DNA of 64,000 bases from contig NIVC01001209.1 of the NCBI GenBank assembly GCA_002269645.1, forward strand, positions 62,001 through 126,000. Direction: 5' to 3'. The notes beneath the pieces were generated by a model that worked only from the letters and a program-made list of their open reading frames with translations, was not told where the DNA came from and ran no database searches. The stretch is from Macrostomum lignano. Its lineage: Eukaryota. Shown piece by piece: positions 1 through 64,000 of the stretch; the stretch's first letter is position 1, and each line of letters opens with the position of its first letter. A program made the translations under genes and the position numbers.

Positions 1-92
1 AGACTATTTAAGAATTCTGAGAATGGTCCCTGAACTGTGACAAAAGCTTTCTAATACCTAAAGCTGCATCTGTTAATCTCTCGTCCCCTTAG

Positions 93-3000
93 GCTGGCTT
101 CCACGCGCTGGCCGAATTCTACCAAGCCGAGACCTGCGGCGAGGCCAGGAAATTCGGCGAGCAAATTGCCCGTCTGCAGCACTCTGACCAGCTGTTCAAA
201 GAGTCGGACAAGCGGTCCGGCAGCTCCACCCAGATGCCGTTCAAAGCCGAGTGGACTAAGGCTAAGAAAGTTTTGGAGACTGTTGAGAAAGATAATAATA
301 CTATCTATCACGAGCAGGTAAGCTCACGAATGCTTCATAACCTCACGTAAAATCTAGAATAGGACGCTGACCCTCCCAGATCCTGAGTTGCTGGGCTCGC
401 TTTCCAGATCCTCAGCTGCTGGGCCAGCCTCCCACATCCTCAGCTGCTGGGCCAGCCTCCCAGATCCTCAGTTGCTGGGCCAGCCTCCCAGATCCTCAGC
501 TGCTGGGCCAGCCTCCCAAATCCGTAGTTGCTGGGCCAGCCTCCCAGATCCTCAGTTGCTGGGCCAGCCTCCTAGATCCTCAGTTGCTGGGCCAGCCTCC
601 CAGATCCTCAGTTGCTGAGCCAGCCTCCCAGATCCTCAGTTGCTGAGCCAGCCTCCCAGATCCTCAGTTGCTGAGCCAGCCTCCCAGATCCTCAGTTGCT
701 GGGTCAGCCTCCAAGATCCTCAGCTGCTGAGCCAGCCTCCCAGATCCTCAGTTGCTGGGTCAGCCTCCAAGATCCTCAGCTGCTGAGCCAGCCTCCCAGA
801 TCCTCAGCTGCTGAGCCAGCCTTCCAGATCCTCAGCTGCTAGGCCAATTCGATCCGAATTCGCTAACCTGCTCCAGGTGCCACCGGTGAACTCGCTCTCG
901 GCCATAGACAAGGCCGCCATCGCCAAGGCCATCCCCATGGCCTACCCAATGTCCGAAGGCTTCCGCGACAGCTTCGACAGGCTGGTGCCCATGCACATCC
1001 ATCAGTCCTTGCTGAACTTCGAAGCCTGCCGTAATGACGCCTGCCAGAAGGAGCTGGGCCGCCTGCGCGAGGCCACCAGCCTGATGCAGGGCGTGCTAAC
1101 CTCGCTGAACCTGCCGATGTCGCTAGAAGACTCTGGCTCGGCCAGCGTGCCGCCTTCGCTGCTTGACAAGGCCCGCGATCTGGTTGACAAAGGCGGCTAC
1201 GAGAAGTTGCGCGAATTGTCCTCTGAGAATCCCGAGCTGCACAAGCGCAATCGCGAAATACTGGACGAAGCCCTGCGCTTGCTAAACGAGGAGCAGGAGG
1301 CCGATAATAAGCTGCGGGAACAGTTCAAGGAGAAATGGCAGCGAACTCCGTCTGAACGGCTTAACGATAAACTGCGCAGCGAGGCTATGAACTTCAAGTG
1401 AGAATTTTGTCTGTTGTGAGATTCCTGCGATGCTTTTTTAGTAAAGACTCGTAACTTTTTTCGTCTGATGCTTTTCCGTCAGAGGTGTGAGATTTCCTAA
1501 GAGCTACTATCAATTATGAGATTTCCTATGATATGCTATCAATTGTGAGATTTCCAATGATATGCTATCAATTGTGAGATTTCCAATGATATGCTATCAA
1601 TTGTGAGATTTCCATGATGCTATTCAGTCTGAGGCGTGAGATTTCCCATGAGATGCTATTCAGTCTTAGACGTGAGATTTCCCATGAGATGCTATTCAGT
1701 CTGAGGCGTGAGATTTCCCATGAGATGCTATTCAGTCTGAGGCATGAGTTTTCCTATGAGATGCTATTCAGTCTGAGGCATGAGGTTTCCCATGCGATGC
1801 AACTCAGTCTGAGAGCGTGAGATTTCCCATGAGCTGCAACTCAGTCTGAGAGCGTGAGATTTCCCATGAGCTGCAACTCAGTCTGAGAGCGTGAGATTTC
1901 CCATGAGCTGCAACTCAGTCTGAGAGCGTGAGATTTCCCATGAGCTGCAACTCAGTCTGAGAGCGTGAGATTTCCCATAAGATTCTTCAGTCTGAGGAGT
2001 TGTATGCCTAAAACTGTCTAAATTTAAAAATACCAATTTTGTTGCTGCAATGCTACTAATATAGTAAACTAGGACAGTAGCTTAAAAGCGCATGTCCCGC
2101 TAAAAAACACACCCGCCAGGCAAATGCTGGAGAACGCGTCAAGCGCCGATCGCACTGTGCAACAGAAAATCGCCGACAATTCCGAGGGTCTCACCGTACT
2201 GAGCGGCGGCGAATCCAAGATCAAAGCCGCCCTACCGACAGCCGGCGGCCAAGCTGCCAGCGGCGGCTCCGGCGGCGAAGCTTTGAAAGCTGACCTGCGC
2301 AAACTCTGCCAACAGGCCGAGTCGCTGAAAGGGGAGCGAACCGGACTGGAGAAGCAGCTGCAGGACGCCATGGCCAGCCAGCCGGACGGCCTGGCCACAG
2401 AATTAAGCGACGCCATGTCCGATAGCAGCGGCCAGGCCGACGTGTCCTCACTTGTCAACGACAAGGTCAACGAGTTGCTCAGGCCGTTGAGGCAGAAAGT
2501 TGACGAACAGCTGCAACAGCAGGAGAGTCTTCTGGCTGAGGTGAGAGATGCGCGACCGGGACTTGTAGGGTTTGTTGCTTTTGAGCGCGAATTGCAAGTT
2601 GAATGCCTTAATTTGGGAAACCTGGGTGTGCTGAAAATTCCTAGTCTTTTATTCATTTAACTCCTAGCTCTGGATATCCTAGCATCAGTCTAAATACCCT
2701 AGCACCACTCTGGATACCCTAACATCAGTCTAAATACCCTAGCATCACTCTAGACACCCTAGTACCACTCTAGACACCCTAGTACCACTCTAGACACCCT
2801 AGTACCACTCTAGACACCCTAGCATCACTCTAGACACCCTAGTACCACTCTAGACACCCTAGTACCACTTTAGACACCCTAGTACCACTCTAGACACCCT
2901 AGCATCACTCTAGACACCCTAGTACCACTCTAGACACCCTAGTACCACTTTAGACACCCTAGTACCACTTTAGACACCCTAGTACCACTCTAGACACCCT

Positions 3001-5147
3001 AGTACCACTCTAGACACCCTAGCATCACTCTAGACACCCTAGCATCACTCTAGACACCCTAGCATCACTCTAGACACCCTAGCATCACTCTAGACACCCT
3101 AGCATCACTCTAGACACCCTAGCATCACTCTAGACACCCTAGTACCACTCTAGACACCCTAGTACCACTCTAGACACCCTAGTACCACTTTAGACACCCT
3201 AGTATCACTCTAGACACCCTAGCATCACTCTAGACACCCTAGCATCAGTCTAGACACCCTAGCATCAGTCTAGACACCCTAGCATCAGTCTAGACACCCT
3301 AGCATCAGTCTAGACACCCTAGCACCACTCTAGACACCCAGTCTAAACGTACCCGCTGCTCCCGCCAGGTGCAATCGAAGAACACGGAGTGGAGCGGCGG
3401 CTCGCAGAGCACAGCAGGCAGCCGGCAGGCCTGGCTCACAAAGCTCGGCAAAGCCTACGACGCGTTCATTGAGGTGCTTGGCAATTTGAAAGAAGGCCAG
3501 AAATTCTACTCCGACCTGACCGAAGTGCTGCTAAAGCACCAGAGTCGAGTCAGCGATTTCTGTTTCGCTCGTAAAACAGAAAAAGACGAATTGATGCGCG
3601 ATTTGCAGTCGGCCATCGCCAGGCAGCAGCCAGCTCAGTCCGCGCCGTCTGCCCCGGCCTTTCATGCCACCACCGCCGGCACTGGACAGGTGAAAAATTA
3701 TGTGCCTGTGCTTTTTTAGATTGTAAATCTTACAGGTAGATTCTCACAGGGTGTACAGCGGGCCTGACTTTTATCGTCAGACATGTACATTCTGCTTTAG
3801 ATATTGGCTTCACAGGCACGAAATCGTGTACAAAATTGAAAAGCCCATATGTAGTCCAGATTCTATATCTTAGAGATTCAGTAATCCATGAGCAGCTTCC
3901 AGTCTAGATTCTATATCTTAGAGATTCAGTAATCCATGAGCAGCTTCCAGTCCAGATTCTATATCTTAGAGATTCAGTAATCCATGAGCAGCTTCCAGTC
4001 TAGATTCTATAACTTAGAGATTCAGTAATCCATGAGCAGCTTCCAGTCCAGATTCTATATCTTAGAGATTCAGTAATCCATGAGCAGCTTCCAGTCCAAA
4101 TTCTATATCTTAGAGATTCAGTAATCCATGAGCAGCTTCCAGTCTAGATTCTATAACTTAGAGATTCAGTAATCCATGAGCAGCTTCCAGTCCAAATTCT
4201 ATATCTTAGAGATTCAGTAATCCATGAGCAGCTTCCAGTCTAGATTCTATAACTTAGAGATTCAGTAATCCATGAGCAGCTTCCAGTCCAGATTCTATAT
4301 CTTAGAGATTCAGTAATCCATGAGCAGCTTCCAGTCCAGATTCTATATCTTAGAGATTCAGTAATCCATGAGCAGCTTCCAGTCCAGATTCTATATCTTA
4401 GAGATTCAGTAATCCATGAGCAGCTTCCAGTCCAAATTCTATATCTTAGAGATTCAGTAATCCATGAGCAGCTTCCAGTCCAGATTCTATATCTTAGAGA
4501 TTCAGTAATCAATGAGCAGCTTCCAGTCCAGATTCTATATCTTAGAGATTCAGTAATCCATGAGCAGCTTCCAGTCCAGATTCTATATCTTAGAGATTCA
4601 GTAATCCATGAGCAGCTTCCAGTCTAGATTCTATATCTTAGAGATTCAGTAATCCATGAGCAGCTCCAGTCCAGATTCTATATCTTAGAGATTCAGTAAT
4701 CCATGAGCAGTTTCCAGTCTAGATTCTATTGTCTAAAATATTAGTAATCCATGAGAATCTTCCAGTCCAGATTCCTCAATTGTTTGAAATTGTGCGCACG
4801 TATTTAATTTGCTACAGGAGCAACAGCAACCGCAACAGCAGCAGCAGCCGCCGCCGCGCCCTCCGCCGCCATCGGTGCCGGCCTACAGCCAGCAGCAGCC
4901 GCAGCCGCAGCAGCCGCCAATGCCCGGCTACCCGATGTACCCGCCCTACTCCGGAGCTCCCGGCGGCGGCTACCCGCCAGCTTACCAGCCGCCAGCCCCG
5001 GGCTACCCGCCCGGCTATCCGCAGCAGCCGCCAATGCCCAGCTATCCAGGCTATCCCGGATATCCGGCTTACCCCGGGGCTAATCCCTATCCGACTTATC
5101 CCGGCTACCCGGCCTATCCGGGCTATCCGCAGCAGCCGCCGCGTTAA
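93..5147 (+). CDS. PDCD6IP: ALIX / programmed cell death 6-interacting protein, 3' portion (end of BRO1, V domain, Pro/Tyr/Gln-rich tail); 5' exons lie left of the window
   Basis: Exons 93-317, 877-1397, 2120-2540, 3369-3689, 4818-5147, all with GT..AG boundaries and compatible phases (0,2,0,0), giving 606 codons including TAA. Translation HALAEFYQ..KFGEQIARLQH..KDNNTIYHEQ|VP matches the ALIX BRO1 C-terminus. KEGQKFYSDLTEVLLKHQSRVSDFCFARKTEKDELMRDLQ matches the V-domain end. The tail is a YPGYP-rich proline-rich domain. AATAAA at 5369-5374. Confidence 0.93.
370..845. repeat. Minisatellite, 28-bp unit CAGCCTCCCAGATCCTCAGTTGCTGGGC, ALIX intron
   Basis: Direct tandem repetition, about 16 copies, inside intron 318-876. 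Confidence 0.95.
1510..1980. repeat. Compound minisatellite: 29-bp units grading into 36-bp GTGAGATTTCCCATGAGATGCTATTCAGTCTGAGGC, ALIX intron
   Basis: Tandem units visible; the 12-aa periodic ORF 1614-1820 confirms the 36-bp period. Confidence 0.93.
2680..3340. repeat. Minisatellite, 20-bp unit CTCTAGACACCCTAGTACCA, ALIX intron
   Basis: About 32 tandem copies inside intron 2541-3368. Confidence 0.95.
3855..4770. repeat. Minisatellite, 48-bp unit, ALIX last intron
   Basis: TTCAGTAATCCATGAGCAGCTTCCAGTCCAGATTCTATATCTTAGAGA, about 18 copies; 16-aa periodic ORF on the minus strand. Confidence 0.95.
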
Positions 5148-7610
5148 AAGAAAAACAGCAAAGCCGGAAACTTTACTGTTTTTTTCAACTCTGTAGGGTT
5201 GGTTTGAATATTTTTATTGACTAATATTGATTTTTCTAAGAAACTTCAAACTTGATCGATTTTTTGCTGCGGTGTTTTTAATTCCCATTTAAGGCTTTAT
5301 AGAAAAAAAAACTGAAGAAAGAACCAACTGTGGCTTTAGATAGCAGAAATGTACACACACACAGAATTAATAAATACCCTATGTATTTGTGTTATTTATT
5401 GACCCCCACCCCCTGTTTTGTTATTTTTCGCCCCGAGCAGTAGTAAGTAAGCTGTGAGACTATAAATAATTAAGCTCATTGGTATAAACCATCAGCTAGA
5501 ATGCGTCACCGAATGTTAACCTATTTTTTCATGCACTTGTCATTTATACAATTAGAAATTAAAAATCAATACGTTTCCCTACTCATACTGTTGTACTTTT
5601 CTCATTGCAAATCTTTAAGATTGTTTTTTTTAAACCCCAGCATAAAAAATATTAAATTGCTGTCTAATTTACCATCAGATTGTTTTTGTCCCTATAAACC
5701 TGCTTATGCTACTTACTCTATTTGTAACGTAAGTTGTAAGTAAACCTAGAAAATGACAGAAACTTTATATTTAAAAATTTCTGAAGCAAGTTTTTCAACA
5801 AGCCGATTATTTTCTTAATCGTTTAAAATTCAAAATATTGTCCATTTTTGTTATTCCAGTTTTCCAGATTCCAGAACAGATGCCGCTTGGAGGTGTACAA
5901 TTGTTAAACTTTCTGGTGTTCTCTCTCGTATGCATAAACTAATAGCTACGGCACTAAAATATTCAGATTTACCTTCAAATAAATATTTATCTTTATGTTT
6001 ATTTTACACTGCTATCTATCTTCGTTCTCTAAACGTTCACTATAGCCATCGTAAAGACGAAATGATTCTTTTGTTATTGTCTTCTCAGATTATTGTTTAA
6101 TAATTAAACAAATTTAATAACAAAGAAGAAATTTGTATCCTGGTTGGATTAGTGCAAGCATTAACATCAATCTCGAGCTAGATAATAAATATATAATTAG
6201 ACACTTTTATATGCGGGCGATATATATAGTAATAAAATTATTTACTATTAATCCTCAGAGCTAAAAATTTGTATTGAAAAACACATTTGCTTGAAAACTA
6301 ATAACTTTTTACTGCTTTCAAACCGGCATAAACGGTCAAAAGACCACGGTTGCTTGTTAGTAGTATATACAGAATAATTTTCATGTAACGGACATATCTG
6401 CTTCACAAACCAAATTCAGAAGTCCTGGATTAACTAATAAATTAACTTGATAAAAATCAATACATTCATTGTCAAATTAGCATGGTCTTTAACTGTTATG
6501 CCGTGAAAGCTGTCCAGAATTTTTTAGTCATTTCTTGAGTTTATCCTTCGCTTGTCTCTGGTTTCTCTTACGACTCTTCCTCTGTCTTGTTAACTCTTAC
6601 CTCTCTCCTTTGCTGCTATTTGATTGGCTCTTCAATCTCGCCTCTTTCCTCTACTGCGTTTAAAGAGCCAATAAGAAGGCAGCAAGGGAGAGAGATAAGA
6701 ATAACAAGACTGAACCAGACAGAGGGAGAGAAAAACACAGACGAGGACAGATGAACTCAAGAAATAAAAAGATTCGCGGCGTATACAACAAAAACTACTC
6801 AAGAAAATATTGTTTTGCCTATAGCGATGGAATGGAAAAATTGAAAAAAAACTTTTGGATACAAACGATTCGTTAAAAAAACAACGCAACAACAAAAACA
6901 AAAAAACTGCAGGAAAATAAAAAGTTCGCACATGTACTTTTGTTAAACGTAAAAAAGTTCAAATCTGAATAAGAAACTTGTCGAACAAAAACAACATTCA
7001 GCAAAGTGTTACTATAAAGTGACGTTTGAAGTGTCTGAACAATTCACTGAAGCATTCGGGTCAGTGTAGAGGCAGAGAATAACAAACAATTTGAAGCTAA
7101 TTTTTTATATAAAATTGAAATAACTTCGACCTTAACTGGGATATCACAATGCAATCAAATGGGAACGCTAGCCATTATTAAATTAGACTAGAACCAGTGC
7201 GCCTATGCTAAATTCAAGTCAATCCTATCATTAAAATGAAAATCTGCAAACATCGACTATCATTTTGCTTTACTTACGTATTTGAAACTAACATATTACA
7301 TATAAATAACGTTAAGTTTAACTGGTGTAAATTGCAAATAGTAATTATAATTTAAATTAATTATAATAGTGTAACACTATAATAAATACATTAATTTAAA
7401 CAACAATTAAAGAAATTATAATGGTTAATACACAACACTACGAGTATTAGACGCAGCTGACATTATATAATGATTAATACAAAAAACCTACTTTAGTTGT
7501 AATAAGAGACGCGCGTTATGAGCCAAAGGTGCTAATGACCCTCCTGTCAATTGGCACCCAGCTAAGGACCTGGGAACCACGCTGTTAATTGTTCCTCTGT
7601 AAACTGTTTT

Positions 7611-7990
7611 ACAAGTAGAGATACCCTGACATCCCTCTAGATACCCTGACATCCCTCTAGATACTCTGATATCCCTCTAGATACCCTGACATCCCTCTAG
7701 ATACCCTGACATCCCTCTAGATACTCTGATATCCCTCTAGATACCCTGACATCCCTCTAGATACTCTGACATCCCTCTAGATACCCTGACATCCCTCTAG
7801 ATACCCTGACATCCCTCTAGATACTCTGATATCCCTCTAGATACCCTGACATCCCTCTAGATACCCTGACATCCCTCTACATACCCTGATATCCCTCTAG
7901 ATACCCTGACATTCCTCTAGATACTCTGATATCCCTCTAGATACCCTGACATCCCTCTACATACCCTGACATCCCTCTAGATACCCCTGC
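7611..7990. repeat. Minisatellite, 20-bp unit CTCTAGATACCCTGACATCC, downstream of CDIPT
   Basis: About 19 tandem copies. Confidence 0.95.
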
Positions 7991-8175
7991 GTCCCTCTAC
8001 GATACCTTAAAATCCTAGATAACTGGAAGCTCTGGCAAAGACCCAGCTACATTTCTAATAGCTGCAGAAAGCAGATCATTCTATCCAGACGAAACCTAAT
8101 CATTAATCGAATGACGCGACGTTAATTAACAAAAAAGAGTTCAGCAAACACTTTAAATGTCCAATTCAATCCAAA

Positions 8176-8856
8176 TCACTCTCGCTTGTTAGCGCCAGCG
8201 GCCTGCTCGGCTCTCTCCTTGGTATCCAAGGCGGCCATGTTGACGCTGGCAACGTAGAGATGCACAGCGCTAATAGCGCTTTTAACCGCCGCCACGGGAA
8301 AGGTGAGAACGGCTAGGGTTGGCACGAGGCCAAAGCCTAGCAGTATTGGTCCCCTAGTGAAGTGCATCAGGTACAGAGCAGCATAGAACAGCTCATTACC
8401 GGCGCACATGCAGAATAGCACAACCCGACTATTGTAATAATAATATAAAATCGGATTAGAGCTCAAATCCACCGCCTTATGACTCTGAGCACCGCGCACA
8501 ATAGACGAATGCAGATGCAGCCAATGGCTGGCAATGTCCAGTGCGGCGCTCAATTGAAATGCCAGCATATATCTGGGATAGAACTGGGCTAGCACGAATA
8601 GCAGGCACATTGTGGCGCACCTGTCAGTCAGCATGTCCAGCATAGCGCCGAATTTAGTAGACTGATTCAGCAGTCTGGCCGCGTGGCCATCGAATGCGTC
8701 TAGCAGGCCGGATAGCAGATAGGCCCACGTGGCCCTCACGTGGTCGAATGGCATGTAATAGCAGGCCAGTATGGCTAACAGGATTCTGGCGTAGCCAATC
8801 AGATTGGGCACGAATAGGAATACATTCTGTTCCGAATAGTTTGACGAGCTTAGCAT
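8176..8856 (-). CDS. CDIPT: CDP-diacylglycerol--inositol 3-phosphatidyltransferase (phosphatidylinositol synthase), intronless 226-aa CDS
   Basis: Complete ATG..TGA ORF with N-terminal NVFLFVPNLIGYARI, the CDP-alcohol phosphotransferase motif DAFDGHAARLLNQSTKFGAMLDMLTDR, LDIASHWLHLH and CAGNELFY. Confidence 0.96.
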   Translation of the reverse strand: MLSSSNYSEQNVFLFVPNLIGYARILLAILACYYMPFDHVRATWAYLLSGLLDAFDGHAARLLNQSTKFGAMLDMLTDRCATMCLLFVLAQFYPRYMLAFQLSAALDIASHWLHLHSSIVRGAQSHKAVDLSSNPILYYYYNSRVVLFCMCAGNELFYAALYLMHFTRGPILLGFGLVPTLAVLTFPVAAVKSAISAVHLYVASVNMAALDTKERAEQAAGANKRE

Positions 8857-8974
8857 GGTTACAGTTGGTTGATTGCAAGCTGAAGTATGCCGTTAGGTAA
8901 TGAGTTTGCGCCTGATGCACTGCATTTCACAGCTAATCACTCAGATTTCTACTATTTGTAGCGATTCGATATCC

Positions 8975-9310
8975 ATCTTTTTGGTCTGTTGTGGATTCTT
9001 CTATCTTTTGTGGATTCTTGTTGGGCTGTTGTGGATTTTTGTTGGTCTAATGTGGATTCTTATCTATCTGTTGTGGATTCTTGTTGGTCTGTTGTTAATT
9101 CTTATCTATCTGTTGTGGATTCTTGTTGGTTTGTGGTGGATTTTTCTTGGTCTAATGTGGATTCTTATCTTATCTGTTGCAGATTCTTGTTGGTCTGTTG
9201 TGAATTATTGTTTATCTGTTGTGGATTCTTGTTGGCCGGTCTGTTGTGGAATCTTGTTTATCTGTTGTGCATTTTTTCTCCTTTCTTGGTGGTCTTTTGT
9301 TGAATCTGAC
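8975..9310. repeat. Degenerate minisatellite built on TGTTGTGGATTCTT, upstream of the CDIPT ATG
   Basis: Recurrent CTGTTGTGGATTCTT cores with variable spacers; source of the hydrophobic pseudo-ORFs 8900-9322 and 8989-9303. Confidence 0.85.
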
Positions 9311-10061
9311 GTTCTGTTGTGACATTTGTGGCTTGTAATTCCAAAGCTCATCCCTAAACAAGAGTAAAGTGATGCGACTTACAAAAAAATCAGACATTCT
9401 GCAACAGTTTTATAAGTATATCTCGTACTTTCTTATTCAAAAAGTTTGCAAGGCATTTTCCACTGCCGCTGTCACAGGAGGGCCCGCACGAACAAAGAAA
9501 ACGTGTTGCAATATCACGGATATGGACGAACAGCAGAAATTAATTACGTCAAATTTTTTGTCAAATTAGATGCTCCCCAAAAAACAGAATGCTCAAAGTA
9601 AGAAACTTCTTTGAGTGGGAAGCAAATAAAAGTCTCTACTTGCTACTCACAGTAAGAAACAAATGCAGCAATTGTCAAATTAAACTATAAATAAATTTTA
9701 CATTGTGAACATATTCGACTACATTGCAGCATTTTGAAGACAAATAAAAGAGTGAATACATATCGCAGTACGCACAGACACGCGCACCAAGTCCCGAGAC
9801 TACAACTCATTAGTTCATGCCAAGTTCCTTATGCGATTTGCATTATCAGGGGACGCCACGGCCTGAAAACAGGGAGGATGAAAGTAAAGCCATTATTTAT
9901 TAATAAGAAATCAAAACATGTAAGTTTTATATGGAGTCTTTTTTGCCGATATGTAGCGCAATAAAGTATTTTACGCTAAAATACAGATTTTTTGGGTTGA
10001 AAGAATGACAGACGCAAAGCACAGATTCAGAACGGGATGACAGACTGAATCAAGCCCATTT

Positions 10062-10185
10062 CCTAGCACACCTGTTTGCACACCTGGAACTCACAGAGCT
10101 CATATCCTAGCACACCTGGAACTCACAGAGCTCATATCCTAGCACACCTGGAACTCACAGAGCTCATATCCTAGCACACCTGGAA
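10062..10185. repeat. Short 32-bp tandem repeat CCTAGCACACCTGGAACTCACAGAGCTCATAT
   Basis: Three near-perfect units plus partial flanks. Confidence 0.85.
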
Positions 10186-10679
10186 ATTTGTGCACAGCAA
10201 AACCAGTTGCATTTCTGACAGCAATTAAAAGTAACTGGAAACTTCAAAGGCAAAGGATGCACCGAAGACGGATAGAAAGAAGTCACTGTCTAATTGAAAA
10301 TCTAATAGAGAAAAACAGTTACCTGTTGCTGGTGTGCAAAAGTGCGTCTAAACTGGTTTGGGGTGACTTGGCATTTATTTTCAACGAAGCGTTGAATAGA
10401 GATGAGTAACTATAATAGACAAGACGTATCTACTAGTTGGTTTCTTAGCATTCAACTCTTAACGATATGAGCGGACACTGAAAGCATGGGTTAATTAATA
10501 ATGTTATTGGATTAAAAAAGCACCGAAACTCAACAATTATATTATTATATTATATTATATTATAATCAGCTTACTAACAGTAGGCGGTACGTAAATCAAA
10601 TGATTAATAAACATTTAAAAACTAATTGTGCCAACAGAACAGCATCAAATAAAATGCAACAGCTATGAAAAGCACTTAC

Positions 10680-13600
10680 CGAGAATGCTCAAAGGCATAA
10701 TCAGCTTCATTAAAGGAAGCTGTGACGCAATTCGACCAACGATCCAATACCAGTCCAACAGATAAATGACTCAAATCAAAATAAGAAGTAGAATGAAACA
10801 GTATGTTCATGTACACCACTATGTATTCGGAGGCGGCAAAATAGGTGTACACTGAAATTTTTGCAGATAAATAAATGCCTTTGTTGACACTAAAAATTTA
10901 TCTAAAACAATTTTAGTTTTAAAAACTGATAATAAATCCGCTTACTAAGCCGTTCGCACAGAGCCTGATGTCGCATATAAAAGTACACAGCCAGAGCCGT
11001 GCTCAGACAGTAAACGCCAAAGCTGATCAACTTGATGTAAAACGACTGCGGACATGAATTCGTGACAACTTTGTTATATTTAGGCTTAGTCTGTTGACAG
11101 CAACTGTGAAATCCAAATTGCTTTTCTCTTATCTACCCTCTGCCTGTCTCTCCCCTACCCTCTGCCTGTCTCTCCCCTACCCTCTGCCTGTCTCTCCCCT
11201 ACCCTCTGCCTGTCTCTCCCCTACCCTCTGCCTGTCTCTCCCCTACCCTCTGCCTGTCTCTCCCCTACCCTCTGCCTGTCTCTCCCCTACCCTCTGCCTG
11301 TCTCTCCCCTACCCTCTGCCTGTCTCTCCCCTACCCTCTGCCTGTCTCTCCCCTACCCTCTGCCTGTCTCTCCCCTACCCTCTGCCTGTCTCTCCCCTAC
11401 CCTCTGCCTGTCTCTCCCCTACCCTCTGCCTGTCTCTCCCCTACCCTCTGCCTGTCTCTCCCCTACCCTCTGCCTGTCTCTCCCCTACCCTCTGCCTGTC
11501 TCTTCCTTATTATCTGCCTGTCTCTCCCTTATTATCTGCCTGTCTCTCCCCTACCCTCTGCCTGTCTCTCCCCTACCCTCTGCCTGTCTCTCCCCTACCC
11601 TCTGCCTGTCTCTCCCTTATTATCTGCCTGTCTCTCCCCTACCCTCTGCCTGTCTCTCCCTTATTATCTGCCTGTCTCTCCCCTACCCTCTGCCTGTCTC
11701 TCCCTTATTATCTGCCTGTCTCTCCCCTACCCTCTGCCTGTCTCTCCCCTACCCTCTGCCTGTCTCTCCCCTACCTCTGCCTGTCTCTACCCTACCTCTC
11801 TGCCTGTCTCCCTACTCTCTGCCTCTCCCCTACACCTGCCTGTCTCTCCCTTATTATCTGCCTATCTCTTCCCTACTCTCTGCCTCTCCCCTACCCCTGC
11901 CTGTCTCTCCCTTATTATCTGCCTATCTCTTCCCTACTCTCTGCCTCTCCCCTACCCCTGCCTGTCTCTCCTTTATTATCTGCCTATCTCTTCCCTACTC
12001 TCTGCCTCTCCCCTACCCCTGCCTGTCTCTCCCTTATTATCTGCCTATCTCTTCCCTACTCTCTGCCTCTCCCCTACCCCTGCCTGTCTCTCCCTTATTA
12101 TCTGCCTATCTCTTCCCTACTCTCTGCCTCTCCCCTACCCCTGCCTGTCTCTCCCTTATTATCTGCCTATCTCTTCCCTACCCTCCGCCTGTCTCTCCCC
12201 CGCTGCCTAGGCTACAAAAGTACAATTAGCAAGCGGCCGAAGCACGCAGACGCACTCGAGTGGAAATCAGCTGTCGATCTGTCAGCTTCTGTCGACTCCG
12301 CAGTCGGCAGCAGACTCTCAAGTGCAGCAGCATGTACACAGATGAAGATATCAGGAATATGGCGAAACAGTTGCGATGGATGGCTGAAATGAGCATATGG
12401 CAGGAGAATAGTTAATCCGAGGTACTGCCGAAAAGACTGAAGCTTAAGGATCTCAATTGGGGCAGCACTATGGCTAGTGAGCACCAAAGGACACACACGG
12501 GCAACAAAGGACACAAACCGTTGCTTCTAACGGAGACATGGGTTATCTCCAAAGGACACACAGAGGACATCAATAGACACATTCGAAAGCCATCAATAGA
12601 CGCATTCAGAAGCCATTAATAGACGCATCTGCAGAGGCCATCAAAAGACACTTGCAGAGGCCATCAAAAGACACATGCAGAGGCCATCAAAAGACACATG
12701 CAGAGGCCATCAAAAGACACATGCAGAGGCCATCACAAGACACCTGCAGAGGCCATCAAAAGACACAAGCAGAGGCCATCAAAAGACACCTGTAGAGGCC
12801 ATCAAAAGACACAAGCAGAGGCCATCAAAATACACAAGCAGAGGCCATCAAAAGACACCTGTAGAGGCCATCAAAAGACACATGCAGAGGCCATCAAAAG
12901 ACACCTGCAGAGGCCATCAAAAGACACCTGTAGAGGCCATCAAAAGACACAAGCAGAGGCCATCAAAAGACACATGCAGAGGCCATCAAAAGACACCTGT
13001 AGAGGACACAAGGACACCAAGTTATGAAACTCACGAAAATTATCAGACGAAGACACAACAGACAGGCCGAACAGAGCGGCCAATTCCAAGCAGTTGACAG
13101 CAAAATGACCGCCAGTCAAGCAGCAGTCCTGGACGCGGCGGAGGCGGCCGCAAATTTCCTGATAATAGGCCATGGCCAGGATGAGTCGAAGGGCGCAGCT
13201 AACGGTGAGGAACAGGGACCAGATCTGCTTCTCGGGGCTGGTCTCACCGACTGCAGCGCTGATTGATGGCAGGTAATTGGCGGTCTGTAATTGGCAATAA
13301 TCAGTCAGCTGCGATAGTAGATAAATATGCAATCAACGATAGCTTATTAAGTTATTACATATGAAAACTGCGACATGTCAAATAGCAAAAACGGCATTTC
13401 TAAGATTATTTAAATATCGATATTAATCATCTACAGATAGATTATTCTTTACTGACTGATAATCAGCTACTTATCGATAATCAGCTACCTACCGATAATA
13501 ATCTACGTATCGATAATTGGCTTTATATCGATGATCAGCAACATGTCGATAATTATATACACATAAGTAATTAGCTACATATTGATTAATTATCGATTCC

Positions 13601-13924
13601 TTTTCGAAAAAATTTACATATTGATTATCAGCTACATATAGATTATCAGCTACATATCGATTATCAGCTACATTAATATTAAGTATAAAAATAAATTTGG
13701 CACAGTAAACCTACAATAATCGGCTAAAGTTTTAACAAAGTTGAAAAGCATACAACTACGGCTCTCCTAACCAACTGACAGTCAATAGAAATAAGTCTCA
13801 CCTGACAGTGCGTGGCCAAACTGTGATCCGAGTGATAAGCCACCGAGTAGGTGACACAGATTGCCAAAGCCGATGCGGGCAGAACAACTGATAGAGCTGA
13901 TACTTGGCTAACACTGTAAGACAT
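10680..13924 (-). CDS. PGAP2: Post-GPI attachment to proteins factor 2 (Frag1/DRAM/Sfk1 family); terminal exon unresolved
   Basis: Exons (minus) 13924-13802, 13284-13035, 12383-12256, 11045-10946, 10851-10680, canonical GT..AG with phases 0,1,0,1 joining in frame to about 257 codons. Motifs: ATHCQ|TANYLPSISAAVG, NCLELAALFGLSVVSSSDNF|PIHRNCFAIFLISS, AVYFYMRHQALCE, YTYFAASEYIVVYMNILFH, which match PGAP2 as recalled (ATHCGVPNYLPSVS, VSSSEDFTIHENAF, YFRHNMYCE, EYTVVLTNMAFH). Exon 5 ends in phase 2 at GTAAGT. The simplest last exon is 10573-10555 (RKLIII*). Confidence 0.88.
11130..12200. repeat. CT-rich minisatellite, 22-bp unit CCTGTCTCTCCCCTACCCTCTG, PGAP2 intron 3
   Basis: Perfect left half, degenerate right half; lies inside intron 12255-11046. 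Confidence 0.95.
12630..13015. repeat. Minisatellite, 23-bp unit GCAGAGGCCATCAAAAGACACAT, PGAP2 intron 2
   Basis: About 16 copies inside intron 13034-12384. Confidence 0.95.
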
Positions 13925-14139
13925 TCTCAATTATTTTTCCAATGCTTTTCAATGCCTAACAGTAATATAATAGAATTTGCGTCTCCGAGTAGCGAACGCA
14001 ACTGAGGCATGAAAGCATGCAAATTAATTAAAAAATGGATGGTTACTTGCTAGGCTCATTCAGAACCTGTTTTGGAATTATCATTAGATAAGACCTTTAA
14101 TAAAAGTGCACATTCAGAGTAGGCCAAGTGTGCATTGAG

Positions 14140-14760
14140 ACAGAGATGGGGTGGTGGGTGGGCTAAGACTAACCTTGAGTGGATTCGAATGGCCAAGTGT
14201 ACATAGAGACGGAGACGGGGTGGTGGTGGCTGAGGCAGGTTTCAATAGACCAGTTTAGAATGGCCAAGTGTATATTGAGACGGGAATGGGGTGGTGGGTG
14301 GGCTAAGACTAACCTTGAGTGGATTCGAATGGCCAAGTGTACATAGAGACGGAGATGGGGTGGTGGGTGGCTGAGGCAGGGGTTCAATGGATCGGTTTAG
14401 AATGGCCAAGTGTATATTGAGACGGGAATGGGGTGGTGGGTGGGCTAAGACTAACCTTAAGTGGATTCGAATGGCCAAGTGTACATAGAGACGGAGATGG
14501 GGTGGTGGGTGGCTGAGGCAGGGGTTCAATGGATCGGTTTAGAATAGCCAAGTGTAGATTCAGACGGAGATGGGGTGGTGGGTGGGCTGAGGATGAGGTG
14601 AAGTGGGTTTAGATCATAGCCAAGTGTACATTGAGATGAGAATGGTGTGGTGGGTGGTTGAGGCAGGGGTTCAATGGACCGGTTTAGAATAACCAAGTGT
14701 ACATTGAGACGGTAATGGGGTAATTGGTGGCTGAGGCGGGGTGATTGGACCGGTTTAGAA
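14140..14760. repeat. Dimeric satellite, about 141-bp period made of two related ~70-bp subunits, upstream of PGAP2
   Basis: GGCTAAGACTAACC recurs at about 14161, 14301 and 14443; both subunits share AATGGCCAAGTGTA and GGGGTGGTGGGTGG. Confidence 0.88.
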
Positions 14761-16499
14761 TGGCTACTGTGCGGCGGGCATCACTAAATTTATTGAAATG
14801 AAAATGCTAGTCGTTGTTTCTGATAAACTAGCAAATATTAGCGACAAATGTTAATTAAACAAAAACTCAGCAATGCAATAAGACGAAACGCTCAAAGGCC
14901 ATGAAAAAGCGACGAATTGGCAGCGATGAGCAACTGAAAATTGTTTATATTATTATTATAAATATATGAATATTATTTGGTAAAACTTTATTCGTACAAT
15001 CAATGAATGTTTCAATAAATGATGGAGACAAAACAGTAAAATAATTTATACTACTTATATTTAAAAGAATCATACACGCACACACTGTGCTGCAAGTCTG
15101 ACTGCAATTTTAAAAAATTACTAGTGTCTACAGGTACAGGTAAAACAGACAAACGAATGGACAAAACGTACTTTAATAAAAATTATAAGCATGAGCACGC
15201 GCATGATCAAGAAGCTCAAGGTAAGTTTCAAATACTAGAAACTGTTTTTCCATCAAATCTGAGAAGGAGTGTTTATTAAAATTGAGAAAATTCCATCTTA
15301 AAACCACAGTTCAAAGATAGACGTATAGAGATGAAACCTGAACAAACACAAGCGACTACTGACTAGATAGAGTGCGGATGAGATTCCATAATGAACACTA
15401 CCGTAAATACAGGTAAAAATGGATAAGAGAAGAAAGTACTTTTGCCAGATCGCAGACCTGTTAAAACCCAAATCAATCAATCACCAACAACCATTTGAAT
15501 TTCGGTTTATAATAGACAAAATATAAATAGCTATTGCGCTAAACTGTGTACTTTAAGTAGGCAGGATGGAATACAGAAGCGGAAAAAACACTCACCATAG
15601 ATAAAAGGAAAAGAGGTAAAGCTTTTCAATTTATTACTAGTAAGTAGCATGTGTACAGAGATTACTGAAACACCCGAGTGTGAAAACTAAGCAGGTAAAT
15701 CAACTGCTTATTGAGAATAGCTAAGAAAGAGTAGGTCATTAGAGCTGATTAGTGAAATTAATAAATAAATGGCGCCTTGGCTTCTCAGTAATACAATTAG
15801 CCAATCAATCATTTTAGTACGTTTAATTAGTTAAAGCACCGATGCTTAGAAAGCTTCAGAGAAGGCGAGTCACACTACTTAGCTACCGAGCAGGAAAGTA
15901 GCATATTCCAATTTTAAAAAACGATTATTAAAGTACAGTATACCGCAAGCTAAAAAACACACTAATTTGAAGAGTTTATTTCGCAATGCGCATGAAACAT
16001 GAAGCATATTTAAAAAATATCAAAAGTGCATTTAGAAGCAGCAGAAACATGTGTACGACAGTAAGTGTGCTCGTACGAGGTCAGAGCGAAATGATTCGTG
16101 CCAGGTTTAACAATAACAGATGCTGTGCATTGGGCTACGGCTGCATATTAGTATTTTAGTTTACACATTCGTAATGAAAATAAAATTCATTTGCAAAGCG
16201 AAATATGCCCGCGTGTGTTCTGAGTTTAGCACTGAAAAACAAAAGCAAGCAGGCCTACATTGGTAAAAAAAGCAATCGTTTATATAACAAAAAAATATTG
16301 GGAAAGCAACAACAAAACGTGGAAAACCAAGTTACAAGTATATAAGTAAAGGTCAATTTTCACATCAAAGCTTAATAGTTTCTTTTATATTGATCTACGA
16401 GTATATTTTTTACCACAGCAAATATTTCTTATTTTTATTTCTATTTTTATAGATAACTACCTGTGTTTTAGCTATTAGCTTTAAATATGAAAGTCCTAG

Positions 16500-18075
16500 T
16501 CACTTATCAATAGCTCTATCTGTGAGTAGGTCATAATTATCACTATTTTATAGCTCTACCTGTGAGCAGGCCATAGTTATTACCTATTTTATAGCTCCAC
16601 CTGTGGACAGGCCACAATTATCACCAATTTTATAGCTCCACCTGTGGACAGGCCACAATTATCACCAATTTTATAGCTTCACCTGTGAGCAGGCCATAAT
16701 TATTACCTATTTTATAGCTCCACCTGTGAGCAGGCCATAATTATCACCAATTTTATAGCTTCACCTGTGAGCAGGCCATAATTATTACCTATTTTATAGC
16801 TCCACCTGTGAGCGGGCCATAATTATCACCAATTTTATAGCTTCACCTGTGAGCAGGCCATAATTATTACCTATTTTATAGCTCCACCTGTGAGCAGGCC
16901 ATAATTATCACCAATTTTATAGCTTCACCTGTGAGCAGGCCATAATTATTACCTATTTTATAGCCCACCTGTGAGCAGGCCATAATTATCACCAATTTTA
17001 TAGCTCCACCTGTGAGCGGGCCATAATTATTACCTATTTTATAGCTCCACCTGTGAGCAGGCCATAATTATTACCTATTTTATAGCTCCACCTGTGAGCA
17101 GGCCATAATTATCACCAATTTTATAGCGCCACCTGTGAGCAGGCCACAATTATCACCTATTTTATAGCTTCACCTGTGAGCAGGCCACAATTATCACCAA
17201 TTTTATAGCTTCACCTGTGAGCAGGCCATAATTATTACCTATTTTATAGCTCCACCTGTGAGCGGGCCATAATTATCACCAATTTTATAGCTCCACCTGT
17301 GAGCGGGCCATAATTATTACCTATTTTATAGCTCCACCTGTGAGCGGGCCATAATTATTACCTATTTTATAGCTCCACCTGTGAGCGGGCCATAATTATT
17401 ACCTATTTTATAGCTCCACCTGTGAGCAGGCCATAATTATCACCAATTTTATAGCGCCACCTGTGAGCAGGCCATAATTATTACCTATTTTATAGCTCCA
17501 CCTGTGAGCAGGCCATAATTATTACCTATTTTATAGCTCCACCTGTGAGCGGGCCATAATTATTACCTATTTTATAGCTCCACCTGTGAGCAGGCCATAA
17601 TTATCACCAATTTTATAGCGCCACCTGTGAGCAGGCCATAATTATTACCTATTTTATAGCTCCACCTGTGAGCAGGCCATAATTATTACCTATTTTATAG
17701 CTCCACCTGTGAGCAGGCCATAATTATCACCAATTTTATAGCGCCACCTGTGAGCAGGCCATAATTATTACCTATTTTATAGCTCCACCTGTGAGCAGGC
17801 CATAATTATTACCTATTTTATAGCTCCACCTGTGAGCAGGCCATAATTATCACCAATTTTATAGCGCCACCTGTGAGCAGGCCATAATTATCACCTATTT
17901 TATAGCTCCACCTGTGGACAGGCCACAATTATCACCTATTTTATAGCTTCACCTGTGGACAGGCCACAATTATCACCTATTTTATAGCTTCACCTGTGAG
18001 CAGACCATAATTATCACCAATTTTATAGCTCCACCTGTGAGCAGGCCATAATTATCACCAATTTTATAGCTCCAC
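16500..18075. repeat. Minisatellite, 41-bp unit GCTCCACCTGTGAGCAGGCCATAATTATTACCTATTTTATA, downstream of the MCT stop codon
   Basis: About 38 copies with two alternating variants (TATTACCTATT / TATCACCAATT). Confidence 0.95.
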
Positions 18076-18137
18076 CTGCGGGTAACAAACAAAGAAACAA
18101 TAAAAAATATAAATCCGATGAGCCCCTCGACCGCAGC

Positions 18138-21100
18138 TCAGATTCGGCTCTCGAACTCGGCCTCCCCAGTTTCCTGCTCGTCAGAAGCAGCAGCAGCAGC
18201 CGCTGTCGAAGACGCGCCGGCAGCGGCAGCGGCAGCGGCAGGGAACTGATCCTGATAAGTTGGCAGCTCGACAACCGACTGAGCGGCAGTGGCCGGCGCC
18301 ATCTGCGGAGTCTGCGGCGCCGAAAATTCGAAAGTATCCCCGCCGATGGCCAGCATAGGCAGCTGGCGACTGCCGATGGCGGAAGCTACGCCGGAACCGC
18401 CGCCGCTGCCAGACGTAGCCGTCCGTTGTCGGTTCCGACCGCGGCTCCTGCGCAGCTCTTCGCGCCGCTCCTCCCACTGGCTGAGGCGGCGAAGCGGCAC
18501 GCCGAGCAGGCCGGACAGAATCAGAAAGCAGCCGGCCAGGTAGAAGCTCAGCGAATAGTTCGGCGTCGGATCCAGCTGGTCGATCGCCGAGCCGAGCGGC
18601 GGTCCGACAACGATGCCGACGCCTTGGAACAGCAGCAGCAGGCCGTAGGCATTGGTCAGGCGGTCCAGGCCCATTAGCTCCACCACCAGGATGGTGCGCA
18701 GCGACACCCAGGCAGCTGTAAGAAAATTTGAAGAGTTGCAAAAATAATTATGCGATGATAATTTGAGGCATTTTTAATACCCGATTTCGTTTCCATGCGC
18801 AGCCGAATTCACCTGGGGCTTAGTGCACGTAATTGGGGGCTGATAAAGTATGTCAGACTGTCTAATGTCAATCTATCAAAGTATGTCAGACTGTCTAATG
18901 TTAATATATCAAAGTATGTCAGACTGTCTAATGTTAATCTATCAAAGTATGTCAGACTGTCTAATGTTAATCTATCAAAGTATGTCAGACTGTCTAATTT
19001 TCATCTATCAAAGTATGTCAGACTGTCTAATTTTCATCTATCAAAGTATGTCAGACTGTCTAATTTTAATCTATCAAAGTATGTCAGACTGTCTAATGTT
19101 AATCTATCAAAGTATGTCAGACTGTCTAATGTTAATCTATCAAAGTATGTCAGACTGTCTAAGGTTAATCTATCAAAGTATGTCAGACTGTCTAATGTTA
19201 ACCTATCAAAGTATGCCAGACTGTCTAATGTTAATCTATCAAAGTATGTCAGACTGTCTAATGTTAATCTATCAAAGTATGTCAGACTGTCTAATGTTAA
19301 TCTATCAAAGTATGTCAGACTGTCTAATGTTAACCTATCAAAGTATGCCAGACTGTCTAATGTTAATCTATCAAAGTATGTCAGACTGTCTGATGTACAT
19401 CTATCAAAGTATGTCAGACTGTCTAATGTTAATCTATCAAAGTATGTCAGACTGTCTAATGTTAATCTATCAAAGTATGTCAGACTGTCTGATGTACATC
19501 TATCAAAGTATGTCAGACTGTCTAATGTTAATCTATCAAAGTATGTCAGACTGTCTAATGTTAATCTATCAAAGTATGTCAGACTGTCTGATGTACATCT
19601 ATCAAAGTATGTCAGACTGTCTAATGTTAATCTATCAAAGTATGTCAGACTGTCTGATGTACATCTATCCTAGTATGTCAGACTGTCTGATGTACATCTA
19701 TCAAAGTATGTCAGACTGTCTAATGTTAATCTATCAAAGTATGCCAGACTGTCTAATGTTAATCTATCAAAGTATGTCAGACTGTCTGATGTACATCTAT
19801 CAAAGTATGTCAGACTGTCAGATTTACATCTATCAAAGTATGTCAGACTGTCTAATGTTAATCTATCAAAGTATGTCAGACTGTCTAATGTTATCTATCA
19901 AAGTATGTCAGACTGTCTAATGTTAATCTATCAAAGTATGTCAGACTGTCTAATGTTAATCTATCAAAGTATGTCAGACTGTCTAAGGTTAATCTATCAA
20001 AGTATGTCAGACTGTCTAATGTTAATCTATCAAAGTATGTCAGACTGTCTAATGTTAATCTATCAAAGTATGTCAGACTGTCTGATGTACATCTATCAAA
20101 GTATGTCAGACTGTCTAATGTTAATCTATCAAAGTATGTCAGACTGTCTGATGTACATCTATCCTAGTATGTCAGACTGTCTGATGTACATCTATCAAAG
20201 TATGTCAGACTGTCTAATGTTAATCTATCAAAGTATGCCAGACTGTCTAATGTTAATCTATCAAAGTATGTCAGACTGTCTGATGTACATCTATCAAAGT
20301 ATGTCAGACTGTCAGATTTACATCTATCAAAGTATGTCAGACTGTCTAATGTTAATCTATCAAAGTATGTCAGACTGTCTAATGTTATCTATCAAAGTAT
20401 GTCAGACTGTCTAATGTTAATCTATCAAAGTATGTCAGACTGTCTAATTTTCATCTATCAAAGTATGTCAGACTGTCTGATGTACATCTATCAAAGTATG
20501 TCAGACTGTCTAATGTTAATCTATCAAAGTATGTCAGACTGTCTGATGTACATCTATCAAAGTATGTCAGACTGTCAGATTTACATCTATCAAAGTATGT
20601 CAGACTGTCTAATGTTAATCTATCAAAGTATGTCAGACTGTCTAATGTTATCTATCAAAGTATGTCAGACTGTCTAATGTTAATCTATCAAAGTATGTCA
20701 GACTGTCTAATGTTAATCTATCAAAGTATGTCAGACTGTCTAATGTTAATCTATCAAAGTATGTCAGACTGTCTAATGTTATCTATCAAAGTATGTCAGA
20801 CTGTCTAATTTTCATCTATCAAAGTATGCCAGGCTTTCTAATATTCACCGATCAAAGTATGCCAGGCTGTCTAATATCCACCGATCAAAGTATGCCAGGC
20901 TGTCTGATATCCACCGATCAAAGTATGTTAGATTTCTCTATTTATCAAGGTAAGCTATCATGTTGTCTAGTATTTAATATATTCCAAGACATACCCGCAA
21001 AATAGTATGCTACTAGTATGTCATTCAATCAAGCCGCACTGAGCAGAGCATGCACAGATACGCACCGATAAATAGTCCGTAGCAACAGGCGCAACCAATC

Positions 21101-24100
21101 ATTGGCTCCAATGTGTGACAGAACGGAATGAAAGCCGTGGCCAGACCGGCGCCAATCAGTGCCAGGTTGTTTATCCACAGCGCGTCCGCCCAAGAGCGAT
21201 CCGAGGCCCAGCCTGGAAAAAATAGGGCGATGCTGGGATCTGGGACTTCAGGGACTGACTGCTTCTTGCTAGGATCTGGGACTTCAGGGACTGGCTGCTT
21301 CTTGCTGGGATCTGGGACTTCAGGGACTGGCTACTTCTCGCTGGGATCTGGGACTTCAAGGACTGGCTGCTTCTTGCTAGGATCTGGGACTTCAGGGACT
21401 GGCTGCTTCTTGCTGGGATCTGGGACTTCAGGGACTGGCTACTTCTCGCTGGGATCTGGGACTTCAGGGACTGGCTGCTTCTTGCTGGGATCTGGGACTT
21501 CAGGGACTGGCTGCTTCTTGCTGGGATCTGGGACTTCAGGGACTGGCTGCTTCTTGCTGGGATCTGGGACTTCAGGGACTGGCTACTTCTCGCTGGGATC
21601 TGGGACTTCAGGGACTGACTGCTTCTTGCTAGGATCTGGGACTTCAGGGACTGGCTGCTTCTTGCTGGGATCTGGGACTTCAGGGACTGGCTACTTCTCG
21701 CTGGGATCTGGGACTTCAAGGACTGGCTGCTTCTTGCTAGGATCTGGGACTTCAGGGACTGGCTGCTTCTTGCTGGGATCTGGGACTTCAGGGACTGGCT
21801 ACTTCTCGCTGGGATCTGGGACTTCAGGGACTGGCTGCTTCTTGCTGGGATCTGGGACTTCAGGGACTGGCTACTTCTCGCTGGGATCTGGGACTTCAAG
21901 GACACTTCAAGGACTGGCTGCTTCTTGCTAGGATCTGGGACTTCAGGGACTGACTGCTTCTTGCTAGGATCTGGGACTTCAGGGACAGGCTGCTTCTCGC
22001 TGGGATCTGGGACTTCAGGGACTGGCTGCTTCTCACTGGGATCTGGGACTTCAAGGACTGGCTGCTTATTGCTGGGATCTGGGACTTCAGGGACAGGCTG
22101 CTTCTCGCTGGGATCTGGGACTTCAAGGACTGGCTGCTTCTTGCTGGGATCTGGGACTTCAGGGACAGGCTGCTTCTCGCTGGGATCTGGGACTTCAGGG
22201 ACTGGCTACTTCTCGCTGGGATCTGGGACTTCAAGGACTGGCTGCTTCTTGCTGGGATCTGGGACTTCAAGGACAGGCTGCTTCTTGCTGGGATCTGGGA
22301 CTTCAGGGACAGGCTGCTTCTCGCTAGGATCTGGGACTTCAGGGACAGGCTGCTTCTCGCTGGGATCTGGGACTTCAGGGACTGGCTGCTTCTCGCTGGG
22401 ATCTGGGACTTCAAGTACTGGCTGCTTATTGCTGGGATCTGGGACTTCAGGGACTGGCTGCTTCTCGCTGGGATCTGGGACTTCAAGGACTGGCTGCTTC
22501 TTGCTGGGATCTGGGACTTCAGGGACTGACTGCTTCTTGCTAGGATCTGGGACTTCAGGGACTGGCTGCTTCTTGCTAGGATCTGGGACTTCAGGGACAG
22601 GCTGCTTCTCGCTGGGATCTGGGACTTCAGGGACTGGCTGCTTCTCATTGGGATCTGGGACTTCAAGGACTGGCTGCTTATTGCTGGGATCTGGGACTTC
22701 AGGGACAGGCTGCTTCTCGCTGGGATCTGGGACTTTAGGGACTGGCTGCTTCTCGCTGGGATCTGGGACTTCAGGGACTGGCTGCTTCTTGCTGGGATCT
22801 GGGACTTCAAGGACTGGCTGCTTCTTGCTGGGATCTGGGACTTCAGGGACTGGCTGCTTATTGCTGGGATCTGGGACTTCAAGGACTGGCTGCTTCTTGC
22901 TGGGATCTGGGACTTCAGGGACTGGCTGCTTCTGGGACTTGGGATCTGGGACTTCAGGGACTGGCTGCTTCTTGCTGGGATCTGGGACTTCAGGGACTGG
23001 CTGCTTCTGGGACTTGGGATCTGGGACTTCAGGGACTGGCTGCTTCTGGGACTTGGGATCTGGGACTTCAGGGACTGGCTGCTTCTGGGACTTGGGATCT
23101 GGGACTTCAGGGACTGGCTGCTTCTGGGACTTGGGATCTGGGACTTCAAGGACTGGCTGCTTCTTGCTGGGATCTGGGACTTCAGGGACTGGCTACTTCT
23201 GGGACTTGGGATCTTATAATTTAGGTACTTCACAATCTGATCTGAGCCCACCTGCAACGATTCGTCCGACAGTGTTCGCAACGCCAATTAGCGTAACAAG
23301 TAGCGTAGCGTCGTTGTGCGGAATACCGCGTTTCATTGCGTAGCCCTTGATAAACTGGTAGAACTGAAGGAAGCCTGTGTTAAATAAGCGATAGTAGTAT
23401 AGTATGAGTATGTTAGACTAGTCTGGGGAGTTGGAAGTACTTGAAATGGATAAGAAATATTCGCAATAGATTCGGAATAGATTTGGAAATATTCGGAATG
23501 GATTCGCAATAGATTCGGAATAGATTCGCAATAGATTCGGAATAGATTCGGAAATATTCGGAAATATTCGGAATAGATTCGCAATATATTCGCAATAGAT
23601 TCGGAATAGATTCGGAAATATTCGGAAATATTCGGAATGGATTCGCAATAGATTCGGAATAGATTCGCAATAGATTCGCAATAGATTCGGAAATATTCGC
23701 AATAGATTCGCAATATATTCGCAATAGATTCGGAATAGATTCGGAAATATTCGGAATGGATTCGCAATAGATTCGGAATAGATTCGCAATAGATTCGCAA
23801 TAGATTCGGAAATATTCGCAATAGATTCGCAATAGATTCGGAATAGATTCGGAATAGATTCGCAATAGATTCGGAATAGATTCGGAATAGATTCGAAATA
23901 GATTCGCAATAGATTCGCAATAGATTCGAAATAGATTCGCAATAGATTCGGAATAGATTCGGAAGTATTTGGAATAGATTCGCAATAGTTTCGAAATAGA
24001 TTCGAAAATATTCGGAATAGATTCGCAATAGTTTCGGAATAGATTCGAAAATATTCGGAATAGATTCGCAATAGATTCGGAATAGATTCGGAATAGATTC

Positions 24101-27100
24101 GGAATAGATTCGGAATGGGTTCGGAATAGATTCGGAATAGATTCGGAATGGATTCGGAATAGATTCGGAATGGATTCGGAAATATTCGGAATAGATTCGG
24201 AAATATTCGGAATAGATTGGGAAATATTCGGAATAGATTCGCAATAGATTCGGAATAGATTCGGAATAGATTCGGAATAGATTCGGAATAGATTCGGAAT
24301 ATATTCGGAATGGATTCGGAATAGATTAGGAATAGATTTGGAATAGATTTGGAATATATTCGGAATGGATTCGGAATAGATTCGGAATAGATTTGGAAAC
24401 ATTTGAAATTTCGAAATATCGAACATAGACCCTCCCAATCTCACCGAGCATAGTGAGCACGGAAGACACCAGCAGCAGACAGAATGTTGGAGACTTCAGT
24501 ATTGACACATCCAGCATCTGCTTAATAGCGGACTTGGCCGGAGCGGCAGGCCTACCGGCATCTGGCGGAATGCTAGTGACCGATCGATAATACTCTCTAG
24601 TGCCAGCCACGCTCATCTTGCTCCTGGTGTACTCATTCAACTGGTGCAGGGAGCCGCTATGGAATACGTCCTTCCTATTCATAGGCCTGAGCATCTCTCT
24701 GAGCACAGATTTTGTTATAGCTTCTCGAACTTCCTCCGTGACAGCCAGCTGGTGTTGCCCAGCAACATCGTCCGGACCAGTTGAGCACCGGTGCAAATCC
24801 ACTCCGGAAACGAATCTGGAGTGCTCGGGCGATTGCGGCTCCGAGCTGACCGATAACTGCTGCTGCCGCTGCGGCTGCTCCATGGACGGCGAATTATTCA
24901 AAGACGTCTGACTTTGCGAATAGTCGCGTACGAGCTGCGGCACGCTGCTCTTCATTGCGGCGGCGTTGCCAGGGGTCGCAGCAGCGGTGGCGGCTGAATT
25001 ATTCGTTGCCGCGGTAGCCGCGGCCGCTGAGTTCGCCGCGGCGGCTGCGGCGGCGGCATTCGAGTCGTTCAAGGCTGCGCTGCTGCGATTGGCAAGGCGG
25101 CGAGAGGCGTTGGTCTTCCTGCGCAGGACGGTCTCGGCGATGCGGTGCAGCGCGTCCGAGCTCATCACTGGCTGGTCGTCGAAGTCGGGCGGCGGCGGCT
25201 CAACCCGATTAGCCGTGGTGATGATCCAGCCATTTAGGGAGCCCTGGGGGAGTCCGGAGTGATGCAATTGGGATTACTGCTATCTATATTCGAATGCTTG
25301 GTAACGATGTACGGATATTTGCGATAAGTCCAAAAATAGTTATGCCAAAGGCGATTCCTAGAAAGCAATTATGCCAATAGGCTGTTTCATAGAAACACTA
25401 TTATACCCAATTTGTTGTTTCCTGGAAACAATAATACCAAGAGTCTGTTTCCTAGAAACATGAATACAGCCAATAGACTGTGTTCCTAGAAACACGAATA
25501 CAGCCAATAGACTGTGTTCCTAGAAACACGAATACAGCCAATAGACTGTGTTCCTAGAAACACGAATACAGCCAATAGACTGTTTCCTAGAAACATGAAT
25601 ACAGCCAATAGACTGTGTTCCTAGAAACACGAATACAGCCAATAGACTGTTTCCTAGAAACACGAATACAGCCAATAGACTGTGTTCCTAGAAACACGAA
25701 TACAGCCAATAGACTGTGTTCCTAGAAACACGAATACAGCCAATAGACTGTGTTCCTAGAAACACGAATATAACCAATAGACTGTTCCTAGAAACACGAT
25801 GATAACAAAGTCTGTTTCCTAGCAACGTAAATATCCGAATATACTAATTCCTAGAAATAAATATAACCAATACTCCAATAGTCTGTTTACTATAAGAATA
25901 ATAATAATTATTGATTACACCTGCCCCAATTAGGCCAGACGTGCAACCGACAGCTCAGCCGCAGCTATTGCGCGGCGCATCTGAAGGCTGCGTACGGCTG
26001 TTCAGTCCATGGACTGGGCGGTCGCCACACACACCCTCAATTACACACACCCTCGTACCCCGGCTAATGCTGGCACCCATTTTACAGCTAGATGAACTGA
26101 AGCAATGCAGAGTTAAGTGTCTTTTTCAAGGACACCAACTGTTCCAGTGGGATCAGAAATCGAACCCCCGACCTTCAAGTCGTGAGTCGACGTTCTAACC
26201 ACCAAGACAACAACCACTAGAAACACAAATATCCTACCACAGAGATTCCTAGAAACACAAATATCCTACCACACAGAACTAATTCAAAGTCTTAGAAAAA
26301 AATATATATTCATAAGTGGAAGCCGCTAATGAAAAAACGGACTATCATTCTTCAAACTCACCTGACTAACATTCCGCTCTCGCTTTTTATTCTCAATCAA
26401 TTTCTTCATTATATTGCCTTTAACCCGAGGCTTCCCCTTAGCGATGCGGCGCTTCTCTCTCAGACTTAAAATTTCGTAGTAGCGCTCCAACGGCATCATG
26501 AAGCTGCCGGCTAGGGCGCAGTTAAGCACCAGTGCCGACAGGATCATAAGCGTACCGCGCCAAGAGAAGTGCTCAATTGTCCGATCGATTAGCACCGAAA
26601 ATATTGCGGTGCCGATGCCGCTGCCGCACACGGCGATGCCGGTGGCGAAAGCTCGCCGACTTTCGAACCAGAAGCCAACGGTGACCACGGCGGGCAGGTA
26701 CACTAGGCCGAAGCTGATACCTGCGAGAGGGGGGCGGGACAGAGTGAGAGGGGGTAGGAGAGGCAGAGGCTGATAGAGAGGAGGGAGATAGCAGTAGAGG
26801 GCGGTAGAGAGGGCGGAAGATGGCAGGAGAAAGGGCGGAATATGAAAGTAGAGGACGGTAGAGAGGGCGGAAGATGGCAGTAGATGGCGGTAGAGAGGGC
26901 GGAAGATGGCAGAAGAAAGGGCGGAAGATGAAAGTAGAGGGCGGTAGAGAGGGCGGAATATGGCAGTAGATGGCAGGAGAAAGGGCGGAAGATGGCAGTA
27001 GAGGGCGGCAGAGAGGGCGGAAGATGGCAGGAGAAAGGGCGGAAGATAAAAGTAGAGGGCGGTAGAGAGGGCGGAAGATGGCAATAGAGGGCAGCAGAGA

Positions 27101-30100
27101 GGGCGGAAGATGGCAGTAGAGGGCGGAAGAGAGGGAAGAAGATGGCAGTAGAGGTCAGAAGATGGCAGTAGAGGGCAGCAGAGAGGGCGGAAGATGGCAG
27201 TAGAGGGCGGAAGAGAGGGCGGAAGATGGCAGTAGGGGCGACAGAGAGGGCGGAAGATGACAGTAGAGGGCGGAAGATGGCAGTAGAGGAGGGCGGAAGA
27301 GAGGGCGGAAAATGGCAATAGAGGGCGGGAGATGGCAGTAGAGGGCGGAAGAGAGGGCGGAAGATGGCAGTAGGGGGCGACAGAGAGGGCGGAAGATGAC
27401 AGTAGAGGGCGGAAGATGGCAGTAGAGGGCGGAAGAGAGGGCGGAAGATGGCAATAGAGAGCGGGAGAGGGCGGGAGATGGCAGTAGAGGAGGGCGGAAG
27501 AGAGGGCGGAAGATGGCAATAGAGGGCGAGAGAGGGCGGGAGATGGCAGTAGAGGGCGGTAGAAGGGGTGGGACGCCAGAGAGACTGGATGAAGGGAATA
27601 GATTTCCCAACAATAACAATAGATAATTACTATTACACTAACAGATGACAGGTTAATAAAGTTCGAGTAGAACTTTTTTCAGCCCACTAACAGGCCAGCT
27701 TAACCTCTTAATTCGGCCATATTAAGCAACAACAAAAAATTACGCAATTGATTACGTTTTAGTTGGACAAATTGAACTGTCTAAGAGTTTACGGTTTGCC
27801 GTATGCAAAATGCTGCGATATGATAGACGTGGCACTAAACATTTCTTATAAAGGTGCAGCCCGAGAGGCCACTAGCGCGCTGCCAACACAACAGTGAAAT
27901 GTTGAAAAGCAGAACTGATGTTTATCAAGTAAGTCAGCCTATAAAGTTACCTGGAGTTGCAATGCGATACCTAGCTAACTATAACTTAATTTGGATATGG
28001 TAGCAACACATCTGTCTCCACAGTCTGTACACGGACTGACTGGAAAGCCTCCATGCAGTCTGCAAGCCGTAGCATAACAGCCCCACACCAAATTGAATTC
28101 TAATGTATTATCTATACTGAACCTAAAGCTTTAATGATTGTAAACTGATTTTATTGATATAATAATCATTATTACATTACTGACAGGTGTCAACAGATGC
28201 GTGTACCGACGTTTACCCATCAACATGCATCAATTTATAGAAATTTTAATGAAAAAATACACTTATCTTTATAACTCACCTCCTAGTACCCCGAATATAG
28301 CAACAAATGCGTAGAAGTTTGTAAGATAAGAGGCTATGAAGAATGACAAGCAGGCCAATACTGAGCCAGCCATAACCACTGGCCTGGAGCCAAATGTGTT
28401 TGCCAGAGCCGAGCTGATGGGACCTGCGGGTGAGAAAGGAGCAAGCATTCATATGTACTTCTTCTTCTTACAATTAACAATGATCTTAATTCCCATTCAT
28501 AGAATGATCTAGTTCCCATTCATAGAATGATCTAGTTCCCATTCATAGAATGATCTAGTTCCCATTCATAGAATGATCTAGTTCCCATTCATAGAATGAT
28601 CTAGTTCCCATTCATAGAATGATCTAGCTCCCATTCATAGAATGATCTAGTTCCCATTCATAGAATGATCTAGTTCCCATTCATAGAATGATCTAGTTCC
28701 CATTCATAGAATGATCTAGTTCCCATTCATAGAATGATCTAGCTCCCATTCATAGAATGATCTAGTTCCCATTCATAGAATGATCTAGTTCCCATTCATA
28801 GAATGATCTAGTTCCCATTCATAGAATGATCTAGCTCCCATTCATAGAATGATCTAGTTCCCATTCATAGAATGATCTAGCTCTCATTCATAGAATGATC
28901 TAGTTCCCATTCATAGAATGATCTAGCTCTCATTCATAGAATGATCTAGTTCCCATTCATAGAATGATCTAGTTCCCATTCATAGAATGATCTAGTTCCC
29001 ATTCATAGAATGATCTAGTTCCCATTCATAGAATGATCTAGTTCCCATTCATAGAATGATCTAGTTCCCATTCATAGAATGATCTAGTTCCCATTCATAG
29101 AATGATCTAGCTCCCATTCATAGAATGATCTAGTTCCCATTCATAGAATGATCTAGCTCCCATTCATAGAATGATCTAGTTCCCATTCATAGAATGATCT
29201 AGCTCCCATTCATAGAATGATCTAGTTCCCATTCATAGAATGATCTAGCTCTCATTCATAGAATGATCTAGTTCCCATTCATAGAATGATCTAGTTCCCA
29301 TTCATAGAATGATCTAGTTCCCATTCATAGAATGATCTAGTTCCCATTCATAGAATGATCTAGTTCCCATTCATAGAATGATCTAGTTCCCATTCATAGA
29401 ATGATCTAGTTCCCATTCATAGAATGATCTAGTTCCCATTCATAGAATGATCTAGTTCCCATTCATAGAATGATCTAGTTCCCATTCATAGAATGATCTA
29501 GTTCCCATTCATAGAATGATCTAGCTCCCATTCATAGAATGATCTAGTTCCCATTCATAGAATGATCTAGTTCCCATTCATAGAATGATCTAGCTCCCAT
29601 TCATAGAATGATCTAGTTCCCATTCATAGAATGATCTAGCTCCCATTCATAGAATGATCTAGCTCCCATTCATAGAATGATCTAGTTCCCATTCATAGAA
29701 TGATCTAGCTCCCATTCATAGAATGATCTAGTTCCCATTCATAGAATGATCTAGTTCCCATTCATAGAATGATCTAGTTCCCATTCATAGAATGATCTAG
29801 TTCCCATTCATAGAATGATCTAGTTCCCATTCATAGAATGATCTAGTTCCCATTCATAGAATGATCTAGTTCCCATTCATAGAATGATCTAGTTCCCATT
29901 CATAGAATGATCTAGCTCCCATTCATAGAATGATCTAGTTCCCATTCATAGAATGATCTAGTTCCCATGCATAGAATGATCTAGTTCCCATTCATAGAAT
30001 GATCTAGTTCCCATTCATAGAATGATCTAGTTCCCATTCATAGAATGATCTAGTTCCCATTCATAGAATGATCTAGTTCCCATTCATAGAATGATCTAGT

Positions 30101-33100
30101 TCCCATTCATAGAATGATCTAGTTCCCATTCATATAATGATCTAGTTCCCATTCATAGAATGATCTAGTTCCCATTCATAGAATGATCTAGTTCCCATTC
30201 ATAGAATGATCTAGTTCCCATTCATAGAATGATCTAGTTCCCATTCATAGAATGATCTAGTTCCCATTCATAGAATGATCTAGCTCCCATTCATAGAATG
30301 ATCTAGTTCCCATTCATAGAATGATCTAGTTCCCATGCATAGAATGATCTAGTTCCCATTCATAGAATGATCTAGTTTCCATTCATAGAATGATCTAGTT
30401 CCCATTCATAGAATGATCTAGTTCCCATTCATAGAATGATCTAGTTCCCATTCATAGAATGATCTAGTTCCCATTCATAGAATGATCTAGTTCCCATTCA
30501 TAGAATGATCTAGTTCCCATTCATAGAATGATCTAGTTCCCATTCATAGAATGATCTAGTTCCCATTCATAGAATGATCTAGTTCCCATTCATAGAATGA
30601 TCTAGTTCCCATTCATAGAATGATCTAGTTCCCATTCATAGAATGATCTAGCTCCCATTCATAGAATGATCTAGTTCCCATTCATAGAATGATCTAGTTC
30701 CCATTCATAGAATGATCTAGTTCCCATTCATAGAATGATCTAGTTCCCATTCATAGAATGATCTAGCTCTCATTCATATAATGATCTAGTTCCCATTCAT
30801 AGAATGATCTAGTTCCCATTCATAGAATGATCTAGTTCCCATTCATAGAATGATCTAGTTCCCATTCATAGAATGATCTAGTTCCCATTCATAGAATGAT
30901 CTAGTTCCCATTCATAGAATGATCTAGTTCCCATTCATAGAATGATCTAGTTCCCATTCATAGAATGATCTAGTTCCCATGCATAGAATGATCTAGTTTC
31001 CATTCATAGAATGATCTAGTTTCCATTCATAGAATGATCTAGTTCCCATTCATAGAATGATCTAGTTTCCATTCATAGAATGATCTAGTTTCCATTCATA
31101 GAATGATCTAGTTTCCATTCATAGAATGATCTAGTTCCCATTCATAGAATGATCTAGTTCCCATTCATAGAATGATCTAGTTCCCATGCATAGAATGATC
31201 TAGTTCCCATTCATAGAATGATCTAGTTCCCATTCATAGAATGATCTAGTTCCCATGCATAGAATGATCTAGTTCCCATTCGCTTACTGTACTTACTTAT
31301 AGACTAATTTTATGAGTTTATAAAAGCCGGGACAGATGAGGTCAAAAATATTTTTTACCTAACTAAGCACCAGAATCCGTATGCCAAGGTGCTCCTAACT
31401 CGCACCCGTTTTCATAGACAAATAGGAATAAAAGTGAAGAAAAATATTCAGCCAGGAAAATGGTTCTTGGGTACAGTTTCAGTTCATGTTCTTTAGAGTG
31501 CGATGCAGGCACTGCGTGCGACACAGTTTGCTAGTTTTTTCATCTCCTCACTAGTACCGACTCCTGCACAGCAACTATATCTGCGCACACTGCTGGAAAT
31601 GTCACGCTGCATTTCCTACCATCCAAGTAGCGCCTCCATTATACTCGTACATTTAGAAGGAAAAACAAATATTAAAATCATAAATTGCCACACTGCTTAA
31701 AAACTTGCTTTTTTCAAGCACAAATGCAGCTAGAAATAGAATATCTGCATTAGTTCAAAAACAAAGGCTTGAGCTTGGTGTTATTTACCCTTGAATCTAC
31801 ATAAACCGATTATTCATATTTAAACATAAATTCCGAAAAATTGCTGACATAAGGCTAAAAAACACTTCACAAATCGAAAAAAATCAACTGTTCTTTAAGA
31901 TAAGTACTCTCCATTGAATTCTCCTTTTCATGGAAATCTCCTCATCGTGGAATTCTTCTCTCCATGGAACTTTCCTCTGTAAACCTATTTTCCTCTATTC
32001 CTATGTAAACTGTAACTTTACTGTAAACTGTAACTGCTAAACAGTGACTACTGTAAACTGTAACTCTACTGTAACTATAACTACTGTAAACTGTAACTAC
32101 TTTAAACTGTAACTGTAACTTAACAGTGACTACTGTAAACTGTAACTCTACTGTAAACTATAACTACTGTAAACTAACTCTACTCTAAACTGTAACTCTA
32201 CTGTAAACTAACTCTACTGTAAACTGTAACTCTGTAAACTATACTGTAAACTATAACTACTGTAAACTGTAACTATACTGTAAACTATAACTACTGTAAA
32301 CTGTAACTCTACTGTAAACTGTAACTATACTGTAAACTGTAACTATACTGTTAACTGTAACTATACTGTAAACTGTAACTATACTGTAAACTGTAACTAT
32401 ACTGTAAACTGTAACTATACTGTAAACTGTAACTATACTGTAAACTGTAACTATACTGTAAACTGTAACTATACTGTAAACTGTAACTATACTGTAAACT
32501 GTAACTATACTGTAAACTGTAACTATACTGTAAACTATAACTACTGTAAACTGTAACTCTACTGTAAACTGTAACTATACTGTAAACTGTAACTATACTG
32601 TAAACTGTAACTATACTGTAAACTGTAACTATACTGTAAACTATAACTACTGTAAACTGTAACTATACTGTAAACTGTAACTATACTGTAAACTGTAACT
32701 ATACTGTAAACTGTAACTATACTGTAAACTGTAACTATACTGTAAACTGTAACTATACTGTTAACTGTAACTATACTGTAAACTGTAACTATACTGTAAA
32801 CTGTAACTATACTGTAAACTGTAACTATACTGTAAACTGTAACTATACTGTAAACTGTAACTATACTGTAAACTGTAACTATACTGTAAACTGTAACTAT
32901 ACTGTAAACTGTAACTATACTGTAAACTGTAACTATACTGTAAACTGTAACTATACTGTAAACTGTAACTATACTGTAAACTGTAACTATACTGTAAACT
33001 GTAACTATACTGTAAACTGTAACTATACTGTAAACTGTAACTATACTGTAAACTGTAACTATACTGTAAACTGTAACTATACTGTAAACTGTAACTATAC

Positions 33101-33817
33101 TGTAAACTGTAACTATACTGTAAACTGTAACTATACTGTAAACTGTAACTATACTGTAAACTGTAACTATACTGTAAACTGTAACTATACTGTAAACTGT
33201 AACTATACTGTTAACTGTAACTATACTGTAAACTGTAACTATACTGTAAACTGTAACTATACTGTAAACTGTAACTATACTGTAAACTGTAACTATACTG
33301 TAAACTGTAACTATACTGTAAACTGTAACTATACTGTTAACTGTAACTATACTGTAAACTGTAACTATACTGTTAACTGTAACTATACTGTAAACTGTAA
33401 CTATACTGTTAACTGTAACTATACTGTTAACTGTAACTACTAAACAGTGACTACTGTAAACTGTAACTATACTGTAAACTATAACTACTGTAAACTGTAA
33501 CTACTGTAAACAGTAACTGTAAACTCACCCATGAGCAGGTAGGCGCCGGTCAGGCTTGAGCCGGCAAAGGACAGCTGAGAGTCGGACGCGCCAACAAAGG
33601 AAGTGGCGATGTGGTCGCGCATGACGCCAAACGAGAAGCAGAAGCCGTCAACTAAAGCGTTGCACAGGAAAGAGCCGAGCACGATTAGCCAGGCGTAGCC
33701 TTTGTCAGGCGGATTTGGCGGAGACAGCTGGACTTCTTCTTTTGAAGGCAGCAAATTTGAGCACACTTGCGGCTGCTCCTGCTCCGCCTGAGCAATAGCG
33801 TCTCCTTCTTCCACCAT
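18138..33817 (-). CDS. Monocarboxylate transporter, SLC16/MCT family (MFS, 12 TM, large central loop), about 812 aa
   Basis: Exons (minus) 33817-33529, 28423-28280, 26720-26362, 25243-24445, 23374-23252, 21212-21066, 18715-18138. Phases 1,1,0,1,1,1 join to 2439 nt = 813 codons. Motifs: PPDKGYAWLIVLGSFL, GPISSALANTFGSR, GLVYLPAVVTVGFWFESRRAFATGIAVCGSGIG, RKDVFHSGSL, IGVANTVGRIVAGWASDR, VVELMGLDRLTNAYGLLLLFQGVG. The acceptor at 25244 is the least certain boundary, and an upstream exon is possible (AG at 33854-33853). Confidence 0.92.
18845..20930. repeat. Minisatellite, 33-bp unit TATCAAAGTATGTCAGACTGTCTAATGTTAATC, MCT last intron
   Basis: About 60 copies; 11-aa periodic ORFs. Confidence 0.96.
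21230..23210. repeat. Minisatellite, 36-bp unit GCTGGGATCTGGGACTTCAGGGACTGGCTGCTTCTT, MCT intron
   Basis: About 54 copies; 12-aa periodic ORFs on both strands. Confidence 0.96.
23455..24410. repeat. Low-period satellite, ~11-bp ATAGATTCG(G/C)A units, MCT intron
   Basis: Fills nearly all of intron 24444-23375. Confidence 0.95.
25440..25810. repeat. Minisatellite, 32-34-bp unit ATACAGCCAATAGACTGTGTTCCTAGAAACACGA, MCT intron
   Basis: About 10 tandem copies. Confidence 0.92.
25895..26210 (-). mobile_element. tRNA-derived SINE with CORE-like central domain
   Basis: The minus strand starts with an A-box-like TGGTGGTTAGAACG and a B-box GGTTCGATTTC (plus 26156-26166). Plus 26076-26135 CCCATTTACAGCTAGATGAACTGAAGCAATGCAGAGTTAAGTGTCTTTTTCAAGGACAC resembles the reverse complement of the MIR/CORE domain as recalled. 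(ATT)n tail near 25897-25908. Confidence 0.7.
26725..27560. repeat. GA-rich minisatellite, ~22-bp GAGGGCGGAAGATGGCAGTAGA units, directly upstream of an MCT 3' splice site
   Basis: Tandem degenerate units, pyrimidine-rich on the sense (minus) strand. Confidence 0.93.
28490..31280. repeat. Minisatellite, 23-bp unit CCCATTCATAGAATGATCTAGTT, MCT first intron
   Basis: About 120 highly homogeneous copies. Confidence 0.97.
32020..33520. repeat. Minisatellite, 18-bp unit ACTGTAAACTGTAACTAT, abutting the MCT exon-1 donor
   Basis: About 80 copies, homogeneous core and degenerate edges. Confidence 0.97.
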
Positions 33818-36717
33818 CTTGTGCGTGTTTGTCTTGAGCGATTTGCTTAAAACTAACAGACCGCGAGAGGGCCGCTGTGCAGTAATAGGTTGCAGCTGAA
33901 TTTAGCGGCTAAATATCATTAAGCAAAAAGGCGGGTGACTGAATATGCCTGTTTTTTTCTCTTTTTTAAGGCACCGTTAAGTGCTGCCTGCCCCAGCGCT
34001 ATGCGATCATCAAAATATTCTGGCATCCAATCCGGAAAGAGCCAAATCGAGAGACAGAGAAAGATAGAGAGAGAAATGTAGAGAGAAAGAAGAGGACGAA
34101 ATAAGTGACCTGAATGCGACTTAACAAATATAGAAACCGTTTCTGACACGTTTTCGATTCCTTAGATTTGAAACATTTACTTGGAAAGATTTATAGAGAG
34201 ACCCAGAAAAAGGACAAGAAAAGAACATGGTGCAAAGATCAAAAACAGTTCAAAAAAGAAAACAGAAAACAGTGGGCATAGTACTTTAGCCTTGCGCTGG
34301 CAAATTGGATTATAGAGAGCAAAATTTAAACACTGAACTTCATACTACTTACAATAGAAAAGTATGAATTGATTTATAGCAATAAGGAAAAATTTCCAAT
34401 GTAATTAAAATGACCTTTTATATCTGATAAAAAAATCTAATTATAGTTGCGAGTTTCACTTTAGACTACTGAGAAGAGTAGACAAATAAAGATTTGAGTT
34501 ATAAAACCTTTCACATAGCCCAAAAATGCTGCCATAATAGAAATGTTAGTGCACATAAGCAGTGGTAGGAGAAGTCATAATATGGCTATGCTGATTGATA
34601 AAGGCAAACAAGCCAAAAACTAACCTCAGTCCACTTGTGAGGTTTGACCCACTTTTAGTATCATATTACTGAATACAAGATAAAAAAGGTTTTATTTTAG
34701 CTATAGCTTTATTTTGCATTTGGATGCTTATATAACTAAGAGATAAGTAGCCAGAAAAAAATTCTTACATTTTTTTCATTAAATGCATTAGCATAAGATA
34801 GGAATAGATAAAAATATATTAAGTAGCATAGTATACTATATTATAAGATGGTATATCATATTTCTATTTATCTTCAGGTTTGGCAAAAAGTGACAAAAAT
34901 GGACTTGTAAATAATTTAGGGACTGTTATGAATGCCAATTTAAGCTCATAAAGTAGGGTTTCTAATTATCCCCTTGTTTATTCTCTCCTATCCTAAGTCC
35001 AATTCTAATTGCTTTCTTACCTAATCTAGCTTTCTAGTGTCACTATGAGCAGAATGACATATCATTTGTGTATATAGGTCACAGGCTCAATTTTATAAGC
35101 TTAAGTTTATATGCCTTTTTCTATAACTGCATAACTTTCTTGCTATACTTGCAATGCATTGCTACCTGCACTAGTTTAGTAATACTTGGCAAGAATGCTA
35201 TAGATAGAGAATTAGGACCTGTTGTTTCTAGCTAATATGGCTATAAGAATGCAGCTATGAATAGTATTCTTCAGATTGTCTACCTTTTCTCTCTTTCCTC
35301 TCTTCTTTTCTTACTTCTTTCTTTTCTCTATCTCCTTATTTCTTTGCTCATTTTTCTTTACTTTCTCTTCTTTTATCTCTTTCCTTTCTTCATTTTTATT
35401 CCTTTCTTCTTTCTCTTTTTTTTTCTCTTATACATTTTTCCTCTTTCTCTCTTTTTTTCTCTTTTCTTTCCCTTTCCTATTTTTTTTCATAACTGTTAAT
35501 TAAATAAAGTGACAAAATTTCCTGCTTCGCAAGATTTAATATAAGAGTAATGGCCATGTTAAGTTAAGTAGTTGGTTCCCAAGAAGATTAGATAATGGAA
35601 ACCTTTTGAATACTTTGTAGTCTAGCCTTTTTTGATAGTGGCAAACACCGGGCAACCTACTTATTGGTTTTAACAATATTTTCAACTCAAAGTTTAGATT
35701 GTATATTAGAATATACTAGGTCTAATGCCAGAAAAAATTATTAGACCTTGTTTGTACATTGGAACTAACAAAACAAATGTGTCATTGACAAAATGTTTCT
35801 ACTATGTCATGTATGCTAGGGTATATGCTATTATAAACTAAAAAATGGCAAGTACCTTTATTATACATTGGGAAATCCTGGCGTACATATAGCTTTCCAA
35901 AATATGTTGCTAAGTCCCTAACCCAAGGGATTTGAAAGCTTATATTATGAAAAGTAAAAATAGTCATCTTAATATTTGTTAGTGTTAATTGTTCTAGGCT
36001 TTCCCTGGATATCCTATTATCATTATTAATTAGTTATAGAGATTATAGAAAATAAAACATACAAACCTTAGAGATTTAGTATATTTAGATATAAAAATTC
36101 AAAGTTTCTAACCAACTTATCCCTTTGGGCCATAGATATTCCCAAGCATCAGTGCTATATCAAACAATAGAATTCCTGCATTTTTGTACCAATCTAAAAA
36201 AACTTCAAAACTTTGAATAATTGTTAAATATAATTACAAATTGCTAGACAAAAAAGCAAAAAGCAAAATTGTTAATTTTACTACTTTAATAACTTGGAGA
36301 ATATCCAAACATGCTAAAATCTGCTTTTTAGGTAGTGAAAGTGTGAAAAGCATCAAAAAATAGTTTATATTAAAAAAATTGAGGATACTAGAAAGGCATT
36401 GCTAGAGATAGAACAAAGTGCTTAATAGCTTAGAGAGTATCCAAACATGCTAAAAATAAAATCAGTTTCTTAGATGGAAAATAAATTAAGAAAAATGCCA
36501 TAAAATCATTGCTAGGCCTAGAGTCTAGGCATAGTTTTTTTATTTTATAAGCATTAGGCCCTAATCTTAAGTAGGCCCTAGGCTTAAATAAAACAGATTC
36601 GGATTTACAACTAGAATTACTAACACAATACAATTTATTATTTTATTACATTTTTATAGTTTAGGTTCATAGTTTTATAGGCCTTTTTAATTAATGTTTT
36701 AATTTAAGGCTAGCAAG

Positions 36718-36930
36718 CAAAAGTGCAACTAAGGGGGATAAGAAAGGGAAATTTGCCCTTCTTGGCCCTTAGGTGAAGACTTGATAAAAATCAACTAATT
36801 AAGAGGGGAGTTGGGGGACCAAGTGCATTTTTGCCAAAATACTAAGCCAGCCCCTTTGCCCCTCTTCTTGCCTTGGTCTTTACAATCTAGAATCTGCCCC
36901 CCTTTCAAAAAATTTCTGGTTGCTCCACTG
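36718..36930. mobile_element. Degenerate hAT-type MITE
   Basis: The right end read on the minus strand is CAGTGGAGCAACCAGAAATTTTTTGAAAGGGGG, similar to the end of the MITE at 52046. The left end CAAAAGTGCAACTAAGGGGG is a decayed counterpart. No TSD found. Confidence 0.35.
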
Positions 36931-39900
36931 CTGGCAAAAGTGAAGCCAAAAAAATTATAACAGTTTGCATTTAATGCTTTAGAAAGAAATTTCATTGAAT
37001 TTATTTTATTGAGTGGATTCCAGTCATCTTTCTAAGCTTCTAATACATTTTCTGGCTCACTGGCTGTAACTCGTAATGTTTGTTAATAGTTATTGTAAGT
37101 AGGCCTAACCATGTAGGAAAGAAAAGAATGGGGTGCTAATCTGAGAGACTTATTTTTGTTTTGCTTACTTTCGAATTTTTGCATCCTGGTACATCCGTTC
37201 TATTTTATTGGCTCTTGTCTCTTGAATGCCACAGACGACAGCAGTTTATTTGTTATTGTTTTCCTTCCCAAGTTCGTCTGATTGATATCAATATATTAGT
37301 GTTACACCAAAAACTAGACTTATCTTAGAACGTTTCATTACATTTAATTCTCATCTTACGTTATTACGATCGCACGATTCGCATGGAATGATGCGATATC
37401 AATCTGGCAATCTGGGAATTCAGAACTGAACTTGGGAACAGAGCAAATTGACCATGTTTTTTTTTTTTTAGTAGTAATTTGGCTCAGGCAAGAAGCCTGT
37501 TTGGCCAGTATATGTCAGTGTATTTAATATTAATATTATTTCGATAGAATGGGAGGGTCGTTCTCAAAGCTAGGTCACAACTTTTTGTTATTGCAAAAAA
37601 AGTTTATACATCGACCAATAATCGTACAAAAAAAATTCTTTCGACAATTTCTGTAAGAAGCTGCTACTAAAACCACAAGAAAACTTGAAATTGACAAGAA
37701 ATCAAGGCTATTTGTTATTCTTTGTTGCGGAAAATAAACGACAAAAATATTAAAGAGAAAATAAAATTTTCTTCTATTTTTATTTTAAATATGCAGTTAA
37801 ATTTCTTTTGCAAAAATAAAAGAACAAGAAATTGACAAAGGAAATGTTTTTGAGCACAGCATTTTGTTACTCTGCTCTAAATCCCAGACATTTAAAATTA
37901 TCGTGTGCGAAAAAGTGCGAAATTATTATAGCATGCACTCGAAAGGACTTCGATCAGTTTAACTAATCACTGAATTAAGAAGTCTAAATAAGTCTTGAAA
38001 GGTTGAATTAAAAATCAAGTTTTCACTATGTATCTTTTCAAAGTTAAGATGATTCGACAAATAAAGAATGTTCATTTTTATGGTTAATAGAATTGTTTTC
38101 ATTTTTACATTAAATATAATAAAATCTAACTAATAATAGAAAAAGTCAGGGAACTATCCTTGAACACCAAAAAGCACATTGTGGATTTAATATCGACTGC
38201 ATGTTCCTTAATAAAGGAATTCGGATACTAGTATATATTTGATTATTTGTAGCATAATTTCTGAAAACTATAACTTGCTTGATTTTACTTTAAGTACTTA
38301 TTACATTAATACTTATACCAAAGCTACATGTACTTAAAATAAAAAATTATAGTTACTTATTAGACATTTTACTCCAATTAACTTAAAATAATTCAAATTT
38401 ATTTTAATTAATTCATTTTTTGAAACTTTTTGGAAAATAGACAAAATTGAATTATTTAATTACCAAAAACCTACTAGCTTAACTAAAATAGCAATTAGTC
38501 TTTAAGAAAAGATTTCACTTGTTAATTGAGAAAAATGAGGATGTGCGAGGTGTAAAAATGCGAAAGAGCATGCAGGAAACAGAGACAAACAAAAATGTAG
38601 GTAAAAGACACTGCACATGCACATAATATGATAACCAGACATAATGCGCACACTGAAACACCAGTAGCAATGACGCCCAAGCTTTTGATGATCACAAGTG
38701 AAAAGGCAAAACCCAGCCATCTAATCAAAGAAGTAGACTATAGCACGCATATTGAGTGCATCACGCATTTTTTGCAGAGAAGCTCGAAAATTAACATTGT
38801 ATTCTGTGCACAACCACCAACTGCGACAGGGTCTGCCGGGGGATTTGTGGGCACGCGGTCGCGGATACAAATCGGAGGAGTCGCTGACCATTCTGAAATT
38901 ACTAGCTAGCACATGTAATTTTGTGTATTAATATTTTTTAGCCCGCTTTATTTCTATGCTCTCGTCCGCCTCTCGTTAATGCATCCCCAGACTCATGCAA
39001 AAATTAAACTTATGATCGAACTATGCATGGCTTCCGTCCCTCGCTTTGAATCTCTCACCTCCCCATAGTTCCATCAACCTTACCGTAGTGGCTTCCTATG
39101 CAAAAATCATCCCTCCGCATCTTACACAGGCTACTTCAGGCTGTAGACTGTACTACACTATTAATTAGTTGCGCTAAAGAATCTACATGTATTTTGATCA
39201 CAGCGCAGCGCGCTGCTCAAAGAAGTTTAGATCTATCTAGATATTCTAGTAATTTCAGGTTTGTCCATAGACTAGAGCTCATGAGATGAGAATTCCATTA
39301 ACTAGTACATTTAATATGAATGAACAGCGTGTGTGTGTGCTGTGCATACATATGTATAATATACGAGTAGCTTATGGGCCAAATTATTGTGTGGCACAAT
39401 TCTTGGCATCACTCAGCAGGCACAAGATGCAGTTAAGCAGCGCACGAAAATTCTACAAAAGAAATTGAGCCTGGTTGAGGTGATGCGAGGAGGCAGATCC
39501 ACACAATCTCAGTGAATACACCAGACTGCACCAGATACGAGTCCAGTCGAATGTGCGCACTGGTCTAAGCAGCACACGCATGTCCTTCTGACAATGACGG
39601 CACCTAGCTTCGTCCAAGCCTTTGCCAGCGTCACTGACAGCGTCAATACTACCATGCAGTGCCACCTGCAGCACCGACAACGGCAATTCCTCCAGTTAGC
39701 CCACAACAGTGGCTAAACTGAGGGACAGGGAACCTACCCACAGAAGACACACACATACACACACAGCACCGGCAGCAGCACTCTGACAGCATAACCTAAA
39801 GCTCCATGAGCTCAGTTTTCAAGCATTGAAGAAGCAGAAGCAGTCATCTTGGATCCAGGGATCAGGAAGAGTGTTGCATGTCCGACATGTGCTGTTTCCG

Positions 39901-42277
39901 TGGCAAAAGGTGATGGAGCAAATTAATCAACACTTACTATCTAGCTCGTATTAAGACTAAAAAACTGAGGCAAGCTGGGATTAAACTAAAGAAAATTTAT
40001 TACTATACTTTTTTACCATACTTTTACTATACTTCTATAGTATAGTAGAGAGGTACTCTATTTAAATGCAGTAAGAAGTGAAACAAATTTATATATTTAA
40101 TTATTAAATTAAATTAATTCAAGGTAAATAACTAATTTAACCAATTTATTAGGAGTATTTATTATTATAATAAAGTGATTTTTATACCTTACACGAAATA
40201 AGCTCTACATTCATTTCTTAGCTTGGGGCCCATCTGTATAAGGTCAGTTTCTTCAAAATGCTGATTAATTAATTAAGGCCTGTTGTCTTTACTTAAATTT
40301 ATAAGGGCATCTTAGAAGTTAATATTACTATATAATACAGGTATAATAGTATTACTATATTATAATAATATAGTTGCAATTTTAATGACTATTGAATAAG
40401 TTTAAATGCTTCCCCTATTGACTCTAAATATATGGTATCTTTCCCTTCAGAAAAAATTAGCATAGAATGACTTGATGAAAACAAAAAAAATCATTTCGAG
40501 ATACACATTTGCTGATCATTCAGGTCAAATTTCAAGGTCCAGTTTTGCACATGTTTCTCTGTAGCTTGGTTACAAGGATTTTAATAAAAATATAATAAAT
40601 ATGTCCAATGAACTAACTGATACATAGCCAAATTGAAGTATTTTCAAAAACAAAAAAAATCATTTGCTCAGTTTACTTTACTGGATATCTGTGTAAAATT
40701 TCAGCTCAAAAGGTGCTCCATGGAGAATGCTAGTGTGGTTACAGGATATTTATTTTGTGCTTCAAAGTAGGAGTTAATTGCGATGCATGGTTGCTTTTAA
40801 TTATTTTTATCAATAATAGTGCTCTATTTCATAACAATTTTTTACAAAAAGATAATAAGACATGTTTTTCTAATTATCTGCATCAAAATGTATCATTTTA
40901 AGCGCACATTCTAGACGTCAGCTGAAAAATACATTTTGTGAGACGAAAAGAGGCTATCCCACCGGAAATGCTAGGCGTCCAGTTAAGCGTCTATAAAATC
41001 ATTTATAGTGCAGTTTATTGAGCTTTAAAAAATTCTTAAATTAAATTTATATAAGCTTTCATTTTAAATGTAATATAGCAAGGTTTCAACACAACAACAA
41101 CTTGTTTTAGCTACAGACATCTTGTAGTATCAAAAATTAACATCGGTGAAATGATTGAATTTGAATTTTTTCATCGCTAATTATCGCTTAATACCGCCAG
41201 ATGATTAAAAACACTTTTGCATGATAAAGTTCAACCCAAAAATTATCTTTATTCACAGATAAAAGTGTCCTATTATTTTGAATATGGCAGTAACAATAGT
41301 AAATGTTCGGAAAATTGTTAAAATTTTTGCTCCTTCTAGAATTTGCGAACGACCCGGGATCTGTGCGGCGAGTTTTACAATAATATAGTATTTGAAAGGG
41401 CGCCAATTTTTTTTTTTTACGAAATTTTAAAAATCTTAAACGGCAAACAAAGCAAAAAGTATTTAAGTAAGGAATTAAAAGACAAGTATGGTGTCACTTG
41501 AATTCGTAGGTGATAAAAATAAGTTTATATGTATTAATCAGACAAAAAAATCAGATGAAAGGATTGCTGGCAATTATTAGGCATTAAATATGAAGGGTAT
41601 TTTTGAAGCAAATATGTAAGAAAGAAATAACCAAAAATAGAGTGCTTAAATAAAACAAAGGCGCGATTAGAAAAAAAAAATTTTTACATAAATAAACGCG
41701 TAATACGGGATAGATTGCACCGGTATTGTTTACTCGAAGAGGGGTAGGGACTTAATAGTGCAAGAGATGCATGTATAGTTCTTGGAAAATATCTTGAATT
41801 TTAAATAACGCATTGGAACTTGTTATAACATAAGTATATCCTAAGTATTTAGATGAATTATCATTAATTGCTGCAGCATAATCTATTAGAAGGCCTCTTA
41901 TTGGAATCAAAATTTTTATTGTTTTTCAACATGATCCGTTTTCATTAGCTTTTTATACACGATTTCACCGTGTGCAGTTTCTATAGCAAAACTACACGTG
42001 CAGTCCAAGCAGAACAGTTCATATGTTCACATGCGATGCAAGTTTTTTTTATTGTTTCGACTCGATATTGTTTTCATCAAGGTGCCGAACTTGCCTGCTG
42101 GATTACTATTGCGTGGTCTGTAAATTTGTATTTTTGTAAGGATGACAATTGTTTGGATGTCCATATCCTAAAAGCGGATCGAAAAGGAAGAACACTGAAT
42201 ACATGAATTGATAGAGGAGGCCAGAAAAATATTGAAATACGAATTACATGGCATGTGTACATACCATCGAATACGTA

Positions 42278-43055
42278 CGAAGGGTACTGCAAAAGTGTAG
42301 CCACTTGGCATTTTTAGCCATACGCTGTTTGTCGGCTATCAGTTTCATTTTCCATAGGCTTACATGACAATAAATGAATATGATGGATAATCTTGCAGCG
42401 TTCAGCCACTAGGGCCAGATAACTTCAGCACCTCTGTCCACTTTTAAAGCGGAGCTCCTGAAATTGACCGCGAATCGCGAGCATTTTCTTGCCATAATGA
42501 TTTTTTATGACTATACCGCAGCGTCCTTGATTGCCGCCAGTGCAACGAAAGGCTATCAGTGGTTTCGCAGAAGCGGCTCCATCGCCTGCGACCGTCAGCA
42601 ACTGGTTCTGTGAGTTTCTTCCTGGCTGAGACTCGTTGAAAGATAAGCGCGTACACGCCGACCTTCAACTACATGTACCACGACACCATGCAGAAACTGC
42701 AGTGGCTCGATCGTGTCCGCCAGCTGGTTGAAGCAAACAAGCAGATAATTTACAAGGAGATCGAAGCATCCCTGGCATCCATTCGCCGGCAATTGCTAAA
42801 ACTCTCACGACCACATCGGCTTGCGAATACTGATCATAGATAGGTGTGCCCCACCTGCTGCAGCCTGAGCAAAACGGGCCCGGGTCGATTGGTGCCACCA
42901 GATGCTTCAGAAGTACAGCGATATAGTGTCGAAATCGGTCGTCGACATCGTGACATGCGACAAGACTTGGGTGTACTGCTACACTGTACGAGCCAGAGCG
43001 CAAGCGCAAGTCGCAGGTTTTCAGACGAGGTGCCACCAACGAAGGTCCTACAACG
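42278..43055 (+). mobile_element. Mariner (Tc1/mariner) transposon, 5' half, transposase pseudogene
   Basis: TA at 42276-42277 followed by the TIR-like CGAAGGGTACTGCAAAAGT. Frameshifted translation fragments KLTANREHFLAIMIFYDY (mariner N-terminus), DRVRQLVEANKQIIYKEI (HTH) and IVTCDKTWVYCY (first catalytic Asp motif, IVTGDETW-like). No right TIR seen. Confidence 0.75.
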
Positions 43056-43149
43056 CTTTAACTCCCGGACGCGTCTCCTCTGGACTGATCGTTCGTGACT
43101 GCAGCCGCCGCAGCGACTACCCGACGACCACCATGCCAAGCAGCCCTGC

Positions 43150-44140
43150 CCGTCGACCGCGACTCCTGATTGTTATCTTTATAGATTTTAAGAAGGCATT
43201 CGACTCTGTCGTCAAGGTCTGTGCTCCCAAAGGTGCTCCGTGTGTACAACGTGCCAGATCGAGCAGCTGATTTCCGCCATCATAGCGATGTACTGTGATA
43301 CGAAAGCTGCTGTTTCAACATCGGATGGCCTAGCTATCGGACTTATTTGAGACATCCTCCGGGGTGCTTTAGGGAGATACGCTTGCGCCGTTCCTGTTCG
43401 TTCTGGTGCTTGACTGGGTGCTGCGGACCGCTCTTCCTACCATGAAATGACGACGGCTTTCTGTTGCGGCGACGCGTGGGTCGACGTCAAAAAGAGAGGC
43501 GCCTCAGCGTGCCTCGGCGTACGACGATCTCGCCCTGCTGTTCTCAACTGTCGAGGGCGCCCAGCGACAACTGGACAAGCTAGTTTCTGTTGCGGCGAGT
43601 GTCGGCCTGGAGGTCAACACGCAGATGGGCTGCCTTTCGTTCTGTGAGAGCAGTCCTGCGGTCCGAGGCCTTACCTGACCGTGATCGAGACCATCCTTGC
43701 TATACAACGGCCGAGACCTAGACGCTGACGGAGTCGCTCGAGCAACAAGTTAACGCGGCGCACGCTGGCCTGCTGGCGTAGCCGCCTTCAAAATGGGCTA
43801 CGAGCAAGTGACCAACGCGGCTTTGTATCGCCGCGTCGGCCTGGTCCGTCTAAGCGACCTGCTGTGCCGTCGGCAACTCTAGCTGACAGGCCACATCATC
43901 TGCGCCGAGTCGTACTACCCAGAGCCGGTGGAGGAGGTGCTGCTGCTAACGCTGCAGGCACCCTACCGGCAGCTGGGCAGGTGCGCACTCGGCGTTTCGT
44001 CGACTGCCTGCTGGCTGACGCCGGCGCCCCGGATTCAGCCGGCGGCGTGGCGTTCATTCGTGACCTGGCCTTGAAGCGCGCCCTGTGACGCTAACTGCGT
44101 ATTATGTTGTTGTTTTTGTTTTTGTTGTTGTTTTTGTTGT
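43150..44140 (+). mobile_element. 5'-truncated, degenerate non-LTR retrotransposon (RTE-like reverse transcriptase) with (TTG/TTTTTG)n tail
   Basis: RT motifs LIVIFIDFKKAFDSV, TSSGVL*GDTLAPFLFVLVLDWVLR (CAG>TAG at 43370) and a frameshifted YADD-like ..DDLALL. Microsatellite 3' tail at 44101-44140. Confidence 0.85.
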
Positions 44141-44696
44141 GGTATGAAATGTGAGTAGTGAATGCGCCGGCCGCAGGGCATGGAATAGAAGCTGAGGATC
44201 AAAGTGGAAGATCACAGACTATGAGTATGAGCCGAACTTAAATCATCATAACAGTAAACAATACTTCTAAATAAGTCCCTGTAGGAGGTGAATCACGAGA
44301 GAATCCTGCGACCCGCACTTGCCGCATCCCCTGCTGCATCGAACTCATCCAGAATAAAGACATTAAGATGGCGTTATATTTATTTATTATTTGTTTATTA
44401 TTAGTTATTTACAATCGACCCTTGGAATCTTGGGGCTCAGGAGGGAATCGTAGTTTAAAACCGCTCACCAGCTATAAGATCCCCCTATGCAAAATTCCTC
44501 GTTTCCAGCACTGACTAGACTTGTCCTTGTATGCCTCGCATAGAGTCCCTTAATCGGCCATTTCTAGTACAGTTGGGTCAAGAAGCTTCGTCCTTTACAG
44601 GCCGGGAGTCCCGTCTCGCTAGTGGGAGTTTTTACTTGGTGTACTCCAGCACAGGTGACTGGTGGCGGCCGCGCTTCTGGCGTGTACCTTCAAACC

Positions 44697-44948
44697 CGGG
44701 CCCGCTGTCGAGATTGCCCGCAGTGCAATTTGCTTACGAGTGAACTGCCCGCGAACGAGTTGCCCGTCGAGTTTTTTTCCGCCGAGGTTTGCCCGCAATT
44801 CTTTTTTCCTGCAGCGCATTTAGCCAGTTCAGTTCACTCGTGGGCAAATTCCACTGCGGGCAATTCTCGGCGGGCAAATCTCGGCGGGCAAATCTCGGCG
44901 GGCAAATCTCGGCGGGCAATTCGTCTGCGGGCAATTCTTATGGACCCG
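44697..44948. mobile_element. Small foldback / non-autonomous element with inverted TTGCCCGC subterminal repeats
   Basis: Left CGGGCCCG..GATTGCCCGCAG versus right (reverse complement) CGGGTCCATAAGAATTGCCCGCAG. Several TTGCCCG motifs on the left face (CTCGGCGGGCAAAT)x4 on the right. Confidence 0.5.
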
Positions 44949-45386
44949 ACGAGATCTTGTTGCTGTACCTTTTAGCGCCAGAGCCCAGGATTTGCACAAG
45001 GTGTCTTCATGCAGCCCGGGTTACGTCAGTTCGACATATCATTAAATAGGGTGCAAATGTGGTATTGTACATTCACCCCTTGTCAGCAAGTGCAGCCGCA
45101 TCTTAGACAGCCTGACGTGTTATTCAATATAAACATGTGACGTAGTATTCCCGCTTGTAATTGTTCATTTTAAGGCAGCCGATCCATATAGAACTTCGTC
45201 GGCAACACTAAGACCGATGCACGGACCCTTCAAGAAACAGTATACATGTACGCGTTTAAGGCGACCTAACAGACTGTCGATATTACATGTAAACGAGACG
45301 ACTCCGCCAGTAAAACTTTAGAGTTTGTATTAAATTGTATTAATTAATAGACGATCGACACGCAAAATACAATTCTTATAACGTTA

Positions 45387-45808
45387 TATAGTATTTGTCA
45401 TGCTATCTCAGCCTAGAGACATCCAAACTCAGCCAGCCCATCTCAACAGTGCGATTTTTTACGTAAGCCAGTCAAGTTTTACCATAGACATGCTTCTTAA
45501 GGCCATGCTATCTCAGCCTGGGACATGCAATCTCAGCCACTTTTCAGACTCTTACTGACTTTTCTTGCTGCGTTCATTTATTGCTGTTTGTTGCCATTTC
45601 ATGTCACGTTACAGAAATGATAGCATTGAGATCTGTTTGCAATTGAAATCTATATTGGCTGAGATTGCATGTCCCAGGCTGAGATAGCATGGCCTTAAGA
45701 AGCATGTCTATGGTAAAACTCGACTAGCTCGAGCCAAAAAACGCATTGCGGAATGGGGCTGGCTGAGATTGGATGTCCCTAGGCTGAGATAGCATGACAA
45801 AAGCTATA
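45387..45808. mobile_element. MITE / foldback element with ~146-bp inverted arms
   Basis: Arm 45394-45539 is the reverse complement of 45656-45801. The inner ~65 bp are near-perfect, and the spacer is 116 bp. TATAG/CTATA ends. Confidence 0.85.
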
Positions 45809-46039
45809 CTTGATGCAAGTACATTTTAAAGTAGTGTTAAAATGTATAACACTGCGACTTGTCGTTAAAATTCTTTCTTGGCATTGTCTATGGCTTAAAA
45901 AGGCAGGACACCGACGGAACCGAATGCGAGCATAAAAATTGAACGACAACAAACAGAGCTGGTTTACATGTAGAAAAGTTAACTACCCAAATAAATAGAA
46001 GCATCACTAATTTCAACGAGAATACACTTGAACGTCGCC

Positions 46040-47639
46040 ATGTTCAATCAGAAGTTTCTGGATGACACTATTCCAACTCGTTCGCGCAGCAAAGCCCATG
46101 TAGATGCTGCCAGCCAAAAGACTCAAAGCACTCGGTGCAGTAGCGTTAAGCGACACGCTCAAAGTCTCTTCAAACCATGGTTCACTGGTAATAACACTGC
46201 GACATCCGGAGTAGCTGCCGCAGCCTCCGCCGCCGCGGCCGCGCTGCAAGCCGGAACCCCAATGTCCGAGCCGACTCGCAATAGTAGCAATGCGCCAGAG
46301 CTGCCCGACAGCGGCCCGTACAACTATAGCAATGTCAGTAATATGACAGCCGGTGCTGACATGGGCGACAAGCCGATTAACAAAGACGATATTCGTCCGA
46401 TGCCCTACCATGACTACAATCCGATTTTGGTGCGTCAGACTCAGAGCGACCAAGAGCTACCAATTCACTATTGGTTCTACATCTACTTGTACAGCTCCGA
46501 TGTAGACAAGTTGCTAACTCCGTTCGTTAGGATGGTTGACAGCTTTGGCACTGATCGGCGACTTACTGTCATCATGAACAGATGCGGGGTATGGACAATG
46601 GGGAGGAGAATAAAGGAGAGAAAATGAGAGGAGAGGAGAGATTAGAAATGGAATACGATCTAAAGTAGAATAGAATAGAGTAGAGTAGAATAGAGTAGAA
46701 TATAATATAATAGAATAAAGTAGAAAAGAATAGAATAGAATAGAACAAAACAGAACAGAATAGAATAGAATAGAATAGAATAGAATAGAATAGAATAGAA
46801 TAGAATAGAATAGAATAGAATAGAATAGAATAGAATAGAATAGAATACATGTAGAATAGAATAGAATAGAATAGAATAGAATAGAATAGAATAGAATAGA
46901 ATAGAATAGAATAGAATAGAATAGAATAGAATAGAATAGAATAGAATAGAATAGAATAGAATAGAATAGAATAGAATAGAATAGAATAGAATAGAATAGA
47001 ATAGAATAGAATAGAATAGAATAGAATAGAATAGAATAGAATAGAATAGAATAGAATAGAATAGAATAGAATAGAATAGAATAGAATAGAATAGAATAGA
47101 ATAGAATAGAATATCGAGAAGAGAAGAGAATACAGGAGAAGATAACGGAAGAAAAGAAAGGAAAGGAAAGGAGAAGAGTAGGGAGAATACTGAATGAGAA
47201 AATCAGATACACAATCAGATAGAGATCGAAGGTAAATCTTTACCTGACTACAGTTGCCATTGTTCGAGACAAGACGGGAGGTCAAAGTTAGAGCAAAGAT
47301 TGCATCGCGATGAAATTTGGCTCCGAAATCATTATTTTCATACTGATATCATAATCATCCAACATCCCCTACTGTATCCTACATCTACAATTAATGTAGG
47401 TGCAAATCCTTCTGAAGGAGCTTGAGTTGTACAAGTCTCTACCTCGGCGCATTGTGGTGATCAAGGGGGCCAAGTGGACCAGCATCGTGAAGGCTCTGAT
47501 AGAGATGGAGGAGCGCCTGCCCGATCTCATGCGATTCGCCACCTTTCCGTTGCTATTGGATACGGACACCACCAAGTACGCGTGCACTAAATTTGATCGC
47601 ACCGCTTGCATCAATCGGCTCGCCAAGCTGATCCACTGA
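46040..47639 (+). CDS. Hypothetical protein, two exons, about 262 aa, no family recognised
   Basis: Exon 46040-46588 (ATG; phase-0 donor GGG|GTATGG) joins exon 47400-47639 (tgtag|GTG..TGA) in frame across an (AATAG)n-filled intron. GC/CpG-rich, coding-like composition as in neighbouring exons. Confidence 0.62.
46660..47115. repeat. (AATAG)n microsatellite in the orphan-gene intron
   Basis: Long pentanucleotide run; source of the ILFYS pseudo-ORFs. Confidence 0.97.
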
Positions 47640-49055
47640 GTATATCTATACTATTAGACAAACCGCTCGCTTCTTTGACTAAAACGTCAACAACGGCGTT
47701 TATAAACACTGAGAACGGAACCCGTAACGCATGCGCAGTACACTTGTAAAAGCGATATTTAGTTAACAATTTTAGTTTCCTTGTACCGATATGTCTGTTA
47801 TTTTTTACTTGACAATCCGAAGTTAGCGAAACGCACAAAAGCAGTAAATAGCAAAATTCTTTTTTTCGCAACAATGCTTGAGCTTCTACTAGAAGACAAA
47901 AGAAACAGTTTCGGTACTTCAGGCGTGAAGGTATACTTGTATTTCAGTTTTTTTCTTGTCAAAAGGTATTTTACCATTTAAATAATGCTTCGAGAGTCGA
48001 GAGTTTTTGACAAAGTCTCTCTTTAAAAAAGTTATTTGATGAAAAAACAAACAACAATGTCTTTGTATTTCGTATTAGCAATTAGCGGGTCAATGTTTGA
48101 TTGCTGTCCAAAACAGCGCCTGTCCCCATTTTCGGGCCTTTTCAAATGTGCCAGCTCTCTGTCTCTGCCTTTACTTAAAATGGGTGCCTGATTCCTACAC
48201 ATATCTAATTGCGATTCGTAGCTGCTGCAGCTTGGGGAGTTCTTCAAAATGGTAAGTCGTGCATCCTAAAACTTCGCGCTCCAGAAAGTCCCTTGACCTA
48301 TCCCCCGTGCCGTACGATCCCTCAATCAATTATAAACTAATTCATATTTCCAATGTTATTCACTAGACTTTCACTTACCATTCGCCAAAGAATTAGACTA
48401 ATCCGGTAATCCCATTCCCAAAGTCATTAGACTTCCCATTAAGGAATACAATCCAGGGATCCCGGGATCCAAGAATCACGGGATTAGGCCCAAATCCCGG
48501 GATTCTAAATCCCCAGATCGACCATCGGGATCCTGATCAAGCTTTGCAATAATTCAATCATTCATTCTCGAGTAGTAGTACATGTATCTGCAGCTGAGAT
48601 ACTTGTCAGGTGAAAATCATAACCCAGTTGTCCTACTTTGATTTCTTAATATTTTAACCAATGCAGGCTAGAGAGTAGAAGGCTATAGGGCTGCAAGGAT
48701 ACAAAACAGAAGCTGTTAGCAGATCGTAAGGAGATTTAAGGTGTAATAATGGACCATCTCCATCTACTTTAAGCAGTGACTTAACTTCAAAACTCCTTGG
48801 CCATAGTTGGGATCGGCCCACAACCCAAGCTACCAATTCTCCATCTAGGGCGGGTGCCCCTGGAAGGGTGATTTCTGATCCCCTTCTACCCTGGTATCAG
48901 TACCTCCGGCCATAGCTCTGTAAGTTACATGGGCGGCGGGAGCTTGCGGCCCCGGGGGCATGTGCCCCTCCCATAAAATGAGTCCATGCAGCACACAAAA
49001 CATTGTGACCTGAATTTTCGAGTTTCTGATATTTTAGTGCTTAGTAATAGATAAT

Positions 49056-51082
49056 AGGTCGTATGAATAAAAAGAGCAATAACTTGCGAGTTTAAGCTTA
49101 AACGCTGAGACTGAGCTACTGCTCAGGTCTGAGATTTTGCTCCGAGTCGGAGCATCTGCTCAAGGTCAGTATGAATAAAGTTGGGACTCCTAGTCAGAGT
49201 TCAGACTTTTGGTCTCAGAGCTGTAACTCCAATATTGCGATACTTTGAACCATAGACAAAATGTTGTTTTCTAAGAGTATGCTACGAGTATATGGGCCGT
49301 ATGAATAAAAAAAAGAAATTTTTTTTCTTGCAAGAAATCCAAGAATTTCTTGCGTTTATAAGAATAAAAAACTGCGAGTTTCTTGCAAGATTTTCTCGCC
49401 AAGAAAATCTCGAGCTTTCACAAGAAAAGATTTGCTCGGCAAGAAAATCTCACGAGGAAAAGATTTTCTTGCTTTCTGATGAATAAAAGACGTGATTTTC
49501 TCGCCGAGAGAGCCGACACTTGAGTTTTATGCGAGCAACTCTTTCTCTGGCTCAAGCGAATCTTCAGCGCCCATAACACGAGACACGAGATGTTCCTTCA
49601 GATCAGAAAGACCAAGGAGTACCTGCCCCGACAGGCCACTCCAGTGGAGACATATAGACAGCTTCATCGATTCACTGAGGATCACGTGACCTTTCTGACA
49701 ACGCGCTTCCTAGGACATACTTCCGAGACAAGGGGCGGTGCGCTGACACCGAAACAGAAGATGGAGATCACGCTGCGGTACCTGAGCAACCCTGGCTTTC
49801 AATCCGGTGTTGCCAAGGAGACAGGTGTTCATCAAAGCACGGTGTCAAATGTTGTTTGGGACGTCCTGCAGAGTATCGCGCGGCTGTCTCACGAATGGAT
49901 TCAATTTCCACAGGAAGGTGCAGTTTTGTACACACGGCAGCTCCCATTTCTACCCCCCACGCAGCGTCTTATAACATGCTCGCAGTTTTTTTTGCATTGT
50001 TTCTGGGCTCCTGCAAAGAGTAATCACGATAGACATGTAAAAAATTGGCAACCATTCGATGCCAGGACGCTCAATCTCAGGGTAAAATTTCAAAGCAAAG
50101 TGACTTTCCTGTCACCTGATGTTCAGGTAAACTCCACATGGATTTTGCCACTTTCTAGTAGGATTTTTCTGGACGGATTTTCGGTGTTCACGTGGTTTTA
50201 GCCATAGACACAGCATGGGCTGCGCCCAAGCCTGAGGAGACGGCCGTCGATTCCACGTCACCGACATCTTGGTTTGGGCCCTAGACAACTTTCAGCCAAG
50301 TGGCAGTCGCCGAGAAAATCTCACGAGCCGAGAAACTTTTATTCATGTCTTTTCTAGAATATCTTGACTCGTAAGATTTTCTCCAACAGATTTTCTTGCC
50401 GGAAAAGAATTTCTTTAAAGAAATTCTTGGCTCGAAAGATAATCTTTAAAGATTTGCTCACGTTTTATTCATACGGCCCTATGCTTTGTGTTTTATGTAG
50501 AATCCTTCTTTCTGTTTTCCCCTTGTGGCTTCTTTATAATCGGTTAAGTCTGTGCATCAAATCACGAATCAAGCCGGCATCAGCGCACCGCCTCTTGTGT
50601 CTGTGCTGCCGTTCAGAAAGCGCGTGGCCAGATACTGCACGTTGGTGCGAGAAAATCGGTAGAGTCGACCATACTCCGTGTCTCTAGTCAAGTCGGAAGA
50701 TCGGCGCTCCGGATAAAACTTCCGTCGAGCGGGAGCACGTGCAGCAAAGAACTCAGCCATACTGCCAAAGAACTCAGTCAAAGAACATCAGCAACTAGAA
50801 AGCGCTAGTTACAGCAACCACTAGAGTATAGATGGCTGAGGCAGGCAGAGGGCTGCCTCAACATTTCGTGAGTTGCAGCTCAGAAAAGATTGTCTATGGC
50901 CCGAGTTTATTCATACAGACCGGAGAGTTTGCTCAGCCCCGGATTTTTTCGCTGACACTCGGAGCAACAACTTTCAAGTCAAAACTCATGAGCTGTTGCT
51001 CGGAAGTCACTGCTCCGTTTTTTCATACTGAGTCGAGATTTTGTGCGAGTCTGAGCAATTGCTCATTTTATTCATACGGCCT
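49056..51082 (-). mobile_element. PIF/Harbinger-like element A (outer), non-autonomous, with a short transposase remnant
   Basis: TIR AGG(T/C)CGTATGAATAAAA(A/T)GAGCAAT at both ends with a 3-bp TSD AAT. A second subterminal inverted pair GGTC(A/T)GTATGAATAAA sits at about 49164 and 50906. Minus-strand remnant YGRLYRFSRTNVQYLATRFLNGSTDTRGGAL at 50569-50690. Confidence 0.8.
49294..50479 (+). mobile_element. PIF/Harbinger-like element B (inner), with HARBI1-like transposase N-terminus
   Basis: Perfect 17-bp TIR GGGCCGTATGAATAAAA (49294-49310 / 50463-50479) with TSD TAT on both sides. ORF 49590-50201 encodes YRQLHRF..RGGALTPKQKMEITLRYLSNPGFQSGVAKETGVHQSTVS..WIQFP (Harbinger HTH region). The DDE catalytic core is absent. 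Confidence 0.85.
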
Positions 51083-52045
51083 AATATCCATATTTTTTAG
51101 TGCTTTTTCTGATTTTAGGCTGTAATTAGCAGCATAGATAGACACCCGTGCCCCCGTGCCCAATGCCCAGTTACCCCCCCCCCTTAAATGTTAGGCTCCG
51201 CCGTCCCTGGTAAGCTATCATTCCCCAGGTTACATCACAATCAAGAGTGATTTTCCTGAGCTGATACGCTCGTACTGGCACGTAAAAAGCACGACTATTA
51301 CGCCAGCCCGTACATCACCACTCCAATTCAGAGTCCATTAATGTCAGATTCTTGCTTGCAAAATATTTTATTCTGTTCTACTTTTATTATTAAAAGGATG
51401 AAAGCCCTTTAAAATTAGGTTAGATGGCTTCGTAAACCGAAATTGCACCAACAAAAATTAGAAACCTTTTCAACCCATGCCTGGATCCCGGCCCAGTTCG
51501 TCGGAATCCTGGGTTTTTCAAAGTCCGGGATATCCCGATCCCGAGAATCGCGATTTTGTATTCCCTAGGCCTTGACCCTGACCACTGATTGTAACTTTAA
51601 AACCGCCACCACCAGGCGCCAGACAATCAGCGCAGAATTAAACAGCAAAACCATACATTTAAAACGTAAAAATGTTAGTAAAAAACAATTAATATTTTTT
51701 TTCTGATGCATTTTTATTAAAAAAAACTTGTTAACGGGATTGGAAGGCAAAAACTAAGGTTTGACCTCTCGTCTCCCTCTCCCTAACTGTAGCTTTTCCA
51801 GATAAACTGGAATTTGGATTGGAATTGTAAGTTGGAAGTTGGAACCCTGGATTTCGCCAAACCTTACCTAGATTTAGAAGGAACTGGGTTGGGTCGGGTG
51901 TACGTTTCTACTCCTATTTTGGGATGGGACGGGACGGGAGTTGGAACTCGGGGAATGAAACTCGGTTTTTAAATTCGTCTGGTCGTGCATTTGGCAAAAC
52001 CCACTGAGTATAGTCAGTCTAAGTATGAGAAACGACAATTTAGGG

Positions 52046-52200
52046 CAGGGGCGGATCCAGAAATTTTTGAGGGGGGTAAGCCATGCCATTGCCAACCCAA
52101 GCACTACAAGTCTACAATCCAATATTGGAAAATAGACTTTGCAGTTACAGCAGGCCAAAAAATATGGCCATGCGGCCTGCCCCCTCTGGATCCGATCCTG
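52046..52200. mobile_element. hAT-type MITE
   Basis: TIRs CAGGGGCGGATCCAG and CAGGATCGGATCCAG (reverse complement). Flanks ATTTAGGG / GTTTTGGG match at 6 of 8 positions, consistent with an aged 8-bp TSD. Confidence 0.65.
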
Positions 52201-54380
52201 GTTTTGGGCTCCGTGTCCCGGCAGCCTCAGCTCAATTCCAATACAACTGCCCAATACCCAAAAACGAATAGAAGACATGTTGTTGTTCCTCTCCTCTCGA
52301 GTCTCCCACTCTCCTACCGTTTTCGTATTCTTCACAGGGGCACCATAAAAGCTCCAAACAGGGAGAAACGAGAGGAAGGGGTTTATTTGTTTGCGGCCGC
52401 ATGCCGCATGGTGCAATTCTCACCGGGCCCGCACCCACCCCACCAGCCTGCACAAGGGGTTTTTACATCCATGAGAGCTTGTCTGACTATTGGCTAAGTA
52501 AGAAGCGAAGGCCAGTCGGGTAAGAAAAATAAGTAAGAAAGATTTCTAGGACTAAGACCATAAGGTTCGTTCATCGTAAAACGGAAAAAAAGATAAGGCT
52601 GGACCAACTCCCTAGAGCCCGTGCTATGTACGCTTCTAAATAAGTAAAAGAGCGTTTTGGTCCCCCACTCAGTTTATCGACCGGTTCACCCCTCCCCTAG
52701 CCAAAATCACGCCCAACACCCCACAATCCGACTCTTTATTAACTGGTTGGCTAGACAAAGAGGGTCGGGGCCGTCTCGTACAGTCAGGCATAATAAAAGG
52801 ACGCTGTGAGGAGGGACCTTCTGGCTGGGCCTATAATTTTTCTTAACCCTCCATCCGTTCCCCTTTAACCTCTTCTACACAAATATTCCAGTTTCATAGG
52901 GGCCACCTTGTGCCCATGAGAAAGGAAGCAAAGGAGGTCTCCATGCTCCTATTTCACTTTATTCCATTCCGGCTAGCTTAGCTTAGCTTAATTTTATATT
53001 CATGTATATTTATTTTATTTTCACACACTATTTAATTAGATAGAGCGTAATTAAGTCAGAATCAGGCTCAATCGGCATTACTTTGTTAACTGGTATTTGA
53101 ACGTCTCTCTTCTCTTACTGGCGATTGGTAGGCAGCCAAGTCGTAAGTAAGATGCTTAATGAACTGACAACTGTCGAGTTATTTTTTCTTCTAACACCTG
53201 TACCTAGTCTGACGCGAGTTGCACGAAGAAGCAAAGCCAAGCCAAAAAACAACTGAGCAAGGACAGTTTGCCTACATTATTTGCTTGTGTTTGTTTGTTC
53301 GTTCGGCTCGCGTACTGCTAGCAGGATAAGCTACCTTCCCCCGTTCTTTCTTCGATACGTATTACGTAAGTTATTCATCCCTTTTTATATTTGGCCTTGT
53401 AAAACTCCATATACATAGACTAGACTTAGTCCTGGCCGTGTCTGTCTGTATCCTGATTTCAAATGTTCGTGCTTGTCTTAGGGATCGACATCGAGTCATT
53501 ATCGAAAAAATACTTTAACTTTCAAGCAAAGCAACTGGGAACTTATCTTCTAGCGCGTACACTTCACGACTTATTGTAGTAATGAAATAATCAATACTAA
53601 ATAAATATAGAATTACTTGTTCGTAATCGTATGCATTTTTTATCAATTTCTGTTATTACCAACTATTAGTCGTAGAAGATAGGTGATGCTGCTGATCCAT
53701 GAGCATAAATCTGTTTGTCAAACAGTCCAGGACTATATAATTCTGTAAACGACAGTAGAAACTTTTTAAAAAGCACTTGTATTTTTAAGGATTTTTAGAA
53801 TATCTGCATTCTTATTGCAATCGTACTACTTGGAAGTAGGCCTTATCAGTTTGGAAAAAATGTTTTGAATATTTCAGGTATTTCACTCGTGGACGCAGAG
53901 ACAAACACACGAACGAGTTTTCAATAGTATAGCTTTTAGGCAGCAAGCTGCTCATATGTGCCTTTCAAACATCAACAAGTTTATTTTTAAATAAGAATTG
54001 ATAAGAAACGAGTTGTACAAAGTGTAAATTTCTGTACACACCAAGCATCAATGCAGGGTCTAACTATTCATTGCAAGAAGGGAAATACGTATTTCTTTCA
54101 TCAAACGCACATTTTTGAACTTTGAACAGCTTCTAGCTGCCAAGGACAAGAGTGCAACTCGCGACTAATTGAGTTTTTTTGCATTTCCAGTGCGCGCATT
54201 ATAGAATTCTACTGAAAAATTTAATTAGATTAGTTAAAATGGGTTCTTCGCTTTTCAAGTTAGTGTTTGCAAATAACAGCCAATATATAAGCTCGCTTTT
54301 GAACAGCTGTTATAATGGGGTTCAATATACCGGTACTTCAACATATATAAATGTACATGAAGCGCTATTTTTAAATCACC

Positions 54381-57300
54381 TTAAATCACGGATGTAGAGT
54401 ATGCGCCGCTTCCGCTGTTAATGGACTCTGGTCGGACGTACACCTGCGCCTGCTGAGCCATTGAACTCGATTGAATATCTTGTGCAGAAACTGCCTCGTC
54501 CTTAAGCTGGGCAATTTCGGCGAAAACGCTCGCCAACGGTTGAAACTGAGGCGTCCAAGAGACCAAGTGGCTGGGCAAACGGGCAGATCCGTAGCCAGTG
54601 TAGCTCAGGGTGGTGTTCCTGGGTGGCAGCTCGAGACTAGGCACAGGTGTAGTCTGATAGACATCCTCCGACCACAGGTTGTCGGATGAATGATGAGCAA
54701 AGTCTGTGGAGCCGCCGACAGCGCCACCGCTGCTGGCCCCTCCGCCGACGCCAACGCCAACGGAGCCACCGAACCCGGAGCGCTTGAAATCAGTGGTCGG
54801 CGGACGGACGCCTAGCCGATACAGGTACTCCCGATGGTCCTTGGGCAGTGAACAGTTGCTACTATCCGTGTCCATCATCATGCGCTGCTGCTCCTCCTCG
54901 GAACTGCCCAATCCTGAGCTGTGTGTTGTGCCAGCAGCGCTGAGTCGGGTCAGCTCAGTCAGCGTTCTCGGTGGCGGCAACGGGGGCACGTGATCGAAGC
55001 ACGAGTCGTAGACGGTGGACGACGGCGGGCTGCGTATGCCCAAGCCCTTTGCTTGGCGGCGATAGCAGCGTCTGTAAACCACTATAGCGATTATGATTGC
55101 TATGATTACTAACAACACTGCTGCGGTTGACGTGACAGCAATTAACAGCGGCCCACTAACGCCGCCCAATCCGTGAGAAGTCAGCGGCACAGGCATTTGC
55201 AGTCGAATCGACGCGTCCGAATAGAGTGTGCCGCTGCTGGCTCGAACCAGTAGACTGAAATTTTTCATAATGGTGGCGGTGTCGTCCGCAATATCGACAC
55301 CGTTTACTCCGTCGAAGTCGCGGGCCATATAGACCTCACCAGTGCTAGCATTGATGCCGAAACGTGCCAAATTGCCTACCAGTGCTGCGCCGTCTTCTCC
55401 GACTAGGGAGTACCCGATTCGACCGGCCGGCCCGCCGTCTGCGTCGAAGGCGACCACGCGAAGCAAAATTCGACCGCGGCGCGGAGTGCTGCTAAACCCA
55501 GCCGCGTATTCAGCCTTGTCGAAGTTTGGCTGAAACTCGTCAACATCTTCAACCATAATCACTAGCCGTGCGTCTGCTGAACAGTTCAATCGCAGCGTAA
55601 ATGTTGTCTGGTTCTCATAGTCAAGCACCTGGCGAGTTCGCAGACTGCCGTTGGTTAGGGAAAATAAGGTCGTACTACTATCGGCTGTCAAAACGCAGTC
55701 AGTGGCTGTCAGAGCGGCAGTAGGTGGAGCCAAGTTACCAACAAGGGTGCCGGGGCTGAGGCCCTCTTTGACTAGGAACACTAGCGGATTGATGGGGAAT
55801 CGAGGCGACGAAGGCAGCACTGAGGCAGCTGCAAATCGAACGCTAACACGAGTTAGGCTACTACGCGCAGGTACATCTACTGAACTATCTGACGCCTGTA
55901 CTAGCAGGTTCATCACAACGTCCGATCCGGTAGACGCAGCAATGGCGGGCGGAAGAGCCGTCAGCGTCAAATCACCAGTGGCGGCATCGATAGCAAAGCT
56001 GCCACCACCGAGTAAAATTTTGTAGCTGACAATTCCGTTGACTCCCGAATCGGCATCAGTGGCTGCAACCCGTAGAAGCCGCCCACCAGAAACGACTGAA
56101 TCAGCTGGCACTGTGGCTGAGTAGGGTTCGCCAACAAACACAGGCGCATTGTCATTGGCATCTTGCACAAGAATCTGGAGAGAGAGGAAATCAATTGAAT
56201 GAATTAGTAGCCCCTTGTAGTCTTTTAGACTTCAGGTACAAGTATTTCTTGCCAAATTTCTATTTGTAGAAAATAAAGGCTTTCCGTACTAAAGCGTACA
56301 TGTACTTCCACGAACAGTAGCGCTCTGGTTGTTCCTTTCTGTGTCTTTTCTCAATACATGTGGTTCAACATACATCTTGTAGATTGAGTATTCCCTTCCA
56401 CCCCGAATAACTTGAGTGTTCCCTTCCACCCCGAATAACTTGAGTGTTCCCTTCCACCCCGAATAACTTGAGTGTTCCCTTCCACCCCGAATAACTTGAG
56501 TGTTCCCTTCCGCCCCGAATAACTTGAGTGTTCCCTTCCACCCCGAATAACTTGAGTGTTCCCTTCCGCCCCTTGTAGATTGAGTATTCCCTTCCGCCCC
56601 GAATAACTTGAGTATTCCCTTCCGCCCCTAATAGTTTGAGTATTCCCTTCTGCCACAAGTTAAAGTTGCGTTCGTCTGTTTGGTCTTTGTTGTATGTATA
56701 TTGACAGACTACTAATAGCAGACACATGGTACTCTCCAATTTATAAACTGAGGAACGGTTTTAAAGAGAAAAATGAGTCTGTATTATTAAATTATAATTG
56801 ACTCGAGACTATAAATATGGAAGCTATGAAAATTGTACTGACTAATGCAAACAAAATAATCAGCTCATTTTTAGCTGTTCAACCGGCTAAAAATATTGCG
56901 CAGTCCGTCGATCGTTCAATCCTTGATTATCAGATAGATTATGAAGGATTAGCCTTCGAATCCAGTGACGGACTGACAGTTGACCCATTAGCTATTAACT
57001 AACGTGTAGCTTTAAATACAGTATATAGGCCACTGATGCATCAAGGGATTTCAGGGGAGAATAAAGCAGCGGTATAATAATCAACTCCTTGTTCTCAAAG
57101 GCAATGAGAAAACGGGAAAAGAGGAGAAAGAGCTCAGGGAGAGAGATGGCGCTGGAGTAGGGTCAGCTGAATCGCATCCGGGGAAAACTCCCATTCTGCC
57201 CTGCTCACAGCTCTTTCTCAGTTTAGCTCTAAGTTTAGAAGGAAGCTGCCAAACAAAGGTTTGATTGACAAGCTGAAGCAAATCGCACTGCGGACCTGAA

Positions 57301-60300
57301 GACACTCATTACACATTGTACACACTATTATATTATAGGCAGCACTCCAGTGATTGCCTTTCCTATGCCTAAAACTTGACGAGGCACTAGAAAGAAAAAA
57401 AGAGGTGGGGGAGAGACCTGAATATAGTGTCAGCAGTTCTCTCTGTCTGGTCTCTTCCCCAGCTATCAGCTCAAGCTCAAACTCTGACGATTTTGTCCCA
57501 ACTAAACATGAAAAAAGCAGAGAAGAATAGGGCGCCCTATATTCCGACTCTAATCTAGCGGGCACAAATACAACAAAGCTGGAAAGCTAACAATGGATTT
57601 GTCTCTTTACATCTCATGTCATCTCGCTCTCTGGTTTGGACCTCAGTCAGTTAAACAGTGTCAACTCGGCTCTTTGGTTTATCTCAACTACCGCTCTGCA
57701 TTTGATCTACACCTTGTCTTCTTTCATCTTCATCGCTCACAATTTTTCTGCTCGTGCTAACTTGCCCTATAAGCCCCATTCCTGCGCCATTGCATCCCAT
57801 TCTGAGCTGCCGTACTCACTGCCGCCCTATTGATGCTTATAGAAATAGCTTCTTCTCCTGCTCATTCAAAAAGTCAAATTGGATCAGACGATTGCATTCA
57901 TTCAAAGGGCCGGGGACTAATTGAAAGGTCTAGGGGAATAGAGAGGTTTTGCCGGCAGGACCAAGCAGTGTACTTCGAGCGTACAGCCATGCTACCCCCC
58001 CCCCAAAGAGTTTTGCTTTTTCATTACCGACTTTTTATTACCGCGGTACTGTGGTCAGTATATATTTGCCAATGGTATCAAATAGATTTATTGCATTTAT
58101 AAGCGGGAGCGGAGAACGATTGGATGTGGCTTACTATATTTAGTTGGTAATACTTTGTTAAGACCAGTGGACGTTGTAGTGGGTAAAACTTTTCAAGAGC
58201 ATTTAGATCCCATAGTTTGCACTGCTATGCAAATAAAGTGCGGTGCCCGCTGCGTGCGCACAATTACAGTTTATAGCTGATCCACCATGTTTGGAATATA
58301 TGTGTGCGCGTCTCGTGTAAACACCGACATGGTATAACAAATGTATAGATGCATATGCAGTATGCTATTAGGACGTTATCTATAAACAAACCAAACATTA
58401 TATAGCATCGCAGAAGCTCTATAGCGCACCCGGAACCTTTTTATAGCATTTTTGGAACCACCCGCAGCTGGGGAAAGAAAACATCTATTAAAATTTTATT
58501 TAGAGATCGATATTTATTTTATAACTCTAGTGTTCCTCGAACTTTCCACGTGTATTAGTGTTTAGGGACCTTCCATGGTGTTTATCGGACCTATTATAGT
58601 GTTTATGGGACCTTCTATAGTGTTTATAGGACCTTCTATAGTGTTTATGGGACCTTTTATAGTGTCTATGGGACCTTCCATAGTGTTTATAGGACCTTCT
58701 ATAGTGTTTATAGGACCTTCTATAGTGTTTATGGTACCTTTTATAGTGTCTATGGGACCTTGTATAGTGTTTATAGGACCTTCTATAGTGTTTATAGGAC
58801 CTTCTATAGTGTTTATGGGACCTTTTATAGTGTCTATGGGACCTTCTATAGTGTTTATAGGACCTTCTATAGTGTTTATAGGACCTTCTATAGTGTTTAT
58901 TGGACCTTTTATAGTGTCTATGGGACCTTCTATAGTGTTTATAGGACCTTCTATAGTGTTTATAGGACCTTCTATAGTGTTTATGGGACCTTTTATAGTG
59001 TCTATGGGACCTTCTTTAGTGTCTCTGGGACCTTCTATCGTCTCTGGAATTTATCTGCGTTCTTGAAATCCTCTACGAGCTAGCACATATAGATTCTTCT
59101 AGCTTCTCCAAAACTCTTTGAAACCGTCAGTGGATGACATTAGTGACGCCTTTGGCGTATTTTTAATTATAACTAAATCCACCGCAGTACTAAAAACCCC
59201 GACTACGCCTAATTTACGAGCTAGGTCATGCCATTCTCAAGCAGCAAAAATGTATAGAATTCTCACCCTGACCGTGACGCTGGCAGTAAGCCGCGGCTCT
59301 CCACTGTCCCAGCACACCAAACTGACCGAGTGCTCGGCCTGAGCTTCTCTATCGAGCTGTCGAGTCAGAACCAACCGGCCTGTATGCCGAACTGCCTGCA
59401 CAGGTGAGGACGTCTCAACAACAGCAACCGACACGAACTGATCAGAATCGGCGTCGCTGCAAGCCACTCTACCGACTGTACGCCCAGGCTTCGTCGCCTC
59501 GGACACCAGCAGAGGGATTGTTGGCAAAGACGTCGAGACGGCAAAAACCGGTGGAAACCGGTTGGCCGCCTGAACTGTGACGCGCACAGTTGCGTAATCT
59601 TCACCGCCTCCGGCTGCTGCGGAAGTGGCCTTCACAGCGAACACGTGATCTCCTGGCGCGCTGATTGGCTGGCTAGGGTAGAGATCAAAGCCGATCAGAC
59701 GGAACGGCAGCGCCGGTCGATCCGGATCTGACAGAATTGACACTATCGCGTCGGGAGCCGTTGATGCCGGCGAGAGATCCAGCTTCCCGACCAGCTGCGA
59801 CGTCGGCGCCCCTTGGCCAGGGTGAAGACGTACAATCGCCGGCCGAAACGAACTCCACCAGTAGCGGAATCAACGCGTACAGTCAGATGTTTAGAAACTG
59901 TGTGCTCAGAGTCGCTGCTAGACACCGTGAAGTTGTAGACACTCAGCTGAGGCTTGGCAGTGAGCCAGAACTCTCCAGAGAAGAGGCCCATAGCAAAAGT
60001 ATCACTCGGCGGGCTCAGAGTGTAGGTCAATGGCGGATATCCGTCAAGGTCAGTGGCTCGAACCTGCAGCAGTTTCTGACCGGGCCTTGCCGTCTCCGCG
60101 TTCACCACGACGGGATCAACGATGTCCTGCAGCAGCGGTTTCTGGTTGTTTCGATTGATGATGCGAACTAGAACGGAGCACTTTGCGGTGGTCAGCGGGT
60201 CATCAACCGAAGCTGCCACCAGGGTCAACGAATGGCTCGACTGCAGCGTGAAATCTGGCGGAGTTTTCACCGACACCAAGCCGGTGTCTTCGTCAACTTC

Positions 60301-60581
60301 AAATGTGTCGCTGGGCAGCAGGCGATACTTTACGGCGCTGTCGAGGTCAACTGCGGTCACCTGGACGACGGGGGTGCCAGCTGGAGATTTCTCAGATAGG
60401 ACGGCAGAATAGACCGGCTGCACGCAGTAGGGCTGGCTGTCGTCTGCGTTCAGTATCTGGATGTCAACGCGGGTCAGGGCTGCCTGATCCCCTGTGGAGG
60501 CCTGAACTACCAGCTGATATTGACGGCGCTTCTCATAGTCCAGCGCATTTGTGGCCACAAACGAAGAGGTCTCAATGCGAC
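54381..60581 (-). CDS. ds: Dachsous-type protocadherin, 3' exons (last cadherin repeats, TM, cytoplasmic tail), with a 1-bp frameshift near 59812; most of the gene lies to the right
   Basis: Exon 60581-59267 (cag|GT..AGG|gtgaga) and last exon 56174-54381 (ccag|ATT CTT GTG CAA GAT..TAA). Cadherin motifs LDYE, LDRE, DANDNAPVF, DVDEFQPNF, ATDADSG. TM segment LLIAVTSTAAVLLVIIAIIIAIVVY. Cytoplasmic SSGLGSSEEE and SWTPQFQPLASVFAEIAQLKDE match the conserved Dachsous/DCHS1 motifs (SSGRGSAE; SWCPQFQPLASVFTEIARLKDE, as recalled). Confidence 0.88.
56380..56650. repeat. Minisatellite, 27-bp unit CCCGAATAACTTGAGTGTTCCCTTCCA, dachsous last intron
   Basis: About 9 copies. Confidence 0.92.
58570..59040. repeat. 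Minisatellite, 21-bp unit ATAGTGTTTATAGGACCTTCT, dachsous last intron
   Basis: About 22 copies; 7-aa periodic ORFs. Confidence 0.93.
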
Positions 60582-60720
60582 CTGATCAAAAGGAGGGGCA
60601 GATAAGTCTGAGTTAATTTTGATTTTTTCACACGTAAGTAAATTTTAATCGAAAAAACTAATATTGAGAGAGGCGCCGAGGGCCAAGGGCGCCAGGGACT
60701 GTCTGTCTATCCGTTTAAAG

Positions 60721-61530
60721 AGCGCCAGAGGCGCCAAGGGCACCAGAGGCGCCAAGGGCACCAGAGGCGCCAAGGGCACCAGAGGCGCCAAGGGCACCAG
60801 AGGCGCCAAGGGCACCAGAGGCGCCAAGGGCACCAGAGGCGCCAAGGGCACCAGAGGCGCCAAGGGCACCAGAGGCGCCAAGGGCACCAGAGGCGCCAAG
60901 GGCACCAGAGGCGCCAAGGGCACCAGAGGCGCCAAGGGCACCAGAGGCGCCAAGGGCACCAGAGGCGCCAAGGGCACCAGAGGCGCCAAGGGCACCAGAG
61001 GCGCCAAGGGCACCAGAGGCGCCAAGGGCACCAGAGGCGCCAAGGGCACCAGAGGCGCCAAGGGCACCAGAGGCGCCAAGGGCACCAGAGGCGCCAAGGG
61101 CACCAGAGGCGCCAAGGGCACCAGAGGCGCCAAGGGCACCAGAGGCGCCAAGGGCACCAGAGGCGCCAAGGGCACCAGAGGCGCCAAGGGCACCAGAGGC
61201 GCCAAGGGCACCAGAGGCGCCAAGGGCACCAGAGGCGCCAAGGGCACCAGAGGCGCCAAGGGCACCAGAGGCGCCAAGGGCACCAGAGGCGCCAAGGGCA
61301 CCAGAGGCGCCAAGGGCACCAGAGGCGCCAAGGGCACCAGAGGCGCCAAGGGCACCAGAGGCGCCAAGGGCACCAGAGGCGCCAAGGGCACCAGAGGCGC
61401 CAAGGGCACCAGAGGCGCCAAGGGCACCAGAGGCGCCAAGGGCACCAGAGGCGCCAAGGGCACCAGAGGCGCCAAGGGCACCAGAGGCGCCAAGGGCACC
61501 AGAGGCGCCAAGGGCACCAGAGGCGCCAAG
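60721..61530. repeat. Perfect minisatellite, 18-bp unit AGAGGCGCCAAGGGCACC, dachsous intron
   Basis: About 45 copies with no variant unit seen. Confidence 0.97.
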
Positions 61531-62109
61531 GGTATAAGAAGCCAATTTAAGTTCAAAGCCAAGATCGGCTTTAAACAAGTTTCCTGCTCTAAAAGTGCAA
61601 CCAAACCATTTGCTTAATGCCACAATGCCCAAAGCCTTAGATTATAATCCCACGCGCGTGATCGCTGGCTACGCTCCGCAAAAATCCCCAAATTCCACAG
61701 CGGACCTGAAGACTACTGGATCACGGGGGGATCTCTGACCCGCCAATCGCGTCAGCATGTCGCATGCTGAGGCCCGTCACGAGATCCCATTGACAGCGCC
61801 ATTACCCAGCACTGCCTTGCGCTGCTGTTGTCAATCTTGAATCCCCCAAAGGCTGCATGCATGTCTGTACAACAGGGTCAGTTTCAGATTTTCCCCGATC
61901 CCCATAGGTCAATTTTCCTGTTTTCAACCACACAAAATTTGTTCCGCATGTGAACCGTGGGGGAAATGCTAAGCGTAATGGGATATTTTGTGTTAGTTTT
62001 ACCTAAAAAAGACGAGCTAGCAATGTAAACTATGGAAGTAACCAGTTATTCATCCGATAAGATAATTTATACTCTCCGAATTGGCAACTTGAATCTTCCA
62101 TCCTTAATA

Positions 62110-64000
62110 GACAACGGGGTAGACACAGATAGAGGTGTTAAGGACAGAGGGGTAGACACAGATAGAGGTGTTAAGGACAGAGGGGTAGACACAGATAGAG
62201 GTGTTAAGGACAGAGGGGTAGACACAGATAGAGGTGTTAAGGACAGAGGGGTAGACACAGATAGAGGTGTTAAGGACAGAGGGGTAGACACAGACAGAGG
62301 TGTTAAGGACAGAGGGGTAGACACAGATAGAGGTGTTAAGGACAGAGGGGTAGACACAGATAGAGGTGTTAAGGACAGAGGGGTAGACACAGATAGAGGT
62401 GTTAAGGACAGAGGGGGGACAGAGGGGTAGACACAGATAGAGGTGTTAAGGACAGAGGGGTAGACACAGATAGAGGTGTTAAGGACAGAGGGGTAGACAC
62501 AGATAGAAGTGTTAAGGACAGAGAGGTAGACACAGATAGAAGTGTTAAAGACAGAGAGGTAGACACAGATAGAAGTGTTAAGGACAGAGAGGTAGACACA
62601 GATAGAGGTGTTAAAGACAGAGAGGTAGACACAGATAGAAGTGTTAAGGACAGAGAGGTAGACACAGATAGAGGTGTTAAAGACAGAGAGGTAGACACAG
62701 ATAGAAGTGTTAAGGACAGAGAGGTAGACACAGATAGAGGTGTTAATAGACAGAGAGGTAGACACAGATAGAGGTGTTAAGGACAGAGGGGTAGACACAG
62801 ACTGAGGTGATAAAGACAGAGAGGTAGACACAGATTGAGTTGTTACAGATAGGTAGACACACATCGAGTTGTTACAGACAGGTAGGCACACATCGAGTTG
62901 TTACAGACAGGTAGACACACATCGAGCTGTTACAGACAGGTAGACACACATCGAGTTGTTACAGACAGGTAGACACACATCGAGTTGTTACAGACAGGTA
63001 GACACATATCGAGGTGTTACAAACAGGTAGACACATATCGAGGTGTTACAAACAGGTAGACACATATCGAGGTGTTACAGAAAGGTAGACACATATCGAG
63101 GTGTTACAGACAGGTAGACACATATCGAGGTGTTACAGACATGTAGACACATATCGAGGTGTTACAGACAGGTAGACACATATCGAGGTGTTACAGACAG
63201 GTAGACACATATCGAGGTGTTACAGACAGGTAGACACATATCGAGGTGTTACAAACAGGTAGACACATATCGAGGTGTTACAGACAGGTAGACACATATC
63301 GAGTTGTTACAGACAGGTAGACACATATCGAGGTGTTACAAACAGGTAGACACATATCGAGGTGTTACAAACAGGTAGACACATATCGAGGTGTTACAGA
63401 CAGGTAGACACATATCGAGTTGTTACAGACAGGTAGACACACATCGAGGTGTTACAGACAGGTAGACACATATCGAGTTGTTACAGACAGGTAGACACAC
63501 ATCGAGGTGTTACAGACAGGTAGACACATATCGAGTTGTTACAGACAGGTAGACACATATCGAGGTGTTACAAACAGGTAGACACATATCGAGGTGTTAC
63601 AGACAGGTAGACACATATCGAGTTGTTACAGACAGGTAGACACATATCGAGGTGTTACAGACAGGTAGACACATATCGAGGTGTTACAGACATGTAGACA
63701 CATATCGAGTTGTTACAGACAGGTAGACACATATCGAGGTGTTACAAACAGGTAGACACATATCGAGGTGTTACAGACATGTAGACACATATCGAGGTGT
63801 TACAAACAGGTAGACACATATCGAGGTGTTACAGACAGGTAGACACATATCGAGGTGTTACAAACAGGTAGACACATATCGAGGTGTTACAGACAGGTAG
63901 ACACACATCGAGGTGTTACAGACAGGTAGACACATATCGAGGTGTTACAGACAGGTAGACACATATCGAGGTGTTACAGACAGGTAGACACATATCGATG
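62110..64000. repeat. Compound minisatellite: 33-bp units (to ~62830) grading into 29-bp ACAGGTAGACACATATCGAGGTGTTACAG units; runs off the window
   Basis: Both unit types share GTAGACACA and GAGGTGTTA cores. Confidence 0.96.

What the first reader, a model, noticed from the sequence alone, without database searches (positions are those of the whole stretch)
8176..13924. Hidden PGAP2 gene sits directly upstream of, and co-oriented with, phosphatidylinositol synthase: candidate PI/GPI-pathway operon
Seen: a five-exon PGAP2 can be assembled in frame on the minus strand, and its last clear exon ends only about 1.8 kb before the PIS start codon on the same strand. The MCT gene upstream is also on the minus strand. 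Established: PIS makes the phosphatidylinositol on which GPI anchors are built, PGAP2 acts in GPI fatty-acid remodelling, and flatworms use SL trans-splicing, with operons reported in some of them. Inference: a functionally coherent polycistronic unit for PI supply and GPI remodelling. Pathway-linked neighbours are uncommon in animals, and I know of no description of this pair.
Basis: partly seen in the sequence, partly recalled or inferred. Interest (0 to 1): 0.72.

Follow-up and report, generated by a model that had tools for sequence, protein, structure and literature searches.

The report
Annotated flatworm PGAP2–PIS two-gene operon
Two real lipid-pathway genes (PGAP2 and phosphatidylinositol synthase) lie head-to-tail in the flatworm Macrostomum lignano, but the public genome annotation already lists them as one transcription unit, such operons hold about 15% of this animal's genes, and the pairing is absent from every other genome checked, so it is ordinary.

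Summary
The window is Macrostomum lignano assembly Mlig_3_7, contig NIVC01001209.1.

**PGAP2.** The minus-strand gene is real: its Pfam Frag1 match has E = 5.9e-42 over the full length. It is not hidden. GenBank PAA70744.1 (BOX15_Mlig028156g1) matches it exactly and adds a sixth small exon (9862-9829). The PGAP2 stop therefore lies 972 nt, not 1.8 kb, upstream of the PIS ATG.

**PIS.** The gene (8856-8176) is a single-exon CDIPT orthologue with the full CDP-alcohol motif.

**Operon.**
- In a near-identical assembly copy the two genes are named BOX15_Mlig014367g1 and g2. By the authors' convention this means two genes cut from one transcriptional unit.
- The spacer passes the published distance criterion: 674 nt after subtracting repeats, against a 1 kb limit.
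- I could not see any spliced-leader, poly(A)-site or transcription-start reads.

**Pathway meaning.**
- About 15% of M. lignano genes sit in operons.
- PGAP2 and PIS are not adjacent in three cestodes, a leech, a polychaete or a mite.
- The 56%-identical M. lignano PGAP2 paralogue has no PIS beside it.
- The biochemical link between the two enzymes is loose.

**Verdict:** an ordinary, already annotated operon candidate, with no evidence for a selected PI/GPI pathway operon.

The parts
13802..13924 (-). PGAP2 exon 1 (ATG at 13924-13922; donor GTGAGA)
   Evidence: Identical to the N-terminus of P0130. An in-frame TAA lies 9 nt upstream (read).
13035..13284 (-). PGAP2 exon 2 (acceptor ACAG, donor GTGAGT). 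It encodes the THC..NYLPSISAAVG motif.
   Evidence: The motif is invariant in alignment A2.
12256..12383 (-). PGAP2 exon 3 (acceptor TCAG, donor GTGCGT)
   Evidence: The tblastn segments agree.
10946..11045 (-). PGAP2 exon 4 (acceptor GCAG, donor GTAAGC)
10680..10851 (-). PGAP2 exon 5 (acceptor TCAG, donor GTAAGT). It encodes EY..NILFH. If intron 5 is retained, a TAA follows at 10678-10676.
   Evidence: alignment A2.
9829..9862 (-). PGAP2 exon 6 of the GenBank model (acceptor TTTCAG; encodes PWRPLIMQIA plus TAA). The tail is not conserved in relatives.
   Evidence: The gene range in L003 (4,096 nt) equals 13924-9829. The tail is unaligned in A2.
8857..9828 (-). Spacer between the PGAP2 stop and the PIS ATG (972 nt). 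It must hold the PGAP2 3' UTR and poly(A) site and the PIS 5' end. No gene is called here on either strand.
   Evidence: The three assembly copies are aligned in A1.
8976..9273 (.). 21-nt tandem repeat (about 14 copies) inside the spacer. Subtracting it leaves 674 nt. Its copy number differs between assembly copies.
9383..9398 (-). Candidate 16-nt 5' micro-exon of PIS, or a spliced-leader acceptor: TTGCAG|AATGTCTGATTTTTTT|GTAAGT. AATAAG lies at 9437 and TATAAA at 9414, just upstream. This is a candidate only.
   Evidence: acceptor and donor are kept in all three copies. The arrangement is not significant, since it appears in 9.3% of shuffles.
8880..8885 (-). CTTCAG, matching the published trans-splice acceptor motif [T/C]TNCAG. 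An exon would begin at 8879, 23 nt before the PIS ATG. The site is destroyed (TTTATG) in assembly copy L010.
8848..8851 (-). AG (8851-8850) followed by the first codon (8848) of the 5'-partial GenBank PIS CDS (SSNYSEQ...). This implies an annotated mRNA 5' end at about 8849, inside the ORF.
   Evidence: By analogy, the partial paralogue CDS begins 2 nt after a TTTCAG.
8176..8856 (-). PIS / CDIPT coding sequence, one exon, 226 aa, stop TGA at 8178-8176
18138..18707 (-). Last coding exon of the upstream MFS/monocarboxylate-transporter-like gene (context). It lies 4.2 kb from the PGAP2 ATG, or about 2.0 kb after subtracting repeats.
877..5147 (+). 3' part of a convergent ALIX/PDCD6IP-like gene (context). 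It closes the unit downstream of PIS.

Best explanation
This is an ordinary two-gene spliced-leader operon of Macrostomum lignano, and it is already in the public annotation. PGAP2 (g1) and PIS (g2) are transcribed from the PGAP2 promoter as one precursor. The precursor is resolved in two steps: cleavage and polyadenylation of PGAP2 somewhere in 9828-9400, and addition of the 35-nt spliced leader to an acceptor upstream of, or at, the start of the PIS exon. Candidate acceptors are at 9398, 8879 and 8849. The pairing of a PI-synthesis gene with a GPI-remodelling gene is most likely incidental and specific to this lineage. It is not a selected pathway unit.

What is shown:
- gene identities and structures
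- same strand, with nothing called between the genes
- spacer length
- shared transcriptional-unit number in GenBank
- lack of synteny elsewhere

What is inferred:
- the actual polycistronic RNA
- the spliced-leader site
- the poly(A) site
For: - **Same transcriptional unit:** PAA53700.1 is BOX15_Mlig014367g1 (PGAP2) and PAA53699.1 is BOX15_Mlig014367g2 (PIS). The naming convention and the TBONE cutting method are described.
- **5'-partial PIS CDS:** in all three copies it begins directly after an AG. In the PGAP2 paralogue the partial CDS begins 2 nt after a TTTCAG acceptor. This is what spliced-leader-defined 5' ends would look like.
- **Spacer:** 972 nt, or 674 nt after removing the 298-nt tandem repeat. 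The published limit is 1 kb.
- **Acceptor motif:** CTTCAG sits 23 nt upstream of the ATG.
- **Operons are common:** 15% of genes are in operons, and 75% of operons have two genes.
- **No adjacency elsewhere:** Echinococcus, Anoplocephala, Sparganum, Helobdella, Capitella and Dermatophagoides lack it. The paralogous locus L004 lacks it too.
Against: - I saw no spliced-leader, T-fill, RAMPAGE or long-read data.
- A StringTie/TACO transcriptional unit can merge neighbouring genes through read-through.
- The g2 name is visible only for one of the three assembly copies. The names for the window's own copy are masked.
- The annotated 5' end at 8849 would remove the native ATG and put the leader's AUG out of frame. 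That site is therefore either unproductive or an artefact.
- The consensus acceptor at 8879 is missing in copy L010.
- Counts of acceptor motifs in the spacer equal chance.
- A TATAAA at 9414 followed by a GTAAGT donor could equally mark an independent promoter with a 5' UTR intron.
Confidence: 0.6

Rival explanations
1. The two genes are independent. PIS has its own promoter inside the 972-nt spacer: for example TATAAA at 9414, a short non-coding first exon ending at the GTAAGT donor at 9382, and a roughly 500-nt 5' UTR intron spliced to 8879. On this view the shared transcriptional unit in the annotation reflects read-through or assembler merging.
For: - TATAAA and a consensus donor lie in the right order.
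- Promoters tested in M. lignano work within 2 kb upstream of the start site.
- Transcriptional units come from short-read assembly.
- 18% of predicted operons rest on distance criteria alone for the first gene.
- Acceptor-motif counts in the spacer are no higher than chance.
Against: - TATAAA is TTTAAA in copy L002.
- The g1/g2 split needs an experimental spliced-leader or poly(A) signal inside one unit.
- The partial PIS CDS starts right after an AG, like the trans-spliced paralogue.
- The micro-exon-like arrangement is not significant, appearing in 9.3% of shuffles.
Confidence: 0.25
2. This is a selected pathway operon. Co-transcription couples PI supply (PIS) to GPI-anchor lipid remodelling (PGAP2), and the linkage is kept because of that coupling.
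For: - Both products act on phosphatidylinositol-based lipids (general knowledge).
- They share a transcriptional unit.
- No paper describes the pair.
Against: - The adjacency is absent in three cestodes, a leech, a polychaete and a mite.
- The M. lignano PGAP2 paralogue keeps the upstream MFS neighbour but has no PIS.
- Flatworm operons are poorly conserved in general.
- From general knowledge, PIS feeds all phosphoinositide pools, and PGAP2 acts many steps later in another compartment.
- The pair was picked post hoc from about 10,000 operon genes.
Confidence: 0.1
3. The operon arose by retroposition. An intronless PIS cDNA landed downstream of PGAP2 and became expressed through trans-splicing of the host transcript.
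For: - The PIS coding sequence has no introns here. It is split into 4-6 pieces in cestodes, leech and Capitella.
- The average M. lignano gene has 4.9 introns.
- The paralogous PGAP2 locus has no PIS.
- No second PIS family turned up in M. lignano among the top 120 hits.
Against: - No poly(A) remnant or target-site duplication can be seen downstream of 8176.
- Similarity of the upstream region to the spliced leader is not above chance.
- Intron loss without retroposition would explain the same facts.
Confidence: 0.05

Closest known systems
Spliced-leader-resolved operons of Macrostomum lignano (Wudarski et al. 2017, PMC5730564; Ustyantsev & Berezikov 2021, PMC8629364)
   Same: - Same species and assembly.
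- Two co-oriented genes with nothing between them.
- Repeat-adjusted spacer under 1 kb, with a minisatellite inflating the raw distance.
- A [T/C]TNCAG motif in front of the downstream ORF.
- g1/g2 naming within one transcriptional unit.
- Two-gene size, as in 75% of operons.
   Different: - The spacer (674 nt adjusted, measured coding-to-coding) is well above the modal 100 bp.
- The annotated 5' end of the downstream gene lies inside its ORF.
- I could not inspect the spliced-leader and T-fill tracks.
Caenorhabditis elegans SL2-type operons
   Same: A polycistronic precursor is resolved by 3' end formation of the upstream gene and leader addition to the downstream gene. Operons are mostly two genes, mostly housekeeping, and usually not pathway-related (and general knowledge).
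   Different: M. lignano has one leader rather than a specialised SL2. Spacing here is several hundred nt rather than about 100 nt. No Ur-like element was sought.
Operons of parasitic flatworms (for example the cytochrome b-c1 subunit 7 - enolase pair in trematodes; PMC12582326)
   Same: [quoted passage not shown] Older annotations often fuse such loci into chimeric gene models. Here UniProt A0A1I8FLC0 fuses an MFS gene and the PGAP2 paralogue.
   Different: The PGAP2-PIS pair does not occur in the supplementary files of that study held as text. It is absent from the three cestode loci examined.
PGAP2 (post-GPI attachment to proteins factor 2; Frag1/DRAM/Sfk1 family PF10277) and CDIPT (phosphatidylinositol synthase; PF01066)
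   Same: - PGAP2: full-length Frag1 match, about 260 aa, invariant THC..LPSISA and RH..CE..Y..FA..EY..NILFH blocks, and best named hits that are PGAP2.
- PIS: full catalytic motif and 58-71% identity to CDIPT.
   Different: - The PGAP2 C-terminal tail (exon 6) is specific to this lineage.
- The PIS coding sequence is intronless, unlike its relatives.
- Neither protein has a solved structure detectable by sequence.

Membership tests
PGAP2 (Frag1/DRAM/Sfk1, PF10277) | Full-length Frag1 domain above the Pfam gathering score | tested here: met
   144.1 bits against a cut-off of 30.3, E = 5.9e-42, profile positions 5-219 of 220.
PGAP2 (Frag1/DRAM/Sfk1, PF10277) | Closest named relatives are PGAP2 rather than DRAM, TMEM150 or long CWH43 proteins. 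Length is about 250-280 aa, with no CWH43 C-terminal domain. | tested here: met
   - Named hits are PGAP2 of Toxocara and Dermatophagoides, at 34-37% identity over 83-90% of the query.
- UniProt names the M. lignano fragments PGAP2.
- The protein is 268 aa.
- The motifs are invariant in A2.
- The word-indexed search returned only 7 hits, so sampling is thin.
PGAP2 (Frag1/DRAM/Sfk1, PF10277) | Activity in re-acylation of GPI-anchored proteins in the Golgi | not testable with these tools
   This needs genetics or biochemistry.
CDP-diacylglycerol--inositol 3-phosphatidyltransferase (CDIPT/PIS, PF01066) | CDP-alcohol phosphatidyltransferase motif D-x2-D-G-x2-A-R-x8-G-x3-D-x3-D | tested here: met
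   DAFDGHAARLLNQSTKFGAMLDMLTD at residues 53-78. PF01066 scores 59.6 bits against a cut-off of 22.
CDP-diacylglycerol--inositol 3-phosphatidyltransferase (CDIPT/PIS, PF01066) | Orthology to named animal CDIPT over the full length | tested here: met
   58-71% identity over 87-98% of the query to CDIPT of arthropods, vertebrates, cestodes and annelids.
M. lignano operon (criteria of Ustyantsev & Berezikov 2021) | Immediately adjacent genes on one strand, not interrupted by an opposite-strand transcript | tested here: met
   The called genes in L001, L002, L003 and L010 run MFS, then Frag1, then CDP-OH_P_transf on one strand, followed by the convergent ALIX gene.
M. lignano operon (criteria of Ustyantsev & Berezikov 2021) | Repeat-adjusted intergenic distance below 1,000 bp | tested here: met
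   972 nt from stop to ATG, minus the 298-nt tandem repeat, leaves 674 nt. The transcript-to-transcript distance must be shorter still.
M. lignano operon (criteria of Ustyantsev & Berezikov 2021) | The downstream gene carries the spliced leader | tested here: inconclusive
   - No reads were available.
- Indirect support: the g2 name within one unit; a partial CDS that begins just after an AG, as in the paralogue after TTTCAG; and a CTTCAG motif at 8885-8880.
- Against: the motif count equals chance.
M. lignano operon (criteria of Ustyantsev & Berezikov 2021) | A single precursor RNA spans both genes | not testable with these tools
   This is only implied by the shared transcriptional-unit number in GenBank.
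Pathway (functionally coherent) operon | The adjacency is kept in related genomes or in paralogous loci | tested here: not met
   - No Frag1 homologue lies within 10 kb of PIS in Echinococcus, Anoplocephala, Sparganum, Helobdella or Capitella.
- No PIS lies within 10 kb of PGAP2 in Dermatophagoides.
- No PIS lies within 10 kb of the M. lignano PGAP2 paralogue.
- Other Macrostomum species, planarians and trematodes could not be checked.
Pathway (functionally coherent) operon | The products act in consecutive or tightly coupled steps | not tested
   From general knowledge, PIS makes bulk PI in the ER for all phosphoinositide and GPI uses. PGAP2 acts after GPI attachment, in Golgi lipid remodelling. 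The link is therefore indirect.

The most novel reading that the evidence does not exclude
Co-transcription of PGAP2 and PIS could be a selected coupling of PI synthesis to GPI-anchor remodelling. That would be a rare metabolic operon in an animal. It may have been created when an intronless PIS copy landed behind PGAP2, and it may extend upstream to the MFS transporter, whose adjacency to PGAP2 is kept in the paralogous locus.
Probability: 0.07. Interest if true: 0.5.

Novelty: already known. Interest (0 to 1): 0.17.

Why it matters
If co-transcription were shown to be conserved and functionally needed, it would be one of very few pathway-type operons in animals. It would also give a handle on how flatworms balance PI supply and GPI-anchor maturation.

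As things stand, the locus adds nothing beyond the 2017 annotation. Both genes and their shared transcriptional unit are already public. Operons of this kind number in the thousands in this species. The pairing is not conserved.

The practical value is small. The GenBank PIS model is 5'-truncated and could be corrected. The locus also shows how minisatellites inflate operon spacers in this genome.

Tried and rejected
1. **Sequence-only support for a trans-splice site.** The [T/C]TNCAG count in the spacer is 2, against 2.45 expected. The acceptor, 16 nt, donor 'micro-exon' at 9398-9383 appears in 9.3% of dinucleotide shuffles. Neither is significant, so both are kept only as candidates.
2. **Retrogene hallmark.** Similarity of the region upstream of PIS to the 35-nt spliced leader is not above shuffles. 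The window contains no exact spliced-leader fragment of 12, 14 or 16 nt, and so no spliced-leader RNA gene.
3. **Rfam scan of the whole window.** No match.
4. **PDB sequence search for both proteins.** No match.
5. **Exact look-up of the 226-aa PIS ORF in assemblies, hoping for transcript contigs.** Not on record. The 90% cluster has only three members, all from genome annotation or UniProt. Guessed N-terminal variants were therefore not searched.
6. **Name of the MCT gene (same unit or not).** The protein search with the low-complexity C-terminal exon returned nothing.
7. **Supplements and the literature.** The supplements of the two M. lignano papers held none of the gene names or locus ids. 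No paper in the library holds the three Mlig ids. None holds PGAP2, CDIPT and operon together. The held supplements of the parasitic-flatworm operon study held none of the gene or product names searched.
8. **An MFS_1 gene next to PIS in Helobdella.** It looked like shared microsynteny, but it has no detectable similarity to the M. lignano transporter exons. Rejected as coincidence.
9. **Three assembly copies as independent evidence.** Rejected. They are allelic or recently duplicated copies: coding regions are about 99% identical and the spacer about 92-96%.

Full report
**Source of the window.** The window comes from the free-living flatworm Macrostomum lignano. Six kilobases around the finding match GenBank assembly GCA_002269645.1 (Mlig_3_7), contig NIVC01001209.1, exactly. 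Two further copies of the locus exist in the same assembly, on NIVC01002509.1 and NIVC01003039.1. All three have the same gene order: an MFS transporter, PGAP2 and PIS on one strand, then a convergent ALIX gene. The copies differ mainly in minisatellite length. Their coding regions are about 99% identical and their spacers about 92-96% identical. They therefore count as one observation. The sequenced line is known to carry a duplicated large chromosome.

**The observation.** Their product matches the Pfam Frag1/DRAM/Sfk1 family end to end, with E = 5.9e-42.
- The closest named relatives are PGAP2 proteins of a nematode and two mites, at 34-37% identity.
- The blocks THC..LPSISA and RH..CE..Y..FA..EY..NILFH are invariant in an alignment with those relatives.
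- PIS is a single uninterrupted ORF of 226 aa, 8856-8176. It carries the complete CDP-alcohol phosphatidyltransferase motif and is 58-71% identical to CDIPT across animals.
- The upstream transporter gene is on the same strand.

**Two corrections.**
- The gene is not hidden. GenBank protein PAA70744.1 (BOX15_Mlig028156g1) is identical to the window's product, and UniProt calls fragments of it PGAP2.
- That RNA-seq-guided model has a sixth exon, 9862-9829, encoding a ten-residue non-conserved tail and the stop. The PGAP2 coding sequence therefore ends 972 nt, not 1.8 kb, before the PIS ATG. If intron 5 were retained, the frame would end at once at TAA 10678-10676.

**Is it an operon?** The strongest evidence is not in the sequence but in the public annotation.
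- In the NIVC01003039.1 copy, PGAP2 is BOX15_Mlig014367g1 and PIS is BOX15_Mlig014367g2, with consecutive accession numbers.
- The authors define transcriptional units as assembled precursor RNAs. Their TBONE pipeline cuts these units into genes at experimentally mapped spliced-leader and poly(A) sites. [quoted passage not shown]
- The names for the window's own PIS copy are masked by the tool. The PIS call in all three copies is nonetheless the same 223-aa, 5'-partial CDS.
- That partial CDS begins at window 8848, directly after an AG. In the M. lignano PGAP2 paralogue, the partial CDS begins 2 nt after a TTTCAG acceptor. This is what a leader-defined 5' end should look like.
- The spacer is 972 nt, or 674 nt after removing a 298-nt minisatellite. 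The published operon criterion is under 1 kb after repeat subtraction. The same paper notes that repeats inflate operon spacers in this genome.

I rate co-transcription as likely, though unproven by anything I could compute.

**Anatomy of the spacer.** On the minus strand between 9900 and 8840 there are three [T/C]TNCAG motifs:
- the exon 6 acceptor
- TTGCAG at 9404-9399
- CTTCAG at 8885-8880, which lies 23 nt before the ATG

The second motif is followed by 16 nt (AATGTCTGATTTTTTT) and a GTAAGT donor. AATAAG and TATAAA lie 15-40 nt upstream of it. This could be a leader acceptor plus a 5' micro-exon, placed just after the PGAP2 poly(A) signal.

Copy L010 has lost the CTTCAG acceptor (it reads TTTATG there, with four substitutions in 10 nt). 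It also has one T fewer in the micro-exon. With 15 nt, the micro-exon's ATG would be in frame with PIS when spliced to the AG at 8849, giving MSDFF-SSNYSEQ... (and my own reading of the frames). A 15-16-nt first exon would be dropped by transcript-to-genome aligners, which would explain the odd partial CDS.

This is an idea, not a result. The micro-exon-like arrangement arises in 9.3% of shuffles, and the motif count equals chance. A homopolymer difference in a PacBio assembly may also be an error. If the leader itself were joined at 8849, its AUG would be out of frame with PIS, so that site would be unproductive.

**Is it a pathway operon?** The evidence is against giving the pairing special weight.
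- Operons contain about 15% of M. lignano genes (10,458 genes), and three quarters of the operons are pairs.
- No Frag1 homologue lies within 10 kb of PIS in Echinococcus granulosus, Anoplocephala perfoliata, Sparganum proliferum, Helobdella robusta or Capitella teleta.
- No PIS lies within 10 kb of PGAP2 in Dermatophagoides farinae.
- Within M. lignano, the 56%-identical PGAP2 paralogue keeps an MFS gene upstream (41% identical) but has no PIS or ALIX within 10 kb downstream. The MFS-PGAP2 linkage is thus the older one, and PIS is a later or one-sided neighbour.
- Flatworm operons are poorly conserved in general.
- From general knowledge, PIS supplies PI for every phosphoinositide pool and acts in the ER. 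PGAP2 acts after anchor attachment, in the Golgi. 'Same pathway' is therefore a loose description.
- No paper in the library mentions the pair.

**Rivals.**
- An independent PIS promoter in the spacer remains possible, at about 0.25. The TATAAA at 9414 is not kept in one copy, and the annotation argues for a leader-defined boundary. Only transcription-start data can settle this.
- A selected pathway operon gets about 0.1.
- A retrogene origin for the intronless PIS gets about 0.05. PIS is split into 4-6 coding pieces in cestodes and annelids. There is no poly(A) remnant, and no leader remnant above chance.

**Verdict.** The genes and their adjacency are real. The operon reading is plausible but already embodied in the 2017 annotation. 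The functional interpretation is unsupported. Interest is low.

Noticed in passing
window 8848-8856 (L003 9992-10001; the same in L002 and L010): The GenBank PIS model is 5'-partial and starts at SSNYSEQ, three codons inside the ORF and just after an AG. A full ORF with an ATG at 8856 exists. If the spliced leader were joined at that AG, its AUG would be out of frame. The public model probably needs correction.
   Followed up: partly
L010 about 9960-9970, equivalent to window 8889-8880: One assembly copy has CATACTTCAG changed to CAAATTTATG. That is four substitutions within 10 nt in an otherwise 96-100% identical stretch, and it removes the consensus acceptor in front of PIS. The same copy has T6 instead of T7 in the candidate micro-exon, which restores the frame to the AG at 8849. 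This may be a compensatory pair of changes or an assembly error.
   Followed up: partly
window 8176-8856, compared with L005, L008, L009, L012 and L013: The PIS coding sequence is intronless in M. lignano. It is split into 4-6 tblastn segments in cestodes, leech and Capitella. The average M. lignano gene has 4.9 introns.
   Followed up: partly
L004 5674-6213 and 10001-13069; protein P0007: The MFS-transporter-then-PGAP2 order is kept at the paralogous locus (41% and 56% identity). UniProt A0A1I8FLC0 fuses the two into one chimeric protein named 'UNC93-like protein 3', as happens at polycistronic loci. The paralogue's partial CDS starts 2 nt after a TTTCAG. The older linkage may itself be an operon.
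   Followed up: partly
window 372-846, 2678-3339, 3853-4774, 7619-8006, 8976-9273, 11133-12200, 12550-13005, 13458-13673, 14122-14764, 16510-18078, 18845-20932, 21231-21997: Minisatellites of 18-73-nt units, from 4 to more than 60 copies, fill nearly every intron and spacer in the first 22 kb, including PGAP2 introns 1-3. Their copy numbers differ between assembly copies. They create long spurious ORFs on both strands.
   Followed up: partly
window 18138-33901 (minus strand): The MFS/monocarboxylate-transporter-like gene appears to span at least 15 kb. An N-terminal-looking exon ORF lies at 33488-33901, although it gave no Pfam hit at E up to 0.01. The last exon is at 18138-18707. GenBank lists the product as 812 aa.
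   Followed up: no
window 59240-60585 (minus strand): Two overlapping stop-to-stop ORFs carry cadherin repeats (PF00028, E = 3e-18 and 5e-11). They are part of a large cadherin gene at the far end of the window.
   Followed up: no
window 42869-43267 (plus strand): An ORF contains a stretch (IFIDFKKAFDSV) that resembles a reverse-transcriptase motif, in a G+C-rich patch at 42-44 kb. It gave no Pfam hit at E up to 0.01, so this stays unconfirmed.
   Followed up: partly
L012 18118-21895 (Helobdella robusta): An MFS_1 gene lies 6 kb downstream of the leech PIS on the same strand. It has no detectable similarity to the M. lignano transporter exons, so this is taken as coincidence.
   Followed up: yes
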